From the IMG/VR virus record IMGVR_UViG_3300027503_000009: a stretch of DNA of 64,000 nt. One strand, given 5' to 3'. The notes under the pieces were generated by a model, which had not been told where the DNA came from, ran no database searches, and saw only the letters and a list, made by a program, of their open reading frames with translations. Both the position numbers and the translations under genes were made by a program. Below are positions 1 to 64,000 of this stretch, in pieces. Source of the DNA: a virus. Each line of letters opens with the position of its first letter. Position 1 is the first letter of the stretch.

Positions 1-2
1 AG

Positions 3-986
3 ACGTTTTCCCACAGAAAGATTTTCATCAAAATTTAAAAGAGTTGTGCCTTTGATTTCAAAAGATTTATCTTTCTCAGCAACATAATTAAATAAAATTT
101 TGTACTGAGTGTTGTAAACCCATAGATTTGTTGCACCAATAATTTTTTCAGGATTAATACTTTTTAGATTTAATTCCTGGAAATTATCCATATATTTTAG
201 TTTTTTAATTTGCTTTGCAGCGGATTTTGGTTTCTTTGTTCGTGTTCTTTTAACAGGAACTTCTTCAACCTGTTCAGTTACAGCTAGACTTTCAAGAAAT
301 GAAATTAACTCTAACTTCTTTTTGTATGGAATATGGCTATATGCCTCAATACAATCAGGCTCAGTTGATGTTAATTCATCTTTTACCTGATTCCATCTCT
401 CTATAATATGTAGGTGAACTTTTTTTGGTACGTTATTTTTTGCTACCCAATCATTATAATTAAAATTAAACTTGTATGATTTATCTATAATGAAAGAATG
501 AACTTTTTCTTCAAACTCACTAATTAAATTAGAAGTGTGTTCATGTTCTTTTTCAATTTTATAAAGCTGCTTAATTTTGTTCTGCTTTACTTTTTCTTCA
601 TGGATTAAAGAATGTTCTTCAATTAAATCTTTAATATGAATATTAATCTTTGATAAAGAAGATTTCTGAATAGGACCATTGTTCATGAAAATTCTTAATG
701 TTGGTCCATAAGGAATAAATCTCTTTTCATTAACTGATTCTAGAATATCAGTATCATCCTGTGTGAAACCAGGATTATTCTTACAGTATTCCAAAACCCA
801 TTTCTTATGTTGCATAGGTGTAGCATTATAGCTATACCAATTATATGCAGAGCCAAGAATTGATAGTCTTGCTTTATTATGAAGTACAGTTACATCAATG
901 TCATTCCACTTTGGTTCCTTTGTACCAAAAGGATTGATGATGTCCTGTACACGTTCTCGTTTTTCTAGGATGTCTTCTTCAACCAT
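3..986 (-). CDS. Conserved T4-like phage hypothetical protein, truncated at the window edge (not in ORF track)
   Basis: Manual translation from ATG at 986: MVEEDILEKRERVQDIINPFGTKEPKW...KKPKSAAKQIKKLKY...SINPEKIIGATNLWVYNTQYK...IKGTTLLNFD; frame open to the edge; consensus promoter directly upstream. Confidence 0.8.
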   Translation of the reverse strand, partial: MVEEDILEKRERVQDIINPFGTKEPKWNDIDVTVLHNKARLSILGSAYNWYSYNATPMQHKKWVLEYCKNNPGFTQDDTDILESVNEKRFIPYGPTLRIFMNNGPIQKSSLSKINIHIKDLIEEHSLIHEEKVKQNKIKQLYKIEKEHEHTSNLISEFEEKVHSFIIDKSYKFNFNYNDWVAKNNVPKKVHLHIIERWNQVKDELTSTEPDCIEAYSHIPYKKKLELISFLESLAVTEQVEEVPVKRTRTKKPKSAAKQIKKLKYMDNFQELNLKSINPEKIIGATNLWVYNTQYKILFNYVAEKDKSFEIKGTTLLNFDENLSVGKR

Positions 987-992
987 AAGCTC

Positions 993-1021
993 ATTATAGC
1001 AAAGACTATTTAGGTTGTCAA
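993..1021 (-). promoter_or_regulatory. sigma70-type early promoter (leftward)
   Basis: TTGACA (1021-1016), 17-nt spacer, TATAAT (998-993) with extended TG. Confidence 0.85.
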
Positions 1022-1054
1022 GAAAAATATTTTTAAACTTTTTTGACTAAACAC

Positions 1055-1083
1055 TTGACAACTTACATTTTCTGTGCTATAAT
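1055..1083 (+). promoter_or_regulatory. sigma70-type early promoter
   Basis: TTGACA 1055-1060, 17-nt spacer, TATAAT 1078-1083 with extended TG. Confidence 0.85.
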
Positions 1084-1156
1084 AAGAGTGTCGTTGACAG
1101 AGATAATATATTTAATATTAGTAGCAAAAAAATATATAAAAAATATAAAAAAGTTC

Positions 1157-1185
1157 TTGACAAACTCGTATTCTGATGCTATACT
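1157..1185 (+). promoter_or_regulatory. sigma70-type early promoter
   Basis: TTGACA 1157-1162, 17-nt spacer, TATACT 1180-1185 with extended TG; A-rich UP-like tract upstream. Confidence 0.85.
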
Positions 1186-1241
1186 GGTATCATAGTGGTT
1201 GAACACCACAATTAAACTTATAACAAAGGAAAAACAAAAAA

Positions 1242-1475
1242 ATGAATACAACTGCAACAACTACAACTCCCTTCCGTAAGGGTTCACAGAACTCACGTCT
1301 TCTAAACGCTCTAACAAGAGGTCAGAAGATTTCTGCTTCTCAGGCACGTTCACGTTTTGGTATTACCAACGTTTCTGCCCGTGTTCGTGAGATGCGTAGT
1401 AAGGGTGTTAACATTGTTACAAATTACAAGACCTATAATGATGGTACTCGTAAGGCATTTTATACTCTAGGCTAA
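1242..1475 (+). CDS. Small basic winged-helix/HTH DNA-binding protein
   Basis: RLLNALTRGQKISASQARSRFGITNVSARVREMRSKG HTH-like pattern; AAGGA SD. Confidence 0.7.
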   Translation: MNTTATTTTPFRKGSQNSRLLNALTRGQKISASQARSRFGITNVSARVREMRSKGVNIVTNYKTYNDGTRKAFYTLG

Positions 1476-1480
1476 ATAAC

Positions 1481-1508
1481 AGGGGGGTGTAAAAGCCCCC
1501 CTTTTTTA
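1481..1508 (+). terminator. Rho-independent terminator
   Basis: GGGGGG-TGTAAAAG-CCCCCC followed by a T run. Confidence 0.85.
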
Positions 1509-1509
1509 T

Positions 1510-1995
1510 ATGATAGAAACAATTGAATGGGATAATTATTTTTTAAATTTATTACCCCATATTTCAAAAAAATCAAAAGACACAACGAAAACCTCTGCTA
1601 TCATTGTAGGTCCAGATCACGCAATAAGATCAACTGGATATAATGGTATGCCAAGAGGTTTTAATGATTTAGATTTAAATAAATGGGAAAAACCAGAGAA
1701 ATATTATTGGGTGGAACATGCTGAAAGAAATGCGATCTATAATGCATCAAGAATGGGTACTAGTACTTATGGCTGTACTATGTATGCTTCTCATTTCCCG
1801 TGTGTGGACTGTGCTAGAGGAATTGTACAGTCTGGTATTTTAAGAGTTGTTTTAATGAAGGAAAATCTTCATCATTTTAGACATCAGACTTCAAAATATT
1901 TTGAACATGAAAATAAAACTATTGAAATTTTCAATTCATGTGGTGTGATGTTTGATATTTTACCTTTAAATGTTGACAATGAATGGGCAGTATAG
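1510..1995 (+). CDS. cd: dCMP deaminase
   Basis: TGYNG, HAERNA and PCVDC zinc-deaminase motifs. Confidence 0.92.
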   Translation: MIETIEWDNYFLNLLPHISKKSKDTTKTSAIIVGPDHAIRSTGYNGMPRGFNDLDLNKWEKPEKYYWVEHAERNAIYNASRMGTSTYGCTMYASHFPCVDCARGIVQSGILRVVLMKENLHHFRHQTSKYFEHENKTIEIFNSCGVMFDILPLNVDNEWAV

Positions 1996-2001
1996 TATAC
2001 T
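1973..2001 (+). promoter_or_regulatory. sigma70-type early promoter
   Basis: TTGACA 1973-1978, 17-nt spacer, TATACT 1996-2001. Confidence 0.8.
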
Positions 2002-2007
2002 TGGATT

Positions 2008-2226
2008 ATGGAAATGACAACTGGAATTATTCTATCACTAACTATTGTACATCTTCTTTTTGTTTTTGTGACTGGTTATTCAACATTTTTTTGGCTTTCA
2101 AAGCTAATGTTGGTACTGGAAGCATTTCAAAAGGGAATTTTTAATTCAATCCCATTTTGGATTGAGACATCAAAGAAAAAGTATAAGGAAGAAATTAAGG
2201 AACTTAAAGGAACTATTCGTGTATGA
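2008..2226 (+). CDS. Hypothetical small membrane protein
   Basis: N-terminal hydrophobic helix; stop overlaps next start (ATGA). Confidence 0.6.
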   Translation: MEMTTGIILSLTIVHLLFVFVTGYSTFFWLSKLMLVLEAFQKGIFNSIPFWIETSKKKYKEEIKELKGTIRV

Positions 2227-2537
2227 AATATGAAGAAAAAGAAATTCTAGCAGAAGTTGAAGGTTATATTGAAAGTACATATAATGAACATTATGTTCGT
2301 GGAAATGATATTCAAGTAAATGATTTAATCATGGCTATTGGACATGGTGAAGGTTCATACATTTCAAATGCTATTGAATATCTCGCACGTTATGGAAAGA
2401 AAGATGGAAAGAATGTAAAAGATCTTTACAAGGCTATCCATAATATTATTTTATTGATTCATTTAAATCATGGTGAAAAAAATGTTGAATCTACAAAAAT
2501 TCCTAATCGAAAACAACGGAAATCTAGTTCTTCTTAA
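2223..2537 (+). CDS. DUF3310-like protein (T7 gp1.7-related putative nucleotide kinase family)
   Basis: HY...IQV.D.I...G...SNAIEYLARYGKKDG...DLYKAIH pattern. Confidence 0.7.
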   Translation: MKYEEKEILAEVEGYIESTYNEHYVRGNDIQVNDLIMAIGHGEGSYISNAIEYLARYGKKDGKNVKDLYKAIHNIILLIHLNHGEKNVESTKIPNRKQRKSSSS

Positions 2538-3606
2538 AGAACAGTTTGGTATTGATACAAACGTTCATAAAAAATATAATAATTTAATTCAATTCACATA
2601 CAATCAAATTGATTCTTATAAGGTAAAAGCACATCCTATTGTTAGGGAATCCCGTGGTATTATTTTAGATTCTGCTGACAATTGGAAAGTTGTTGCACGT
2701 CCATTTGATAGATTTTTTAATTATGGCGAAAATGTAGATGAAGATAAATTTGATTGGACTTCATTTGTAGCACAAGAAAAAGTTGATGGTTCTTTGATGA
2801 TTGTTTATCATTATCGAAATGAATGGCATGTTGCAACAAAAGGAATGGCTTCAGCACATGGTCCTGTTGGTAATATGGATTTTTCTTTTGCAGAATTATT
2901 TTGGAAAACTTTTAATAATCAGATGTATTTTATTTCTGACTTGAATCCTAGAAGTACATATTTGTTTGAGTTGACTTCTAAGTATAACAGAGTTGTTACA
3001 TCTCAAAGTAACAATGATGGAAAATTAACTTTAATTGGTGTTCGTGATAATGAAAATGGACGTGAAATTCTATCCGTTATATATCGTGAGTATTTTGATG
3101 TTGTTCGTTCTTTTTCAATGTCTACAATTGAAGAAATTCTTTCTTCTGCTAAGGAGTTAGATCCTTCTAAACAGGAAGGTTTCGTCTTAGTTGATAAAAA
3201 TTTCAATCGTGTTAAAGTTAAATCTGAAAAATATGTTTTAATTCATCATTTGAAAGATTCACTGAATGATGATAAAATTATTGATTTGATTAAATCTGGC
3301 GAAGATTCTGAAGTAATGGCTTATTTTCCAGATTTAAAGAAAAAATTTGACAAATTTAAATCATATTATTATGAATTACAAGGACATTTAGAAATTTTTT
3401 GGGAATTTTTTCCACTTGATATTAAAACAGTATCAAGAAAAGAATTTGCTTTACATGTAACTCATTCATATATTCATGAGATTCAAGGGTTCTTTTTTGC
3501 TATGTTAGATGGTAAAGTAAAAAATTCTAAAGAATGGTTATTAAATTTAAACAATAAAACTATATTAAGTATATTTAAATCGTGGAACAACACAAAAGAA
3601 CAATAG
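2482..3606 (+). CDS. rnlA: RNA ligase 1 (T4 Rnl1-like); start probably 2482 rather than 2470
   Basis: ESRGIIL, RPFDRFFN, KVDGS (adenylation motif I), FEL, EGFV, KVKSEKY. Confidence 0.9.
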   Translation: MLNLQKFLIENNGNLVLLKEQFGIDTNVHKKYNNLIQFTYNQIDSYKVKAHPIVRESRGIILDSADNWKVVARPFDRFFNYGENVDEDKFDWTSFVAQEKVDGSLMIVYHYRNEWHVATKGMASAHGPVGNMDFSFAELFWKTFNNQMYFISDLNPRSTYLFELTSKYNRVVTSQSNNDGKLTLIGVRDNENGREILSVIYREYFDVVRSFSMSTIEEILSSAKELDPSKQEGFVLVDKNFNRVKVKSEKYVLIHHLKDSLNDDKIIDLIKSGEDSEVMAYFPDLKKKFDKFKSYYYELQGHLEIFWEFFPLDIKTVSRKEFALHVTHSYIHEIQGFFFAMLDGKVKNSKEWLLNLNNKTILSIFKSWNNTKEQ

Positions 3607-3764
3607 CAAGATCAGCAAGTTGGAGAATAACAGCAACAATAGTCACGGCTATGTGGACGGGAATAGAATCAGCTATTCTTATGAACATAGCCATGACTTT
3701 TGTTCATTATATTCATGAAAGAATTTGGTTAAAAGTTGATTGGGGTAAACTTGACAAATCCTAA
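3582..3764 (+). CDS. DUF2061-like small membrane protein
   Basis: HKRTIARSASWRITAT...HYIHERIW..V.WG. Confidence 0.75.
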   Translation: MEQHKRTIARSASWRITATIVTAMWTGIESAILMNIAMTFVHYIHERIWLKVDWGKLDKS

Positions 3765-3779
3765 ACAATAGGTTATACT
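3751..3779 (+). promoter_or_regulatory. sigma70-type early promoter
   Basis: TTGACA 3751-3756, 17-nt spacer, TATACT 3774-3779. Confidence 0.8.
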
Positions 3780-3819
3780 ATAATTGTGAGTGGAAACTAC
3801 ATAATGCAAATGGTGAGAA

Positions 3820-4233
3820 ATGACAACAACTGAAATTTTAATGAAAATTTATCCAGCATTAAATGAAGATGGACATTGGTTGTATGATTATCAACCTATG
3901 ATTGATTCTTTTGGAGAAGTCCTTAACCAAGTGGAACTTGGGTCCTATCAAGGAGACACGACTGCTCTCTTACAAAAGGATAATCTCTATGGTCTACTTG
4001 AATTTGGATGGGGGTCTTGTTCTGGATGTGATGCTCTTCAAGGATGTAATAACATTAATGAATTAGTTGAATTATACGAAAGTCTTCGTAATTCAATTAG
4101 ATGGATTTCTAGAGAAGAAATGTTGAAGTTCTTCAAGGAACATGATTGGGAAGGTGGACATTCCTGGTATGAACAAGAAGGAACTGAATTATCGGATTTC
4201 GTAAAAGAGTGTATTGTATATCTGGAGACATAA
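3820..4233 (+). CDS. Hypothetical protein with GSYQGD and WGSCSGCD motifs (possible metal binding)
   Basis: ORF track; CxxC. Confidence 0.7.
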   Translation: MTTTEILMKIYPALNEDGHWLYDYQPMIDSFGEVLNQVELGSYQGDTTALLQKDNLYGLLEFGWGSCSGCDALQGCNNINELVELYESLRNSIRWISREEMLKFFKEHDWEGGHSWYEQEGTELSDFVKECIVYLET

Positions 4234-4364
4234 TGGAAAATCTATTACAAATCTCTTGGCCGCAAGCTGTAGTTCTTTGTGTTGCTGCTTTGTCTGCTGC
4301 TGCAACAGCTATTACTTTTATCGGTCTTGTTATTACTGAACGATATCCTTGGGATAGGGATTAA
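4233..4364 (+). CDS. 43-aa single-pass membrane protein (not in ORF track)
   Basis: GGAG SD; TAATG coupling to the upstream gene; MENLLQISWPQAVVLCVAALSAAATAITFIGLVITERYPWDRD. Confidence 0.75.
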   Translation: MENLLQISWPQAVVLCVAALSAAATAITFIGLVITERYPWDRD

Positions 4365-4365
4365 T

Positions 4366-4761
4366 ATGGCAAAACCTTGGATTCATGCAGTTTCTTCTGC
4401 TAGAAAGTTTGGTGGTGTTCCAGAAGATTATTTGGATATCCATCAATTAATGGATTCTTCAAAGGGTGCGATGTCTGATAATCGTCATCGTGCTTTGACT
4501 CATAACTCTTGGTTTCTTTCAAATATCTTAGAAAAGGTGTTTGGTGTGAATATCAAGAATTCTGATGGACGTGATGTATCAGTTAGGGATGTTGGTGAAC
4601 AACATATTCTTGAAGATTTTGGTAATCGCTATATCCCTAATGCTTCTGATTATTTGGAAGAAATGGAATATAAGTCTTGGATGAATGCTGGTAAAGACAC
4701 TATCCCTTCTTCTCACAAGAAAATTGCAAAAACTTTTAATACAAAAATGAGGATTGATTAA
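4366..4761 (+). CDS. DUF6915-like protein (start corrected from 4279 to 4366)
   Basis: MAKPWIHAVSSARKFGG.PEDYL.IH..MDSSK...D.RHRALTH...VGEQHILED; His-rich. Confidence 0.7.
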   Translation: MAKPWIHAVSSARKFGGVPEDYLDIHQLMDSSKGAMSDNRHRALTHNSWFLSNILEKVFGVNIKNSDGRDVSVRDVGEQHILEDFGNRYIPNASDYLEEMEYKSWMNAGKDTIPSSHKKIAKTFNTKMRID

Positions 4762-5227
4762 TATGGATAAGAATGTTTTTCTAGATAAGATTCGTGAGTT
4801 CAAGCGTGTTATGGAAGAACACAAGATTATGATGAAGGAGAATGCAAAGAACGTCTTTACTGAAATCTCAAAAGATATCTTTACAAATAACCCTCAACTT
4901 AACTCGTTTTCTTGGAACCAATATACACCTTATTTCAATGATGGTGAAACTTGTTATTTTTCAGTGAATCGAGATTATTACAAGATTAATAACTCTGATG
5001 ATACGATAGATTCTTGGACTTTAAACCACGAGGTATACAGACAAGATCTAGATTTAGAAGAACTGGGTTTTGATTCACTTGAATCACTTAAGAAAGCATA
5101 TAACGACATTGACGAACTAATGAATATCTTTGATGATTCGGATCTAGAAGAGATGTTTGGTGATCATGCTGAAGTTACAGTATCACGAAATGATGGTGTA
5201 ACAGTAGATGGATATGATCATGATTAA
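4754..5227 (+). CDS. Conserved phage hypothetical protein (ATG start probably 4763)
   Basis: WNQYTPYFNDGETCYF and FGDH...YDHD motifs. Confidence 0.7.
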   Translation: MINMDKNVFLDKIREFKRVMEEHKIMMKENAKNVFTEISKDIFTNNPQLNSFSWNQYTPYFNDGETCYFSVNRDYYKINNSDDTIDSWTLNHEVYRQDLDLEELGFDSLESLKKAYNDIDELMNIFDDSDLEEMFGDHAEVTVSRNDGVTVDGYDHD

Positions 5228-5238
5228 TGATTAAACCA

Positions 5239-5246
5239 TATAAATA
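5239..5246 (+). promoter_or_regulatory. T4-type late (gp55) promoter upstream of the tmRNA
   Basis: Exact TATAAATA just before the tmRNA acceptor piece. Confidence 0.75.
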
Positions 5247-5251
5247 TTAAA

Positions 5252-5585
5252 TGATAGGTGTTGATCTGGATTGAATGCATTTCGGACCTGGGTTCGACTC
5301 CCAGCGTCTCCACCAAAAGCACATTGTGAGGAGCTAGTTGCATGGCAAATTCGAACAAAGTGCAACCCAAGATATAATAGTGTACATAAAAATCTTGAGC
5401 AGTGTGCTTTTGGGGGGGACGAAATGGTTTCGACGGGATGAGCTAGAGAAGGGGAATCTATCCAGTAGCCGACTACTGTAAAATCGGGAACTATAAACGC
5501 AAATACTAACGTATTAGCAATGTCTGCTGCTGCCTAAACAGTTTCAGACGGGGTTGGCAACTTTCCTTGCAACAGAAAAGTTGCA
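5252..5585 (+). ncRNA. ssrA: Circularly permuted (two-piece) tmRNA: acceptor piece (~5252-5315), intervening segment (5316-5414), coding piece (5415-~5585); tag (A)ANTNVLAMSAAA
   Basis: T-arm CTGGG-TTCGACT-CCCAG plus CGTCTCC-A-CCA (5288-5315) lies upstream of the 5' end GGGGACG...GGTTTCGAC (5415). Acceptor stem has G3:U70. pk1 is CAGTAG/CTACTG plus CCGA/TCGG (5463-5487). Resume codon GCA at 5499, TAA at 5535-5537. Confidence 0.93.
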
Positions 5586-5592
5586 ATTTAAC

Positions 5593-5621
5593 TTGACAAT
5601 AAATTTAAATTATGTTACAAT
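5593..5621 (+). promoter_or_regulatory. sigma70-type early promoter
   Basis: TTGACA 5593-5598, 17-nt spacer, TACAAT 5616-5621 with extended TG. Confidence 0.75.
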
Positions 5622-5662
5622 TGTATTGTATAGTTAGATAAAAATTTAAGGAGAATCTAATC

Positions 5663-5690
5663 GGCGCAGATTCTGCGCCTTTTTTATTTT
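5663..5690 (+). terminator. Rho-independent terminator
   Basis: GGCGCAGA-T-TCTGCGCC followed by TTTTTTATTTT. Confidence 0.8.
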
Positions 5691-5698
5691 AAAAAACA

Positions 5699-6133
5699 AT
5701 GCTAGTAAGAATTATAGTAACAGCAATGTTATGTGTGTTCCCAATGGCAGCGCAAAAAATTGACAAAGAAACTATGTGTTTAGCTAAAAATATCTTTTTT
5801 GAAGCTGGTAATCAAGCTCTTGAAGGAAAAATGGCGGTTGCCTGGGTCACCTATAATAGAAAACTTCATCCCAAATACCCAAAAACATATTGTGCTGTAG
5901 TATATCAAAAAAATCAGTTTTCATGGACAAGAAATAAAAAACTAAAATTAGTTAATGATTGGAGATGGCACGATAGTGTTTTCGTTGCTAGACACTTCAA
6001 AATGACAAAAGATCCAACAAAAGGATCAATATATTTCCATGAAATTTCAATCAAACCACCTTGGACGAAAAAAGTGAAGAAAATTGTGAGAATTCAAAAT
6101 CATGTGTTTTATGCCTCTTCTAAATATCAATAG
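5699..6133 (+). CDS. SleB-like cell wall hydrolase (Hydrolase_2) with signal peptide
   Basis: CLAKNIFFEA, AVAWVTYNR, VVYQKNQFSW, NHVFY; N-terminal signal-like segment. Confidence 0.88.
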   Translation: MLVRIIVTAMLCVFPMAAQKIDKETMCLAKNIFFEAGNQALEGKMAVAWVTYNRKLHPKYPKTYCAVVYQKNQFSWTRNKKLKLVNDWRWHDSVFVARHFKMTKDPTKGSIYFHEISIKPPWTKKVKKIVRIQNHVFYASSKYQ

Positions 6134-6138
6134 GGATT

Positions 6139-7155
6139 ATGAAACTATTAGATCAGAACATCAAGGGTGATTTCACCCAGGAATTAAGAACTAAGTTGTA
6201 TAATAAGATTATTGGTCAAACGGAGCCAATAGAAATTATTTGTGAATATTACCAATTATATAAAACTAAATTAATTCCAACTAATCGCCCGATTGCCAAT
6301 CTTTTAATGATTGGTCCTACAGGCACTGGTAAAACAAGAGTAGTTGAAGCTTTTGCAGAAAGTGTTTTTGGTTCTGATAAAGCGTTTATTAAGATAGATT
6401 GTGGGGAATTTCAACATAGTCATGAAATTTCTAAACTTGTTGGTTCTCCACCTGGATATCTTGGACATAGAGAAACACATCCAATTTTTTCTGAAGAAAA
6501 GATAAAGCAACATCAAACAGAACAAAATAAATTTACAATTGTTTTGTTTGATGAAATTGAAAAATCTTCTGATGCACTATGGAATTTATTGCTTGGTATT
6601 CTTGATAAAGGTACATTAACATTAGGTGATAATAAACAGGTAGATATGTCTTCTTGTTTTATTATTATGACAAGTAATATTGGTGCTCAGAAATTAGCAC
6701 AATTGAAGAAAAAAAGAGATCTAGGATTTACACAAACTGATAAATTAAATTCTGTCTCTGACATGAGAAATTTTTCTATTTCTGAAGTAAAGAAAAAGTT
6801 TACACCAGAATTCATTAATCGTCTCGATAGAATGATTTATTTTAGAGAATTAAATCATGATGATTATATTAAAATTCTTAATATTGAATTAGCATTATTA
6901 CAAGATCTAATAATGTATAAAACTAAGCAAAATATCTTTATTGAGTTTACAGATAAGTCAAAAGAGTATATCTTGGCAAAAGGTATTAGTAAAGAATATG
7001 GTGCAAGAGATTTAAAGAGAATTATAGATAGAAGTGTAAAGATTAGTTTAAGTAATCTAATAGCTAGTAAACAAATTGAACAATATGATATTGTAAAAGT
7101 AGATTATGATGATGATTTTAAATTTTATAAGATTGAACCAGAGGATTTATTATAA
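6139..7155 (+). CDS. ClpA/ClpB-family AAA+ ATPase consisting of the D2 module only
   Basis: IIGQ, Walker A GPTGTGKT, KLVGSPPGYLG pore loop, Walker B VLFDEIEK, IMTSN, PEFINRLD, GARDLKR. Confidence 0.88.
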   Translation: MKLLDQNIKGDFTQELRTKLYNKIIGQTEPIEIICEYYQLYKTKLIPTNRPIANLLMIGPTGTGKTRVVEAFAESVFGSDKAFIKIDCGEFQHSHEISKLVGSPPGYLGHRETHPIFSEEKIKQHQTEQNKFTIVLFDEIEKSSDALWNLLLGILDKGTLTLGDNKQVDMSSCFIIMTSNIGAQKLAQLKKKRDLGFTQTDKLNSVSDMRNFSISEVKKKFTPEFINRLDRMIYFRELNHDDYIKILNIELALLQDLIMYKTKQNIFIEFTDKSKEYILAKGISKEYGARDLKRIIDRSVKISLSNLIASKQIEQYDIVKVDYDDDFKFYKIEPEDLL

Positions 7156-7412
7156 TGCCTTTTTATGATTTTAAATGTAGTTCAACAGAAGAAGTTTTTG
7201 AAAAAAGAGTTAATTATGATGATTTAGAAGCTTATGTACAATCAGACTGTCCAATTTGTGGACAGAAAGATATTGAAAGGGTAGCACATTCTATCAGAAT
7301 TGCAGATCCAGTTAGAATTGGTGTCAGAAAGGTTCCACAAGCCTTCAAAGAAGGTGTTTTAGATAGAATTAAACATAGTGTACCCAAAAATACGCTAAAA
7401 AATAAATATTAG
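7155..7412 (+). CDS. FmdB-family zinc-ribbon protein
   Basis: MPFYDFKC...CPICG. Confidence 0.7.
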   Translation: MPFYDFKCSSTEEVFEKRVNYDDLEAYVQSDCPICGQKDIERVAHSIRIADPVRIGVRKVPQAFKEGVLDRIKHSVPKNTLKNKY

Positions 7413-7447
7413 TGATGAGTATTTTCTCTAACATCATTAATCCTTCC

Positions 7448-7480
7448 AAAAGCACAGTGTAAAACTGTGCTTTTTATTTT
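7448..7480 (+). terminator. Hairpin/terminator upstream of phoH
   Basis: AAAAGCACAGT-GTAAA-ACTGTGCTTTT then TATTTT. Confidence 0.65.
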
Positions 7481-7502
7481 TAGCCCTAACATTAGGAGAT
7501 CT

Positions 7503-8237
7503 ATGTCACAGAATAAGAAAAGAAGAAATAACGCAGAACCTGTTGAAAAATCTACATCATTACAAGGTTTAAGAATTCAAAACATCACTCCAAAAACACA
7601 AGCTCAACAAGATGTATTTGATGCGTTTAATGAAGGTTATCATCTGTTTTTACATGGTGTAGCAGGTACAGGTAAAACCTTTATTTCTTTATATCTAGCC
7701 TTAAAAACAATTCTTACTTCAAAAGAATATAAAAAGATTGTTATTATTCGTTCAGCAGTTCCATCCAGAGATATTGGATTCTTACCTGGAACAGCAAAAG
7801 AAAAAATGATGATGTATGAAATGCCTTATCAAGTTATTTGCAATACCTTATTCCAACGTGGTGATGCTTATGATATTCTAAAAGGAAAAGGTACAATTGA
7901 ATTTGTTTCTACCTCATTTTTAAGAGGCATCACCTTAAATGATGCAATTGTTATTGCAGATGAAGCCCAAAATTATACATTTGCTGAAGCTGATACACTA
8001 ATCAGCAGAGTTGGTCCAAATTGTAAGATTATTTTCTGTGGTGATATTGACCAAACAGATTTAATTAAGAGTAGAAATGATTTAACTGGACTTCCAAAAT
8101 TCATGAACATCATTGACAATATGGAAATTTTTGACTTCATTGAATTCCAAACTGATGATATTGTTAGAAGCTCTTTAGTTAAAGACTATATAATACAGAA
8201 GAAGAAATTAGGATACGGTTCAGCTTTTGAAGGATAA
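7503..8237 (+). CDS. phoH: PhoH-family protein (ATG 7503 after AGGAG)
   Basis: GVAGTGKT, RDIGFLPG, FLRGITL, DEAQN, GDIDQTD, DIVRS. Confidence 0.92.
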   Translation: MSQNKKRRNNAEPVEKSTSLQGLRIQNITPKTQAQQDVFDAFNEGYHLFLHGVAGTGKTFISLYLALKTILTSKEYKKIVIIRSAVPSRDIGFLPGTAKEKMMMYEMPYQVICNTLFQRGDAYDILKGKGTIEFVSTSFLRGITLNDAIVIADEAQNYTFAEADTLISRVGPNCKIIFCGDIDQTDLIKSRNDLTGLPKFMNIIDNMEIFDFIEFQTDDIVRSSLVKDYIIQKKKLGYGSAFEG

Positions 8238-8240
8238 AAT

Positions 8241-8260
8241 GGGGGGAGAAATCCCCCCTT
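8241..8260 (+). terminator. GC hairpin after phoH
   Basis: GGGGGGA-GAAA-TCCCCCC; weak U tract. Confidence 0.6.
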
Positions 8261-8266
8261 AAAATT

Positions 8267-8923
8267 ATGAAAACACAAAAAACATTTACCCATAAATTTA
8301 TATCATTACCACAAATTGAAGAAACAACAATAAACGAAAAAAGACATTATAAAACACCAGAAGGTAAATTTTACCCATCTGTCACAACAGTATTGTCTTC
8401 AGTTGAAAAAAGTGGAATTGAAGAATGGAAAAAACGTGTAGGTGAAGAGGAAGCAGCTAGAGTTTTAAAAAGAGCTAATGAACGTGGTACCTTGATTCAT
8501 GGTATGGCTGAACAATACCTCTTAAATCGCCCTATAAGCCCCAACATGACGTTTTTACAGCTTAAACCATATCTGGATATGGTAAACAACGTTTATGGCC
8601 TAGAAGTGCCATTATATAGCGATTATTTGCAGATTGCTGGACGTACAGACTGTATTGCAGATTATAGTGGAAAACCTTCTATTATCGACTTCAAGACTAG
8701 TAGAAGAATAAAGGAAAAAGATGATATTATGAATTATTTCCTTCAGGCATCATGCTACAGCTATATGTTTGAAGAAAGAACAGGAATTAAGATTCCTCAG
8801 ATTGTTATTTTAATTGCAGATGATTATGGTGGAACAATACCATACATAGAAAAAAGGAGCAACTATCGTGAGAAGTTGCTCCAGGTTATTCTTAATTTTA
8901 GACAATCTGTGAAAAGTTCTTAA
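8267..8923 (+). CDS. PD-(D/E)XK (Cas4/RecB-like) exonuclease
   Basis: YPSVTTVL, RGTLIH, E, AGRTD, IIDFKTS, Q..CY motifs. Confidence 0.85.
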   Translation: MKTQKTFTHKFISLPQIEETTINEKRHYKTPEGKFYPSVTTVLSSVEKSGIEEWKKRVGEEEAARVLKRANERGTLIHGMAEQYLLNRPISPNMTFLQLKPYLDMVNNVYGLEVPLYSDYLQIAGRTDCIADYSGKPSIIDFKTSRRIKEKDDIMNYFLQASCYSYMFEERTGIKIPQIVILIADDYGGTIPYIEKRSNYREKLLQVILNFRQSVKSS

Positions 8924-10604
8924 CTTTTTGGAATCTAATTGAATTATTAAACTTATCTACAACTTGATCTTTATGTGATATGATGTAGATAGTCATTCCT
9001 TTTATACTCTTATTCAAGATTTTAAGGAAGTTTTCTGTTCCTTCAACATCAAGTGAACCATCAAGAATTTCATCAAATATCAATAAATTGGTATTGGTGG
9101 AATTCTTTTTCTTTGCTATTTCTCTAAAAGCAAACAGAATTGCAAGATCAATCTTATTCTTTTCACCTTCAGAGAATGATTCATAACTAAAATCATCTCT
9201 ACCTCTTGATTTCATTTTTTCTTTGAAGTTCTCATCAAACTCAAACGAAATAAAGAAATCAAGCATATCCAAATATTGGTTAATTAGCTTGTTAATAACT
9301 GGAATATAATTGTTGATAATTTTAGTTTTAATCCCGCTATCTTTCAGCATCTCACCAATCACATGGTAATAACTTTCATCTTCCCTTAACTTAATCAGTG
9401 TTTTTAAACAATCTTCAAGTTCAGTTTTAGTTTCTTCCAATTCTTCTTTTTTGAATGGTTGCTCTTTTTCTATTTTGATACTGTCCAAGTCAACTGTAAG
9501 TTTTGAGTTATATTCATTTAATGCTAAAATATAACTAGATTGTTCTCTTATGTCATCATTTAATTGTGTTAATACTTCTGCATATTCAGTTAATTCTTTT
9601 ATCTTTAGTTCAATTTTATTGAATTCAGAAGTAGCTTCTTTGAATCCATCATACATTTCCTTCAACTTTTGATTTTTAGTTTCTTGTATTTCTTTTTTGA
9701 AATCTTCATCAATAACTTGAGAACAAGTTGGACAAGATGTATTCTTATCAAAGAATGATATATCGGACTTGATTTTTAGAATATTCTGTTCTAACTTAGC
9801 AATAATAGTTTGAAAATCTCTTGACTTTTTATCTAAAGACTTTAATGGATTCAATTTCTTTTTGTATTCTGTTATCTTTTCTTTTAATTTCAGAATATTT
9901 TCTTCATGTTCTGAAATTTTACTATTATTTTTATCTAAAGTATTTTTTAATTCTTGTAACTTCTTCTCACTGTTTTCTTCAAGTTCATTTATATGCTTTT
10001 GAACAATTCTAACTCTTTCTTTTAAGATTTCAGATTGTGTTAGATAAACATTTGTTTCGGAAACTAACTCAGACATCCTAGATTTTAAAGCAACATTCAT
10101 TGAAGAAAATATTTGAATATCAAGTAAGTCTTCAATAATAAATCTTCTATCAGCAGCAGATAATTGCATAAAAGGAACATAGTTTCCAGAACCAAGAATA
10201 ACTACTTGAATAAAAGATTTATAATTAACATTTAAAATTTGTTCTTCTAAGAAAGATTGATAATCTTTTGAATCAGCAGACTGTTCAATTAATCTATTTT
10301 TATCATAAATTTCAAAGATGTTTGGTTTTAAACCACGAACAACTTTATATTTGTTGTTGTTAACCACAAATTCAATTTCAACAACACAATCTTTCTGGTT
10401 GATGGAATTTACTAATTGTGGTTTGTTAATCTTTCTAAATGGCTTACCAAATAAACCAAAGGTAATAGCATCTAGGAGAGTTGATTTACCTGAACCATTA
10501 ACACCAACAATCAACCATGTTTTCTTTGTGTTTAAATCAATTTCAGTAAAATTATTACCTGTAGATAAGAAGTTCTTCCATCTTACTGTTTCAAATTTTA
10601 TCAT
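8898..10604 (-). CDS. gp46: Recombination endonuclease ATPase subunit (Rad50/SbcC-like)
   Basis: GVNGSGKST, CPTC zinc hook, FSEGE signature, IFDE. Confidence 0.95.
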   Translation of the reverse strand: MIKFETVRWKNFLSTGNNFTEIDLNTKKTWLIVGVNGSGKSTLLDAITFGLFGKPFRKINKPQLVNSINQKDCVVEIEFVVNNNKYKVVRGLKPNIFEIYDKNRLIEQSADSKDYQSFLEEQILNVNYKSFIQVVILGSGNYVPFMQLSAADRRFIIEDLLDIQIFSSMNVALKSRMSELVSETNVYLTQSEILKERVRIVQKHINELEENSEKKLQELKNTLDKNNSKISEHEENILKLKEKITEYKKKLNPLKSLDKKSRDFQTIIAKLEQNILKIKSDISFFDKNTSCPTCSQVIDEDFKKEIQETKNQKLKEMYDGFKEATSEFNKIELKIKELTEYAEVLTQLNDDIREQSSYILALNEYNSKLTVDLDSIKIEKEQPFKKEELEETKTELEDCLKTLIKLREDESYYHVIGEMLKDSGIKTKIINNYIPVINKLINQYLDMLDFFISFEFDENFKEKMKSRGRDDFSYESFSEGEKNKIDLAILFAFREIAKKKNSTNTNLLIFDEILDGSLDVEGTENFLKILNKSIKGMTIYIISHKDQVVDKFNNSIRFQKVKNFSQIV

Positions 10605-11662
10605 TCTTTTTCCTCAACTGTAGCATCAAGATATATTTCTTTTAGTAAATTTTTTAGTCTGTTTTTATCCATATCCAAAACTAAATCATCTACATAAGCA
10701 TTTAAAATGGTTAAAGTGTCTTCTGACATCTTAACTTCAACTGTATTATTTTCTAGTTCTATTTTCTTTTCTTCAACAACAGTAACATCTAATGGAGTAA
10801 CTGCATAAATTGAATCTAAGAATGTACTAAACTTCTTTGGATTAATTGCTTCACCGACAATAACCTTAACATAAGAAGAAGCAAACTTATTAAAGTATTC
10901 CTTACTGTATGTATTACCTTCAACATAAACTGCTCTATAGAACATTCTATGAGGATTTACAATATATTTTAATTCATTAGTTTGAACATCCAGTACATGA
11001 AAACCTTTTTCTTCACCACAATCAGCAAAAGTCATCTCATATGGAGTTCCAAGATATGATATATTTCCATGAGAATTTTTTGTGTGAAAGTGTCCAGTGT
11101 AAACCATTTCAAATTTTTTATAAACATCTTTATCTTCTCCATGTTCACAAATTGCACCTTTGTGCATTTCATAACCAGAAATTTCAAGATGTCCAAAAGC
11201 AATTTTACATTTGGTTTTATTTATAACTTCATATGATTGTTGACCATTATCAGAAGTTAACCAAGGAATAAAAAGAAAATCTTTTCCTTTAATGTTAACT
11301 TCTGAAGCAACACCATCATAAATGTGAATGTTATCATATTCTTTTAATAATCCACTAACAGAATTGACTGTATTGGTATTTTTATAATAAACATCATGAT
11401 TACCAACACAAACAAACATCTCAATTCCATACTCTCTTAACTTATCAAAAAAGTGTTCTTTAAAGAAATTTAGTGTATGGAAATTGATATATTTACGCCT
11501 ATCCCAAACATCCCCCATATGAATAAGTACATCAATATTGTTTTCTAGTAAATAAGGAAAGAAAATGTCCTCAAAGAACATTTTCATATTTTTCATGAAA
11601 TATATGTTGTCATTACGGACACCAAAGTGAGTGTCCGTAATGATTGCTATTTTTTTATTCAT
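10601..11662 (-). CDS. gp47: Recombination endonuclease nuclease subunit (Mre11/SbcD-like)
   Basis: DTHFG, GDVWD, GNHD, GHFH. Confidence 0.95.
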   Translation of the reverse strand: MNKKIAIITDTHFGVRNDNIYFMKNMKMFFEDIFFPYLLENNIDVLIHMGDVWDRRKYINFHTLNFFKEHFFDKLREYGIEMFVCVGNHDVYYKNTNTVNSVSGLLKEYDNIHIYDGVASEVNIKGKDFLFIPWLTSDNGQQSYEVINKTKCKIAFGHLEISGYEMHKGAICEHGEDKDVYKKFEMVYTGHFHTKNSHGNISYLGTPYEMTFADCGEEKGFHVLDVQTNELKYIVNPHRMFYRAVYVEGNTYSKEYFNKFASSYVKVIVGEAINPKKFSTFLDSIYAVTPLDVTVVEEKKIELENNTVEVKMSEDTLTILNAYVDDLVLDMDKNRLKNLLKEIYLDATVEEKE

Positions 11663-12032
11663 TATAAAGTTCCCAATCTTTGTAAATAATTATTTTCCCT
11701 TTCCCCAACATTCTAAAATAATGTGCTGTTAAATTATATTTTTCAGCCATGTATATTGCATCAGCATTTAGTTCTATTATATTAGAAACTATGTTTATAA
11801 AATTATATTTTGGTGAATTTTTACGTCTATTTGTATTTGCTATCCTAGCACCCTTACCATAATCTGGATGATTTGGATTATTAACACTATTTGGATTATT
11901 TGGATCTGCTGCTTTTTTTCTACCAACTAAAAATTTTGAATGGTTTGGATCATTTATTGTCATAATATTATTTCTAGACACCTCCTTCATTTTATTAATA
12001 TATGAAAAATCACTTTTTCTTTTATTCTCCAT
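11655..12032 (-). CDS. Hypothetical basic protein, possible homing-endonuclease DNA-binding remnant
   Basis: NPNH repeats, NHPDYGK (NUMOD-like); no HNH or GIY-YIG core seen. Confidence 0.45.
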   Translation of the reverse strand: MENKRKSDFSYINKMKEVSRNNIMTINDPNHSKFLVGRKKAADPNNPNSVNNPNHPDYGKGARIANTNRRKNSPKYNFINIVSNIIELNADAIYMAEKYNLTAHYFRMLGKGKIIIYKDWELYNE

Positions 12033-12062
12033 AGTAATTAAAGCTTTATTTTCGTCGCTCAG

Positions 12063-12605
12063 CTAATCGAAGATTGCTCCCAAATTAAGTTCTTTATGCT
12101 TAGTAGTTTTTTTCTTCTTGTTAGTTTCTTTTTGTTCAAAATTTTTGATAATATCACCGATATTTTCTTGCATATAACCAATATAATTATTAGTATATTC
12201 TTTATTGTCGTGATCTTGTCTATCTAAACCAATCACTTCCATTTTTTCTAATAACTTACATTTAATGTAAGATTGTTTGCTTTCTTTTTCTATTCTTCTT
12301 AGGAAAGCATAGTAAATTATTTGTGTTAAATATGCGAATGGATTTTTTGATTTGTCTGGATCGAAGTTATCAATATACATCAAACAATTTTCAATAGCAT
12401 CACCAACCATGTCATCTTTAAATGTATAATTAATAAAATTTGGTTTGTATGACAAATGTTCACTGATTAATAAAATACACTCACCAACATACTCTGGAAT
12501 TTTTGGTTTCTGTTCATTATTTTCCTGAGCTTTTAAAACTTGTTCTTTGTATTCAACAAGTGATTCTAAAAGTTTAGTATTGTCAACATAATGTTTTCTT
12601 TTCAT
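12063..12605 (-). CDS. gp55: Late transcription sigma factor
   Basis: HYVDN, KPNFINYTF.DDMVGD, NFDP.KS.NPFAY.TQI.YYAFLRRI.KE. Confidence 0.95.
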   Translation of the reverse strand: MKRKHYVDNTKLLESLVEYKEQVLKAQENNEQKPKIPEYVGECILLISEHLSYKPNFINYTFKDDMVGDAIENCLMYIDNFDPDKSKNPFAYLTQIIYYAFLRRIEKESKQSYIKCKLLEKMEVIGLDRQDHDNKEYTNNYIGYMQENIGDIIKNFEQKETNKKKKTTKHKELNLGAIFD

Positions 12606-12934
12606 TAGTGGATAACATCTCCTATTGTATCGTTTAATTCTTCAAATTCATCGTCCATTTCATTATTAATAGTCTTAGTATAAAAACTCATAATTTTAGA
12701 TGAAGGTATTGTATAAGCAACTATATGTTGTGTTGATAAAAATATTGCTTGATCTTCGTCTGTATATAAAAACCAAGGGGAGAACCCAATATTCATATCT
12801 CCTCTCTCATTAACCATCTGTAGAATCTTATATGCATTTTTTATCATATAAGCTACTTTATTTTCAGACAATTGAATTTCTTCTAAATCACATACAACAT
12901 CTTCGCCATTTGTTAATTTAATTTGTTTAATCAT
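12605..12934 (-). CDS. Conserved T4-like hypothetical protein (Sm-like) between uvsW and gp55
   Basis: IKLTNGEDVV...PW pattern; acidic tail; synteny. Confidence 0.7.
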   Translation of the reverse strand: MIKQIKLTNGEDVVCDLEEIQLSENKVAYMIKNAYKILQMVNERGDMNIGFSPWFLYTDEDQAIFLSTQHIVAYTIPSSKIMSFYTKTINNEMDDEFEELNDTIGDVIH

Positions 12935-14406
12935 AATTTTATTTGATAAATCTTGTGTTTAAATTTCTCCTCATTATATATTTTAACACGTTCAATGAAG
13001 TGTTGTAAAGTAAAATTTTTATGTTTTTTTAATGAAAAATCATCTGCGATATCATATAAAACTGCTGTTGTTTTGTTATGATTTTTTCTTAATGCTCTAC
13101 CTATACTTTGTAGATTTCTAATTCTAGACTTACTAGGTGATGCGAATATAACATTATGTAGATTCTTGATAGAAACACCAGTTGAGAATGTTCCATAAGA
13201 AGCAACAATAATTACATTATTATTTTCTTCAGAAACTTTTCTAACTTTTTCTCTATCTTCAGCAGAAATTTCACCAGAAACAAAGAATATTTTTTTATTT
13301 TTTGCTTTCTGTTTAATCATTTCAAATAATACTTTTCCATGTTTTTCAACAAGATTGAAAAGTAATAATGTATTACCTTCACAAGATGTAGTTAAATTAA
13401 CGAGGAAATTATTTCTACCTTTATGTGCTACAATATAATCAATTTCTTCGGAATACTTCATCTTTTTTACAATCTTACGTTCTTCCTCACTATATTCGAT
13501 GATGCAACAGTTAATATTAATGTCAGATATTTTTTTCTTTTCTATTAATTCTTTAGTTGTAATAACTTTTTCGACCGGACCAAACAAACCAGTTAAAACT
13601 AATTCGTGTGTCTTAGTTCCATTTAAAGTTCCTGTTGTTCCTACTCTAACACTTGCTTTTTCACATTTAAGTGTGATATCCTGAAGTGACTTGGCAGAAA
13701 ATAAATGACACTCATCACCAATAAGAACATCAAAATCTTTAAACCAATTTTTGTTTAATTTATAAATACTCTGCCATGTAGAAATAACAATATTTGAGTT
13801 GTTAATTTTCTCATGACCAGAGTAAATTTTATGACAATTTTTATCAGACCATTTAGGTGTTTTTGTATAACTCTGGAAATCTCCAGCCATTTGTTCAACA
13901 AGAGAAGTTGTTGGAACAATAATTAATATTTTTTTACCTAGCTGTTGATAATATCTTGTTATAAGATAAATGATTAATGATTTTCCACTAGAAGTTGGAG
14001 ACAACAATACACCACGATTATTGTTAACACAATGAATAAATGCGTTTAACTGATAATCATGTGGTGTTATGTCTGGAATATCTAAAGAGGCAACAAAATT
14101 TGTTGCCTCTTCTAGTGATATATTTTGTTTTGGTTTTAAATCTAAACTCTCTATTACTACTTTATAATCTCTTTTTTTGGCAAATTCTAAAACTTTTTTT
14201 AGAAGTCCTAAGTATATTTTCTTTTCATAAAGTGAAAATAATCTTATTTTACCATCCCATGTCTTCATTCTAAAAGCTGGCATAAATGTATGTCCAGGAA
14301 CAAGAAATGTAAAATGTTCATTTAATTCATACAAAATACCAGCTTCAGAATCTATTTTAATATAGTTTTCATTTAGTTTAGATATGTATAAAGTATTATC
14401 TTGCAT
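12931..14406 (-). CDS. uvsW: SF2 RNA-DNA/DNA helicase
   Basis: WDGKIRLF, PTSSGKS, DECH, TGT, QSIGRALR. Confidence 0.95.
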   Translation of the reverse strand: MQDNTLYISKLNENYIKIDSEAGILYELNEHFTFLVPGHTFMPAFRMKTWDGKIRLFSLYEKKIYLGLLKKVLEFAKKRDYKVVIESLDLKPKQNISLEEATNFVASLDIPDITPHDYQLNAFIHCVNNNRGVLLSPTSSGKSLIIYLITRYYQQLGKKILIIVPTTSLVEQMAGDFQSYTKTPKWSDKNCHKIYSGHEKINNSNIVISTWQSIYKLNKNWFKDFDVLIGDECHLFSAKSLQDITLKCEKASVRVGTTGTLNGTKTHELVLTGLFGPVEKVITTKELIEKKKISDININCCIIEYSEEERKIVKKMKYSEEIDYIVAHKGRNNFLVNLTTSCEGNTLLLFNLVEKHGKVLFEMIKQKAKNKKIFFVSGEISAEDREKVRKVSEENNNVIIVASYGTFSTGVSIKNLHNVIFASPSKSRIRNLQSIGRALRKNHNKTTAVLYDIADDFSLKKHKNFTLQHFIERVKIYNEEKFKHKIYQIKL

Positions 14407-14821
14407 TTAAAAATTTTTCATAATCAAGCATAATTCCAATCGCCTTATCTCTCCATTTAAATCTATCAACAACAGTTTCAAGTAAATTAAGAATTTTTTC
14501 TACTTCTTTTATTTCTTGATTAAGTTTTAAATACTCATCATCTGCTTCAACATAAGATTGGATCTGTGGTTTTCTTAATTTTAAAGAGAATGGTTTTTGT
14601 TTGTAAACTTCATTTGAGGCTTGACCACTATAATATTCTGTTAAATCGTTTTTAAGTTTCTTTTGTTTATCAAATAAATTATTTAATTCATCTTTGTATT
14701 TCAAATAAAGATCAATATATTTTATATGTCTCATAGCAGAATTATTTGGTTCATTTATCAAATCATCCATATAAATTTTATAATCTTTTTGAAAATTTTG
14801 TTTAATTTCTTCGTATGTCAT
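14396..14821 (-). CDS. uvsY: Recombination mediator protein
   Basis: YYSG.A..EVY...PF.LK...YVEAD; position next to uvsW. Confidence 0.8.
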   Translation of the reverse strand: MTYEEIKQNFQKDYKIYMDDLINEPNNSAMRHIKYIDLYLKYKDELNNLFDKQKKLKNDLTEYYSGQASNEVYKQKPFSLKLRKPQIQSYVEADDEYLKLNQEIKEVEKILNLLETVVDRFKWRDKAIGIMLDYEKFLNAR

Positions 14822-14850
14822 TCACAATCCTTAATTTAATTTAATAACAT

Positions 14851-14879
14851 ATTATAACATAAAGTTATAAGTTTGTCAA
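14851..14879 (-). promoter_or_regulatory. sigma70-type promoter for the uvsY-uvsW-gp55-gp47-gp46 operon
   Basis: TTGACA (14879-14874), 17-nt spacer, TATAAT (14856-14851). Confidence 0.8.
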
Positions 14880-15404
14880 CTAAATTTTAATAATTTCATA
14901 GTAAGTGTATGCAAAAGTTGCTGATGCTGTTTTGTAAGAACTATCATCTGTTACTGTTGTAAAAACAATTGAAGAAAGTGATACTGGAAATATATTTTTG
15001 AAGTTTATTTTTAAGTTGGGATTAGATGCGTTTGTTGTTATATGTAATGTTGCATCAGAATATAAACCATTAGATTTTATATTAGCTAGATTATCATACC
15101 AATCTTTGTCTAGGTAATCGCTCTGAGATATAATCCAATTCTGTAATTCTCTATAATTAGCTAAATCTTCATCAAGAATAAATTCAATAATTAATTCATC
15201 AAAATTTATTTTTGTTCCTGTGAATGGAATATTTCTTTTTGGTGTTGGGTATTCAGCAGCAGGAATAGAAATTCCTGGAATATTTGCAGTCTGACAAAAA
15301 TAATCAACATAATTTAATTTTGAAATGTCTAATTTAAATTTTGATGCAGATAATAAACTTAAATTATCTGGTTGTTTATAGAGTGGACCTAGTGTACTTG
15401 GCAT
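14880..15404 (-). CDS. gp3: Tail completion/tube terminator protein
   Basis: YFCQTANIPG, FILDEDLANY, SDATL, FPVSLS. Confidence 0.88.
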   Translation of the reverse strand: MPSTLGPLYKQPDNLSLLSASKFKLDISKLNYVDYFCQTANIPGISIPAAEYPTPKRNIPFTGTKINFDELIIEFILDEDLANYRELQNWIISQSDYLDKDWYDNLANIKSNGLYSDATLHITTNASNPNLKINFKNIFPVSLSSIVFTTVTDDSSYKTASATFAYTYYEIIKI

Positions 15405-15419
15405 AATATACCTCGAACA

Positions 15420-15427
15420 TATTTATA
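15420..15427 (-). promoter_or_regulatory. T4 late promoter (gp3)
   Basis: TATAAATA on minus strand. Confidence 0.75.
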
Positions 15428-15431
15428 AAAT

Positions 15432-15462
15432 AAAAAAAGGGGAGCTTTTGGCTCCCCTTTTT
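15432..15462 (-). terminator. Terminator after the major capsid gene
   Basis: AAAAAGGGGAGC-TTTTG-GCTCCCCTTTTT, bidirectional form. Confidence 0.85.
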
Positions 15463-15481
15463 CTTTGGTTTGTTACTAAGG

Positions 15482-16840
15482 TTATAGTAGGTTGTTTACC
15501 TTGACTAGTCTGTAGTAACCGTTTGACTGAGCAACAATTGCTGCGTTTGCAGAGAACTGTGCTGCGTTGTTTGCATAAGCTGCATTGAAGAATGGATTTG
15601 GTGCTAGACCATAACGTGTCTTGAATGCAATCTTTGGCTGGAAGCTGTTTGGATCGACTGCACGAACCATTTGTAGTGGAACATATGGGCAGTAGAAGAA
15701 TCCAGCGTCATAAGGTGAATTACCCTTATAACCAACCATCAATAGTTCTGATGTGGTTGCAGGAGTAATACCCTGTACACCACCAGCAGAAGTTGCTGGA
15801 CCAGAAATAAAGTATGGATCAACATAAACCTTGTAGCGACCATTTAGAACACCAGCGAAAGTATTACCAGTATCATCTACTGATAGATTTGCCTTCATTG
15901 CTGGAGCATAGTCTAGAACACCTGCCATAGCTAGGGCTGAAGCAACGTCTGATGAACAAACGATGAAGTTACCCTTTCCACGACGAGTATCCTTAGCAAT
16001 TGCATTAGCTTCACGTTCTACCTGGAATAGTAGACCCTTGAACTTTTCAACTGACCAACGACCATTTGAGTCAACGTCAAGATCGAATGTACCAGCAGTT
16101 GCTGTACCAGCTTGTGCGCCTGTACGAGCAATTGTGTATAGTGTACGAACGATTTCACGGTTGATTTCAGCTAGAATTTCGTTGCTTAGAATGTTTGATA
16201 GTTCACCTTCTGCATCAAGACCATGAACTGCCTTTAGATCTTGTGCAATTTCCATTGTGTATTCTGCTTTTAGCGCACGGGTCTTTGCTGAAACTGTAAC
16301 CTTGTCAATGGTGAATGCCATTTCCTTAAAGGATGGAGCACCACCACCAGTTCCTAGATTTTCAGCTTCTGCTGTTGTTAGTGGACGACCAGTTGCAAAG
16401 CCTGAATCAAATGGTGAATAACCAGCATGGCTGGTTGCACCAGTGTGGCTTCCTGCTTGCTGACCAGAGAAATCTGAATCAGCTTCTTGGAATAGAGCTT
16501 CGTTTCCGGTTTGGCTATCGTAACGTGCCTTCATAGCAAAGATTAGTCCTGTTGGACCTGTCATTGGCTGAACACCGCAGACATCATATGCCATTAGGTT
16601 TGGTAGTGTACGACGAACTAAAGAAATAAGAATTGGATCAAATGCACCAATTGCACCACCACCATAATTGTTTGTAGGTGCTGTTTCATTTAGTGTTTGA
16701 GCTTCTTGCTTTAGTGCTGATTCCTGATTTTCTAGAACAAGTGCTGTAACGGCTCTACGATACTTATCTTCGATCTTTGGAAGATCTGGATGATCGAGAA
16801 CTGCTCCCCACTTTTTCTGTAAGTTTTCAGTTAAATACAT
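15482..16840 (-). CDS. gp23: Major capsid protein
   Basis: CGVQPMTGPTGLIFAM, RALKAEYT.E.AQDLKAVHGLDAE, FYCPYVPLQM, FKTRYG. Confidence 0.98.
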   Translation of the reverse strand: MYLTENLQKKWGAVLDHPDLPKIEDKYRRAVTALVLENQESALKQEAQTLNETAPTNNYGGGAIGAFDPILISLVRRTLPNLMAYDVCGVQPMTGPTGLIFAMKARYDSQTGNEALFQEADSDFSGQQAGSHTGATSHAGYSPFDSGFATGRPLTTAEAENLGTGGGAPSFKEMAFTIDKVTVSAKTRALKAEYTMEIAQDLKAVHGLDAEGELSNILSNEILAEINREIVRTLYTIARTGAQAGTATAGTFDLDVDSNGRWSVEKFKGLLFQVEREANAIAKDTRRGKGNFIVCSSDVASALAMAGVLDYAPAMKANLSVDDTGNTFAGVLNGRYKVYVDPYFISGPATSAGGVQGITPATTSELLMVGYKGNSPYDAGFFYCPYVPLQMVRAVDPNSFQPKIAFKTRYGLAPNPFFNAAYANNAAQFSANAAIVAQSNGYYRLVKVNNLL

Positions 16841-16872
16841 TTAGTTTTTCTCCTTGAAATAGGGTTCTTTTA

Positions 16873-16880
16873 TATTTATA
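16873..16880 (-). promoter_or_regulatory. T4 late promoter (gp23)
   Basis: TATAAATA on minus strand. Confidence 0.8.
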
Positions 16881-16892
16881 AAAATTTAAATT

Positions 16893-18257
16893 TTACTTAG
16901 AAGTTCTGGAAATAACGTCTAGATAACGCTTCATTGAAGAATCAATATTCTTTTCTTCTTCAATGGTAGGTTCAACAACATCTTCCATAACTAGTTTCTT
17001 AGTTTCTGTTGCATCTTTCTTATTGCAATGTGCTTCACGAAGAGTTTCTAGTTTCTTTCTAAATTCATCTTCGTTAGTAAATTCAACAGTTTCGCTTAGA
17101 GAAACTAATAGCTCGCTATCAACTAGTGTTAATCCAGCAACAGCTTCAGAAACAATCTTATTCTTTCTTAGTGCGTTGATTTCATTTACTAGCTTTGCAT
17201 TTTCAGACATTAGACTATCTAATTGTTCATTAGCTTCTTCTAATTCTGAAACTGCCTTTTCAGCAATATCAATCTTTTCTTCTGGAACGGAAATATTGTG
17301 AGTTTCGAATAGGGCTTTTAGACCGGATAGGAAGTCTTCAAATAATTCATTCTTTAGACCATTTGTAATTGCAACTTCATTTTCCTTGATCCAGTTTTCA
17401 ACAACATATGAGATATACATATCTGTTGTTGATTCAACTTTTTCTTGGATAGCTTTTGTGGTTTCGGCTAACTTAGTATTATATTCTTCTTTAATTTCAG
17501 CAACTTTTTCTGCAACCTTAACATTAACTGCTGATTCGAAAATTGTTGCAGCCTTTGTCTTGAATTCTTCTGAAAGTTCTGTTTGTTCTGCGAATAGTTC
17601 AGTGAAGTTAACGTCAGCAATATCAAAATAAGTTTCTTCCTTCATGCTGATAACTGCTGAAGTACCTTTTAATGAAGGGCTTGTCTTCTTCATTTCATTA
17701 GCTTTACGCTTTGCTTCACCTTTATCAAGAGCAGTTACAACAGCAGTCTTAACTGTTGAAGTTCCCTTCTTGAATGTAATTGTGAAAGTTTGAGTTTCTT
17801 GAAGATTTTCTACATCTTCTTCAATAGCTTCTTCCTTCATTTCTTCTTCGTCTTCTTCTTCATCTTCATCATCTTCTTTTTCAGACTTAGAATAAGCTTC
17901 CTTCATGTCTTCTTCTTTTTCGTCTTCTTTTTCTTTCTTATCCATCATCTTCTTGATAAGCTTCTTATCTTCTTCTTCATCTTCATGCTTTTCTTCTTTA
18001 ACAACTGCTGCAACAGCACCCTTCATTTCGATTGATTTTGCTGCTGAAGTGTTATTGTCACCTTCTTTTGAAGACTTAGTAGAACCAGTTTCTGCTGATG
18101 CATCTGATGGCTTTGTTGTTGGAACAGGCATCTGTGTCATACCTTTTGAATAATCTGGTAATGCATCGGTTGGACTTACAACTGCTGGACCCAAATCGTG
18201 CTTTTCTTCAGTGATTGGATTTAACATATTTAAAATTTGTTGTTCAAGTGATGGCAT
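16893..18257 (-). CDS. gp22: Prohead core scaffolding protein
   Basis: LSEEFK.KA.TIFESAV, YVVENW..EN.VA; position between gp21 and gp23. Confidence 0.92.
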   Translation of the reverse strand: MPSLEQQILNMLNPITEEKHDLGPAVVSPTDALPDYSKGMTQMPVPTTKPSDASAETGSTKSSKEGDNNTSAAKSIEMKGAVAAVVKEEKHEDEEEDKKLIKKMMDKKEKEDEKEEDMKEAYSKSEKEDDEDEEEDEEEMKEEAIEEDVENLQETQTFTITFKKGTSTVKTAVVTALDKGEAKRKANEMKKTSPSLKGTSAVISMKEETYFDIADVNFTELFAEQTELSEEFKTKAATIFESAVNVKVAEKVAEIKEEYNTKLAETTKAIQEKVESTTDMYISYVVENWIKENEVAITNGLKNELFEDFLSGLKALFETHNISVPEEKIDIAEKAVSELEEANEQLDSLMSENAKLVNEINALRKNKIVSEAVAGLTLVDSELLVSLSETVEFTNEDEFRKKLETLREAHCNKKDATETKKLVMEDVVEPTIEEEKNIDSSMKRYLDVISRTSK

Positions 18258-18288
18258 TTAAAACTCCTTTTTTAATTATTTATCTGAA

Positions 18289-18954
18289 TTAAATTTTTGT
18301 TAATTTTTCCATGAACTTATTGAAAGCTTCTAGTCTTAATTGTTCAGATAATTCTGACTTTTTGACTGAATATGAATCTTCTACGATATCTTTAATTTCT
18401 GTTAATTCTGATTCCTTAAAGATACCATTATCATAGATCCATTCTTTACCTTCCATGATTCCACGAACAAATGCAGAAGTACAGCTAGGATCTGCAACAA
18501 TATCACCAGCAGTTGCTAAGTGATAATCGTCCTGAACAATAGCTGATTCTCTCATTTGTTTAATAGAACCAATACCTCTAGTAGACATTCCTAATTGTGC
18601 GCCTTCATCAATAAAGTTCTTGACAATTTTACCAAAAGGAGTATCTAAAATTTTAGCCTTACCAATAAATTGGTTGCCTTCTTGTCTTAGAGACTTAATG
18701 ATATGTGATACTCTATCTAAATTAATTTGAGGATTTTCTGGGTGACCTAATTCACCAAATGCACGATTTTTAGCAATACTTTCTTCGCTATAACGTGCAA
18801 CTTCTCTTTCTAGAATATGACGTGGATAAATTCTTTTATTTCTATTTTCTGTTTCAGCTTCTAGAAACACACCTTCAACATAATAATCTTTCTTGCCGTT
18901 AGATTCTTCTGTTAAGAATGATATGCTATTAATTTCTTCTACAATTAACTTCAT
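18289..18954 (-). CDS. gp21: Prohead protease
   Basis: GELGHP, INLDRVSH, STRGIGS, DIVADPS. Confidence 0.95.
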   Translation of the reverse strand: MKLIVEEINSISFLTEESNGKKDYYVEGVFLEAETENRNKRIYPRHILEREVARYSEESIAKNRAFGELGHPENPQINLDRVSHIIKSLRQEGNQFIGKAKILDTPFGKIVKNFIDEGAQLGMSTRGIGSIKQMRESAIVQDDYHLATAGDIVADPSCTSAFVRGIMEGKEWIYDNGIFKESELTEIKDIVEDSYSVKKSELSEQLRLEAFNKFMEKLTKI

Positions 18955-18955
18955 T

Positions 18956-19111
18956 TTATTCCTTCTCTGGTTGTGCGAATAATGAAGAAGCTATTTCAGC
19001 TTTCTTTGTATCTAATGCTGCACTTAATTTGGTTTGTAAAGTGTTATATACCAAATCACGAAACATTGTAGCTTTTCCTGCTAGAGCTAATTGTGTAAAA
19101 TTATTTTCCAT
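18956..19111 (-). CDS. Small prohead core protein, gp67-like, 51 aa (not in ORF track)
   Basis: MENNFTQLALAGKATMFRDLVYNTLQTKLSAALDTKKAEIASSLF...; between portal and protease; preceded by a late promoter. Confidence 0.75.
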   Translation of the reverse strand: MENNFTQLALAGKATMFRDLVYNTLQTKLSAALDTKKAEIASSLFAQPEKE

Positions 19112-19126
19112 AAAATAACCTTTAAT

Positions 19127-19134
19127 TATTTATA
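19127..19134 (-). promoter_or_regulatory. T4 late promoter
   Basis: TATAAATA on minus strand. Confidence 0.75.
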
Positions 19135-19136
19135 AT

Positions 19137-20777
19137 TTAGTAACTTTTAATTCCTGAAGCACCACCAGGACCACTGGTTCTTACTATATCAGGAATGTCT
19201 AATGTTTTATCTGGATGAGATGAATCATCTTTCTTTTGCTTTGCTGGTGCTGTTTTAGTAGCTGGTTGCCCAGATGTACCATTAACAGCAGCTTCTTGTT
19301 CTGGTGTAACTAGTTCACCAGTTTCAATTTCTTGTTTGATTTGTTCATCCATCATTTCAATAGTTTTTTCATCTTGTTTAAAAATATGTGTTCTAACATA
19401 TCTGTTAGAGAAATATTTTCCAACAAATGGTTCTAAGTCTTGTGCAATCTGAATTCTTTCTCTTAATACTTCAATATTTTTATTTTCAGTAAAATAAGAA
19501 TCTTTTGCAAATTCATATCTAATATTCTGACGAATCTTAGGCCAATCAGACTTAGAAATATAACCCTTTAATACTAACTGGGTATATAACAAATCATCAA
19601 ATAACATTGTGAATCGTGAACGTAGATTCTCAATAAATTTGAAAAATTTCAATTCATCTCTTGAAATTTCTGATGCACGTCCAAGGTTAAATCCTTCACC
19701 TTGCTGCATTCTTGAAATAGGTACATTTAGTGACTTAAAAAGTTTTTCTTGGAAATACTTTACGTCTTCAATATCAGAAAGATTTTTTCCACCTTCTAAT
19801 GTTGAAATTTCAGTTCCTCTTGCACCTTCTCTGCGTGGTAACCAATAATCTTCAAGCATTGAATAATGCTTTTTATCATCACGCATTTCGCCTGTTGCTG
19901 GATCGTAAATCAACTTATTTCTAAATTGACCCATGATATCTTTCATGTATTGTTCAGCTTTTAGTTTTGGTAATGTACCAACATCAATGTAGAAAATTCT
20001 ACGTTCCGGTGCACGAACTAGTCTGTAAATAACCAGAGCGTCTTCCATCATTCTTAGTTGATTTAATGGTTTAATAGCCTTATGTAAATGACTTAGCACC
20101 ATATTTCTTGTATTATCTACAAGACCAGAATGTACATAACAGATACTATCTGTAGTAATTCTCATTCCATGATTACTTTGTGGTGCATTTGAAACAATAC
20201 CTTGATCATTATAGACGTAATATTCATCTTTAACATCTACTAATGGAACACCATATTGAGAAATTTTCTTTTCAATTTCTCTAACTTTTCTAATATTTCT
20301 TGGGTCGATGTATCTTAGTTCTTTTAAACCTTCTTCTGGTTTTGATACATCAATAATCTTGTGAAAATATAGTCTTCCATCTACATACCAACGACGAAAA
20401 ATTTCTACAGAATTTTGAGTAAAATCAAGCATATTTAAAATGCTTTGGAATTCTGTTTGTATAATCTTCTTAGTTTTATTGTCGTATGGTAGATTGTCTG
20501 TTAAAACTTTAATTGGTGAATTATTATCTTCTACAACAATAGATTCATTAACAATATCATTAATTGCTTGTTCTGTTTCGGGATGGAACGACATTTCACG
20601 ATAACGATTGATAAGATCATTTTCGTTCTTGGCATTTCCATCTAAATCAATGTAACTACCAGTAATACCACCAGCAGAAACAGTCATAGCTCCATCTGTG
20701 TTCGTTGGAATGGCGAACGATGGAGTCTCTTCTTTTTTCTTACGTCCTATTTGGAAACCGAATAATTCAATTGGCAT
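19137..20777 (-). CDS. gp20: Portal protein
   Basis: RAPERRIFYIDVG, EDYWLPRREG, EISRDELKF. Confidence 0.97.
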   Translation of the reverse strand: MPIELFGFQIGRKKKEETPSFAIPTNTDGAMTVSAGGITGSYIDLDGNAKNENDLINRYREMSFHPETEQAINDIVNESIVVEDNNSPIKVLTDNLPYDNKTKKIIQTEFQSILNMLDFTQNSVEIFRRWYVDGRLYFHKIIDVSKPEEGLKELRYIDPRNIRKVREIEKKISQYGVPLVDVKDEYYVYNDQGIVSNAPQSNHGMRITTDSICYVHSGLVDNTRNMVLSHLHKAIKPLNQLRMMEDALVIYRLVRAPERRIFYIDVGTLPKLKAEQYMKDIMGQFRNKLIYDPATGEMRDDKKHYSMLEDYWLPRREGARGTEISTLEGGKNLSDIEDVKYFQEKLFKSLNVPISRMQQGEGFNLGRASEISRDELKFFKFIENLRSRFTMLFDDLLYTQLVLKGYISKSDWPKIRQNIRYEFAKDSYFTENKNIEVLRERIQIAQDLEPFVGKYFSNRYVRTHIFKQDEKTIEMMDEQIKQEIETGELVTPEQEAAVNGTSGQPATKTAPAKQKKDDSSHPDKTLDIPDIVRTSGPGGASGIKSY

Positions 20778-20788
20778 AGTAATATATA

Positions 20789-20811
20789 GGGGAGGCTAAA
20801 ATAGCCTCCCC
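20789..20811 (-). terminator. Hairpin after the tail tube gene
   Basis: GGGGAGGCTA-AAA-TAGCCTCCCC perfect 10-bp stem. Confidence 0.7.
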
Positions 20812-20822
20812 AATTAGTTTAA

Positions 20823-21392
20823 TTAAAGAGCAAGTGAACCAGTTGTTCCATCAGTTGATGGAACTGATTCCCACCATTGATATTGGAATTCACATGTATA
20901 AGTTTCAATTGAGTTGTTATTTTCCCAACTTAGATCAATTGCACTTACGTTTGTTGGAAATGCTCCTATGAAATTTACAACTTTTAATACATCTCCAGCT
21001 TTGCCATATTGCTTAACTAGTAAATTTACACCATAACCATTGTTAGCAATTGTTTGTGGAATGCGAGTATTTCCGGCGTGGCTGTTCAATGCATTCATCC
21101 AATTTTCAAGAGAATTTCTAATAGCAAAATCTTCATCATTTAGAATTGTTACTGTCCATGAGTCAAAAGTTCTGTCTCCAGGAACCTTAACTTTTCTTCC
21201 GAAATAACTTAGTTCAATATTACCAAGTGTGCTTGCTGGAAGATTTGCTGCCTGACACATGAAAGTTGCTTTTCTACCTGCATTTGCTCCATTCGCAACA
21301 AATGTTGGAAAATTTAACGTTACTTCAAATAGGGTAGGACGTGCGCCCTGTCCAACCATTTGAGAGCGGAAATCAGTTAGATTGAAAGGCAT
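20823..21392 (-). CDS. gp19: Tail tube protein
   Basis: GARPTLFEV, GDRTF..WTVT.LNDEDF, AFPT.VS.IDL. Confidence 0.95.
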   Translation of the reverse strand: MPFNLTDFRSQMVGQGARPTLFEVTLNFPTFVANGANAGRKATFMCQAANLPASTLGNIELSYFGRKVKVPGDRTFDSWTVTILNDEDFAIRNSLENWMNALNSHAGNTRIPQTIANNGYGVNLLVKQYGKAGDVLKVVNFIGAFPTNVSAIDLSWENNNSIETYTCEFQYQWWESVPSTDGTTGSLAL

Positions 21393-21414
21393 TTAATATA
21401 TTTCTCCTATTTCC

Positions 21415-21422
21415 TATTTATA
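21415..21422 (-). promoter_or_regulatory. T4 late promoter (gp19)
   Basis: TATAAATA on minus strand. Confidence 0.75.
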
Positions 21423-23351
21423 TTAGAACTTACCAACAATTTCTTCAAATGCAACACCAGTGCGAACTGCAACGAAGTTTAGTTGGATAAAGTTGATTGA
21501 ACGAGCAGGTTTGATATAGATATCACCAACAAATTCATTTCTGTCAATGACTTCTGGAGTATTATTTGTTGTGTCGCAAACAACTCTGAAATCATAGATT
21601 CCTCTACGTCCTTGAATATCTCTTAGATATGGTTCAACTAAGTTAACGAATGATGCTCTTGTGAAATCATCGTTAAGTTCGAATAATGTATATTTAGATG
21701 CTGTTGCAATTGCCTTTTCAAGAATAATGAAAAGTCTACGAACATTGATTCTATCAAAAGCTGATGGCTTCTTTAATAGAGTCTTATCACCGAAAAGAAC
21801 AATACCCTGTCCTGGGAATGTTGTTACTGGATTAATACCAACAACATATAGAGAATCACGTTGTGCTTCTGTTGGATTCCATGCAGACTTAATAGCATTC
21901 TTGACAATACCACGATTAAATCCTGCTGGTGAGAACCAAGCATCTCTTTCTAGATCTGTTCTTACACATAGTCCAGCAATATCAGCATTAAATGGAATCC
22001 AACGGAAAGTATCGTTGTACTTATCATACTGATATTTCCAACCAGAATCCATAATTGCATAAGATGAAGATTGTAGAACATTTCTATATGCAACAACATT
22101 TGTTGTTGGATCTGATGCACTAACAACATCAACATAACGTGGAGAAACTACTGCAATTACATCTTTTCTTGATTCACAAATGTTGTTAATTACATAATTT
22201 GCTACTGCATATTCTGTTGCTGCAATAGAACCAACTGATGCTCCAACTACAGGAGGACAAATTGCAAATGAAATATCAACTTCATCAGCATTTGCAAATA
22301 AATCCCAACCTGTCTGTAAATCACCATTTGTTGCAGTACCATCTAGACCACCAGCTAAACTGGTTGTAATACTTAAACCAGAGAAGTTAGTTACTGTGTT
22401 AAAATCAGATGTTGCTACTGAACCCCAAGCTGGTGAAGCTGAAACTGGATGATCCATCCAATAAACATAATTTGAACTTCTAGAAATTGCTGTTGCATAA
22501 TAAATTGAATTATTTGCACTGTCTTTTGCATCTGATGCGATTGATAAGAATGCAAATTTTTCTAGAACAGTACCTTTTGTTCCTGTCCAAACACCATCTT
22601 CGTCAACTACAACAACGTGGATTTCGTCATTTGAACCATCTCTTGCTGCAACATAATCAGATGTTCCAGGTGCCTGAGAAAATTCATCTGAATATTCCCA
22701 ACGTGCTGAAGAAATTGAAGCATCATCAATTGCAGTTGATGAGAATGCTGCATTAACAGTTAATGATGTGTTGCTTGCAATTGCTGTAATTTTTCTTTCA
22801 ATTCCACTAACTGTGATATATGAACCAACAGTTAATTCTGTTGTGAATGATGTTCCAGTACCTGTAACAGTTGTAGATGATGCTAAAACGTCTACTGTTC
22901 CTGTAATGCTTGTATCTGAAAATAAACTTCCAGCAGGACAAATAGAAACTTTTAAGCTATTACCTAAAATTCCTGGATATTTTGCTGCCCATGAACCAAC
23001 AGAACCTTGTCCTGTTGAATATCCTGCTTCATATGCAGCAAGATTTTTAATTAATAAACCAGCACCATCAGATGTTGCATTTCTAGCTGCTGAACCAACA
23101 ATTCTAGCAACTTTTAGATTATTGCTGTATGATAAGAAATTTGCGCCTTGAAAGAAGGTAGTTGCGTTTGTAGAATTTGGTTTGCCAAATTTGTTAACAA
23201 GAGTTTTTTCTGTATCAACTAGTGTAACAACTTCTACTGGACCCCATTGAAATTCTCCAACTAACGCACCACCAGTTGTTCCAACTGCTGGAATAATTGT
23301 AGTTAGATCAATTTCACTTACGCTAACTCCAGGGGAAATGCGAAAAGCCAT
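21423..23351 (-). CDS. gp18: Tail sheath protein
   Basis: SPGV...EIDLT, WFSPAG.NRG, FDRINVRRLF, KPARSINFI. Confidence 0.97.
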   Translation of the reverse strand: MAFRISPGVSVSEIDLTTIIPAVGTTGGALVGEFQWGPVEVVTLVDTEKTLVNKFGKPNSTNATTFFQGANFLSYSNNLKVARIVGSAARNATSDGAGLLIKNLAAYEAGYSTGQGSVGSWAAKYPGILGNSLKVSICPAGSLFSDTSITGTVDVLASSTTVTGTGTSFTTELTVGSYITVSGIERKITAIASNTSLTVNAAFSSTAIDDASISSARWEYSDEFSQAPGTSDYVAARDGSNDEIHVVVVDEDGVWTGTKGTVLEKFAFLSIASDAKDSANNSIYYATAISRSSNYVYWMDHPVSASPAWGSVATSDFNTVTNFSGLSITTSLAGGLDGTATNGDLQTGWDLFANADEVDISFAICPPVVGASVGSIAATEYAVANYVINNICESRKDVIAVVSPRYVDVVSASDPTTNVVAYRNVLQSSSYAIMDSGWKYQYDKYNDTFRWIPFNADIAGLCVRTDLERDAWFSPAGFNRGIVKNAIKSAWNPTEAQRDSLYVVGINPVTTFPGQGIVLFGDKTLLKKPSAFDRINVRRLFIILEKAIATASKYTLFELNDDFTRASFVNLVEPYLRDIQGRRGIYDFRVVCDTTNNTPEVIDRNEFVGDIYIKPARSINFIQLNFVAVRTGVAFEEIVGKF

Positions 23352-23395
23352 ATTTTTTCTCCTTAAAATTTTAGTCTATTTAGACTTTCAATTTT

Positions 23396-23403
23396 TATTT
23401 ATA
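23396..23403 (-). promoter_or_regulatory. T4 late promoter (gp18)
   Basis: TATAAATA on minus strand. Confidence 0.75.
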
Positions 23404-23415
23404 ATTTTGAAGTTT

Positions 23416-25041
23416 TCAGAAATAGTTTCTTTCAGCAACAAGTTCCCAAAAATCATTATTTGAATCACCTTCTATGAAGTGAGAATCAAAATCATTTGCC
23501 CCAAAAAAACCTGTTGGGAGTAAATCCCTATCCATAACTTCTTCTGTTTCTTTAATTAATTCCAATCGAATACTATTGTCAGTATATTCGGAGAAATTTT
23601 TCTGTGCAGATAACCAACCAAATAAAACCAAACACATAGCCAAATCATCATTGTAACCTTCTTCCGCACCATACTTCCCATCTGGATGTAGAACGAAAGT
23701 GGAAAGCTCACTAATTAAATCAAAATCATTTAAAACAATTTTTCCACCTTCAACTAATGTTTTCATATTAGAACAACCTAATCTTTTTGTTGTTCTAGTT
23801 GTTCTAATACCTCTTCTAAATTTATCAGAAGAAAATCCTGTGGTTAAAATTTGATCGTTGGTATTATTTACAGATAAAATATTTTCATAATTTAAATCAT
23901 GAAATAAAATGTCAACAATTTGTCCACCAACGTCATTAATTTCAACTAATACCTGTGCTTCATTATATTTTTTTGCTGCTGTATTAATAATGGCTGGATA
24001 TGCCATTGGTACAATATCATTTCTTTTAAATGTAGCAACAACTCTGTATGGAATTTGAGACACATTTAAAATAATGAATGCTGAATAATTTTTACCAACA
24101 CCTCTAGCAACATCAACCATCATGAAATATTTTTGATTTTTTTGTGGTTCTTCAAATATTTTAAAGCCATCTTTTGTATGTAAAGCGTCAGTAAATCTTA
24201 ATGACCTTAATGTTTCTGCTTTAATTAGTGTATCTGCTGAACCAAGAAACTCATTTCCATATTCTTGTCTGAATCCAGATTCGGTTAAAGTGGAAATCAT
24301 TTGTTCTTTCCACTTTTCATCTCTACCTGGAACATCTGACCAATGAACTTCTATTGGGAAGAATTCATTTCTTTTTTCTGTTGCGTCTTTGTAAATTCTA
24401 TAAAATAAATTAAGTCCTCTTGGTGTAGAAGAAATAATAACTTTTGAAGATGTACCAGAAGAAACTACAGGGAAAGTAGATGTGAAAAATTCATCAGCAC
24501 CTTCAACGAATGCAAATTCATCAAGATATAGAAGATTACACATGAATCCACGAATTGATGAAGATGAAGTAGAAGAAGCAATAATTCTAGAATTGTTTCC
24601 TAATTCAATTGAACCTTTATTAAATGTAGTAGCTCCAGGTTGTAAGAAAAATGGAATTGTTTTATATGCTGTAACAATTTTAGAAAGAATTTCTCTTGCA
24701 ACAGCACCTTTGTTTGCTAGAATTGCTACTGTTTTATCAGCATTAAAGAATACATACCATAAAATATATGATGAAATAGTGATAGTTTTGCCAGATTGTC
24801 TACCTGACAAAATTACACTATGCCTATTGTTATGAACAGATTCTACAATATTTTTTTGATAAGTTCTTAAATTTAATGGAACAAGACCTTTATCAATTGT
24901 ATTAACTTGAATATATTTCTCAATAAAATAAATTGGATCTTGAGAACAACGAATATATTCTTGAACCTGTTCTTGACTGTAATTTTCAACAATACCAGCA
25001 GCTTTAACTGCTGGATCTTTATAATATGGTGTATTATTCAT
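23416..25041 (-). CDS. gp17: Terminase large subunit
   Basis: RQSGKT, LYLDEFAFV, SSTP.G.N.FY, DVARG, DDLAM. Confidence 0.96.
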   Translation of the reverse strand: MNNTPYYKDPAVKAAGIVENYSQEQVQEYIRCSQDPIYFIEKYIQVNTIDKGLVPLNLRTYQKNIVESVHNNRHSVILSGRQSGKTITISSYILWYVFFNADKTVAILANKGAVAREILSKIVTAYKTIPFFLQPGATTFNKGSIELGNNSRIIASSTSSSSIRGFMCNLLYLDEFAFVEGADEFFTSTFPVVSSGTSSKVIISSTPRGLNLFYRIYKDATEKRNEFFPIEVHWSDVPGRDEKWKEQMISTLTESGFRQEYGNEFLGSADTLIKAETLRSLRFTDALHTKDGFKIFEEPQKNQKYFMMVDVARGVGKNYSAFIILNVSQIPYRVVATFKRNDIVPMAYPAIINTAAKKYNEAQVLVEINDVGGQIVDILFHDLNYENILSVNNTNDQILTTGFSSDKFRRGIRTTRTTKRLGCSNMKTLVEGGKIVLNDFDLISELSTFVLHPDGKYGAEEGYNDDLAMCLVLFGWLSAQKNFSEYTDNSIRLELIKETEEVMDRDLLPTGFFGANDFDSHFIEGDSNNDFWELVAERNYF

Positions 25042-25047
25042 TCAAAA

Positions 25048-25698
25048 TTAAATATAACGTCTAAAGACTAATGTAAATTCCTGAGCTGTTGATTGATTTA
25101 ATGCTGTGCCGCCAGAATTAACTGAAACTAATTTTAAGAATCTAACACCAGATAATGCACCAAATGGTAAATTAACATAAGATGAAGCAGTTACTGGATA
25201 AGATAATTTTGCATTAGCTTCATTATATACTGTATAATAATTATCTGCTTGTGCAGTGGAAGTTACAGTAATTGTTACTGCTGTATTATAATCACCAGTT
25301 GCGGTGTTTGATACAGAAATAGTTCCTGAAACCATTTCAACTAACATTCTACCAGTTCCATTTGATGTTGTTGCATTTAAAACATTTGCTACAGCACCAC
25401 TAGAAAATGTAATTTGTGATTGTTTTAATCCATATTGTGATGCAAAAATAATATCATTTGGATTTGATTGTGATGCAGTATATGTAAATTCAACAAGATA
25501 AGTTGAAATATTTGCATCCACACCACCTTGAAAACCAATACCATAGTTAGTTCCATTTGTATTTGTTGACCATGTTGAAGGTACAATAATACCAACTAAA
25601 CTACCTAAAGCATCTGGTTCTACAGCACCAGAAACAGAACTTCCTGATGCAATTGTTACTTTTCTGGTTACTAGACCATCATAAACGTTTCTTGACAT
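25048..25698 (-). CDS. Putative virion structural protein (Ser/Thr-rich, beta-rich)
   Basis: Composition; AGGAG SD; AATAAATA late-promoter variant upstream. Confidence 0.6.
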   Translation of the reverse strand: MSRNVYDGLVTRKVTIASGSSVSGAVEPDALGSLVGIIVPSTWSTNTNGTNYGIGFQGGVDANISTYLVEFTYTASQSNPNDIIFASQYGLKQSQITFSSGAVANVLNATTSNGTGRMLVEMVSGTISVSNTATGDYNTAVTITVTSTAQADNYYTVYNEANAKLSYPVTASSYVNLPFGALSGVRFLKLVSVNSGGTALNQSTAQEFTLVFRRYI

Positions 25699-25724
25699 TA
25701 AAATCTCCTAATATATTATATTTA

Positions 25725-26054
25725 TTAAATATTCCAAGGTGCAGGTTTATATACTAATGGTGGATTTTTTAAATTTTCTATTTGTGCAGCTAGAGAAGCA
25801 TCATAATTATCTACAACTTCTTGTGTAAGTGAAGAAACTGTCCAAGAAATTAAATCTTGCTTTGTTAGATTGTTATATTCTTTAAAATCATTTGGATCTG
25901 GATCTGACAGATTGATTGAACCGTAGGAATCTACAAAATATTCACCATCTAATGCACCTCTTCTCCATTCATAAGAAACAACTACATCTGTCATACTATC
26001 TTGAATTGGTTTAACTTTAATTCCATTAAATTGCCATGTATATTCTACTGCCAT
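25725..26054 (-). CDS. Small tail-fibre-associated protein (possible assembly factor)
   Basis: YTW...DVV...W...G...L..PDP..F..Y..LT...W pattern; directly follows a fibre gene. Confidence 0.6.
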   Translation of the reverse strand: MAVEYTWQFNGIKVKPIQDSMTDVVVSYEWRRGALDGEYFVDSYGSINLSDPDPNDFKEYNNLTKQDLISWTVSSLTQEVVDNYDASLAAQIENLKNPPLVYKPAPWNI

Positions 26055-26068
26055 ATTTATCCTTTAAT

Positions 26069-29000
26069 TTATTTATCAATTGCGAAGTCATGAACAAAAT
26101 CCAAACCAAAATGTTCATTTAGAAAACGCATCATTTTTTCCATATCTATCTTTAATCGTTTTCCAGTTCTTGTATCTACAGAATCATAAATCCATTCATT
26201 AGTTTCTCTGTCGTGTGGTGAAATTAGTGTTGCGTTTCCAGAAGCATCCATAACATAACATTCACCACTAGAAGAGTATATTGAAATTCCATTTGATAAT
26301 GTTCCGGCAGGTGCAGTTCCATTAAATATATCTAGATGATTTGTTCCTGTTGTAGTTGCACGTTGATGGGTTCCGCCTATTTTAACATTTCCTGAATCAT
26401 CTATACGCATTCTTTCTGTTGCAGCAGTATATAATTCAACAGTTCCACCAGTACCTTGAAGTTGACCCATACGCAAAGAAGTGTTATTTCTTATGCTAAA
26501 TATTCTACCAACATCAGCAGTACTTACGTCTATATAAAGACCAACAGTTGCATCGTCTGGATTATTAAATACTATTTCTCCACCTTCACCACCAGTTGCC
26601 AATTGTGTGGTGACTCCTTTCACATTAAGAGTTGTTGCTAGGGTTGTTGTTCCAATACCGACATTCCCAGAAGAACTGATTCTCATTCTTTCAGTAAGAG
26701 TATTTGCTGTTGAACCAGTACTTCCTGCTGATGCTGTTTGGAAAATTAACACTCCACTTCCACCAGTACCAGTACCATTACCAGCAGCAATAGTTAAGTT
26801 AGAACCAGCAGCATCTGTTCCTGTTCTAGCTGGACCTCTTAAAGTAGCTGCTGTAGTTGTAGCACTAGCTTCGCCAGAACCAAGAATAATATCTCCTGTT
26901 GAATTAATACGCATTCTTTCGAAAGGAGAACTATTTGCTTTTGTATAAAACAATAATTCTCCACCAGAGAGTGTTCCAGTACTGTTTTGTATAGCAGTTA
27001 TTCCAGCAACATTGTAGTGTGCATCGTTTTGACCAAGACTTCTACTAAAAAATATTCCACCCAAAACTGCACCAGATGTATTTACGCCACTCACTAAATT
27101 TAAGAAAGATTGTGTAGCATCATATATTTGTATTGTTTTTGCAGTAGTTAAAATACCTGTATAAGATGTTGTACCATTAATATAATTCGTTCCACCACCT
27201 AGATCTAAGATAGTTGCAGGAGCCGATGTTCCAATACCAACATTTCCAGCAGAACTAATGCGGAATCTTTCAGTAAGAGTATTTGCTGTTGAACCGCTAC
27301 TTCCGGCAGGTGCAGTTTGAAAAACAAGTGCGCCACTTCCACCAGTACCAGTACCATTACCAGCAGCAATAGTTAAGTTAGAACCAGTTAAATTGGTTCC
27401 TGTCATGTTTGGTCCTCGAACTAAGTTCGAACTTGCTGATCCGCCACCTTCACCAAAACCTAAAATAATATTACCATTTAGATCAATTCTCATTCTTTCA
27501 GTTAAAGAAGATCCGTTACTAGTATAAAATGATAATGTCCTTGTTATAGCAGGATTTCCTATAGCTGATCCAGATGCAGCAATAGTTCCAGATCCTGAAT
27601 TATTAAATCCTATTCCAGCCGATCCACTAGCTATCAAATCTCTAGAAGCTCTCCAGCGAGGATTGACTTCAGTTGAGAAATATTCTTCAATTTGTGCACC
27701 AGAAACTAATTGTATTCTAGTATTATTAAAAGTTCCGGCAACAATAGTACCATTAACTTCTAATTTTACTCCTGGTGAAACTGTACCAATACCAACACGA
27801 TCATTTGTTTGATCTACATATAATGTATTTGTATCTACTGTTAAAGCAGCAGCAGTTAATCTAGTTCCATCAAATGTTAAATTTGCTGATCCAGCAGTTG
27901 TTCCGGATGAATTATATAGAACTTGTGTATTAGAACCACCAATTGGTCCGGTGGCACCTGTAAATCCTGTTGCACCTTGTAATCCAGTTGCTCCAATGAA
28001 ACCTGTGGCACCTTGTAATCCAGAACCAGTTGCACCAATGAAACCTGTGGCACCAATGAAACCAGTTGCACCAATAAATCCGGTAGCTCCAGTGAATCCA
28101 GTTGCACCTTGTAATCCAGAACCAGTTGCACCAATGAAACCTGTGGCACCAATGAAACCAGTTGCACCTTGTAATCCAGAACCAGTTGCACCAATGAAAC
28201 CTGTGGCACCAATGAAACCAGTTGCACCAATGAAACCTGTGGCACCTTGTAATCCAGAACCAGTTGCACCAATAAATCCGGTAGCTCCAGTGAATCCAGT
28301 TGCACCAATGAATCCGGTAGCTCCAGTGAAACCTGTGGCACCTTGTAATCCAGAACCAGTTGCACCAATGAAACCTGTGGCACCAATGAATCCGGTAGCT
28401 CCAGTGAAACCTGTGGCACCAATGAATCCTGTGGCACCTGTGAATCCAGTAGCACCAATGAATCCTGTCGCACCTGTTAATCCAGTAACACCATGTAATC
28501 CTGTGGCACCCGTAAAACCAGTAGCACCTGTGAATCCAGTAGCACCAATTATTGTTGAACTTGGTGTTCCCGCAGAATTAATATCAAATAATTTCCAATT
28601 TCCACTATCAAAAATTAAAACAATAACATCATTATCTACAATATAAGTATTATCAATAATAATAAATGATGAACTTTCAACTAAATCTGAACCAGATGCT
28701 AATATTTTAAATCCAGTTCCTGTAGAATAATCAACAGCGATATATATCGCTGCACTAGTATACCCAGAAGGTAATGTGACTACAAGATTAGTTGGTGTAT
28801 TATTACCATAAACAATATATCTTTTATTATATTGTGCTGTAAATGAAGTTGTTTGTTTTACCCAGTTAAAATATTCAGAACCCAACGCTGCTGTTGTTTG
28901 TATTGTATTGTCTGAAAATTTAATTCCCTGAGATGAAGTAGTTATAAATCCGCCCGTACAAGTTAATCCTTGTTGAGCAGTTAATAATTTATGTGAAGTT

Positions 29001-29146
29001 AAACCACTAGAATTTGCAGTTGCGATATCTTCAGATGAAATTTCTTCTGTTTCAGCATTAACAATACTTCTAGTTGTTTCTGGTAAAACATCAGGTTCAA
29101 CTTCAGGTAAATTTTCTTCTGGATTTACAATATAAATTTCTGACAT
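26069..29146 (-). CDS. Collagen-like (Gly-Ala-Thr) fibre protein with ERMRI..GNVGIGT tail-fibre repeats
   Basis: ~200 residues of ([12 protein letters not shown])n, then repeated ER.RI...GN.GIG modules. Confidence 0.85.
27945..28550. repeat. 18-bp-unit tandem coding repeat (GATGFx), collagen-like block
   Basis: Repeats of CCAGTTGCACCAATGAAA / CCTGTGGCACCAATGAAA with GSGLQ interruptions. Confidence 0.95.
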
Positions 29147-29153
29147 ATTTAAT

Positions 29154-29161
29154 TATTTATA
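29154..29161 (-). promoter_or_regulatory. T4 late promoter (fibre gene)
   Basis: TATAAATA ending 7 nt before ATG 29146. Confidence 0.75.
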
Positions 29162-30053
29162 ATAAAAAATCAACCCATTTATCAATATGAAATTTCCAAT
29201 CATAATTTTGTCTAGCATATTCTTGAATATCCAAACATTTATTTTTATATTCTTTCGGATTATCAGCATAATAATTCAATAAACTGACAGTTTCTGTTAT
29301 AAAATAATTTGGGTCAATACTAACAACATGACCACCACCAGCAGGACCATTTTTTTCAAAATAACCAACTGGTGTACTAATACATAATTTACCAGCAGCA
29401 GCGGCTTCTAACATAGGAAGTCCCGCACCTTCTTCTGTTGAAGCAGTTATAATACAATCAACGCTTTTATAAAAATTAGGCATTGAAAGATAGTGATAAA
29501 AATTATGTTTCTTAAAAGTTAGTCCAGTATATTTAACAGCTTGCTCAACAAGTGCGCCTCTTTTTATTTCTTGTCCAAAAAAGTTTTGTGTTGAATATGC
29601 TCCAGCCATAGCAACTGTGGATAATTTTTCGGAGGGTTTTGAATAAAATCTATCAAAATGAATTCCAAACGGAACAACATGTGATTTTACTGGAACACCA
29701 AATTCAATAGATTTCTTATCTAATATCTCAGATACAGTTCCATATTTTGCAATTTTATTAAAAATATCTAACCCCATTTGTTGTCTTGCTAATAAAATAT
29801 CCCATTGTCCATGAGCAACTGCAATAATTTTTTGTAATGGTATTTGATAATTTAATAAGAAACCAATACCAACTGGAGTTGTAACAAAATAATCAGTTGA
29901 ATCAGAAATTTTTAACATTTCGTCAATTTGATATTGACGTTCCCAATCTAATACTTCAGCATTAATACCAAATCGGTACAATTCTTTACAAAGTGAATTG
30001 TGAATTGTACCAAATGCCCATTTATTTTCTGTAAAAAATATTATATTTCTCAT
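29157..30053 (-). CDS. Glycosyltransferase, GT-B fold (GT4-like)
   Basis: EGAGLPMLEAAAAG (E-x7-E), ISTPVG, YDW. Confidence 0.85.
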   Translation of the reverse strand: MRNIIFFTENKWAFGTIHNSLCKELYRFGINAEVLDWERQYQIDEMLKISDSTDYFVTTPVGIGFLLNYQIPLQKIIAVAHGQWDILLARQQMGLDIFNKIAKYGTVSEILDKKSIEFGVPVKSHVVPFGIHFDRFYSKPSEKLSTVAMAGAYSTQNFFGQEIKRGALVEQAVKYTGLTFKKHNFYHYLSMPNFYKSVDCIITASTEEGAGLPMLEAAAAGKLCISTPVGYFEKNGPAGGGHVVSIDPNYFITETVSLLNYYADNPKEYKNKCLDIQEYARQNYDWKFHIDKWVDFLL

Positions 30054-30056
30054 AAT

Positions 30057-30803
30057 TTATTTTCCTAATTCATGAAGAAACTTAAACCCTTTTTGTCTTA
30101 AATAATCAGTGTATTCAAACATCTTAGGAACTCCACCTGTACATCCGATAGCAACTTCATCACAACCTAATTCCCAACCTTTTAAACTTCCCCACATTTC
30201 TTTATTACTTTTTGGATGTGGAGGAACATATGTTCCTAAGTCTGTATATTTTTGTAAAACATATGAAAAGTGCATATCTTCACCAACAATAAAATTGTGA
30301 TCTATTGGTGGTAATTCTCTACAAAAAACTGATAATAAATCCCTGTGGAAAAACCAATTATGTCCAACAATATCTACACGTTCTACTTGTTCATTATTAT
30401 TTCCATCCCAACCATAACGATCAGTCATTTGATATTCATAAGAACTATTTGGAAATTTAATTCCAATTGCTCCAAGCAAACCTGGATGTTTTTCGTATGT
30501 ATTTAAACAATTTTCAATCCACTGTGTTCCTGGGATTGTATCATCATCTAATATACAAACATAATTTGTTCTAGCATTTAATGCATAATAAAATCTAGCC
30601 CAAACACCAAAATTAACTGATGCATATGATGATATGCAATAATTGGTTGATGTTTGCATATCATAATGAACATTTGGCATTGAATTTTGCCAATAAAAAA
30701 TATCTTTTACTTTAACTGTTTGTGTTAAAGCTGCATCTACTTGTTTTTTCAAATTTTGAGGTCTTTTATAACCATTCAAAATTACAGTAACATCATTATT
30801 CAT
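30057..30803 (-). CDS. Glycosyltransferase, GT-A fold (GT2-like)
   Basis: VTVILNGYKRP, YVCILDDD (DxD), GED. Confidence 0.8.
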   Translation of the reverse strand: MNNDVTVILNGYKRPQNLKKQVDAALTQTVKVKDIFYWQNSMPNVHYDMQTSTNYCISSYASVNFGVWARFYYALNARTNYVCILDDDTIPGTQWIENCLNTYEKHPGLLGAIGIKFPNSSYEYQMTDRYGWDGNNNEQVERVDIVGHNWFFHRDLLSVFCRELPPIDHNFIVGEDMHFSYVLQKYTDLGTYVPPHPKSNKEMWGSLKGWELGCDEVAIGCTGGVPKMFEYTDYLRQKGFKFLHELGK

Positions 30804-30804
30804 A

Positions 30805-31527
30805 TTATCCCCAATAACAAATCTTTTTATTATCTGAATGATCTAAAATATAGTAACCACGAATATTTAAATCTGATTGTAGCCAAGGATGTAAAGTTGA
30901 ACCTATATCTAAATAAGTATTGTTTTTATTTACTTCCCATAATTGTTGTGCTAATATTTTACCCAAAGGACCACAAGCAAATAAATATAATTTATTTTCT
31001 GTTTTCCAATTTTTTAATTCATCAACTAAATTTATATTTTCAACCCAAGCATTATATTTAACCGGAATAAATGCTTCTCCAGAAAAAGGTAAATTATTTA
31101 CTTTAGATTTTTCATTAGCAACTAATATTATATTTCTTTTTTTGAATAGTTCAATGTAATTGTTTATGAAATATTGATAATTTGAATTCACAAATATATT
31201 AGCATAGGTTAAATTTTCATCACTTTGATCTGATAATTTTTTCATATTATTAAAATTATTATATCCTTGACAACAAGGACAAACTATACCAACATAATAA
31301 TTAGGATCTTTATAGGTGAAAGATTTATGTAATAAATTTCTAGCTAAATCATATCTATCATCAAAACCATTTGTAGACCATTCACCATAACCAGAAGAAA
31401 TACATTCTCCTCTCATAGCAATCATTTCACCATCACCAAATCTAGCTAAAGAAAAATTTTTATTTGACTGTAACATCCATAAAAATTTTTGTATTTCTTC
31501 TTTAAAATTTTTCACAACATACTCCAT
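30805..31527 (-). CDS. GT-D fold (DUF1792-like) glycosyltransferase
   Basis: FSLARFGDGE and LFACGPLGK...LDIGS motifs. Confidence 0.7.
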   Translation of the reverse strand: MEYVVKNFKEEIQKFLWMLQSNKNFSLARFGDGEMIAMRGECISSGYGEWSTNGFDDRYDLARNLLHKSFTYKDPNYYVGIVCPCCQGYNNFNNMKKLSDQSDENLTYANIFVNSNYQYFINNYIELFKKRNIILVANEKSKVNNLPFSGEAFIPVKYNAWVENINLVDELKNWKTENKLYLFACGPLGKILAQQLWEVNKNNTYLDIGSTLHPWLQSDLNIRGYYILDHSDNKKICYWG

Positions 31528-31528
31528 A

Positions 31529-32095
31529 TTATTTTTTAATTATTAAAATACCAACATTTAATCCATCAAACCAAGGTGCACCTGAACCAATAATTCTATT
31601 TTCATAATTTTTATATGATATTTTTTGTCTTAAATAATCTTCAATATTATTTAATTGTAGTCCAGGAATATCAAATGTTATAATAACATATCCATCTTTT
31701 TTAACTTGTTTTATCAGATTAGATAAATGATGTACATGATCACCGGGAATTTCCTCTAGTGCAGAAACATTTAAAATAACATCAAAAGATTCTTTGAAGT
31801 TATCATCTGGTTCTTTTGTTATATCATGTATACAAGTGTTATCTATTCTACTATAAAGAATGTCAGAATTAGTAACATATTCTCGACCAAACTTTTTTTC
31901 TAATTCATTCTTAAATCTCTGATGATGTTCTAAATCAAATCCCCAAGAAGAATTATGAATTTTTGGATTATTTGGTAATTCCAAATTGTTTAAAATATTT
32001 AATAATGTTGGATATTCATACTTTCTAGACCAATGTGGATAAGTATCATCAAAAACATCATTTTTATTTACATATCTAAAATCAATTATTTTCAT
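31529..32095 (-). CDS. Divergent SAM-dependent methyltransferase-like protein
   Basis: WSRKYEYP, FDVILNVSALEEI, VKKDGYVIITFD; canonical GxG motif absent. Confidence 0.55.
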   Translation of the reverse strand: MKIIDFRYVNKNDVFDDTYPHWSRKYEYPTLLNILNNLELPNNPKIHNSSWGFDLEHHQRFKNELEKKFGREYVTNSDILYSRIDNTCIHDITKEPDDNFKESFDVILNVSALEEIPGDHVHHLSNLIKQVKKDGYVIITFDIPGLQLNNIEDYLRQKISYKNYENRIIGSGAPWFDGLNVGILIIKK

Positions 32096-32726
32096 ATAAA
32101 TTTATTTCTGGATAATGTGAACTAATTTTATTAGTTTCTGGTCCATCATAGTATTTTTCAATTGGTTTACCTAAAATACTAACAAACGGATCAGATTCAA
32201 GATATATTGGCCTATATGTTTCTTTAGGAAAATCTAAATCTATATTAACTACTTTTTCAGAAAAAGAAGTTATAAAACTATATTTTGATTTTTCTTTTGT
32301 TAAGGATACACTTTCTGTCGCATACTGTAAAGGAAGATGTTCTAGTGTATGTCTGATTATTATTAAATCAAATTTATAATCTATATTTTTTAAATATGTA
32401 TTCATATCAGAACATATAAATTTTATATTATCTTTAGAATAATTTTTATTATTGTAATCTATAGCTTCTTGTACGCAGTCTAATCCAATATAATTAGGAA
32501 GACTGTCTGAAATAGTTCTCATCCAATTCCAATCTCCACAAGAACAATCTAATATTGTATTGATATTTTTTTCTGAAATAAATTTTAAAAGTATACTTTT
32601 AAAATTGGAAGTCCATTCTAATGTACTACCTAATCCAGATCTAGATTCATTTTGTCCCATATACCAACTAAAATCTTTATATATAGTTGTGAAAGTTTCA
32701 TTTATATTATCAATAAGTTTTTCCAT
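32082..32726 (-). CDS. Class I SAM-dependent methyltransferase
   Basis: SGLGS, ILDCSCGDWNWM, YIGLD, DLIIIRHTLEHL. Confidence 0.8.
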   Translation of the reverse strand: MEKLIDNINETFTTIYKDFSWYMGQNESRSGLGSTLEWTSNFKSILLKFISEKNINTILDCSCGDWNWMRTISDSLPNYIGLDCVQEAIDYNNKNYSKDNIKFICSDMNTYLKNIDYKFDLIIIRHTLEHLPLQYATESVSLTKEKSKYSFITSFSEKVVNIDLDFPKETYRPIYLESDPFVSILGKPIEKYYDGPETNKISSHYPEINLYENN

Positions 32727-32732
32727 AAAAAA

Positions 32733-33905
32733 TTAATTAATCCCTTTTGGATAATATCTATTTAGCCATTCCAAATCAGTTCTTTCTGTATGTCTTTGAT
32801 ACCATCCGTCATTAGTATAAACATCCCAAACCATTTGAAAATATTCTTCATACATTTTTCCAACTCTATCTAAGGTGAAATTATTCATAGCCCAATCATA
32901 ACAATTTTTAGGATTGATTTTATCAATATTTTCAGCAGCCCAACAGAAATGATCAAATGTACGACAACGATAACCAGTTACACCATGTAGATTATTTTCT
33001 GCATGTGAACCCCAATCAGTTGTTATAATCGGACAACCAGCAAATAATGCTTCAATTGAAGCACCACCAAAAGGTTCATTGTACATTGAAGGTAAAAAGA
33101 ATCCTTTTGCTTTAGACAACATTTCTTTTCGTTGTTCTGAATTTAAATAACCAACTTTTTCTATTTGTCCAGGAATTTCTTTATAACCATATTCTTCTAA
33201 AGAACCTTGACCAGCAATTTTTAATTTAAGTCCCAATTTCTGACAAACTTGATATGCAATGTCAATTCCTTTTCCTGGATAAACTCTACCCATGAATAGG
33301 AAATAATCATCTTTTTCTTGTGAAAATGTAAATTCTTCGGGATCAAAATAATTAGGAATTACTGAATGATACCAATCTTCTTGACAATTGGTGACTGAAT
33401 TTGGTCCTCCAACCGCTGATCTTATTGCATAAGATTCAAAAATTCTATACTTAGCAAAATGACCAGTTCCATAACCAATTCCGGGTTCAACAACAATCAT
33501 ATCGGGATGTGCATCACAAACTGGTTTATGTCCTAATCCCCAGAAGGGCAAAATAAAATCTAAAGGTTGTTTGCGTTTTTGAATTTCTCTGATAGTATTA
33601 GTATAAAATGTTCTGTAAGCGTGATCACCCATATCAAACTTAAAGAAGTTCTTACGCCAATCGTAATTACCGTAAGCAATTTCTAGATCTTTATTTGTTG
33701 TAACTGTGACATGTTCATCACAAATTAAATTAGAATCTTCATGACCATAATGAATAATATGATGGCCTCTAGCCTTCATCATTTTTCCAAATTTGAGAAC
33801 CTTCTGCGTATAAGCACAACCCGTGTATTCTGAATTAGTTACAGTATGAGGAAGCCCCAAAATGTGAAATCTGTATTTTTGACTCATTATATTTTCTCCA
33901 TTCAA
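32733..33905 (-). CDS. Glycosyltransferase, GT-B fold (GT4-like); start probably 33887
   Basis: FLFMGRV...KG, EPFGGASIEALFAG.P.ITTDWG. Confidence 0.88.
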   Translation of the reverse strand: MNGENIMSQKYRFHILGLPHTVTNSEYTGCAYTQKVLKFGKMMKARGHHIIHYGHEDSNLICDEHVTVTTNKDLEIAYGNYDWRKNFFKFDMGDHAYRTFYTNTIREIQKRKQPLDFILPFWGLGHKPVCDAHPDMIVVEPGIGYGTGHFAKYRIFESYAIRSAVGGPNSVTNCQEDWYHSVIPNYFDPEEFTFSQEKDDYFLFMGRVYPGKGIDIAYQVCQKLGLKLKIAGQGSLEEYGYKEIPGQIEKVGYLNSEQRKEMLSKAKGFFLPSMYNEPFGGASIEALFAGCPIITTDWGSHAENNLHGVTGYRCRTFDHFCWAAENIDKINPKNCYDWAMNNFTLDRVGKMYEEYFQMVWDVYTNDGWYQRHTERTDLEWLNRYYPKGIN

Positions 33906-33922
33906 CTATTATAAGTTAAACA

Positions 33923-33930
33923 TATTTATA
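33923..33930 (-). promoter_or_regulatory. T4 late promoter heading the glycosyltransferase/methyltransferase operon
   Basis: TATAAATA on minus strand immediately upstream of the first GT gene. Confidence 0.78.
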
Positions 33931-36207
33931 TTACAAATAAGAATAGTATGTTGGTCCGCCCCCGCCTCCACTAGCCAATGAAACATCAAAAGTATTTCCT
34001 GCAACTTGCTCAACAGATACTCCCTTATATGTAGAAGATTCATATGCAAAAACGAAGACTGGAATTGTATTATCATACCAAGTCATTGAATATGATCCAT
34101 TCCCTGTTCTTGAAGTAGATGCTATTTTTTCACCATTATCTGTTCTATAAGCTTCAATATTAACTGTACCACCATTTGATCCTGATATTGTTCCAGATAT
34201 AGTGTATGATATAGTATGATAAGTTAAATTCGTATTCATAAAATTACCAATATTTAATACAAATTTTTGATTATAATAGATTCTATTGTCTTGTCCTAAT
34301 GCAAATCTAGGTTGTCTTATATCTGTTGGGTATTGTTTCCAAAAGTTTGTAGTATTATACCATGAATATATAGTTCCCGCCTCAGCATCTGAGTTATAAT
34401 AATTTATATCTACCAAAGTTCTCAATGCAGTTGAATTTGTACCATCTTGTAAAAGACCAAGAGTAGTTATATAAAATGGAAATTGTGATACAGTAGATCC
34501 AGTAATTGTATATAAGTCTAAGCCACTATTAGTTAAAAAATAATTCGTTTCTGGTATATCTTCACGGACAGTACCAAGAGACGATCCAAATGGAGATACT
34601 GGTGTAAATGTAGAACTTAAAGTACTGGTAGATATTGAGTTACTATAATCTATAGTAGTAAATTTTACTGTATGATTATGAGCACCATCACCATCAGAAT
34701 GTTTCCCGCTAGTGTAATTTAAAAATACTACACCAGTAACTGAGTCTGTACCAACTGACGGTTTAGCTTCAATTATTAATGTATTTAATCCTCTCGATAA
34801 AGTTATACCAGCAGTAGAACCTGTTTCACCAGAATCAATTCTTCTTCCTATAACAAAAGAACCGACTCTATTACCACCACCTGCATGTGTATAAGTTCTA
34901 TCTGCTTGTGAACCGACTGCCATAACTAATGATAAGGCTGCACCATCCATTGTTGACATTAATAAACCAGATTGAACTAATGAAATTGTTGTTGGTTCTT
35001 GAATAAAGAAATCAACTACAAAATTATTTCCAATAAGTCCAGATCGGCCAGATGTCGATTCTGAACTACCAAAAGGAATTTCTAAACTGTTAATTATACT
35101 GGTACTCGATGAATGATCATACTCATATGTTACAACTAAAACACCACACATACAAGGCATAGTGATTGATGTCACGTTACTTACTCTGGCAGTAATAGAA
35201 CTAGTTGCATTTGTTGCTAATATAGATGTAATTTCATCTATTCTCTTAAAAGATCTATCTGTAGATAATGCCATATTATAAGCAAGACTTGCGGCATCAG
35301 TTCCACTAAATGTTAATGTACATGTTGCGTTGGTTGTGTTTCCTGTACCAGTATTGCCCATATGACTATATGATTCAAAAAATATGTTTCTAAAAGTTTT
35401 AGAAGCTTCTGGTAAAAATGTACTTAGATTTGGAACTTGATTTGCGGCACCAATATTTGATGCAGTAGTTGTTAAATTTCCAGTATTACCATCAATTGGT
35501 ATTTTTACTGTTTTAATTCTGGTTGTTGTCGCAACACTATCTTCATATTCATAAGTTATAACAATTTTTGCACTAGTGTTATTTGTAGCTAATCCAGTTA
35601 AATTGATTCTAGCTGTACTAGCCATAGTTGTGGCGTTAGCTGTCCAATTTTGATTAAAATAATTTCTAAAATCACATATAAACGTCCAAGATTGGTGTTC
35701 TCCTGAATTAGTTAGTACACTTGTATTAGAAAAAGTACCAATTGCTATAGCACCCAATGTTAAACCTAAAGTAACATCAGTGACATTTGCGGCGGTGGCG
35801 GCATTATCTACTGAACTAACTTCAAGAAAAGCATTTTTAAATACTATATCATAAATTGTGCAGTTTATATCTGTCGTTGAATTTGTTAATGTAGAAGTCG
35901 CTCCATCAAAAGAAGCACTTACAGTAATAGTTGTAGTTGAAGGAACAGATTTAACCCAATATGTCGTTCCTGATGTTAATCCACCGCCAGTAGATGAAGG
36001 AACTAATCTATTGCCAATTCTCAAACCATGATCTGTCGTGAATGTTATTATATTACCTGTAGCTGATGTTGAATCAATTGTTTTTGACACACCTATATTT
36101 TCAGGAATATACAAATTTATTGACGTGAAATCTCTATTATTTCCTGAAGCGACGGAAGTGTTTGAAAATGGATATGCAAATTCTACTGTTTTTTGTCTTG
36201 TAGCCAT
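33931..36207 (-). CDS. Large Thr/Ser-rich putative virion protein
   Basis: 758 aa, beta-rich, duplicated VVTYEY..S segments; late-gene context. Confidence 0.65.
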   Translation of the reverse strand: MATRQKTVEFAYPFSNTSVASGNNRDFTSINLYIPENIGVSKTIDSTSATGNIITFTTDHGLRIGNRLVPSSTGGGLTSGTTYWVKSVPSTTTITVSASFDGATSTLTNSTTDINCTIYDIVFKNAFLEVSSVDNAATAANVTDVTLGLTLGAIAIGTFSNTSVLTNSGEHQSWTFICDFRNYFNQNWTANATTMASTARINLTGLATNNTSAKIVITYEYEDSVATTTRIKTVKIPIDGNTGNLTTTASNIGAANQVPNLSTFLPEASKTFRNIFFESYSHMGNTGTGNTTNATCTLTFSGTDAASLAYNMALSTDRSFKRIDEITSILATNATSSITARVSNVTSITMPCMCGVLVVTYEYDHSSSTSIINSLEIPFGSSESTSGRSGLIGNNFVVDFFIQEPTTISLVQSGLLMSTMDGAALSLVMAVGSQADRTYTHAGGGNRVGSFVIGRRIDSGETGSTAGITLSRGLNTLIIEAKPSVGTDSVTGVVFLNYTSGKHSDGDGAHNHTVKFTTIDYSNSISTSTLSSTFTPVSPFGSSLGTVREDIPETNYFLTNSGLDLYTITGSTVSQFPFYITTLGLLQDGTNSTALRTLVDINYYNSDAEAGTIYSWYNTTNFWKQYPTDIRQPRFALGQDNRIYYNQKFVLNIGNFMNTNLTYHTISYTISGTISGSNGGTVNIEAYRTDNGEKIASTSRTGNGSYSMTWYDNTIPVFVFAYESSTYKGVSVEQVAGNTFDVSLASGGGGGPTYYSYL

Positions 36208-36209
36208 AA

Positions 36210-36389
36210 TTAACTCGATATATCTCTTCTTTTAACTCTTATTTGAAATAATTCATTTGTTCCATTATAATCAACTATTATTTTCCATTCTTCATCATAT
36301 AAGAAACCTCTCCAAACACAATAACCAGTTCTATCTGCTACTGCCAAATCTATACATTCTGCTATTTTATTTGCTAATGGTGAACTCAT
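36210..36389 (-). CDS. 59-aa hypothetical protein (not in ORF track)
   Basis: MSSPLANKIAECIDLAVADRTGYCVWRGFLYDEEWKIIVDYNG...; fills the gap between neighbours with 2-3 nt spacing. Confidence 0.7.
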   Translation of the reverse strand: MSSPLANKIAECIDLAVADRTGYCVWRGFLYDEEWKIIVDYNGTNELFQIRVKRRDISS

Positions 36390-36392
36390 ATA

Positions 36393-39300
36393 TTACTCCG
36401 AAATTAAAAATGCGTTCCAATCTGCTGCACCATTTACAGATGTGATATCTATTCTTAATAGATCTCCAGCAGTTAAACCTGAATTCGTAAATGAAGTAGT
36501 TGTTACTACGTTATTACCAGTAGTTAAAGTTATAGTAACAACAGTTGTTGGGAAAGTTGAACCATTATTCGATGATTTTAGAATTGATACTACAAAAGAC
36601 CCGCCTGTAGGAGCAGTTTTTGCTGTCAGTATTGCATTAGTTGCTGTTGAAGTGTATGGAACATACAAATATGGTGTAACGCTATTTGCAATAGTTGGTG
36701 TTCCACTTCCACCAAAAGTGAAAGTGGATTTAGTTAATCCTGTAGCTCCAGTGAAACCAGTTGCTCCAGTGAATCCAGTGGCCCCAATAAATCCAGTAGC
36801 ACCAATGAAACCTGTAGCTCCAGTAAATCCAGTAGAGCCTATGAATCCTGTGTCACCTTGTAATCCAGTTGCACCTATAAATCCAGTAGCACCAATGAAA
36901 CCTGTAGCACCAATAAATCCAGTAGCACCAATGAAACCAGTTGCTCCTTGTAAACCAGAACCCGTCGCACCTATAAATCCAGTGGCACCAATGAAACCAG
37001 TTGCTCCAGTAAATCCAGTAGAGCCTATGAATCCTGTGTCACCTTGTAATCCAGTTGCACCTATAAATCCAGTAGCACCAATGAAACCTGTAGCTCCAGT
37101 AAATCCAGTAGAACCAATGAAACCAGTTGCTCCTTGTAAACCAGAACCCGTCGCACCTATAAATCCAGTAGCACCAATGAATCCAGTTGAACCTGTAAAT
37201 CCTGTCGCACCTGTGAATCCAGTTGCACCTATAAATCCAGTAGCACCTATAAATCCAGTAGCACCAATAAAACCTGTAGATCCTTGTAATCCAGTTGCAC
37301 CAATGAAACCAGTTGCTCCAGTAAATCCTGTGGCTCCAATGAATCCTGTAGATCCAATGAATCCAGTTGCACCTATAAATCCAGTAGCACCTATGAATCC
37401 AGTAGCACCTATAAATCCAGTAGCACCAATAAAACCTGTAGAGCCTATGAATCCAGTAGCACCAATAAAACCTGTAGATCCTTGTAATCCAGTTGCACCA
37501 ATGAAACCAGTTGCACCTATAAATCCAGTAGCACCAATGAATCCTGTGTCACCTTGTAATCCAGTTGCACCTATAAATCCAGTAGCACCAATAAAACCTG
37601 TAGATCCGTGTAATCCTGTAGCACCAATAAAACCTGTAGCACCAATGAATCCTGTGGCTCCTGTGAACCCTGTTGATCCTATAAATCCTGTGGCTCCTAT
37701 GAAACCAGTTGATCCTATAAATCCTGTAGCTCCAATTAATCCAGTTGCACCAGTCAATCCAGTTGCACCTTGGAATCCAGTTACTGCTGAAATTACAGAT
37801 AAGAATAATTCATGATTATCTGTAAAATTCGAAGAACCACCGCTTGCAATTAATGTTACTGTAAAATCATAATATGCCGTAGAAGTTCCTATATTATTTC
37901 CAGTAACAGCAGTGATTTCCCAAGTTTGATAATTTTCGCTTACATTGCGATCTTGAATAATAAATCTTTGAGTCGATTTTAATAGACCCAAAATAATTTC
38001 AATATCTGTTAAATCGCTAGTTAAATGTGAAATATATATGTGTGTTGAACTAGTTTGGGTAGAGTTATTCCAAACAATAAATCCATCACCAGGATATGCA
38101 TTTGATTGAGTACTCGTCTCAGCAAGATAATAAAATAAACTTGTACTTTGTCCAGCGGGGCCAGTAAGACCAGTAGCACCTATGAAACCTGTAGATCCTT
38201 GTAAACCAGAACCTGTAGCACCAGTAAGTCCTGTCACCCCTGTAGCACCAGTGAAACCTGTGGCTCCAGCGAAACCTGTAGCACCAGTAAGTCCTGTCAC
38301 CCCTGTGGCTCCAGTGAAACCTGTGGCTCCAGTGAAACCTGTGGCTCCAGTGAAACCTGTGGCTCCAGTAAGACCAGTTAAACCAGTAGAACCGATAAAT
38401 CCAGTTGAACCAGTTAAACCAGTAGAACCGATAAATCCAGTTGAACCAGTTAAACCAGTAGCACCAATGAAACCTGTAGCGCCAATGAAACCAGTTGCAC
38501 CTATAAATCCAGTTAAACCAGTAGCACCAATTAAACCTGTAGCGCCAATAAAACCAGTTGCACCTATAAATCCAGTAGATCCAGTTAAACCAGTAGAACC
38601 GATAAATCCAGTTAAACCAGTTGAACCTTGGAAACCTGTAGATCCCTGTAATCCAGTAGATCCAGTTAAACCAGTAGAACCGATAAATCCAGTTAAACCA
38701 GTTGAACCTTGGAAACCTGTAGATCCCTGTAATCCAGTAGATCCAGTAAATCCTATACCTGTAGCACCAATAAATCCTACACCAGTAGCACCTTGATAGC
38801 CAGTAACACCTTGTAGTCCTGTTGCACCAGTAAATCCAGTAATACCTTGTGGTCCTGTTGCACCAGTAAATCCAGTAGCTCCATCCGAACCAACATAACC
38901 TGGAGTTCCAGTAGCACCTTGATACCCAATAACACCTTGTGGTCCTGTTGCACCAGTGAATCCAGTAGCACCAATTGGACCTGTATCACCAATATCACCA
39001 GTTCTTGCAAATGATATTACTATTTCAGTATTTCCAGATAAATTATCCATTGATCCAGAAATATATGATGATGGGACGTTAAAATAACTATCACCATGAG
39101 TATGCGTTCCTGTTATAGCAAATAATGCATAACTAGCAGGATTGACCTTTTCTGATATTGTAAAATGGCCTTTAATTAATGATGTTGAATCATCAATTGA
39201 TTGTAGGAAATTATAAACCGAAACAGAATTAGCATCTGTTTGGTTAATATACATTTCAGTAACTGAAAAGAAGTTTAAATTATTAAATCTTAATTTCCCT

Positions 39301-39725
39301 GATCCTGGATTACCAATGATAGTAAAATCATCGTAAATGTAATCAAAAGATGCACCACCAAAAGATCCTGCTGGTCCTTGCGCTCCTGTCGCTCCAATTA
39401 ATCCAGTTGCACCAGTAAATCCAGTAGCCCCCTGAAATCCAGTTGCACCATCTGAACCAACATAACCTGGAGTTCCAGTAGCACCAGTAAATCCAGTAAC
39501 ACCTTGTGGTCCTGTTGCACCAGTGAATCCAATACCTGTTGCACCTATGAAACCTGTAGCACCCTGATAAGGATTATTTATTTGAATAACATTATTGTTA
39601 TGATCTTTAGTGTAAAGAATTCTATCATTTAAATTTAAAGCTAATTCACCAATTTCTAATTGTAAATTAGTTGGTATTTTTCCAGGTTCAATACTTCTTT
39701 TTATTTTTATGATGTTTGATGGCAT
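36393..39725 (-). CDS. Collagen-like (Gly-Ala-Thr/Gly-Ser-Thr) fibre protein, 1110 aa
   Basis: N-terminal IKIKRS...P...L..GELALN..D..LY fibre-attachment-like domain; three GXY blocks separated by globular domains. Confidence 0.85.
36735..37780. repeat. Collagen-like coding tandem repeat block
   Basis: ([18 protein letters not shown])n, 18-bp periodicity. Confidence 0.95.
38160..38995. repeat. Collagen-like coding tandem repeat block
   Basis: ([18 protein letters not shown])n. Confidence 0.93.
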
Positions 39726-39748
39726 TTAGAAATCTCTTACAGAAAAGA

Positions 39749-39756
39749 TATTTATA
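39749..39756 (-). promoter_or_regulatory. T4 late promoter (collagen-like fibre gene)
   Basis: TATAAATA on minus strand. Confidence 0.75.
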
Positions 39757-39765
39757 TATTATTTA

Positions 39766-39951
39766 TTACTTTTCTATATCAGATATTTTTTTACCAGTTA
39801 CAAAAGTTGCTAATGCTGTAGAAAATGTTCTAAAAACGTCATTTCCCTCTGGGACTTTACAAAACATCATTATAATACCTAGTAAAGTAAAAAATGAAAA
39901 TATAAAAATAATTGAACCTGATAAAGATAAAGTTTCCAATCTTCTTCCCAT
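39766..39951 (-). CDS. Small membrane protein
   Basis: Hydrophobic helix; coupled to the gp15 stop. Confidence 0.55.
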   Translation of the reverse strand: MGRRLETLSLSGSIIFIFSFFTLLGIIMMFCKVPEGNDVFRTFSTALATFVTGKKISDIEK

Positions 39952-40934
39952 TAATAAGAACCCCCATCTATAACTAAATTATTTAATTCATTTGAAGATA
40001 TCCATTTTTGTGTTGATAAATTATAAATTAAAACTGATCCATCATATAAATTTACAGTATCAACATCAAACAAATCATCTAATTTTAGATAAGTAACAAC
40101 GCCTCCACCACCTCCACCCGAAGGACTAGTAGCACCACTTTCTGATGGTGGATTAGTTATAATTGTTGATGAATTATAATCATCAACAATAAATGTTTCT
40201 ATTAATGTGTAATTATCATTTACACCAGCATTTGAGGGATTAACCTCAACACTATAATATTGTTTACCACCAGCACCTTCAACTGTGGTATCTACAATTG
40301 TATTTACAATTGCTTTTTTAATAATCTTACTATCTTTTACTGGTGGATATAAATTTGATTCAACGGTAAATTTTAAATCCCAAATTAAAACTCTTCTATC
40401 CTCTACAGTTCCTTCATAATTATCTTGAGGATTTACGCTTTTTAATATAATAGGAATATCTTTTGAGATACCCATTGTATTATCTTCAATAATAGATATT
40501 GTGAATTGTGGTGTAAAATAAGGAACAATTTGTTCTAATATCATTAAACCATCATCCATATTTTTTGACATGATCCAAAGATCAAATGAAAAATCATATG
40601 GAACTGGATTATATTGAGATATTATATTATCTCTATTATCTGAACTTTTAAAGTTTTGATTTACAGTAGGTAATTTTCTACCTGATGCATATTGTAAACC
40701 AGATAGTTCAAATCCCATTCTAGGAAGTGAAATTTCTGTTTGTCTGTTAGCTTCAGCATCTTGTTCTAATCTCGTTAACCATTTTTGTTTTGGTCCATAA
40801 GATAAAGGTACACGAATATCTTTAACTAAACTTCCAGAATTATCTTTTCTCTGGACGTGTAAGTTATTAAATAAAGTTCCAAAAACTGAAACTAAACGTT
40901 TAATGTGTTCGTTATACCAAGTTTGTCCTAACAT
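39951..40934 (-). CDS. gp15: Tail sheath stabilizer/terminator with C-terminal extension
   Basis: FGTLFNN, VPLSYGPKQK, LPRMGFE, QIVPYFTP. Confidence 0.93.
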   Translation of the reverse strand: MLGQTWYNEHIKRLVSVFGTLFNNLHVQRKDNSGSLVKDIRVPLSYGPKQKWLTRLEQDAEANRQTEISLPRMGFELSGLQYASGRKLPTVNQNFKSSDNRDNIISQYNPVPYDFSFDLWIMSKNMDDGLMILEQIVPYFTPQFTISIIEDNTMGISKDIPIILKSVNPQDNYEGTVEDRRVLIWDLKFTVESNLYPPVKDSKIIKKAIVNTIVDTTVEGAGGKQYYSVEVNPSNAGVNDNYTLIETFIVDDYNSSTIITNPPSESGATSPSGGGGGGVVTYLKLDDLFDVDTVNLYDGSVLIYNLSTQKWISSNELNNLVIDGGSY

Positions 40935-41620
40935 TAGTTCTCTCTATTGAATTCACCAAATGGATTTTTTTCTGAGAAATCCAATATTGTAGTAGACTTT
41001 TCTTCTAACTTCTCATTATCTGAGAAGTTTGGTTGATCTATTTGCAGTTCTTTTTCCAACTTCTCATTAATATTATCAATTTCAGGAATTCCAGTTTCAA
41101 TCGTTTCGTCGGTAAATCTGTAAAGTTCGCAAGAAAGTTTCCAAACATACAAATCTCCCAATTGATATGTATTGCTGTATTCTTGATTTACATACATAAC
41201 TTCCCAAAGTTTTCTAGTCAAATAAGGAATAAAAATTAAGTCGCCTTCTTCTGGACGCTTAAGTCTATCATCAAATTGAACTCTTCTTATTCCTGTTTGG
41301 AAGTTTCTGTTATATTCTTCATCAAAGCGTTTCTTGGAAACTAATAGTGTAAAAGTTTGTTTAATATCTAAACCGAATTTAGAAATTAAGTTATCATTAC
41401 TAGTAAAATCTTCTGTACTTTCCATGTACATTTCAATAGGAAACTTATTCTTATATTCAAGTAAAACATCTTCTCCAAAAATTTCATCTTTTTTAACAAA
41501 AGTTTTTGGGATATAATAACAATCAATACCATGCATTGCTATACATTCAGTTAGCAAATTGTCTAATAATTTCTGTTCACTTTTATTTCTAAATTCATTG
41601 AAATATCTATTTGTAGGCAT
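40934..41620 (-). CDS. gp14: Neck protein
   Basis: EQ.L...L..E.I...G...YY.P, FGED, SKFG, RPEEGDLI. Confidence 0.92.
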   Translation of the reverse strand: MPTNRYFNEFRNKSEQKLLDNLLTECIAMHGIDCYYIPKTFVKKDEIFGEDVLLEYKNKFPIEMYMESTEDFTSNDNLISKFGLDIKQTFTLLVSKKRFDEEYNRNFQTGIRRVQFDDRLKRPEEGDLIFIPYLTRKLWEVMYVNQEYSNTYQLGDLYVWKLSCELYRFTDETIETGIPEIDNINEKLEKELQIDQPNFSDNEKLEEKSTTILDFSEKNPFGEFNREN

Positions 41621-41623
41621 TTT

Positions 41624-42370
41624 TTATCCAATGAAGAAATTAATTGGTAATTGATATGTTGATTGACATTCTTGTTCTAACTTATCAACTTCACCTACAG
41701 CTTCATCATATATTTTTTGACCATTTAGTTTAACACCACCTGGAAGTGAAACACCATCATATTTTTTTAAGTTATCACCCCATTGTTTTTTAAACAATGC
41801 AGTTGTATAATCTTTTAGCCATTTATCGTTATAAACTTTTGTAAATTGATCTGGATTAATAACTTTATATGTTTCAAAAATTAAATAGTCGCCAGCAGAA
41901 ACATCTCTTTCCCAATCCAAATCAATATGAATTCTTTGCTGGTGTCTGTTAAATCTTAATAGTTTTTCTTGATTGAATATAAATTCAATAAATGACAAGT
42001 AATCTCTTGTCATATGATAACCCTGCATAGACATGGTACTACCAAATGTATACAAGTCATTTAATGCATACTGATATCTAAAGTCGAAGATATTACCTTT
42101 TGTAGCACCAAAACCACCTAAACGAATCATCTTTACAACTGAAATAATTGAATCATCAACAGTTACATATCTATTTGTAATATCCTGTGATGTCATTTGA
42201 TATTTAAAATAATATCTGTCAGTAGCATCCATATGAAACTGTGTATAGTAATACATAGCATCATCAATGCGATCTTCTAATTGGTCTGGATCAACGTTTA
42301 TTTCAATTACAGGAAATCCTAAACGACGAAGGCAATAATCCTTTAATTGTTCTCTTGATGCTGGTTGCAT
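41624..42370 (-). CDS. gp13: Neck protein
   Basis: YCLRRLG.PVIEINV, KKQWG.NL.K, LPGGV.LNG. Confidence 0.95.
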   Translation of the reverse strand: MQPASREQLKDYCLRRLGFPVIEINVDPDQLEDRIDDAMYYYTQFHMDATDRYYFKYQMTSQDITNRYVTVDDSIISVVKMIRLGGFGATKGNIFDFRYQYALNDLYTFGSTMSMQGYHMTRDYLSFIEFIFNQEKLLRFNRHQQRIHIDLDWERDVSAGDYLIFETYKVINPDQFTKVYNDKWLKDYTTALFKKQWGDNLKKYDGVSLPGGVKLNGQKIYDEAVGEVDKLEQECQSTYQLPINFFIG

Positions 42371-43026
42371 TAGATTTTAGTTACCTCTGCATTTACTCTA
42401 ATTTCACCTTCGAATAAACGTTTTACTGTTGTATCCGCAAGAGTTGCTTCTACATCATATACATAACGTCCTGGTTTTAGTGCAGCAGTTTGTACTGCTG
42501 TTAGTGATAATGTTACTTCGGATGTTGTTGTATTTGTTGAAACTGTAAGCGTTACCGCTGATGAACTAGATGGTGAATATCTTAATTGTCCACGAACTGT
42601 TGCGCCAACTAAATTAATTAAAGCACCATTAATTCCAGCTTCTTTTTGAATTCTTGCTGTAGCTGTTGCTGTTGAACCTGAAGTTGGTGCTGAAATTGTT
42701 ACTGATGGATTTGATGTATAACCATCACCTTTATTGACTATATAAATTTTTGTTACAGAACCACCAGAAATTTCTGCACCAGCAGTTGCAGCAGAACCAC
42801 CACCCCCAGAAATTGTAATAGATGGAATAGAAGTATATCCATTACCCCCAGAAGTAATGGATATACTTTCTACATAACCTGTAATTGTACCTAGATCAAG
42901 TGGTAAAAAATCTGTATTTTCTGTTATTGATCCATTATCTAATGAATATGGATTTGTTTCATATGCTAATAATTTAGTAGAAAATGTTGAACCTTGATCT
43001 ATGTTTAAATTTATTAGTCTTGCCAT
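42370..43026 (-). CDS. Virion structural protein (BppU-like) with inserted GxGYT module
   Basis: NL.IDQGSTF...T..L.PGRYVYDVE...R..EG.I.V..EVT. Confidence 0.65.
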   Translation of the reverse strand: MARLINLNIDQGSTFSTKLLAYETNPYSLDNGSITENTDFLPLDLGTITGYVESISITSGGNGYTSIPSITISGGGGSAATAGAEISGGSVTKIYIVNKGDGYTSNPSVTISAPTSGSTATATARIQKEAGINGALINLVGATVRGQLRYSPSSSSAVTLTVSTNTTTSEVTLSLTAVQTAALKPGRYVYDVEATLADTTVKRLFEGEIRVNAEVTKI

Positions 43027-43027
43027 T

Positions 43028-43495
43028 TTACTTTAGTGTTGCTTTAAATGCTGTATATGCTAGATTGATTGCTGAATTTAACCAATTATCGGGAATATCT
43101 GTTACATCACCAATCTTTTGTCCACCAATTTGTAGTCCTGCACTACCAGCAGCTAAAATAGCTTTCTTTAATTCTCCCTGAATTAAAAGTCTGGCTGCAC
43201 CATTTAGATATGCTTGCTTTTCATATGAATTTAATGGTTGATTTAAATCAACTTCAACAGGCATATTTAACTTCTTAATCATAGCAACAATTTCATCATC
43301 AGCTTTTGATGGAGTCATTTTTGCAACTAATTCAACTGCTGGTAGAGCATATTGAATTAGTTGTGATACAGCAATCGCTGCACCTTCTACCTTTTTGAAA
43401 GAATCTCCAGAAAAGAAATTCTTTAATGCACTTACAATTTTATTAAAAAAACCAAGAATATTCATAATTATCTCCTTATGCCAAATCTTCTTCAA
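43028..43495 (-). CDS. Hypothetical helical protein (start probably 43465 after AAGGAG)
   Basis: ORF track; SD position. Confidence 0.65.
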   Translation of the reverse strand: MKKIWHKEIIMNILGFFNKIVSALKNFFSGDSFKKVEGAAIAVSQLIQYALPAVELVAKMTPSKADDEIVAMIKKLNMPVEVDLNQPLNSYEKQAYLNGAARLLIQGELKKAILAAGSAGLQIGGQKIGDVTDIPDNWLNSAINLAYTAFKATLK

Positions 43496-43805
43496 ATCCC
43501 CAAACTGTTACATGTACAGTTGGTGATGCTGATGTTACATTTACATATAAGTATTTACCAGATTCTAAAACAATTCCAGATCTAGTATAACTATCTTTTG
43601 GATAAACTACTGCATCATATTCAATATATTCACCATTAACAACTGAAGTTCCTGCTTGTAATGAAATTCTTACTGTTGCATTATTGGTATCAGAATTTGT
43701 AATATTGATAGTAAATGATGAAATTTTTCCAGCAGGAACTTGATAAATTTGAGTATTTGTATTTTGAGTACTAATATAAGTTGCTGCTAATCTACCTGAA
43801 GCCAT
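43476..43805 (-). CDS. Small virion structural protein
   Basis: Y.VPAG...EYIEYD...RSGIVL...V.GFEE; follows a fibre-like gene. Confidence 0.65.
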   Translation of the reverse strand: MASGRLAATYISTQNTNTQIYQVPAGKISSFTINITNSDTNNATVRISLQAGTSVVNGEYIEYDAVVYPKDSYTRSGIVLESGKYLYVNVTSASPTVHVTVWGFEEDLA

Positions 43806-43815
43806 ATTTTATTCC

Positions 43816-45006
43816 TTAATAAAGTTGTGTGATGCTTGTAAAATAACCACGTTTAGCTCTATTCCATCTTGCTGATGCTTTTGTTGATGTATGTGTTACA
43901 AAAATTTCATCACTTAATGGTTTATCTACATATTTAGTTCCATCAAAAACTAAGAAAGAATTTGGTTTTGGATCTAAAATAGGTTGCAAAATTGCTGGTG
44001 TTGTGGATGCTCCAGTTATAGTAATTGTTGGTGCAACTTCATATCGAGATCCAAAGTTTGTCATTGTAACGCCAGTAATAACACCAGATGTAACTGTTAA
44101 TGTAGCTGTTGCTGTTGTTCCGGAACTATCTACTTGTGATAAGTTTACAAATTCAAAACCGTCAGCAACTGATGTAGAAACAGAAGCTAAATTTGTTAAA
44201 TTAAATGTTCCAACGATTGTATCTACAATAAATCTCTTATTTGCAGAATCATATGATGTAATTCTACCTGTTGCAGAACTCACTGAAGTCACAGAACTTA
44301 AAGTAACAGAAACATTTCCAGGAGAAGTTGTAGCTGAAGTATTAGTAAATGTTCCCTTTAAAACAGAAATTAAAATAGATGAGCCATTTTTCTGTATAAT
44401 TCTTCCTTTAATAGTACCGGAAGATTGAGAAATTGTATCACCAACATAAACAGAACCTTCATTTGTAGTTGTTGCAGAAATAACAATTTGTTTAATTGTT
44501 CCTGTTAAATTAGTAACAACATTTCCAGTCAAAGTATTTGTCAAATTAACATCTAAGTAAACTGATGTTGATGGAGATGAAAATGCAATTGTTGGTGAAG
44601 TATAACCAGTACCACCATTAACAATCTGGACAGAAGTAACACTTCTACCAGCAGCAATCATGTTTCCTCTACGTTGTCCATTAATTGTTGCATCAACAAT
44701 TCTATTAGTTTTAACTCTCCATTGATCAAATGAATTATATTGATCTACATAATCATTTGCAGAAATTACAGCTTCACCAGCAGCATTAGAACCATCACCA
44801 GTGATGGTAACAGCAGGAATAGAATTATATCCATATCCAGCATTAGTAATAACAATTTCCGTTATAATACCACCAGCAACTGTAGCTACAGCAGTTGCCT
44901 GAACACCAGATGTTGGTGGAGCAATACTAACTGTTGCTGTAGTATAACCACTACCAGCATTAGTAATATTTACATTTAAAACGTTACCTGAACTTAGTAT
45001 GTTCAT
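43816..45006 (-). CDS. Fibre/whisker-like structural protein
   Basis: FDQWRVKTN motif; GxGYT modules; located upstream of the neck genes. Confidence 0.6.
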   Translation of the reverse strand: MNILSSGNVLNVNITNAGSGYTTATVSIAPPTSGVQATAVATVAGGIITEIVITNAGYGYNSIPAVTITGDGSNAAGEAVISANDYVDQYNSFDQWRVKTNRIVDATINGQRRGNMIAAGRSVTSVQIVNGGTGYTSPTIAFSSPSTSVYLDVNLTNTLTGNVVTNLTGTIKQIVISATTTNEGSVYVGDTISQSSGTIKGRIIQKNGSSILISVLKGTFTNTSATTSPGNVSVTLSSVTSVSSATGRITSYDSANKRFIVDTIVGTFNLTNLASVSTSVADGFEFVNLSQVDSSGTTATATLTVTSGVITGVTMTNFGSRYEVAPTITITGASTTPAILQPILDPKPNSFLVFDGTKYVDKPLSDEIFVTHTSTKASARWNRAKRGYFTSITQLY

Positions 45007-45008
45007 TT

Positions 45009-45200
45009 TTATTTCTCGATTTTACTTAAAATTAATTCCAACATACTTTTTATTTCAACCATTTCTCTCTCTAATTTATTTATTCTTTCTTTTTCTTGTT
45101 TCTGTTTATTAAATTTATCTAAAGCGGTTCTGTCTGTTGAAAGAACCGCTTTAGAGTTTATATCACGAATTAGAGTAGAATTTTCTATTTGTATATTCAT
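45009..45200 (-). CDS. Small conserved coiled-coil protein
   Basis: L.RD..SKAV...D...; LE.E..EIK.ML..IL. Confidence 0.7.
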   Translation of the reverse strand: MNIQIENSTLIRDINSKAVLSTDRTALDKFNKQKQEKERINKLEREMVEIKSMLELILSKIEK

Positions 45201-48200
45201 TAAGCTACTGCAATTGCTCTTAAATCTTTAATAATTGGAACAACTGTTTTATCTGTAGTTTTCATAACAATCTTAATCACAAATACTGTAAATGGATCTA
45301 ATGCTGTACCAGATAATCCAGCGGAGAATTGGCGATCAATAAATTTTGATTGTGTATCTATATTAGCGTTTGTTGGAACAACATCTTCTGTCATTTTAAC
45401 ATATGGTTTTTCTGAGAATGTTAGACTGTCAGATGTTGTTAAAATTTTATAATATACTTCAATTGAAGATGGTGAAGGTGCAAAAGATGATAATAGAACT
45501 TTAATTCCAGTTGAATCAAAACCTTCAGCTAATGTAATTCTTCTTGTAATATATTTAGCATATGCACCACCACCGGATTTATAAGTTTCATCTTTTGATA
45601 AATTATTAACACCAGTAGCACCTGTAACTGCTGTTGCACCAGTTCCCAAGTAACCTCTTGAAACAACGAAACCAGTTGCACCTGTTGGACCAGTTGCTCC
45701 ACCACCACCAGTAATTAACATTTTTTCATTCCAAATTTGAATGACGTTGTTGTTATCGAAATTTTCACCATTATCTACATATACTACTGATGAAGCACTT
45801 ATAAATCCAGTTGCACCAACAGTAGAAGTTGTTACCGATGAAATATTATTAATTACATTTTCAACAGCAATAACACTTAATCTTTCGGTATCAATAACAG
45901 GAGATACTTGGTTATTTGATGATGTTAATGTTGCTTGTAGAACTAGACTTCCTGCATTATTAACTCTCTTTTCTGTTGAAAGATATGTGTTATTATTGCT
46001 ATAGTAGTCGGTATATGAAGATGCTATACCAGCAACTGTTCCATCACTAGATGGTTTGTATTGCCAAGAAACTTTATTATTTCCAAAATTAATTTCTTGA
46101 GAAGTTGTTTTAAATAAGTGATATGGTTTTGAAGAAGCCATTGCAGTATTCTTAAATACTGCTGTTCCTGATGTTTGATTAAACGAACAGCGATTAATTG
46201 TAAACATCAAATCTTCTTCTTGTACAGCAGTCCATGTTCTGGCATTCTGTGATTTAAAGAATGAGCCAGCATATGGTTGTGTGCTGATAATTTGACCTTG
46301 ATCTACACTTGTGATATTTAATTGACCAATTTCAGAAACATAAACATTATATTTGTCTGTGTTTGTAATTAGAACAATTGCATATTCACCTGGAGGCAAA
46401 TAAACAGGAGAACTAAACTTAAAGTTTGTTGCAACTTTTGCTGCTGTTGCTAAATCAGTTGTTTTTACATAATCTGTAATTACAGCAGATACTGCACCAT
46501 TAACTCCTGTTGTATCACCAACACCTCTTGTTACTGTAACAGAAGGATTTGATGTATAACCATATCCAGGATTTGTGATTGTAATTGCAGTAATTTGACC
46601 ACCAGATATTGTTGCTGTTGCTGTTGCTTGAACTCCATTACTTAAATTTGGAGCAGAAAAAGTTATTGTTGGTGCTACTGTGTAACTTGCTCCAGGATTT
46701 GTAATAGAAACTGTTGATACTTTTCCATATGGTTGCATTGTAACTTCACTAAATGGAACAATATCATATGCACTTGGATATCCATTAAGTGTTGGTCTAA
46801 TTTGTAATGTTACTGGAACATTAACATCTTTTGTTTGGAAGAAGATATCAACACTTTCCATAAACATACCATTAGGATATGTATTTGATGGAACCAAGAA
46901 AGTTTGTGCTAATGGATCAACATAATCAGGAACACTAATTGGTTCTGAAATTGTAATAACATCTTCAACAGTTCTTGTTCTTGGAACCATTGTTCTTGTT
47001 GAAACAACAGTTTTTTCTCTTGTTATTAATGTTCCTTCAGCAAAATAATTTGTTTCAGCAGCAGTTGTTGTAGCTGCTAAATTATTTGTGCTGCTATCGG
47101 TTAATTTAAACTTTCTAGAACCAGTTTTGAATGTTCCGGCAGTAATTGTAAATGTTCCGGAAATTTCACCTTGTGCATTAGTTTGACCATTGTTAGGATT
47201 TCCACTAATTTGATATTGAGTATCAAATGTGCATGTAATTGCAACATCATCAAAGAATCCATAAACTCTAGTATTTGGTTTTAGTGCCTTAGCAATAAAT
47301 CTTACTGTTTTAGATCTAATGTAAGGAACAACACCAATATTTACAATTTTATCATCAACAACTTTTGTGATTGTTTCTGGAACATATTCAGTAACAGACC
47401 CAGTTCTTCTTCTTTCACCTGTTCTTACAGTTCTAGTAGTTGTGACTGCTGGACCTAATTGATAAATAGATCCGCCATTATTTTCCCAATCAAAAACAAA
47501 TGCTCCACTTTGATAAGTTTCAGTTAATGTTTGTGTACCTGTCCAATTATCTTCCCAGTCATTCCATTGTGTTTGGAATGGTTGTGTATTTGAAACCCAA
47601 GCATCATTTTCGCCAACGTTATTAATAACAACGTCAGGTCTGTTTGTTGTATCATGCCATGTATCACTGTTTGGATCTAATGAAACATTTCCGATAAATG
47701 AAAAGAAGTTATATGGATTTACATTTACAGTTTTGCTTGCATAAGGTTGACGAGCAAATACTGTTTTGTCATAAGTTAGTGTAATTAATGTTCCAGTTTG
47801 TACAGTGTTTGTTAATGTATCCTTTGCAATTTCAACAGGAGTACTTGAGAAAGGTGCTCTTAGTTGTTTCTTATTGAAATCCATTGAACACTTATAATCA
47901 GAATTTAATACATCACCAACTGCGTGACCACTAAAATTATCTACAACGAAACCGTTCTTAAATCTATCATTACCACCAGAATCAGTTACATCGAAACTTT
48001 GTGTATCTTGTTCTAATAAGTTTAAGGCATTATAGAATTCAAGATTTTCAATTCTCTTTTCTAACTTACCAATATCACGCATTGTATAACGCTTATTTTC
48101 AATATATTTAACTTTAATGTCTTTTACATTATAAGTATAAGCAGGAACAGTCAATACATAAAGAGTCATTGCATCTTGATTATCTGGAGGAACTGTTGGA

Positions 48201-50554
48201 TTAATTGCTGATGTTCCCTTAATAACAAGAAAATCTTTGTCTTTTGTTACAACAAGTTTATCAATTCTATTTAAATAGTAAGCATAATCTGCCACCATTA
48301 AACTTCCAGGATTAGGTGTAACAATAGAAGTTGAATCTGTGATATATGGTCTAAAGTCAACACAATCTCTTAAATTAAAAGTTTGCCCTGTGCTTGTTGA
48401 TGTATATGTTGGAATAGTATCATAATTTGGATATGAATCAACAGTAAAGAATCCACCAGATGCTGTACTTGCACTGTAGTAATTGTACATTACAAGAACA
48501 TAACCAGTTGGTGTTGCTTGACCTTCTTTTAGTGTCAATACACCATAATCGTAAATATTATCACGTTGTCCGTTATCAATATTATAACGACTTGTAATAT
48601 CTGTACCAGATGAATAATCTGCTTTTGTTGGATCTGAAGCAAACATTTTTACTTTAACTGTTCGACTTTCAACAGTTAAATTTGTTGTATCTGAAGTATC
48701 AATATCAGGTAAAGGTAATGTAATAGTTTGGAATCCAGAAGAAATTTTGTATCTACCTCTAGCGTTAGAAGTAGTTATAGTATCACCAGAAGCTAGATCA
48801 TCTAGGTTTGCAGTTTTATATTCTTTTGTTCTTTGATCGAATGTGTAGTTTGTTGCCGGATTACTACTAAAATTCATTAGTGCAATAACAGCAATATTGT
48901 TAGAACCACCACCAGCAACTGTTACAGTAATAGAAGTTGAACTATTAAAAACAATAGTTGGCGAAGTTACAAATGTATTTGATGTAGTATTAAATACTAA
49001 ATACTTTGTTGAATCTTGTATAAATGTAATTCTAGCATCACCAGTTAAAATAGTAGCTGAGTTTGTACTTAATGTGGCTGTAAATGTTGTATAAAATTGA
49101 TAAGATAAATCAATTCCAGCAGGACTATTTGTATTCAAGAATGATTTTACAACATTTGATGAAACTGGGAATAAAAGATTAGAGAAACTTGATTCTTCTA
49201 TGTAAGCACTTCCACTTGTTAGAACAACACCACAAATTTTGTTTGTGGTTGATGCAACAGCAAAACTTCTGACTGATGAAAATACTTGACCAGAATTCAT
49301 AGATACATTTGTAATATATGCTCTATAAACACCAGCAGAATCTTTTAAAATTACCTTTAATCTTGCTGTTCCAATTTTTGTTCCAGATGCAGGAGTTGCA
49401 TTATTATATAAATCAATAATTGGATTTGTTTTTGTATCAACAAAGTATGCTAAATTTTCAACCTTAACATATGAACCATAATTTAATTGAATTGGTGAAT
49501 TGTTTACAGAAAACGTATCTCTTGCTTTATCAACAATTATACTTGTTGGTGCAATAGTTTCAAATTCAAAACCTTTTACATAAGCCTTACCTGGATCAAG
49601 AACAGCTTTAACAGTTGTTGAATTATTTTCCTTAATTGTAAGTGGGAAAGGTTTTACCGTATAATTACCAGATTCATCAAATGTTCTTCTTGCTAAAGTT
49701 TTTTCTAATTCAGCATATGCTGGAAATTTAACTTGTTGAACAATATTACCATCTTCTAATCGTACTAATAATATGAAATCTTTATTAGCTGAAGTTCCTG
49801 TTGCTGGATTTGCAGCAATCCCAAGTTGCAATTCAATTTTATATCTATCTGCACCTGGAGCTAAGTAATTGAAAGAACCAGTTGAATTATCTAATAGTGA
49901 TGAATCATCATTTTCATCAATTAAACTCTCAACAACATTTAAACCAACTGAACATGTTGGTACAGCAGTATCTGTAGTTAAGTCTGATAATTTTGTAATG
50001 GCAACTTGTTGATCAACAATTACAAAGAATCCCTTAGTATAAAAAATACCAGATTGAATAGTTACAGCAGATGCATCACCTGTAAAACTTGATGAAACAA
50101 TTTGTGCTTGAGAAGTTGCAACATTTGTTGCTTCATTAACAACACCAATAACTTCAGATGCTTGAAATGTACCAGAAATAACTTTGATATAAATTTTTGG
50201 ATTTGCTGATGTACCAAACCCACTTGTTTTAATAACTCTTGCTTGTGCAGCAGATGTATTTCCACGAAGTAACACACCATCAAATGTTGATGATAAAAGT
50301 TGATTACCACCATAAACATTTTCTAATACAAGATATTTAACTTTAGAATCAAAAGATGTCTGACCACCCAAAACCATACTACCATCTTGAAAAATATGAT
50401 TTCCAAAACGCTGAATTTGATTTTGTAGAATAGTTTGAGCTTGTGTTAATTCTCTTGCCTGAACTGCACGTCCAGGTCTAAATAGCACTCTTAGAAATTT
50501 CTTTGCTTCAGAAAAATCATCAAAATATGGTGGTGCGTTAAAATTAATTGCCAT
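45200..50554 (-). CDS. Large baseplate/virion structural protein (VrlC/DUF4815-like), 1784 aa
   Basis: PYFDDF...KF.RVLFRPG.AVQARELTQ.Q, YTMRDIG.LEKRI, RFKNGFVVDNF, DPLAQTF. Confidence 0.85.
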   Translation of the reverse strand: MAINFNAPPYFDDFSEAKKFLRVLFRPGRAVQARELTQAQTILQNQIQRFGNHIFQDGSMVLGGQTSFDSKVKYLVLENVYGGNQLLSSTFDGVLLRGNTSAAQARVIKTSGFGTSANPKIYIKVISGTFQASEVIGVVNEATNVATSQAQIVSSSFTGDASAVTIQSGIFYTKGFFVIVDQQVAITKLSDLTTDTAVPTCSVGLNVVESLIDENDDSSLLDNSTGSFNYLAPGADRYKIELQLGIAANPATGTSANKDFILLVRLEDGNIVQQVKFPAYAELEKTLARRTFDESGNYTVKPFPLTIKENNSTTVKAVLDPGKAYVKGFEFETIAPTSIIVDKARDTFSVNNSPIQLNYGSYVKVENLAYFVDTKTNPIIDLYNNATPASGTKIGTARLKVILKDSAGVYRAYITNVSMNSGQVFSSVRSFAVASTTNKICGVVLTSGSAYIEESSFSNLLFPVSSNVVKSFLNTNSPAGIDLSYQFYTTFTATLSTNSATILTGDARITFIQDSTKYLVFNTTSNTFVTSPTIVFNSSTSITVTVAGGGSNNIAVIALMNFSSNPATNYTFDQRTKEYKTANLDDLASGDTITTSNARGRYKISSGFQTITLPLPDIDTSDTTNLTVESRTVKVKMFASDPTKADYSSGTDITSRYNIDNGQRDNIYDYGVLTLKEGQATPTGYVLVMYNYYSASTASGGFFTVDSYPNYDTIPTYTSTSTGQTFNLRDCVDFRPYITDSTSIVTPNPGSLMVADYAYYLNRIDKLVVTKDKDFLVIKGTSAINPTVPPDNQDAMTLYVLTVPAYTYNVKDIKVKYIENKRYTMRDIGKLEKRIENLEFYNALNLLEQDTQSFDVTDSGGNDRFKNGFVVDNFSGHAVGDVLNSDYKCSMDFNKKQLRAPFSSTPVEIAKDTLTNTVQTGTLITLTYDKTVFARQPYASKTVNVNPYNFFSFIGNVSLDPNSDTWHDTTNRPDVVINNVGENDAWVSNTQPFQTQWNDWEDNWTGTQTLTETYQSGAFVFDWENNGGSIYQLGPAVTTTRTVRTGERRRTGSVTEYVPETITKVVDDKIVNIGVVPYIRSKTVRFIAKALKPNTRVYGFFDDVAITCTFDTQYQISGNPNNGQTNAQGEISGTFTITAGTFKTGSRKFKLTDSSTNNLAATTTAAETNYFAEGTLITREKTVVSTRTMVPRTRTVEDVITISEPISVPDYVDPLAQTFLVPSNTYPNGMFMESVDIFFQTKDVNVPVTLQIRPTLNGYPSAYDIVPFSEVTMQPYGKVSTVSITNPGASYTVAPTITFSAPNLSNGVQATATATISGGQITAITITNPGYGYTSNPSVTVTRGVGDTTGVNGAVSAVITDYVKTTDLATAAKVATNFKFSSPVYLPPGEYAIVLITNTDKYNVYVSEIGQLNITSVDQGQIISTQPYAGSFFKSQNARTWTAVQEEDLMFTINRCSFNQTSGTAVFKNTAMASSKPYHLFKTTSQEINFGNNKVSWQYKPSSDGTVAGIASSYTDYYSNNNTYLSTEKRVNNAGSLVLQATLTSSNNQVSPVIDTERLSVIAVENVINNISSVTTSTVGATGFISASSVVYVDNGENFDNNNVIQIWNEKMLITGGGGATGPTGATGFVVSRGYLGTGATAVTGATGVNNLSKDETYKSGGGAYAKYITRRITLAEGFDSTGIKVLLSSFAPSPSSIEVYYKILTTSDSLTFSEKPYVKMTEDVVPTNANIDTQSKFIDRQFSAGLSGTALDPFTVFVIKIVMKTTDKTVVPIIKDLRAIAVA

Positions 50555-50580
50555 AGTTATTTAATACCTAAGTATATTTA

Positions 50581-52254
50581 TTAGAATTCTAATACGATTC
50601 TTATTTCTTCTGTTTGATCTGATGCTCTATTAATTGGTCTTCTATTTTCAAGATAAATTACATCACCATAGTATTCTTGTGAACCCAATTTTGTAGCGGT
50701 TGCAATTGTAGCTGAATTTGTTCCATCGCTAATACTATTGGATGCAGCAAATTGACCAACAACTTCATTTACTAGAACATATGCTGGATCTGGACTTGAT
50801 GCTGGTGTATATTGAACAATTTTAGCTGATTTTCCGCCAGATGCGGTAATTGTTGAATCAATTGTAAACGATCCAGGAGTTGAGTTTGTTGTTAATTCAA
50901 ATTTATAAAGATTATTTTCTGAAGTAGAATTAGTTAAAATTCCATATACAGATGACGTAGTTGGTCGTTGATCTGGTGAGATTGTCCAATCTCTATCAAC
51001 CAAAAGTGTATTATTAGTTGTTGAATAACCAATAATTTTTCTTCTTTCACCTTTTGCTGGACCGGAAATTATAGTAATTTCTTTTCCTAATAATGTAGAA
51101 GTTGGTGTTGTTGCAATTCTAATATTATTGTTGGCTGTAATTGGATTTGTTGATGATGAAAATCCACTTAAATATGTTATTACTGGAAATGATGAAGAAA
51201 CATATCCTGCTGATGTTCCTGTTGAATTTAGTTCAACTGGATCAACAATAATACCAATTCTTCTATAGTCATTTAATGTGATTAATTGACTACTTTCCGA
51301 ACCAGAAAGTTCAACATAAATCATTACAGCAACACCACCTAATTCCGAAACTGCATCAAAACCATGTCCACCTTTTGGACTTAGTATTGCACGAACATTT
51401 AAGTTACCAGCAGAAACAGTGATTGTTGGTTCTTTATAATATCCAGTACCAACTGTGGATAATTTAATTGGTGTTACAACAGAACCACCAGAAATTGTAA
51501 TTGTTTGTGAAACTGCTTGAGTTCCACCTTTATGTGGAGATGGAATAGTTATTGTTGGTGCTACCGAATAACCAGAACCAGCACTAATTACATCAATAAC
51601 TTCAATTGCACCATCTCTTGCTGCGGATTGAACTGCCCACTGTCTGCTGCTATCATTATATTTAACTGTTTTAACAGGAATCCAATCTGATGTGACAAAC
51701 TTCAACATGTCAGCATCACTAACACTATACATAAATTTCCAAATGTATCCATCTGAACAATAAATTAATCCATTGTTTCCAGAAGTATCACCTTCACCTG
51801 TTCCTGTATCAATTGTAGAAGGATCAATAGTTGATGCTGCACCAATATTATTATTTACACACTTATAAATTCTATATTCGTCGTTTGTTGTAGTTACAAC
51901 ATAAAATGGTGTAACATCACTTGGACTTAATGCACCAGCACTTGTTCTATTAACAGTTGCAAACAAATCAATGTCATGTGAATACTCTCTGTAATAAACA
52001 CCTGTTGTCCAATTATAACGTCTAATAGCATGAGTAATATTATTTGCTTGTAATTTCTTCATGAAAATAATATCTTCATGAATATAATATTGCACATCTG
52101 GAGAATCAACTGGAACGGTTGGTGACAAATCATCATTCCATGTGGTTGATTTTCCAATAAACAAATAATAACTAGTTGGTGATGTTTCATCAAATGATTC
52201 AACAAATTGTTTAGCTGTTGAAAGACGAATTTTATTTGTAACAATAGCTGGCAT
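50581..52254 (-). CDS. gp8: Baseplate wedge subunit
   Basis: YKC..N, DGYIWKFMY, GGHG.D...ELG, ENRRPI.R..DQTEEI..VLEF. Confidence 0.88.
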   Translation of the reverse strand: MPAIVTNKIRLSTAKQFVESFDETSPTSYYLFIGKSTTWNDDLSPTVPVDSPDVQYYIHEDIIFMKKLQANNITHAIRRYNWTTGVYYREYSHDIDLFATVNRTSAGALSPSDVTPFYVVTTTNDEYRIYKCVNNNIGAASTIDPSTIDTGTGEGDTSGNNGLIYCSDGYIWKFMYSVSDADMLKFVTSDWIPVKTVKYNDSSRQWAVQSAARDGAIEVIDVISAGSGYSVAPTITIPSPHKGGTQAVSQTITISGGSVVTPIKLSTVGTGYYKEPTITVSAGNLNVRAILSPKGGHGFDAVSELGGVAVMIYVELSGSESSQLITLNDYRRIGIIVDPVELNSTGTSAGYVSSSFPVITYLSGFSSSTNPITANNNIRIATTPTSTLLGKEITIISGPAKGERRKIIGYSTTNNTLLVDRDWTISPDQRPTTSSVYGILTNSTSENNLYKFELTTNSTPGSFTIDSTITASGGKSAKIVQYTPASSPDPAYVLVNEVVGQFAASNSISDGTNSATIATATKLGSQEYYGDVIYLENRRPINRASDQTEEIRIVLEF

Positions 52255-52275
52255 TTCTAATAAATCCTTTTTTAT

Positions 52276-52283
52276 TATTTATA
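52276..52283 (-). promoter_or_regulatory. T4 late promoter (gp8)
   Basis: TATAAATA on minus strand. Confidence 0.7.
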
Positions 52284-54423
52284 TCTGTTTAATAGTAATA
52301 AAAGCTTCACGATTTAAATTAGTTCGTTCAGCTAAACCATTTGGTTTAATAAAATCATTGATTAATTTATTCTCAACAATTTTCATTGGAGTGTTTGATA
52401 ATGTATATAAATCATCAGCATAATAATTAGTATTATATGCAGTTTCTGTATATTGATTTGGATTGTAGTATGTTACAGGAGTAAAACTTTCAACTAATTG
52501 TAAGTTTTCCCAACCCTGATATCCAGGAATATTAAATCTATCAGTATTTATCCATTCTAAAGTATTACCATAAGCTTTTTGAACATTTTGTATTTTAATT
52601 TTTCTATATGAATTAGGTACATCTATAGTATTTAAAATAAAACTTTTAACATCAAAACTTAATACTTTAAATGGATAGAAAAATTCTGGATATTCTTGTG
52701 GTGAACCATATTTATTTAATGAAAACGAATTAAATAATGATATAATACCAAAAAACACCATTCCAGCAGGATTTAATAAATCTTTTACAATATCTCTATA
52801 ATCAGAATAGTCTTCTTCTGATTTTAGCACATAAGAAAAATCTTGATAATAATCATCTTGAATGTACTTATTCCAAGAAACAAAACCATCTGTATTTGCA
52901 AATTGTCCAGGTTCAATTCCTAAAGTTTGTGGAGTAAATTGAATTTGTGCTAAATTTAAATATGCTGTTGCTACAGCAGTTCTTTCTGCTGCAATTGTAC
53001 TATTAAATGTTATTGTAGGTGTATTCTTGTATCCAGAACCATTATCAGTAATTGTTATTCCTGTAACAACTTTTTTACCTGTTGATGGATCTGTTGATGT
53101 TTGAACAGATACAGTTGCAGTTGTTCCAGATGGTGGTGCTGATACTGTAGCAGTAATAGTTGCACCTGATGGATATAAACCACCATCGTTGATAACAATT
53201 TCTTGAACTTTTCTAGTTGTTCCAATTACTGAAGGTGGAATATATGCTTTAAATGTTCCAGATGATGAAAGTTGATTATAATTTAAAATTCCATGATCAA
53301 TTATATCAAATGATTTTAATTTTCCTTCAGTATCCAATCCAGTAATTCTAACAATTATATTTGTTGCTGTTTTTAGAGCAGGAATATCAACATATGAATT
53401 ATCAATCGTAATTTCGTCACCAACAGTATAAATTGCTGAACTAGATTGCAATTCACCTTTTCTTAATAAACTAGGTGATCCAGCAACAGTAACTACAACA
53501 TCAGTAGTTTCTATTAAATCAAAATCATCAAAATATGATATTGTCTCACCATATACAAAATTTTCTGATAAATCCTCAACAAACAATTCAAAGAATACTA
53601 CAGGATTTCCATCAATAATATGTTCAGTTGCATTAACTCTTGAAATTACAGCAATAGCTTCTGATGTATTACCTTTAATTCTTTTATTTAAGTAATTAAC
53701 ATCACTATTTCTTTTAATAGTAATAAATTTATATTCAGTCCATTTACCATCAGAAACTCTTAACATATCCTTTTTAGGATAATAAAATTCTAGATCGCTA
53801 TTATAAACGCTTCTGAAGAAATAACGAAAACTATCTTCTGTTCCTTTAGCTTTAACAAAATCAGCTAAACCTTTTATTGTTAAAGCTTTATTTGCTGTTA
53901 AAATTTTTGGATAATCTGGTGATATTTCACCAATCAATTTATCTAAATTTGGATTTTCTGTTAATAAACTTCCAGTATTTACATGTAATATTTCAGTTAC
54001 AGTTGTATCTGTAAAATTTATTTGATTTCCAATTGCTGTAGTAAATATTCCACTAGTAACAACAATATTTACATATGCGGTTATGTTTGTAATTTTTTCA
54101 TACGATACAACATAACCTTTAGAAACCACAACACCATTCACATTACTTTGAACTATTTCATCTTTATAATCTGTATAATTTTGGGAAAATGATGCTTCAT
54201 CTTCAATACTAGCAAAAGATAATTTTAGTTTTATAACTCCGGAATTATATTTCTGTGTAATATCACGAGATTTTTCTAATGATTGAGTTACTTGATATGG
54301 TCCATAGTTACTTTCAACATATTCAAAATATTTCTTAATAAAAGTTACATATTTTTCAAAATTTGTACGGACATATCTTGATAATTGCTTGTCAATAAAA
54401 ATTGATATTTTTTTATCTTGCAT
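52279..54423 (-). CDS. Baseplate wedge subunit, gp7-like
   Basis: KGT..SF..FFR..Y, L..SDGKW, YYQDFSYV.KS, L.PAG; between gp6 and gp8. Confidence 0.75.
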   Translation of the reverse strand: MQDKKISIFIDKQLSRYVRTNFEKYVTFIKKYFEYVESNYGPYQVTQSLEKSRDITQKYNSGVIKLKLSFASIEDEASFSQNYTDYKDEIVQSNVNGVVVSKGYVVSYEKITNITAYVNIVVTSGIFTTAIGNQINFTDTTVTEILHVNTGSLLTENPNLDKLIGEISPDYPKILTANKALTIKGLADFVKAKGTEDSFRYFFRSVYNSDLEFYYPKKDMLRVSDGKWTEYKFITIKRNSDVNYLNKRIKGNTSEAIAVISRVNATEHIIDGNPVVFFELFVEDLSENFVYGETISYFDDFDLIETTDVVVTVAGSPSLLRKGELQSSSAIYTVGDEITIDNSYVDIPALKTATNIIVRITGLDTEGKLKSFDIIDHGILNYNQLSSSGTFKAYIPPSVIGTTRKVQEIVINDGGLYPSGATITATVSAPPSGTTATVSVQTSTDPSTGKKVVTGITITDNGSGYKNTPTITFNSTIAAERTAVATAYLNLAQIQFTPQTLGIEPGQFANTDGFVSWNKYIQDDYYQDFSYVLKSEEDYSDYRDIVKDLLNPAGMVFFGIISLFNSFSLNKYGSPQEYPEFFYPFKVLSFDVKSFILNTIDVPNSYRKIKIQNVQKAYGNTLEWINTDRFNIPGYQGWENLQLVESFTPVTYYNPNQYTETAYNTNYYADDLYTLSNTPMKIVENKLINDFIKPNGLAERTNLNREAFITIKQI

Positions 54424-56149
54424 CTAAATCTTCCGCTGTAACTGTGAAGTTTTCTGGATTTAATAATATAATATCTTCTCTTTTTGCCAAAATATCATTT
54501 TCATATGGTGTTGCTTCAATATTTAATGTAGTCTCAATCAAACTTGATGGTAAAATACTTTCAATAATAATTGAACCAGTTTCATAATTTACTGTTCCAA
54601 CATTATTTTTCATTACAATTTTATTGCCACCTTGATAACGAATAATTCTAATAACACCTAAACCATCATCATCGAGGAAAAATACATCCCCGCTATTATA
54701 AGTAATAGTTGGATCTTGTGATACTACAAATCCATTTGAAATAATTGAACTAGTTTTAATTCTATTATTAAATGATATTTCAATTTTATTAATTGTGTTT
54801 AATGTTACTTCATTTTTTCTAACAAGTGAGATATTTGTTATGTTACTAATGATTCCAACATCTACATTATCAATTAAATATAAAAATTTAGAATATCTAA
54901 ACGAAGTTTCAAAATTACTTAATTCTTTTTGGGCAAATAAATTAACTTGAAGTTTCAATTTAGAAACAACTTCATTTTTAGTTAGTGTTGTTTTTCTTCT
55001 ATCATATACTAATTTTGTGTTAATTTTTAAGTAAATATATTTTGGATCAACTAATTCTGGAATAACAGATACAATATTTTTTGTATTTAATATTGTATTC
55101 TTAATAGAAGCTTTTTGTAAACTATTTAATGTTTCTTCACCAACAGGCTTAATAGCAATAAATACCTTTCCATAAACAGGATGTGGTAATTGATCTTGTC
55201 CCCCCCAAACAGAAACTGCCTCAACATTAGGAACATCTCTTAAAATTAAAGTTCTATAATCAGTTGTAGTTACCGCTCTATTTTGACCTTCAAAATTTCT
55301 AGGTGCTAGAAATTTAATTGAATCCGTTGATTCTCTACTTGAACCACCAAATGATGTCACGCTACTATTAATTGTAATATTTTGTGGTGGTGTAAAGGAA
55401 GTTGCTCCATTTGCGGCAGCACCAGCAGATACTTTATATTCGACTGTTATAACATTACCAGATTCTAATGCTTTACCTAAAATACCATCACCAAATAAAA
55501 TTCTATAGTTATAATTAGAATCTTCTTCTAGGTAATAAATTTTAGAATCTGGTTCAACTGTAGTTAAATTTGTATTCAATGTATAAACTTCAGAACCAGA
55601 AGTTGCGTTTTGTTGAACAGATACTTTTAAAGTTGAAGTATCTATTTCTGAATTTGGTATAACAAATTTTTGTGTTATATCTGTTAAATTAACAACAAAT
55701 TTATTAGTTACAGTTCTTCCTTCATATACGACTATGCTTTGTGCAACATTAGCAGTTAAAGATATGTCTTCAATCGGAGAAAAATAATAACCTACTCCAT
55801 CCACATCAGTAGTAAAATATGAATTTCTAGAAACAGATTGATTAACTGAAGATGTAACATTTAGAATTGTTGAAGAAGATCTTGTTGATCTTGGAGTATA
55901 CCCAAGTAATTTTGCATGTGAGATTACATTTTCTCTTTTAATTGCAGTGTCAAGAAATGATTCATTAGCTACCATATTTGTATAATATGATAACATATAT
56001 GTGTTATATGCAAGAATATCAATTAATGTTGAGAGAGCAGAACCTTCAAAATTATAATCAGTAAATTCAGTCTGATTTTTTAAGAAATTTTTAATATTAG
56101 CTTTGATACCATCAAAATCTAATTCTGTAAGTAATAGATTTGTTGCCAT
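54413..56149 (-). CDS. gp6: Baseplate wedge subunit
   Basis: LDFD.IK, DYNFEGS.L..LID.LAYNT, QNRAVT..DY, YGKVFI.IKP. Confidence 0.93.
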   Translation of the reverse strand: MATNLLLTELDFDGIKANIKNFLKNQTEFTDYNFEGSALSTLIDILAYNTYMLSYYTNMVANESFLDTAIKRENVISHAKLLGYTPRSTRSSSTILNVTSSVNQSVSRNSYFTTDVDGVGYYFSPIEDISLTANVAQSIVVYEGRTVTNKFVVNLTDITQKFVIPNSEIDTSTLKVSVQQNATSGSEVYTLNTNLTTVEPDSKIYYLEEDSNYNYRILFGDGILGKALESGNVITVEYKVSAGAAANGATSFTPPQNITINSSVTSFGGSSRESTDSIKFLAPRNFEGQNRAVTTTDYRTLILRDVPNVEAVSVWGGQDQLPHPVYGKVFIAIKPVGEETLNSLQKASIKNTILNTKNIVSVIPELVDPKYIYLKINTKLVYDRRKTTLTKNEVVSKLKLQVNLFAQKELSNFETSFRYSKFLYLIDNVDVGIISNITNISLVRKNEVTLNTINKIEISFNNRIKTSSIISNGFVVSQDPTITYNSGDVFFLDDDGLGVIRIIRYQGGNKIVMKNNVGTVNYETGSIIIESILPSSLIETTLNIEATPYENDILAKREDIILLNPENFTVTAEDLDAR

Positions 56150-56539
56150 TTATCGTACTCTCTCTAAAATAAAATCAAACTTTTGAAGTTCTGTTAGACC
56201 AACTATGAAATATTCTAATGTTACATTTAATTCATTTTCATCAATATTGATATATACTATAACATCAACTAATGAAACTCTTGGTTCATATGCAGCAATT
56301 ATCTGACGTATTGCTCTGTCTATATTTATTTCCGTTAAAAAATCAAAATTTTCAAACAAATAATCTTCTAATCCGGCACCTAATGTTGAATTAAATTTTC
56401 TTTCATACACGTTAGTGAAAATTAAATTCATTAAAGATTGTTTTATAGCTTCTTCATTTTTTCTTACAACTAAATTTTTTGTTGTTGGGAGAAAATCGAA
56501 GTTGAAATCTAAGTCTTTATATTTTACTTTTGTAGCCAT
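56150..56539 (-). CDS. gp25: Baseplate wedge subunit
   Basis: YKDLD, AIKQS..NL..T...ER.F, YEPRV. Confidence 0.9.
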   Translation of the reverse strand: MATKVKYKDLDFNFDFLPTTKNLVVRKNEEAIKQSLMNLIFTNVYERKFNSTLGAGLEDYLFENFDFLTEINIDRAIRQIIAAYEPRVSLVDVIVYINIDENELNVTLEYFIVGLTELQKFDFILERVR

Positions 56540-56551
56540 ATTTATTATTTA

Positions 56552-57112
56552 TTAGAATGGTTGAATGATACCAAAAGGTAATTTAGGCATTTTTGGTATA
56601 GTAATTGTTAAACGTCTAGAATTAACCTTTGTGATATCAAAATTTTTCAATTCATCAGCTAATTGTTGTATTTCCTGCAATTGTTGTTGACTTACATTTT
56701 CTAAATTTTCTAATAGATTTAGTGTGTTATCAATTTCATTTGATATATTTTCTAAATCTTGATTTAAATTATCTACAGTTGATGTTGTAATATTACCTTG
56801 AGAATCAACAACACTCAATGATGTTGAGTTTTGTATATTTTCTGTTTGATTGACAATTGCACTTTGTGCTGTAGTTAAAATAGATTGTATTTCTGAAGAA
56901 GTTAAATTTGATAAAGATGCAATTGTGTTATTTTTAATAGAAAATGCTTTAGAAATAGGTTTTAGTAAACTACCAACATCTGGAACTGATATATAAGCAG
57001 CATATTTTTGAGCTTTTAGTGCTGCTTTTTGTAATTCCAAATTTATTTTAGCAATAAAAGGAACCTGATCTACGGTTGGTATTTTTGGTATTTTTGGTAT
57101 TATAAACGCCAT
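56552..57112 (-). CDS. Hypothetical protein between gp5 and gp25
   Basis: ORF track; Pro/Lys-patterned termini and coiled coil. Confidence 0.6.
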   Translation of the reverse strand: MAFIIPKIPKIPTVDQVPFIAKINLELQKAALKAQKYAAYISVPDVGSLLKPISKAFSIKNNTIASLSNLTSSEIQSILTTAQSAIVNQTENIQNSTSLSVVDSQGNITTSTVDNLNQDLENISNEIDNTLNLLENLENVSQQQLQEIQQLADELKNFDITKVNSRRLTITIPKMPKLPFGIIQPF

Positions 57113-57113
57113 A

Positions 57114-58388
57114 TTAAGTAACTATTCCGGATAATTTGATAATAGGTGCTTTTACTTGTACTAATGCTTTAGATGTTATATCAATTAAAGCATCAGCAGA
57201 TATATTCAAAAAAGATTTTGAAGCTAAATTTAATATACCGGAAGAATGTAAATCTACAACACCAGTACCAACAATTTCTAATTTAGCACTAGAATTTATC
57301 TTCATATCTGCTATAGATTGAATTGATAATGTTTGTGTCCCCGACAAAGAAACTTGAGGTGCCTGTATTGAAACAGCTTTAGTTGATGTTACATTAACAT
57401 TTTCAACACCAACTATATTTACTTTTGAATTAGCAGTTAATGATAAATCACCATCCGATGCAGATACATCAATATTTTTTGCAACAACACCAGCATATTG
57501 TGAATTAACCATAACTGGTCCAGTTTTTACTTGAGCTATTAATCCACCTTCACCATTAACTTCAACTTTCATATCTCCATTACATACAAAACTACTATCA
57601 CCTTGTACATATACAGCACAACTTCCTTGAATATATACTGTATCATTTTTTACAACAATTTCATGTTTGTCACCAACAATTTTTGTTACTTCAGAACCAT
57701 CTGGGTGTATTTCTAAAAATGTACCTTTTCTATGATACATGTGAATTCTTTCATAACCAACACTTTCCACATCATTATCTTGATTATTTTTTGGTGTATC
57801 ATCTATTTCAAATAGATGACCAGATTCAGATTCAAATACTTTATTATATGGATATGAAGCATTATATGGTACTTCAGGTTCACTCCAAGTTTTTGTATCA
57901 TCTAGTGCATATATTTTTTTATCTTTTAATCTAGCGTCTTTTTTATTCTGTACAACTGTATTTTCTATTTGTTCATTTCTAGCTAATCTATTTGTATCTT
58001 GTTCTTTTAGGAACGCATTTTTTGGATAATTACCTTGTGGATCATTAAATCCTTTAGTTTTATCTGCATCTAGCTGTGGAACACCAGCAACAGTTCCCAT
58101 AATAATAGGTTCTTGACAATTATCACCATCTCTAAAAAACCCAACAACCCACGTCCCTTCTACTGGTCCAATTGGTGTTTGTCCTATACCATTCATTGCT
58201 GCTGATGTTATAGGTTGCATTGGAAATGCCCAAGGCAAATCTTCAGTTTTAATTTGTGTTTTATCGTCTGTATGAATACCCAGAACACGAACACGAACTC
58301 TCCCCAACTTCATAGGATCGTTTCTATCTTCAACGACACCCATGAACCAGAAGAAGCCATTCTTACCTAAGAAATAATTATCAAACAT
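57114..58388 (-). CDS. gp5: Baseplate central spike (OB fold plus beta-helix, no lysozyme domain)
   Basis: WF.GVVEDR.DP..LGRVRVR, YPYN.V.ESESGH..E.DDT, beta-helix repeats. Confidence 0.9.
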   Translation of the reverse strand: MFDNYFLGKNGFFWFMGVVEDRNDPMKLGRVRVRVLGIHTDDKTQIKTEDLPWAFPMQPITSAAMNGIGQTPIGPVEGTWVVGFFRDGDNCQEPIIMGTVAGVPQLDADKTKGFNDPQGNYPKNAFLKEQDTNRLARNEQIENTVVQNKKDARLKDKKIYALDDTKTWSEPEVPYNASYPYNKVFESESGHLFEIDDTPKNNQDNDVESVGYERIHMYHRKGTFLEIHPDGSEVTKIVGDKHEIVVKNDTVYIQGSCAVYVQGDSSFVCNGDMKVEVNGEGGLIAQVKTGPVMVNSQYAGVVAKNIDVSASDGDLSLTANSKVNIVGVENVNVTSTKAVSIQAPQVSLSGTQTLSIQSIADMKINSSAKLEIVGTGVVDLHSSGILNLASKSFLNISADALIDITSKALVQVKAPIIKLSGIVT

Positions 58389-59664
58389 TGGTTGAATCCT
58401 TTACACATGTAGCATATGTTGTTAATTTTTCCGTAGTCAAAACATGTTCTAATGTTGTAATTAAATATTTTCCAGAATATTTTTTATTAATAGGAAATAA
58501 TTCTCCACTATCTGTTGGTTTATCTAATGCAATAGCTAAATCAACAACATCACCACAAATTAGTTCACAATTTCCTGGAATAGTAATATTACATACTATA
58601 TTTTGTAATTGAGCATGTAGTCCATATCTTTTTTGTAACCAAAGATTGGATTGATTGTCATAATATTCTAATTTTGGTGGATTTTTAAAATTATCTGATT
58701 TTGCCACGTCTCTATGAAAATATTTATACATAGAATCAAAATCTGAGTAACTTTTGGGGTTATTTATCTTTGTTTTTTCTAAATGATTTGTTTTAGAAAA
58801 ATATTCATCGTAATCATACTTAATAGTTTCTGTAGAATTAATAGCTTTTCCACCATATTGTTTCAATAAAATATTATGTTGTAATAAATTACTTTTGTAC
58901 ATTCCACTTATTGTGTTATTTGAAATATCAATTTTTTTATTAAAATTTATTTCTTGAATAATGGAATTAGCTTGTTCTGGTTTTGTGATTAAAAATTTCT
59001 TTGAAACTGGTCCATAAACAAATGAAGTGACTGGTTTTTTAGATAATAAATCTGATAATGATCTGAAGCTAGTAGAAAAACTTGTCTCATAACAACAGAA
59101 TGTTACAGATTCATCTTTATCAGAAATAGCATATGTTGACAACGTATTAATTAATTTGAATGGTGCTATATATGGAGAGATATACAATAATGAATTTCTT
59201 GTTGGTTCAATGATTACATCAGTTATTTTTAAATAATCTTTTAATACATCTTGAACAATTAGTGAGATTTTTTTATTGAATGATTTACTAATTTTTATTT
59301 TATTGTTTAATATTTCTTCTGAAGTTACTAAATCCAAAATATAACTTTTAGATTTATTAGATTCTTTTTTTATGTTTGTTATTTTATCAACAAAAAAAAT
59401 TTTTCTAAAATATTTTTTATCGTTTTGTGCTTTAAATTTTACTTCAAGAACTTCTCCACCTTTAATTAAAAAATCTCCATCTGTAGATAATCTGTCGTCA
59501 GAATCAAGAATTTTCATTTTAGCTGTCATAGTATTTTCAAAAATACTTTGAGTAACTTTAAGTTCAGTCATTATACCACGAATATCTACACTTTTACCTT
59601 CTGTTATTAGTTTGATTGTTTCTATTTCAAATTTAAAAGGTAAAGGAAAATTTGTAGCTTCCAT
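58381..59664 (-). CDS. Putative baseplate hub protein (gp27-like)
   Basis: Between gp53 and gp5; IPGN..L..GD...SGKYLIT...H C-terminus. Confidence 0.6.
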   Translation of the reverse strand: MEATNFPLPFKFEIETIKLITEGKSVDIRGIMTELKVTQSIFENTMTAKMKILDSDDRLSTDGDFLIKGGEVLEVKFKAQNDKKYFRKIFFVDKITNIKKESNKSKSYILDLVTSEEILNNKIKISKSFNKKISLIVQDVLKDYLKITDVIIEPTRNSLLYISPYIAPFKLINTLSTYAISDKDESVTFCCYETSFSTSFRSLSDLLSKKPVTSFVYGPVSKKFLITKPEQANSIIQEINFNKKIDISNNTISGMYKSNLLQHNILLKQYGGKAINSTETIKYDYDEYFSKTNHLEKTKINNPKSYSDFDSMYKYFHRDVAKSDNFKNPPKLEYYDNQSNLWLQKRYGLHAQLQNIVCNITIPGNCELICGDVVDLAIALDKPTDSGELFPINKKYSGKYLITTLEHVLTTEKLTTYATCVKDSTNV

Positions 59665-59665
59665 T

Positions 59666-60433
59666 TTATATTCCCATTAGTAACTTAAATTCTTGTTCTA
59701 TTTGTGGTAAATAACGCTTATCAATAATTTTTATATTTCTTTTCTTTTCATTCTGCTCAATTTCATAATCTAAAAATGTTACACCTGTTGCTGATGGAGC
59801 ATCTTTTGTTGTTATATGACCATCTAAATTAACATAGTGGTGATTATATGAAGACAAAAATGTGTACCATTCGTAATTATTATTTACTTCAATATTAGTA
59901 ATTTGTTGTAAACCACCATATTCCAACCATGTTCCTTCTGATAACACAACACCACCAGCGGGAATAACTTTAATTTTTTTAGTTGTATTATTAATCGAAA
60001 AAACATAGCAACTTGATAGTGGTGTAAATACATTAACATTATCTGTATTTTTAACATATCCAATATATGAATAAATTGGATCTTGTGATTCAGGTAATTC
60101 AAATGTCGAATTTGTATTCAAGGTTATTGTGTATGTCTTATACTTTTCTTTCAAATAACGATTAAACTTATCTTCATCCATTACCCAATCATAATTATAG
60201 TCATTTATTTGATTGGCGAAAAATAACATCCAGAAATAATAAGGAGAACCATAATATTTTTCTGCAATAATTTCTGGTGTGTCAGAGTCTTTTACACTAT
60301 ATTCATAGTAAACAAATGAGTCATTTAAGAATAAATCACGCATCTTTATTCTTTTAATAACATCAATTACAATATCATAATCAACACCATTGTGTGTATA
60401 AAATGTTACTGGAAAGTTATGAAAATATGGCAT
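59666..60433 (-). CDS. gp53: Baseplate wedge subunit (LysM-like)
   Basis: YF..FP, DTPE.IA.KYYG...Y.W, YE...NE.KR.IK. Confidence 0.88.
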   Translation of the reverse strand: MPYFHNFPVTFYTHNGVDYDIVIDVIKRIKMRDLFLNDSFVYYEYSVKDSDTPEIIAEKYYGSPYYFWMLFFANQINDYNYDWVMDEDKFNRYLKEKYKTYTITLNTNSTFELPESQDPIYSYIGYVKNTDNVNVFTPLSSCYVFSINNTTKKIKVIPAGGVVLSEGTWLEYGGLQQITNIEVNNNYEWYTFLSSYNHHYVNLDGHITTKDAPSATGVTFLDYEIEQNEKKRNIKIIDKRYLPQIEQEFKLLMGI

Positions 60434-61674
60434 TAGAATCCTTCCAATATTCTCTGTTTAGTTATTAGTTCTAATTCTGTGAATTCTAAAGATAAATCAA
60501 TTATAACAGGTGCGCCAGGATCTGAGTCATCTTCAAATGCTACGAAAATATTACCATCGTTTCCTGTATAATTAACAGAAACTCCAGTACAAACACATGT
60601 TGAAATTTTATTTAAATAAGGATTTTCAACAAATTGTCCTGATGAAGTTTTCTTTGAATAATATTTAATATCAAATGTTCCCGGTACTCTAAAAAATACA
60701 TTTAAGAAATCATTTGCTAATTCTGGTGCTGAGTTAAATTTAAACGCTCTTATTATACTTCTAGCTACCAGAGATTCTTCTTTTGTTGATGGCGCAAATT
60801 TAAAATTAAATCTAAATTTTCTAAAATCCATATTATCAAATATAATTTCCATAAATGGATTAATAGCCATACCAGCGCCAGCAGCACCAGCTTTACCATA
60901 TCCACCTAAAGATTCTAATCCACCAGCACCAAGTCTTGATAATATACTACCTAATCCAAGATCGTTCATAGTTATACCACGAAAGAAATCTTGTCCGGTT
61001 TGATAATTAGAAATAACTTGACCTAATACGTCTTTACCGACTCTTCCAGCAGCAGTTGCTAATCCGGTCATTCCAGACATTGAAGTATTATTGTAGTTGA
61101 TTCCAACACTTTCTGTGATATCATTTGGCATATACATAGCAACAGTCAAAGAAGTTCTTTCTTGATTAACTGATGTTAATGATGAATCAACTCTTCCCAA
61201 AAAGTTATCTGCAATATTACTTGCATTTACTTTTGATGTTGTTGTTGGAACACCAATAAATCCAGGAATAGGATTATTATAATTATCTTCTACTAATTCC
61301 GCTCTTATTGAATCGGGTACTAAACCACTATTTGCTAATTTTACTATCAGGTCATTTATATTTTGATCACCAGATCTTTTAAGATTTTCTATAAATGCTT
61401 TTTTATCAGCTTCAGAATTAGAAGCAATTGTTATTTTTTCACCAGTTGGATTTAATTTAAATTGTGTATTTTTATTTTGATTAAAGAAAAATACAATCAT
61501 ATGACTTGGTGTATCAACGCCTTCAACAAATTGTTGTGGATATTGTAATACTTGTCTTTTTTTAGAATCTATTTCTAAATCTTTTAATGGAGAATTTAAT
61601 GTGATTTTATCACTTATTGAATAAGTCAACCCTTCAGATGTTGCTATAAATTTATTAAAGTCTATATTTGCCAT
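60433..61674 (-). CDS. gp48: Baseplate tail tube cap
   Basis: YMP, NPFME..F....R.F.F.FKF.P...E, LEFTELE. Confidence 0.82.
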   Translation of the reverse strand: MANIDFNKFIATSEGLTYSISDKITLNSPLKDLEIDSKKRQVLQYPQQFVEGVDTPSHMIVFFFNQNKNTQFKLNPTGEKITIASNSEADKKAFIENLKRSGDQNINDLIVKLANSGLVPDSIRAELVEDNYNNPIPGFIGVPTTTSKVNASNIADNFLGRVDSSLTSVNQERTSLTVAMYMPNDITESVGINYNNTSMSGMTGLATAAGRVGKDVLGQVISNYQTGQDFFRGITMNDLGLGSILSRLGAGGLESLGGYGKAGAAGAGMAINPFMEIIFDNMDFRKFRFNFKFAPSTKEESLVARSIIRAFKFNSAPELANDFLNVFFRVPGTFDIKYYSKKTSSGQFVENPYLNKISTCVCTGVSVNYTGNDGNIFVAFEDDSDPGAPVIIDLSLEFTELELITKQRILEGF

Positions 61675-61682
61675 ATAGATAG

Positions 61683-61690
61683 TATTTATA
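61683..61690 (-). promoter_or_regulatory. T4 late promoter for the baseplate operon
   Basis: TATAAATA ending 8 nt before ATG 61674. Confidence 0.72.
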
Positions 61691-62124
61691 TGTATAAAAC
61701 TTATAAAGGAAAATATATTCCAAAAAATCCAGAAAAATATGTTGGAGATATAACTAATATTGTTTATCGCTCATCTTGGGAACGTAAATTAATGAAGTTT
61801 CTTGATGAAAATCCAAATGTATTAAAATGGGCAAGTGAAGAAGCTGTAATTCCTTATGTATCTCCGGTTGATAACAAAATCCATAGATACTTTACCGATG
61901 CTTATGCTAAAATAAAAACAAAAGATGGCATTAAAACATATTTAATTGAAGTAAAACCAAAACACCAAACTGTTCCCCCAAAAAAACCAAAACGAATATC
62001 TAAACATTATCAAGAAGCATTAAAGACATATGCTGTAAATGAAGCTAAATGGAACGCTGCAAAAAAAGTTTGTGAAGAAAGAGACTGGAATTTTCTCATA
62101 TTAACGGAAGATCACCTATTATAA
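61690..62124 (+). CDS. gp4: Head completion protein
   Basis: P.NP.KY.GD...I.YRSSWE, W.SEE..IPY, EVKP, N.AKW.AA, LTE. Confidence 0.93.
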   Translation: MYKTYKGKYIPKNPEKYVGDITNIVYRSSWERKLMKFLDENPNVLKWASEEAVIPYVSPVDNKIHRYFTDAYAKIKTKDGIKTYLIEVKPKHQTVPPKKPKRISKHYQEALKTYAVNEAKWNAAKKVCEERDWNFLILTEDHLL

Positions 62125-62127
62125 ATA
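62120..62127 (+). promoter_or_regulatory. T4 late promoter (gp2)
   Basis: TATAAATA. Confidence 0.72.
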
Positions 62128-62137
62128 GTTAATATAT

Positions 62138-62791
62138 ATGCCTGAAACTAAGGATAAATCTATTTTTGATCAGTTTAGAAGCTTAACGTCTAGGCAATTA
62201 ATCCCTAAGACACAAAAAGCTATAGATTGGTATCAACAAACACTTAAAGGACTTGGTTCTCCTACAAGAGAAAGTCTTTTAACAGATACTAGTGCAGATA
62301 GAAGATTAAGAAAAAGTCCTGTTTATGGAAAAATGTTCATATTCTTTTATGATGCTAAAACAAAAGAAGACTTAAAATATTTTGATAGATTTCCTATTGT
62401 AATACCAATTGAACCATATGAACATGAAAATGGAAGTAAAGGATTTATTGGTTTAAATTTGCACTATCTTCCACCATTACTTAGAATGAGATTTTTAGAT
62501 AAGTTACATGAAATCAAAAATAATAATAAAAATAATAACACAACAAAATTTAAATTAACTTATGAATTACTTTCTGGTGCTTCTAAACTAAAAGAATTTA
62601 AACCTTGTTTAAAAATTTATCTAACAAATCCAAATCACATTAAAAGCAATATGTTGGAAATTAATTATCCAGATTGGGTAAGTGTTTCTTTATTACCAAC
62701 AGAACTATTCGTTACTTATAAAAATAACGGTAGAGGAAGACGTTATTCAAAAGAAAAAGTTTGGGCAGATTCAAGGAGAAAAATTAAGTAA
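62138..62791 (+). CDS. gp2: DNA end protector protein
   Basis: YDAK.K..L.Y.DRFP, GLNLHYLPP, KPC.K.YL, VWADS. Confidence 0.92.
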   Translation: MPETKDKSIFDQFRSLTSRQLIPKTQKAIDWYQQTLKGLGSPTRESLLTDTSADRRLRKSPVYGKMFIFFYDAKTKEDLKYFDRFPIVIPIEPYEHENGSKGFIGLNLHYLPPLLRMRFLDKLHEIKNNNKNNNTTKFKLTYELLSGASKLKEFKPCLKIYLTNPNHIKSNMLEINYPDWVSVSLLPTELFVTYKNNGRGRRYSKEKVWADSRRKIK

Positions 62792-63723
62792 TGGCAAATT
62801 TATTTCAAGGTATAGCTGGTTTCTTAACTGGTAATAATAGTAGAGTTGGTGGATCGGATCAAGAACCTTCTAACAAAATTAAAATTAGACCTTCAATAAA
62901 TAATTTTCGTTCTAATTTACTTAATAAAAGTATTGCTAGAACAAATAGATTTGGTGTTACTATAGCATATGAAGGAATAAATGGTTCATCTTTAGAACAA
63001 ATAGTTAAACAAGAATCTTATAATTTAGGTACAATTACTGAAAATATCACTCAAGCAATCAGTAGTCCTAGAAATGCTATAAATTTTTTTCAAAACGCCT
63101 TAACAAATTCACTAGCAAGTCCAATGTCTAATAGTAAAGCAACCTTACTATTACATTTTTCATGTTATGCTGCTGCATTACCTGGACAATCTTTAGCAAC
63201 ATCTGATTTGAGAACTTATGGACCAAATTATAAAATGCCATATCAAACAAATTTTCAAGACTTAAATCTTGAATTTTATTGTAATGGTGATATGGAACAA
63301 AAACATATATTTGATTATTGGATGAAGTTAATACATAATCCAACTCATTATAATTTTTCATATAAAAAAGATTATAAATGTAAAATCTATATTACACAAT
63401 TTAAAGAATCACCTAAACCATTACCATTTCCTGGTGGAGATATAGTTAATGGTTTAGTAAATGCTGGAATTAGCATTGGCTCTAGATTTGATTCAACAGG
63501 TTATGTTGATTATGCAAGAAATTATCTATATGAAGGAACACCAGATCCTTTTGCTGATGAAGCATATACAGCTACTTTTTATGAAGCGTATCCGTTATCA
63601 GTAGATCCATTATCAACTTCATGGGAAGATTCAAATGACTTACACAGATTAAAAGTATCATTTACTTATAAATATTTTACTTCAAATTATTATACTATGG
63701 AAAAACAATTAGCTAAAAGATAA
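62791..63723 (+). CDS. Tail tube initiator/baseplate protein (gp54- or gp19-like)
   Basis: AR.NRF.V, LPG, F..WM..I, EAYP..V, L.V.F.Y. Confidence 0.75.
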   Translation: MANLFQGIAGFLTGNNSRVGGSDQEPSNKIKIRPSINNFRSNLLNKSIARTNRFGVTIAYEGINGSSLEQIVKQESYNLGTITENITQAISSPRNAINFFQNALTNSLASPMSNSKATLLLHFSCYAAALPGQSLATSDLRTYGPNYKMPYQTNFQDLNLEFYCNGDMEQKHIFDYWMKLIHNPTHYNFSYKKDYKCKIYITQFKESPKPLPFPGGDIVNGLVNAGISIGSRFDSTGYVDYARNYLYEGTPDPFADEAYTATFYEAYPLSVDPLSTSWEDSNDLHRLKVSFTYKYFTSNYYTMEKQLAKR

Positions 63724-63741
63724 AATTTAAAAAGGAATATT

Positions 63742-64000
63742 ATGGCTTTACCAAAAATTAAAACACCAATCTATGATGTGTATTTACCTTATACAAAAAA
63801 AGAAATTCAATTTAGACCTTTTCTTGTAAAAGAAGAAAAGATATTAGCTATGGCATTTGAAGGAGATGATCCTAAAGAAATGACCAGAGCTATGAAACAA
63901 ATTATCAATAATTGCTGCTTAACAGAAAATTTTGATGTTGATAAGTTACCTATTTTTGAATTAGAATTTTTGTTTTTAAAATTAAGATCAAAATCAGTTA
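63742..64000 (+). CDS. gp26: Baseplate hub subunit, truncated at the window edge (not in ORF track)
   Basis: MALPKIKTPIY...FRPFLVKEEKIL.MA.E...LPIFELEFLFLKLRSKSV. Confidence 0.88.
   Translation, partial: MALPKIKTPIYDVYLPYTKKEIQFRPFLVKEEKILAMAFEGDDPKEMTRAMKQIINNCCLTENFDVDKLPIFELEFLFLKLRSKSV

Follow-up and report, generated by a model that had tools for sequence, protein, structure and literature searches.

The G-X-T collagen-like region of BclA, a GPT-rich protein of the spore surface (exosporium) of Bacillus anthracis, reportedly carries O-linked oligosaccharides that include a methylated sugar, and the BclA glycan needs the rhamnose and anthrose pathways. In the cuticle collagen of Riftia, threonine at the Y position is said to replace hydroxyproline, its glycosylation stabilising the triple helix; as an animal extracellular protein modified in the secretory pathway, this collagen serves as a mechanistic analogy only. 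The serine-rich-repeat (SRRP) adhesins of streptococci receive O-glycans that are built in the cytoplasm by GtfA/B, Gtf3 and a GT-D enzyme (dGT1, with a DXE motif), the GT-D enzyme acting together with GT4- and GT2-type enzymes.

Among viruses, virion glycosylation has been described for the mycobacteriophages Che8 and Rita, with the capsid as the target shown by experiment in the passages of PMC11256854 that draw on Freeman et al. 2023. Mimivirus L230 hydroxylates lysine and then glucosylates the hydroxylysine, and giant viruses resemble the system described here in their virus-encoded collagens with a glycosylating enzyme and in having, for the glycans of the virion, sugar methyltransferases as well as soluble transferases (PMC9614988). 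In marine T4-like phages, the host-recognition cluster is hypervariable; glycosyltransferase genes lie there among tail-fibre genes, some of which have collagen repeats, and the transferases have been assigned to host O-chain modification (PMC7029224).

The system that we analysed would be a variant of this known virion and collagen glycosylation. It lies in a 64,000-nucleotide stretch (the window) of an uncultured marine phage and, as in Che8 and Rita so far as that source describes them, soluble glycosyltransferases encoded by the phage would act, inside the cytoplasm of the host, on proteins of its own virion. The described cases are siphophages of Actinobacteria with a capsid target, whereas we propose collagen fibres as the target in a marine T4-like myophage, and the enzyme set differs, here being GT4a, GT4b, GT2 and GT-D together with methyltransferases. 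A GT-D enzyme with a DXE motif beside GT4- and GT2-type enzymes is shared with the streptococcal system. Unlike for BclA, the rhamnose and anthrose pathways are absent from the window.

The island occupies the space between gp15 and gp17 within the T4-like structural module (Table 1). According to the preliminary description, two large collagen fibre genes bracket six tightly packed enzyme genes, and ORF calls, Pfam matches and triplet counts bear this out; spacing among the six ranges from a 14-nt overlap to a 10-nt gap. The enzyme block does lie next to the fibres as described, but the 758-aa str758 gene between fib1 and the enzymes had been overlooked. Here the gp15/gp16 junction carries the island, whereas it is free in all of 80 other T4-like loci, and an HMM built from 68 small terminases gave no gp16 match in any frame of the window. 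The nearest record (G001) begins within gp17, lacks the island and is therefore uninformative about it.

Table 1. Features of the fibre and enzyme island and its boundaries, in the order of the minus strand.
Feature	Position	Strand	Description	Match or basis
gp15	39951..40934	-	tail sheath stabiliser, upstream island boundary	
TATAAATA late-promoter motif	39749..39756	-	ends 23 nt before fib1 ATG	
fib1	36393..39725	-	collagen-like fibre, 1110 aa	Pfam Collagen
str758	33931..36207	-	Ser/Thr-rich all-beta multi-domain protein, 758 aa	
promoter region of enzyme block	33908..33936	-	sigma70-like promoter and TATAAATA	
GT4a	32733..33887	-	retaining GT-B (GT4-type) glycosyltransferase	phrog_3408
MT214	32082..32726	-	class I SAM-dependent methyltransferase	PF13649, phrog_3382
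unk188	31529..32095	-	methyltransferase-fold protein, 188 aa	AF2 model
GT-D	30805..31527	-	GT-D (DUF1792-type) glycosyltransferase	PF08759
GT2	30057..30803	-	GT2 (GT-A) glycosyltransferase, DDD motif	PF00535
GT4b	29157..30053	-	second GT-B glycosyltransferase	PF13692, phrog_18799
fib2	26069..29146	-	collagen-like fibre, 1025 aa	Pfam Collagen
two ORFs	25048-25698 and 25725-26054		between gp17 and fib2	
gp17	23416..25041	-	large terminase, downstream island boundary	

Both fibres belong, on their profile matches, to the collagen triple-helix repeat family (PF01391; E=1.2e-92 over 9 stretches for fib1 and 2.6e-22 for fib2). Counting runs of 8 or more, fib1 has 221 triplets and fib2 has 60, with threonine at Y in 62% and 63%, respectively; the commonest triplets of fib1 are GAT (70) and GFI (46). 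An N-terminal anchor-type segment opens fib1, its N-terminus being common to the non-collagen fibres of the closest relative (L099), and is followed by three collagen tracts with globular inserts between them. In fib2 a collagen tract at about residues 200-400 precedes repeated NVGIGT-type beta modules. The collagen tracts of the window contain essentially no lysine or proline and the island has no 2OG oxygenase, in which it differs from L230, and the chemistry would therefore be direct O-glycosylation of threonine.

The protein encoded between fib1 and the enzymes, str758, probably serves as a structural or adhesin component associated with the fibres. Serine and threonine make up 27% of it, and an Ig/CnaB-like domain at its C-terminus was the only one resolved by VIA-align (VIA Z 9.7 to pilin/adhesin-type domains). 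Searches with str758 of Pfam, PHROG and the ESM Atlas gave no match, and its whole AF2 model (384 homologues, pLDDT 78) found in Foldseek only multi-domain jelly-roll and beta-sandwich matches with TM-scores of about 0.1. Its homologues in two other loci (L272 and L274) are arranged COL-str758-COL. Given its serine and threonine content, str758 could itself be an acceptor, and the enzymes might glycosylate this protein, Ser/Thr-rich small proteins or capsid/tail proteins, as in Che8, instead of collagen. The phage case shown by experiment in the passages of PMC11256854 concerned is a capsid protein, the products of 25048-25698 (24.5% Ser+Thr) and 42370-43026 (26.6%) are also rich in these residues, and some relatives carry the cassette without collagen in its flanks. 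However, homologues of str758 were found beside GT4a in no other locus, and the neighbour with which GT4a recurs is Thr-type collagen, so that we regard a non-collagen virion target as quite improbable.

All six enzyme assignments made in the preliminary description hold (by Pfam and PHROG, and for unk188 by its AF2 model). GT4a matches PF00534 with E=3.6e-18 (66.1 bits; cut-off 26.4), its E-x7-E motif has E271 and E279 invariant in 12 diverse homologues, and its start is probably ATG 33887, behind GGAG, rather than TTG 33905. GT4b, often the direct neighbour of GT4a, matches PF13692 with 35.5 bits, and by profile match both are GT4-type retaining GT-B glycosyltransferases. GT-D matches PF08759 with 30.2 bits (cut-off 27) and PF22882 with 25.1 bits, below the cut-off of that profile; its DXE motif (D32-G33-E34) is invariant in 18 sequences, and on the PF08759 match and this motif it is a GT-D/DUF1792 glycosyltransferase. 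The sequence match of GT-D to the solved dGT1 domain (5v4a) is weak (E=0.56), and PDB sequence searches with GT-D and GT2 returned chance-level matches only.

MT214 matches PF13649 (E=1.8e-08) and phrog_3382 (E=1.8e-27), while the AF2 model of unk188 matches class I SAM methyltransferases only, with a divergent SAM-binding motif. Other lineages have GT4a as a fusion with Methyltransf_23 and/or FkbM domains, and in the closest relatives unk188 directly follows it as a conserved partner. MT214 was rejected as an orthologue of the fused domains, with which BLAST found no homology; the link between GT4a and methyltransferases is therefore one of domain class, together with unk188 in close relatives. 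The fusions back the methylated sugar proposed in the preliminary description, whose reading of a methylated fibre glycan is as a whole partly supported and, in our estimate, slightly favoured.

Several described glycosylation systems were considered as a home for these enzymes and rejected. None of the six matched GtfA/GtfB or Asp/SecA2/SecY2 in NCBIfam or Pfam, as membership of the SRRP/accessory Sec system would imply, and GT-D scored 31 bits against TIGR03728, for which the cut-off is 291. A Gtr-type O-antigen system (GtrA/GtrB/GtrX) does not fit the six enzymes, which have no hydrophobic segment (Kyte-Doolittle, 19-residue window, threshold 1.6); the cassettes of relatives contain just two borderline hydrophobic stretches. 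For a Wzx/Wzy or ABC-type cluster, the initiating polyprenyl-phosphate transferase and the export/polymerisation parts are absent from the window's island and from eight relatives' cassettes, although a Wzx/Wzy-type step may proceed via the host's own components.

In phage lineages that share just 40-50% identity with the window in gp15 and gp17, the mean pairwise identity of GT4a is 76.8% in the N-terminal (acceptor) half versus 66.2% in the donor half. Such a pattern fits a conserved, phage-encoded acceptor. It also bears on host envelope remodelling, which is the published reading of the glycosyltransferases in the pelagimyophage/cyanomyophage host-recognition cluster (PMC7029224; PMC12801897). 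On that reading, the soluble enzymes would act on lipid-linked O-antigen, core or capsule intermediates at the cytoplasmic membrane face and alter the cell surface during infection, for instance so as to block superinfection, with the fibres adjacent only through a shared hypervariable host-recognition region. It is favoured by the early-type sigma70 promoters before GT4a in relatives, by the occurrence of the cassette without nearby collagen, and by relatives' cassettes with a UDP-GlcNAc 2-epimerase, GDP-mannose dehydratase, NTP-transferases and a carbamoyltransferase, which are typical of polysaccharide clusters. What speaks against this reading is the lack of any flippase, polymerase, ligase, Gtr-type or polyprenyl-phosphate transferase and of any membrane segment. 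In addition, the acceptor half of GT4a is highly conserved over phages ranging from those of Synechococcus to this one with its 30% GC, even though the O-antigens of hosts are very variable. Host remodelling also leaves the pairing with G-X-T collagen in phages and bacteria unexplained, and we consider it unlikely, if still worth serious thought. The preliminary description had supposed the arrangement to be uncharacterised; fibre genes mixed with glycosyltransferases had already been described in marine T4-like phages, although they were read there as host O-chain modification (PMC7029224). The island here differs from that cluster in lying at the gp15/gp16 junction, and the comparative data point to collagen as the acceptor.

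The pairing of GT4a with collagen was assessed in viral loci centred on either GT4a or gp15. A collagen gene is present in 20/80 of the former versus 2/80 of the latter (Fisher 4e-5; all counts ignore shared ancestry); the GT-D and gp15 locus sets came from alignment-based queries, single-sequence queries having given 0 and 1 loci. GT4a homologues adjoin Gly-X-Thr collagens in about 15 different phage gene contexts, among them those of the cultured Synechococcus phages ACG-2014f, S-CAM7 and S-CBWM1. All 36 collagen ORFs in GT4a-bearing loci have threonine or serine at Y in 40-76% of triplets (median 62%). Large GT4a-bearing contigs without nearby collagen had collagen genes elsewhere in five cases out of five, while four of five cultured relatives without GT4a had no collagen; the fifth, DSL-LC02, has three collagen fibres beside an annotated mannosyltransferase and FkbM methyltransferases.

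Cells provide an independent replicate of this pattern: bacterial homologues of GT4a (45-59% identity) directly adjoin collagen ORFs in 7/31 loci from three phyla, comprising three Chitinophaga isolates and assemblies of Bradyrhizobium, Hyphomicrobium, Beijerinckiaceae and Planctomycetota. The collagens in these seven loci are all of the G-X-T type (threonine at Y 41-93%), and GAT is the top or joint-top triplet in five. Taken across phages and bacteria, the link of GT4a to Gly-X-Thr collagen is strong. GT-D and GT2, which are paired across many viral contigs, lie mostly in large glycan islands distant from collagen and have a collagen gene in just 12/78 loci, a finding that counts against the fibre reading.

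The preliminary description had counted independent occurrence of the collagen genes and the enzyme cluster in related phages against its own reading, and some independence is seen. In the close relatives L012, L015-L017, L039, L200 and L201 the cassette fills the same slot, yet their 10-kb flanks contain no collagen gene; of five whole contigs searched (17-25 kb), three had no collagen match and a fourth had only a sub-threshold one. On the other side, a 96%-complete phage genome (G012) encodes giant collagens and no GT4 enzyme, yet these are of the Gln type rather than the Thr type (at Y, glutamine 78-82% and threonine 6-14%). A 38-kb fragment (G013), with no GT4 match, has collagens with 66% glutamine and 18-23% threonine at Y. 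Threonine at Y was rejected as a unique mark of GT4a-linked collagens, because the collagens of aquatic phages commonly have a Thr/Gln-rich Y position.

Among solved structures, the best sequence matches to GT4a are glucosylsucrose synthase-type enzymes (7fg9, 8x3q) and tetrahydrobiopterin glucosyltransferases (PMC9909042); that these act on small molecules was counted against collagen as the acceptor. The product of GT4a and its partners might instead be a methylated glycoside derived from a metabolite, for example from a pteridine, a sucrose-type sugar or a compatible solute. However, the matches to these relatives span the donor-binding C-terminal half alone (query residues 148-367), and a small-molecule product would give no reason for the collagen linkage or for four different transferases, which makes it very unlikely. 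It is established that certain phage GT-B enzymes build di-/tri-saccharides on 5-hydroxy- or 5-hydroxymethyl-cytosine, and one such enzyme structurally resembles 7fg9 (PMC13326640); on a DNA reading, the transferases here would decorate a modified base of the genome with a glycan. Against this, PHROG searches of window ORFs (30 outside the cassette; the 20 larger ones outside the island) found no thymidylate-synthase-like base-modifying enzyme, nucleotide kinase or dCTPase, and the block lies in the structural module rather than among nucleotide-metabolism genes. As DNA hypermodification would also leave the methyltransferase fusions and the collagen linkage unexplained, we find it scarcely credible.

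With the enzymes lying between Thr-rich collagens and the lead enzyme lying beside such collagens widely, the phage probably sugar-coats its own fibres. We therefore lean, with a little more confidence than doubt, towards the island being a fibre module equipped with a cassette for protein O-glycosylation in the cytoplasm, which acts on the module's own collagen fibres. The position of the island among late structural genes and the lack of membrane segments in all six enzymes likewise speak for this. For the acceptor, the succession of steps, the sugars involved and the benefit, we infer that GT4a would add the first sugar to the Y-position threonine of G-A-T, G-S-T or G-F-T triplets in both fibres, whose collagen-like tracts are proline-free. 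O-methylation of sugars would fall to unk188 and MT214, the two proteins with a methyltransferase fold, and GT4b, GT2 and GT-D would lengthen the chain, giving a short methylated oligosaccharide. The donors would be host nucleotide sugars, because no sugar-activation gene is encoded in the window. The likely benefit would be to stabilise and shield a triple helix that has no hydroxyproline.

More tentatively, the GT4a family may be a dedicated collagen-threonine O-glycosyltransferase of aquatic phages and several bacterial phyla, with glycosylated (and methylated) Y-position threonine replacing hydroxyproline and with Thr-type collagens depending on the enzyme while Gln-type collagens do not; this would amount to a glyco-collagen widespread among prokaryotes and viruses. 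We think this plausible, though we would not yet bet on it. If fibre glycosylation is correct, many marine and freshwater T4-like phages, cultured cyanophages included, would bear glycosylated collagen fibres, and the adsorption, stability, grazing losses and antigenicity of such phages would be understood differently. A large class of "LPS-type auxiliary metabolic genes" would move from host manipulation to virion maturation. The reading would also single out GT4a as a specific family of highly conserved enzymes, yield a rule at the sequence level (Thr-type versus Gln-type triplets) and offer a simple enzymatic route to stabilise recombinant proline-free collagens.

The island sits in the late structural module, with TATAAATA motifs before fib1 and GT4a. 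The enzyme block had been credited with its own TATAAATA late promoter, and the motif is indeed there (33923-33930, coding strand; 35 nt upstream of the GT4a ATG), but it falls within the spacer of a promoter of sigma70-like type (TTGTAA-17-TATAAT). Members of the closest clade have a near-consensus sigma70-type promoter, TTGAC[ACT]-17-TATAAT, 16 nt upstream of the GT4a ATG, and this suggests that expression is early and moron-like. Because TATAAATA sits inside a sigma70-like promoter that is near-consensus at the same position in relatives, the claim of late-only expression is unsafe and, in that form, unsupported. The total number of TATAAATA motifs in the window is near chance (16 found, 13.5 expected). 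They lie within 60 nt upstream of 10/60 genes, which ranks first of 56 same-composition permutations (mean 2.0), and this placement before genes is not chance. A further copy, at 29154, runs into the stop codon of GT4b, and only 7 nt separate its end from the fib2 ATG.

The island's layout, described in preliminary form as two fibre genes bracketing six enzymes, proved correct by ORF calls, Pfam and PHROG, with a 758-aa ORF added. On the minus strand the order is fib1, the 758-aa ORF, GT4a, MT214, unk188, GT-D, GT2, GT4b and fib2, where fib1 and fib2 are the collagen-like fibre genes. The product of unk188, earlier labelled MTase-like, was folded together with three relatives (pLDDT 75, pTM 0.80) and keeps its label, because the top Foldseek matches of the model were all class I SAM methyltransferases. 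No hydrophobic segment was found in any of the six cassette enzymes. The collagen tracts of fib1 and fib2 are almost free of proline and lysine and have Thr at Y in 62-63% of their triplets, with GAT, GFI, GST and GFT the commonest triplets of fib1.

Genes of the island and its neighbourhood in the window
Feature	Position	Strand	Assignment
gp17, gp18, portal, scaffold, major head protein	past island on other side	-	structural module
216-aa ORF	within 25048-26054		Ser/Thr-rich
109-aa ORF	within 25048-26054		phrog_7802
fib2, 1025 aa	26069-29146	-	Pfam Collagen 2.6e-22
GT4b	29157-30053	-	PF13692; phrog_18799
GT2	30057-30803	-	PF00535
GT-D	30805-31527	-	PF08759 30.2 bits (cut-off 27)
unk188, 188 aa	31529-32095	-	methyltransferase fold (predicted structure)
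MT214	32082-32726	-	PF13649; phrog_3382
GT4a	32733-33887	-	PF00534 3.6e-18; phrog_3408 1.6e-161
758-aa ORF, absent from preliminary description	33931-36207	-	no match in Pfam or PHROG
fib1, 1110 aa	36393-39725	-	Pfam Collagen 1.2e-92
gp13, gp14, gp15	39.9-42.4 kb	-	side of island facing baseplate genes
baseplate genes	43-62 kb	-	structural module

The source is an uncultured marine T4-like myophage (window G+C ~30%) whose large terminase best matches that of Pelagibacter phage HTVC008M (49.7% identity), and the T4 core structural module, read from the minus strand, takes up nearly all of the window. In 80 other T4-like viral contigs, collected via gp15, the gene order is gp15-gp16-gp17, with additional ORFs before gp16 in a few and between gp16 and gp17 in more. 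The gp15|gp16 slot held a collagen gene in 0/80 of these contigs and a cassette homologue in 0/80, which argues that the 14-kb block is a clade-specific island at this junction. A search of every frame of the window with an HMM from 68 gp16 proteins of related contigs gave no homologue of this T4-type small terminase. The canonical gp16 slot is occupied by the island and the 216-aa and 109-aa ORFs, both unassigned; relatives L006, L194 and L199 retain gp16 directly ahead of gp17. Small overlapping ORFs (39719-39970, plus strand; 39766-39951, minus strand) lie in the 225 nt that separate gp15 from fib1, and the 84-aa plus-strand ORF is 70% identical to one likewise lying between the fibre genes of the relative L099.

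The co-occurrence of collagen genes and GT cluster, on which the preliminary description depended, holds in part. Collagen ORFs were present at 20/80 GT4a-centred loci versus 2/80 gp15-centred ones (Fisher 4e-5, kinship ignored); against it stand relatives' cassettes with no collagen nearby and a genome, G012, with collagens and no GT4a. Adjacency of GT4a and collagen recurs in ~15 distinct gene contexts, of which three are lineages of cultured cyanophages. ACG-2014f has a collagen with a GT, a 2OG oxygenase and a tail fibre; S-CAM7 has two collagens with GT4a, GT4b, a 2OG oxygenase and a tail fibre; and in S-CBWM1 the GT adjoins a "tail fiber protein" of collagen type. All five large GT4a-bearing contigs without a nearby collagen encode several elsewhere, and in all 36 collagen ORFs of GT4a-bearing loci Thr+Ser take up Y in 40-76% of triplets. 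In G012 (161 kb, 96% complete), where neither GT4a nor a Glycos_transf_1 domain was found genome-wide, giant collagens flank a homologue of the 758-aa protein and are of the Gln type (Y = Q 78-82%, T 6-14%); those of G013, a 38-kb fragment, have Q at Y in 66% and T in 18-23%. G012 also encodes one GT2 and one FkbM protein, distant from the collagens. Four of five cultured relatives without GT4a lack any collagen. The exception, the freshwater cyanophage Synechococcus phage DSL-LC02 (L193), has three collagen-type tail-fibre genes (record 40969-56566) facing an annotated beta-mannosyltransferase gene and two genes for FkbM methyltransferases, one of them 718 aa long, then a tail fibre, and looks like a second, non-orthologous fibre-plus-glycan cassette.

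In ACG-2014f and S-CAM7 (L001, L088) a 2OG-Fe(II) oxygenase lies next to GT4a/GT4b, and Pro is present in the adjoining collagens (19-21% at X, 9-11% at Y); the window, unlike these, has neither. There are hints here that the cyanophage lineage may use hydroxylation plus glycosylation, and the window's lineage glycosylation alone.

GT4a homologues (45-59% identity) are also present in bacterial assemblies, and a collagen ORF directly adjoins the homologue at 7/31 full-length bacterial loci, from three Chitinophaga isolates and from Bradyrhizobium, Hyphomicrobium, Beijerinckiaceae and Planctomycetota assemblies. All seven collagens are of the G-X-T type (Thr at Y 41-93%), and in five of them GAT ranks first or joint first among the triplets. 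Two unannotated proteins of ~1000-1160 aa follow the GT4a homologue and collagen in Chitinophaga (L318, L326, L328), and an autotransporter precedes the collagen in Hyphomicrobium (L315); these loci suggest that cell-surface glyco-collagens exist in bacteria. On a 9.4-kb Bradyrhizobium MAG contig, a 1637-aa protein that fuses pyruvyl transferase, GT7, GT2 and GT1 domains (L300:3029-7939) sits between a GAT/GAS collagen and the GT4a homologue; the contig is short and could be viral DNA that was binned into the MAG.

On the best-supported reading, towards which we lean slightly, the phage would O-glycosylate its own fibres in the cytoplasm, on Thr of their G-X-T triplets. GT4a would put the first sugar on these threonines, methyl groups would be added to the sugars by the methyltransferase-fold proteins, and GT4b, GT2 and GT-D would lengthen the chain. 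The E-x7-E motif of GT4a is invariant among homologues, and mean pairwise identity is 76.8% in the N-terminal, acceptor-side half versus 66.2% in the donor half. GT4a remains 63-84% identical across phage lineages in which gp15 and gp17 share only 40-50% identity with those of the window; a conserved acceptor carried by the phage would give this pattern, and a hypervariable host O-antigen would not. The best solved sequence relatives of GT4a are small-molecule glucosyltransferases, matching in the donor half only; small-molecule glycosides as products seem to us very improbable, and DNA hypermodification by the transferases (PMC13326640) hardly credible.

The cassette had also been described as late-expressed. 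TATAAATA lies on the coding strand at 33923-33930, 35 nt ahead of the probable GT4a start (ATG 33887, preceded by GGAG). With 16 copies window-wide versus 13.5 expected it is not over-represented; it falls within 60 nt upstream of 10/60 genes, first among 56 same-composition permutations (mean 2.0), and its placement before genes is not chance. The copy before GT4a falls between the two hexamers of a sigma70-like promoter, TTGTAA-17-TATAAT (33908-33936). At the homologous site in the closest clade, 16 nt before the GT4a ATG, the sequence is TTGACA, TTGACC or TTGACT-17-TATAAT (11-12/12 matches), and S-CAM7 has TTGAAA-16-TATAAT upstream of GT4a. From these near-consensus promoters in relatives, the enzyme block seems to have been, ancestrally, a self-standing transcription unit of early type, which in the window may have moved towards late expression. 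Late expression stays plausible for this phage and is not a conserved property. There is an apparent change of promoter class between L009, L012, L013 and L016, with near-consensus sigma70 upstream of GT4a, and the window, where the -35 is weakened (TTGTAA) and the spacer holds a perfect T4 late motif.

The early-type promoters in relatives lend weight to the main rival, a published interpretation in which genes of this kind modify the O-chain of the host (PMC7029224), as do the cassettes with no collagen nearby; weighing against it are the absence of any membrane component and the conserved acceptor domain of GT4a, and we judge it unlikely. Glycosylation of other virion proteins is likewise rather doubtful. 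For fibre glycosylation itself, BclA is among the closest parallels, and another is Riftia collagen, which a 1996 study by Mann, cited by PMC11923368, reportedly found to carry glycosylated Thr. Close parallels also lie in the giant-virus glycan machinery, including Mimivirus L230 (PMC9614988), and in mycobacteriophage capsid glycosylation, as reported in PMC11256854. Virion and collagen glycosylation are already known, and our literature search found no paper describing them for T4-like phage fibres; new here are the rule linking GT4a to Thr-type collagen, with its replicate in bacteria, and the caveat about the promoter.

IMG/VR holds 158 GT4a relatives. In the window's clade the block (6 to ~13 genes) opens with GT4a right after gp13-gp14-gp15 and closes with GT-D/GT2/GT4b ahead of gp16-gp17. 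Relatives add a RuBisCO-like protein, NTP-transferases, a beta-phosphoglucomutase/NTP-transferase fusion, UDP-GlcNAc 2-epimerase, FkbM- and CmcI-type methyltransferases and more GT2 enzymes, all soluble save two borderline hydrophobic stretches. The unk188 methyltransferase-fold protein directly follows GT4a in the closest relatives; in other lineages the GT4a C-terminus is fused to Methyltransf_23, FkbM or both. By BLAST, MT214 shows no homology to these fused domains. For GT-D, 206 metagenomic homologues were found, and its D-G-E motif is invariant in 18 sequences; the gene is usually set in a GT2-(epimerase)-GT-D core within large glycan islands of viral contigs, and only 12/78 GT-D loci have a collagen gene within 10 kb.

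The RuBisCO-like protein (396 aa, L015:11632-12819; also in the glycan cassettes of L016, L017, L018 and L236) neighbours a methyltransferase and an NTP-transferase. Its best matches, type III RuBisCO and enolase/decarboxylase RLPs, all fall far under cut-offs, and it may perform an unusual sugar-building step. In a complete 128-kb viral genome (L065:167-1489; L058, L070) a GT4a-methyltransferase fusion comes directly after genes for a large terminase and for an Fe-S assembly protein, with an FkbM methyltransferase and a sugar epimerase downstream and collagen genes tens of kb off.

The 758-aa protein belongs to an unannotated family of 384 members. Its predicted fold is a string of beta-sandwich and jelly-roll domains (pLDDT 78) ending in an Ig/CnaB-like domain of the pilin/adhesin kind (Z 9.7, rmsd 2.3 over 84 residues), and giant fibre genes adjoin its homologues elsewhere; we read it as a probable fibre-associated structural protein. 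In L099, the closest relative (neck and baseplate genes 77-93% identical in amino acids), two non-collagen fibres after gp15 (11019-16464) share the fib1 N-terminus MPxxN[VI]IK[IV]KR, and in one of them a segment shows 86% identity to fib2 residues 403-459, so that collagen tracts in fibres of this type behave as exchangeable spacer modules; the contig stops inside the fibre.
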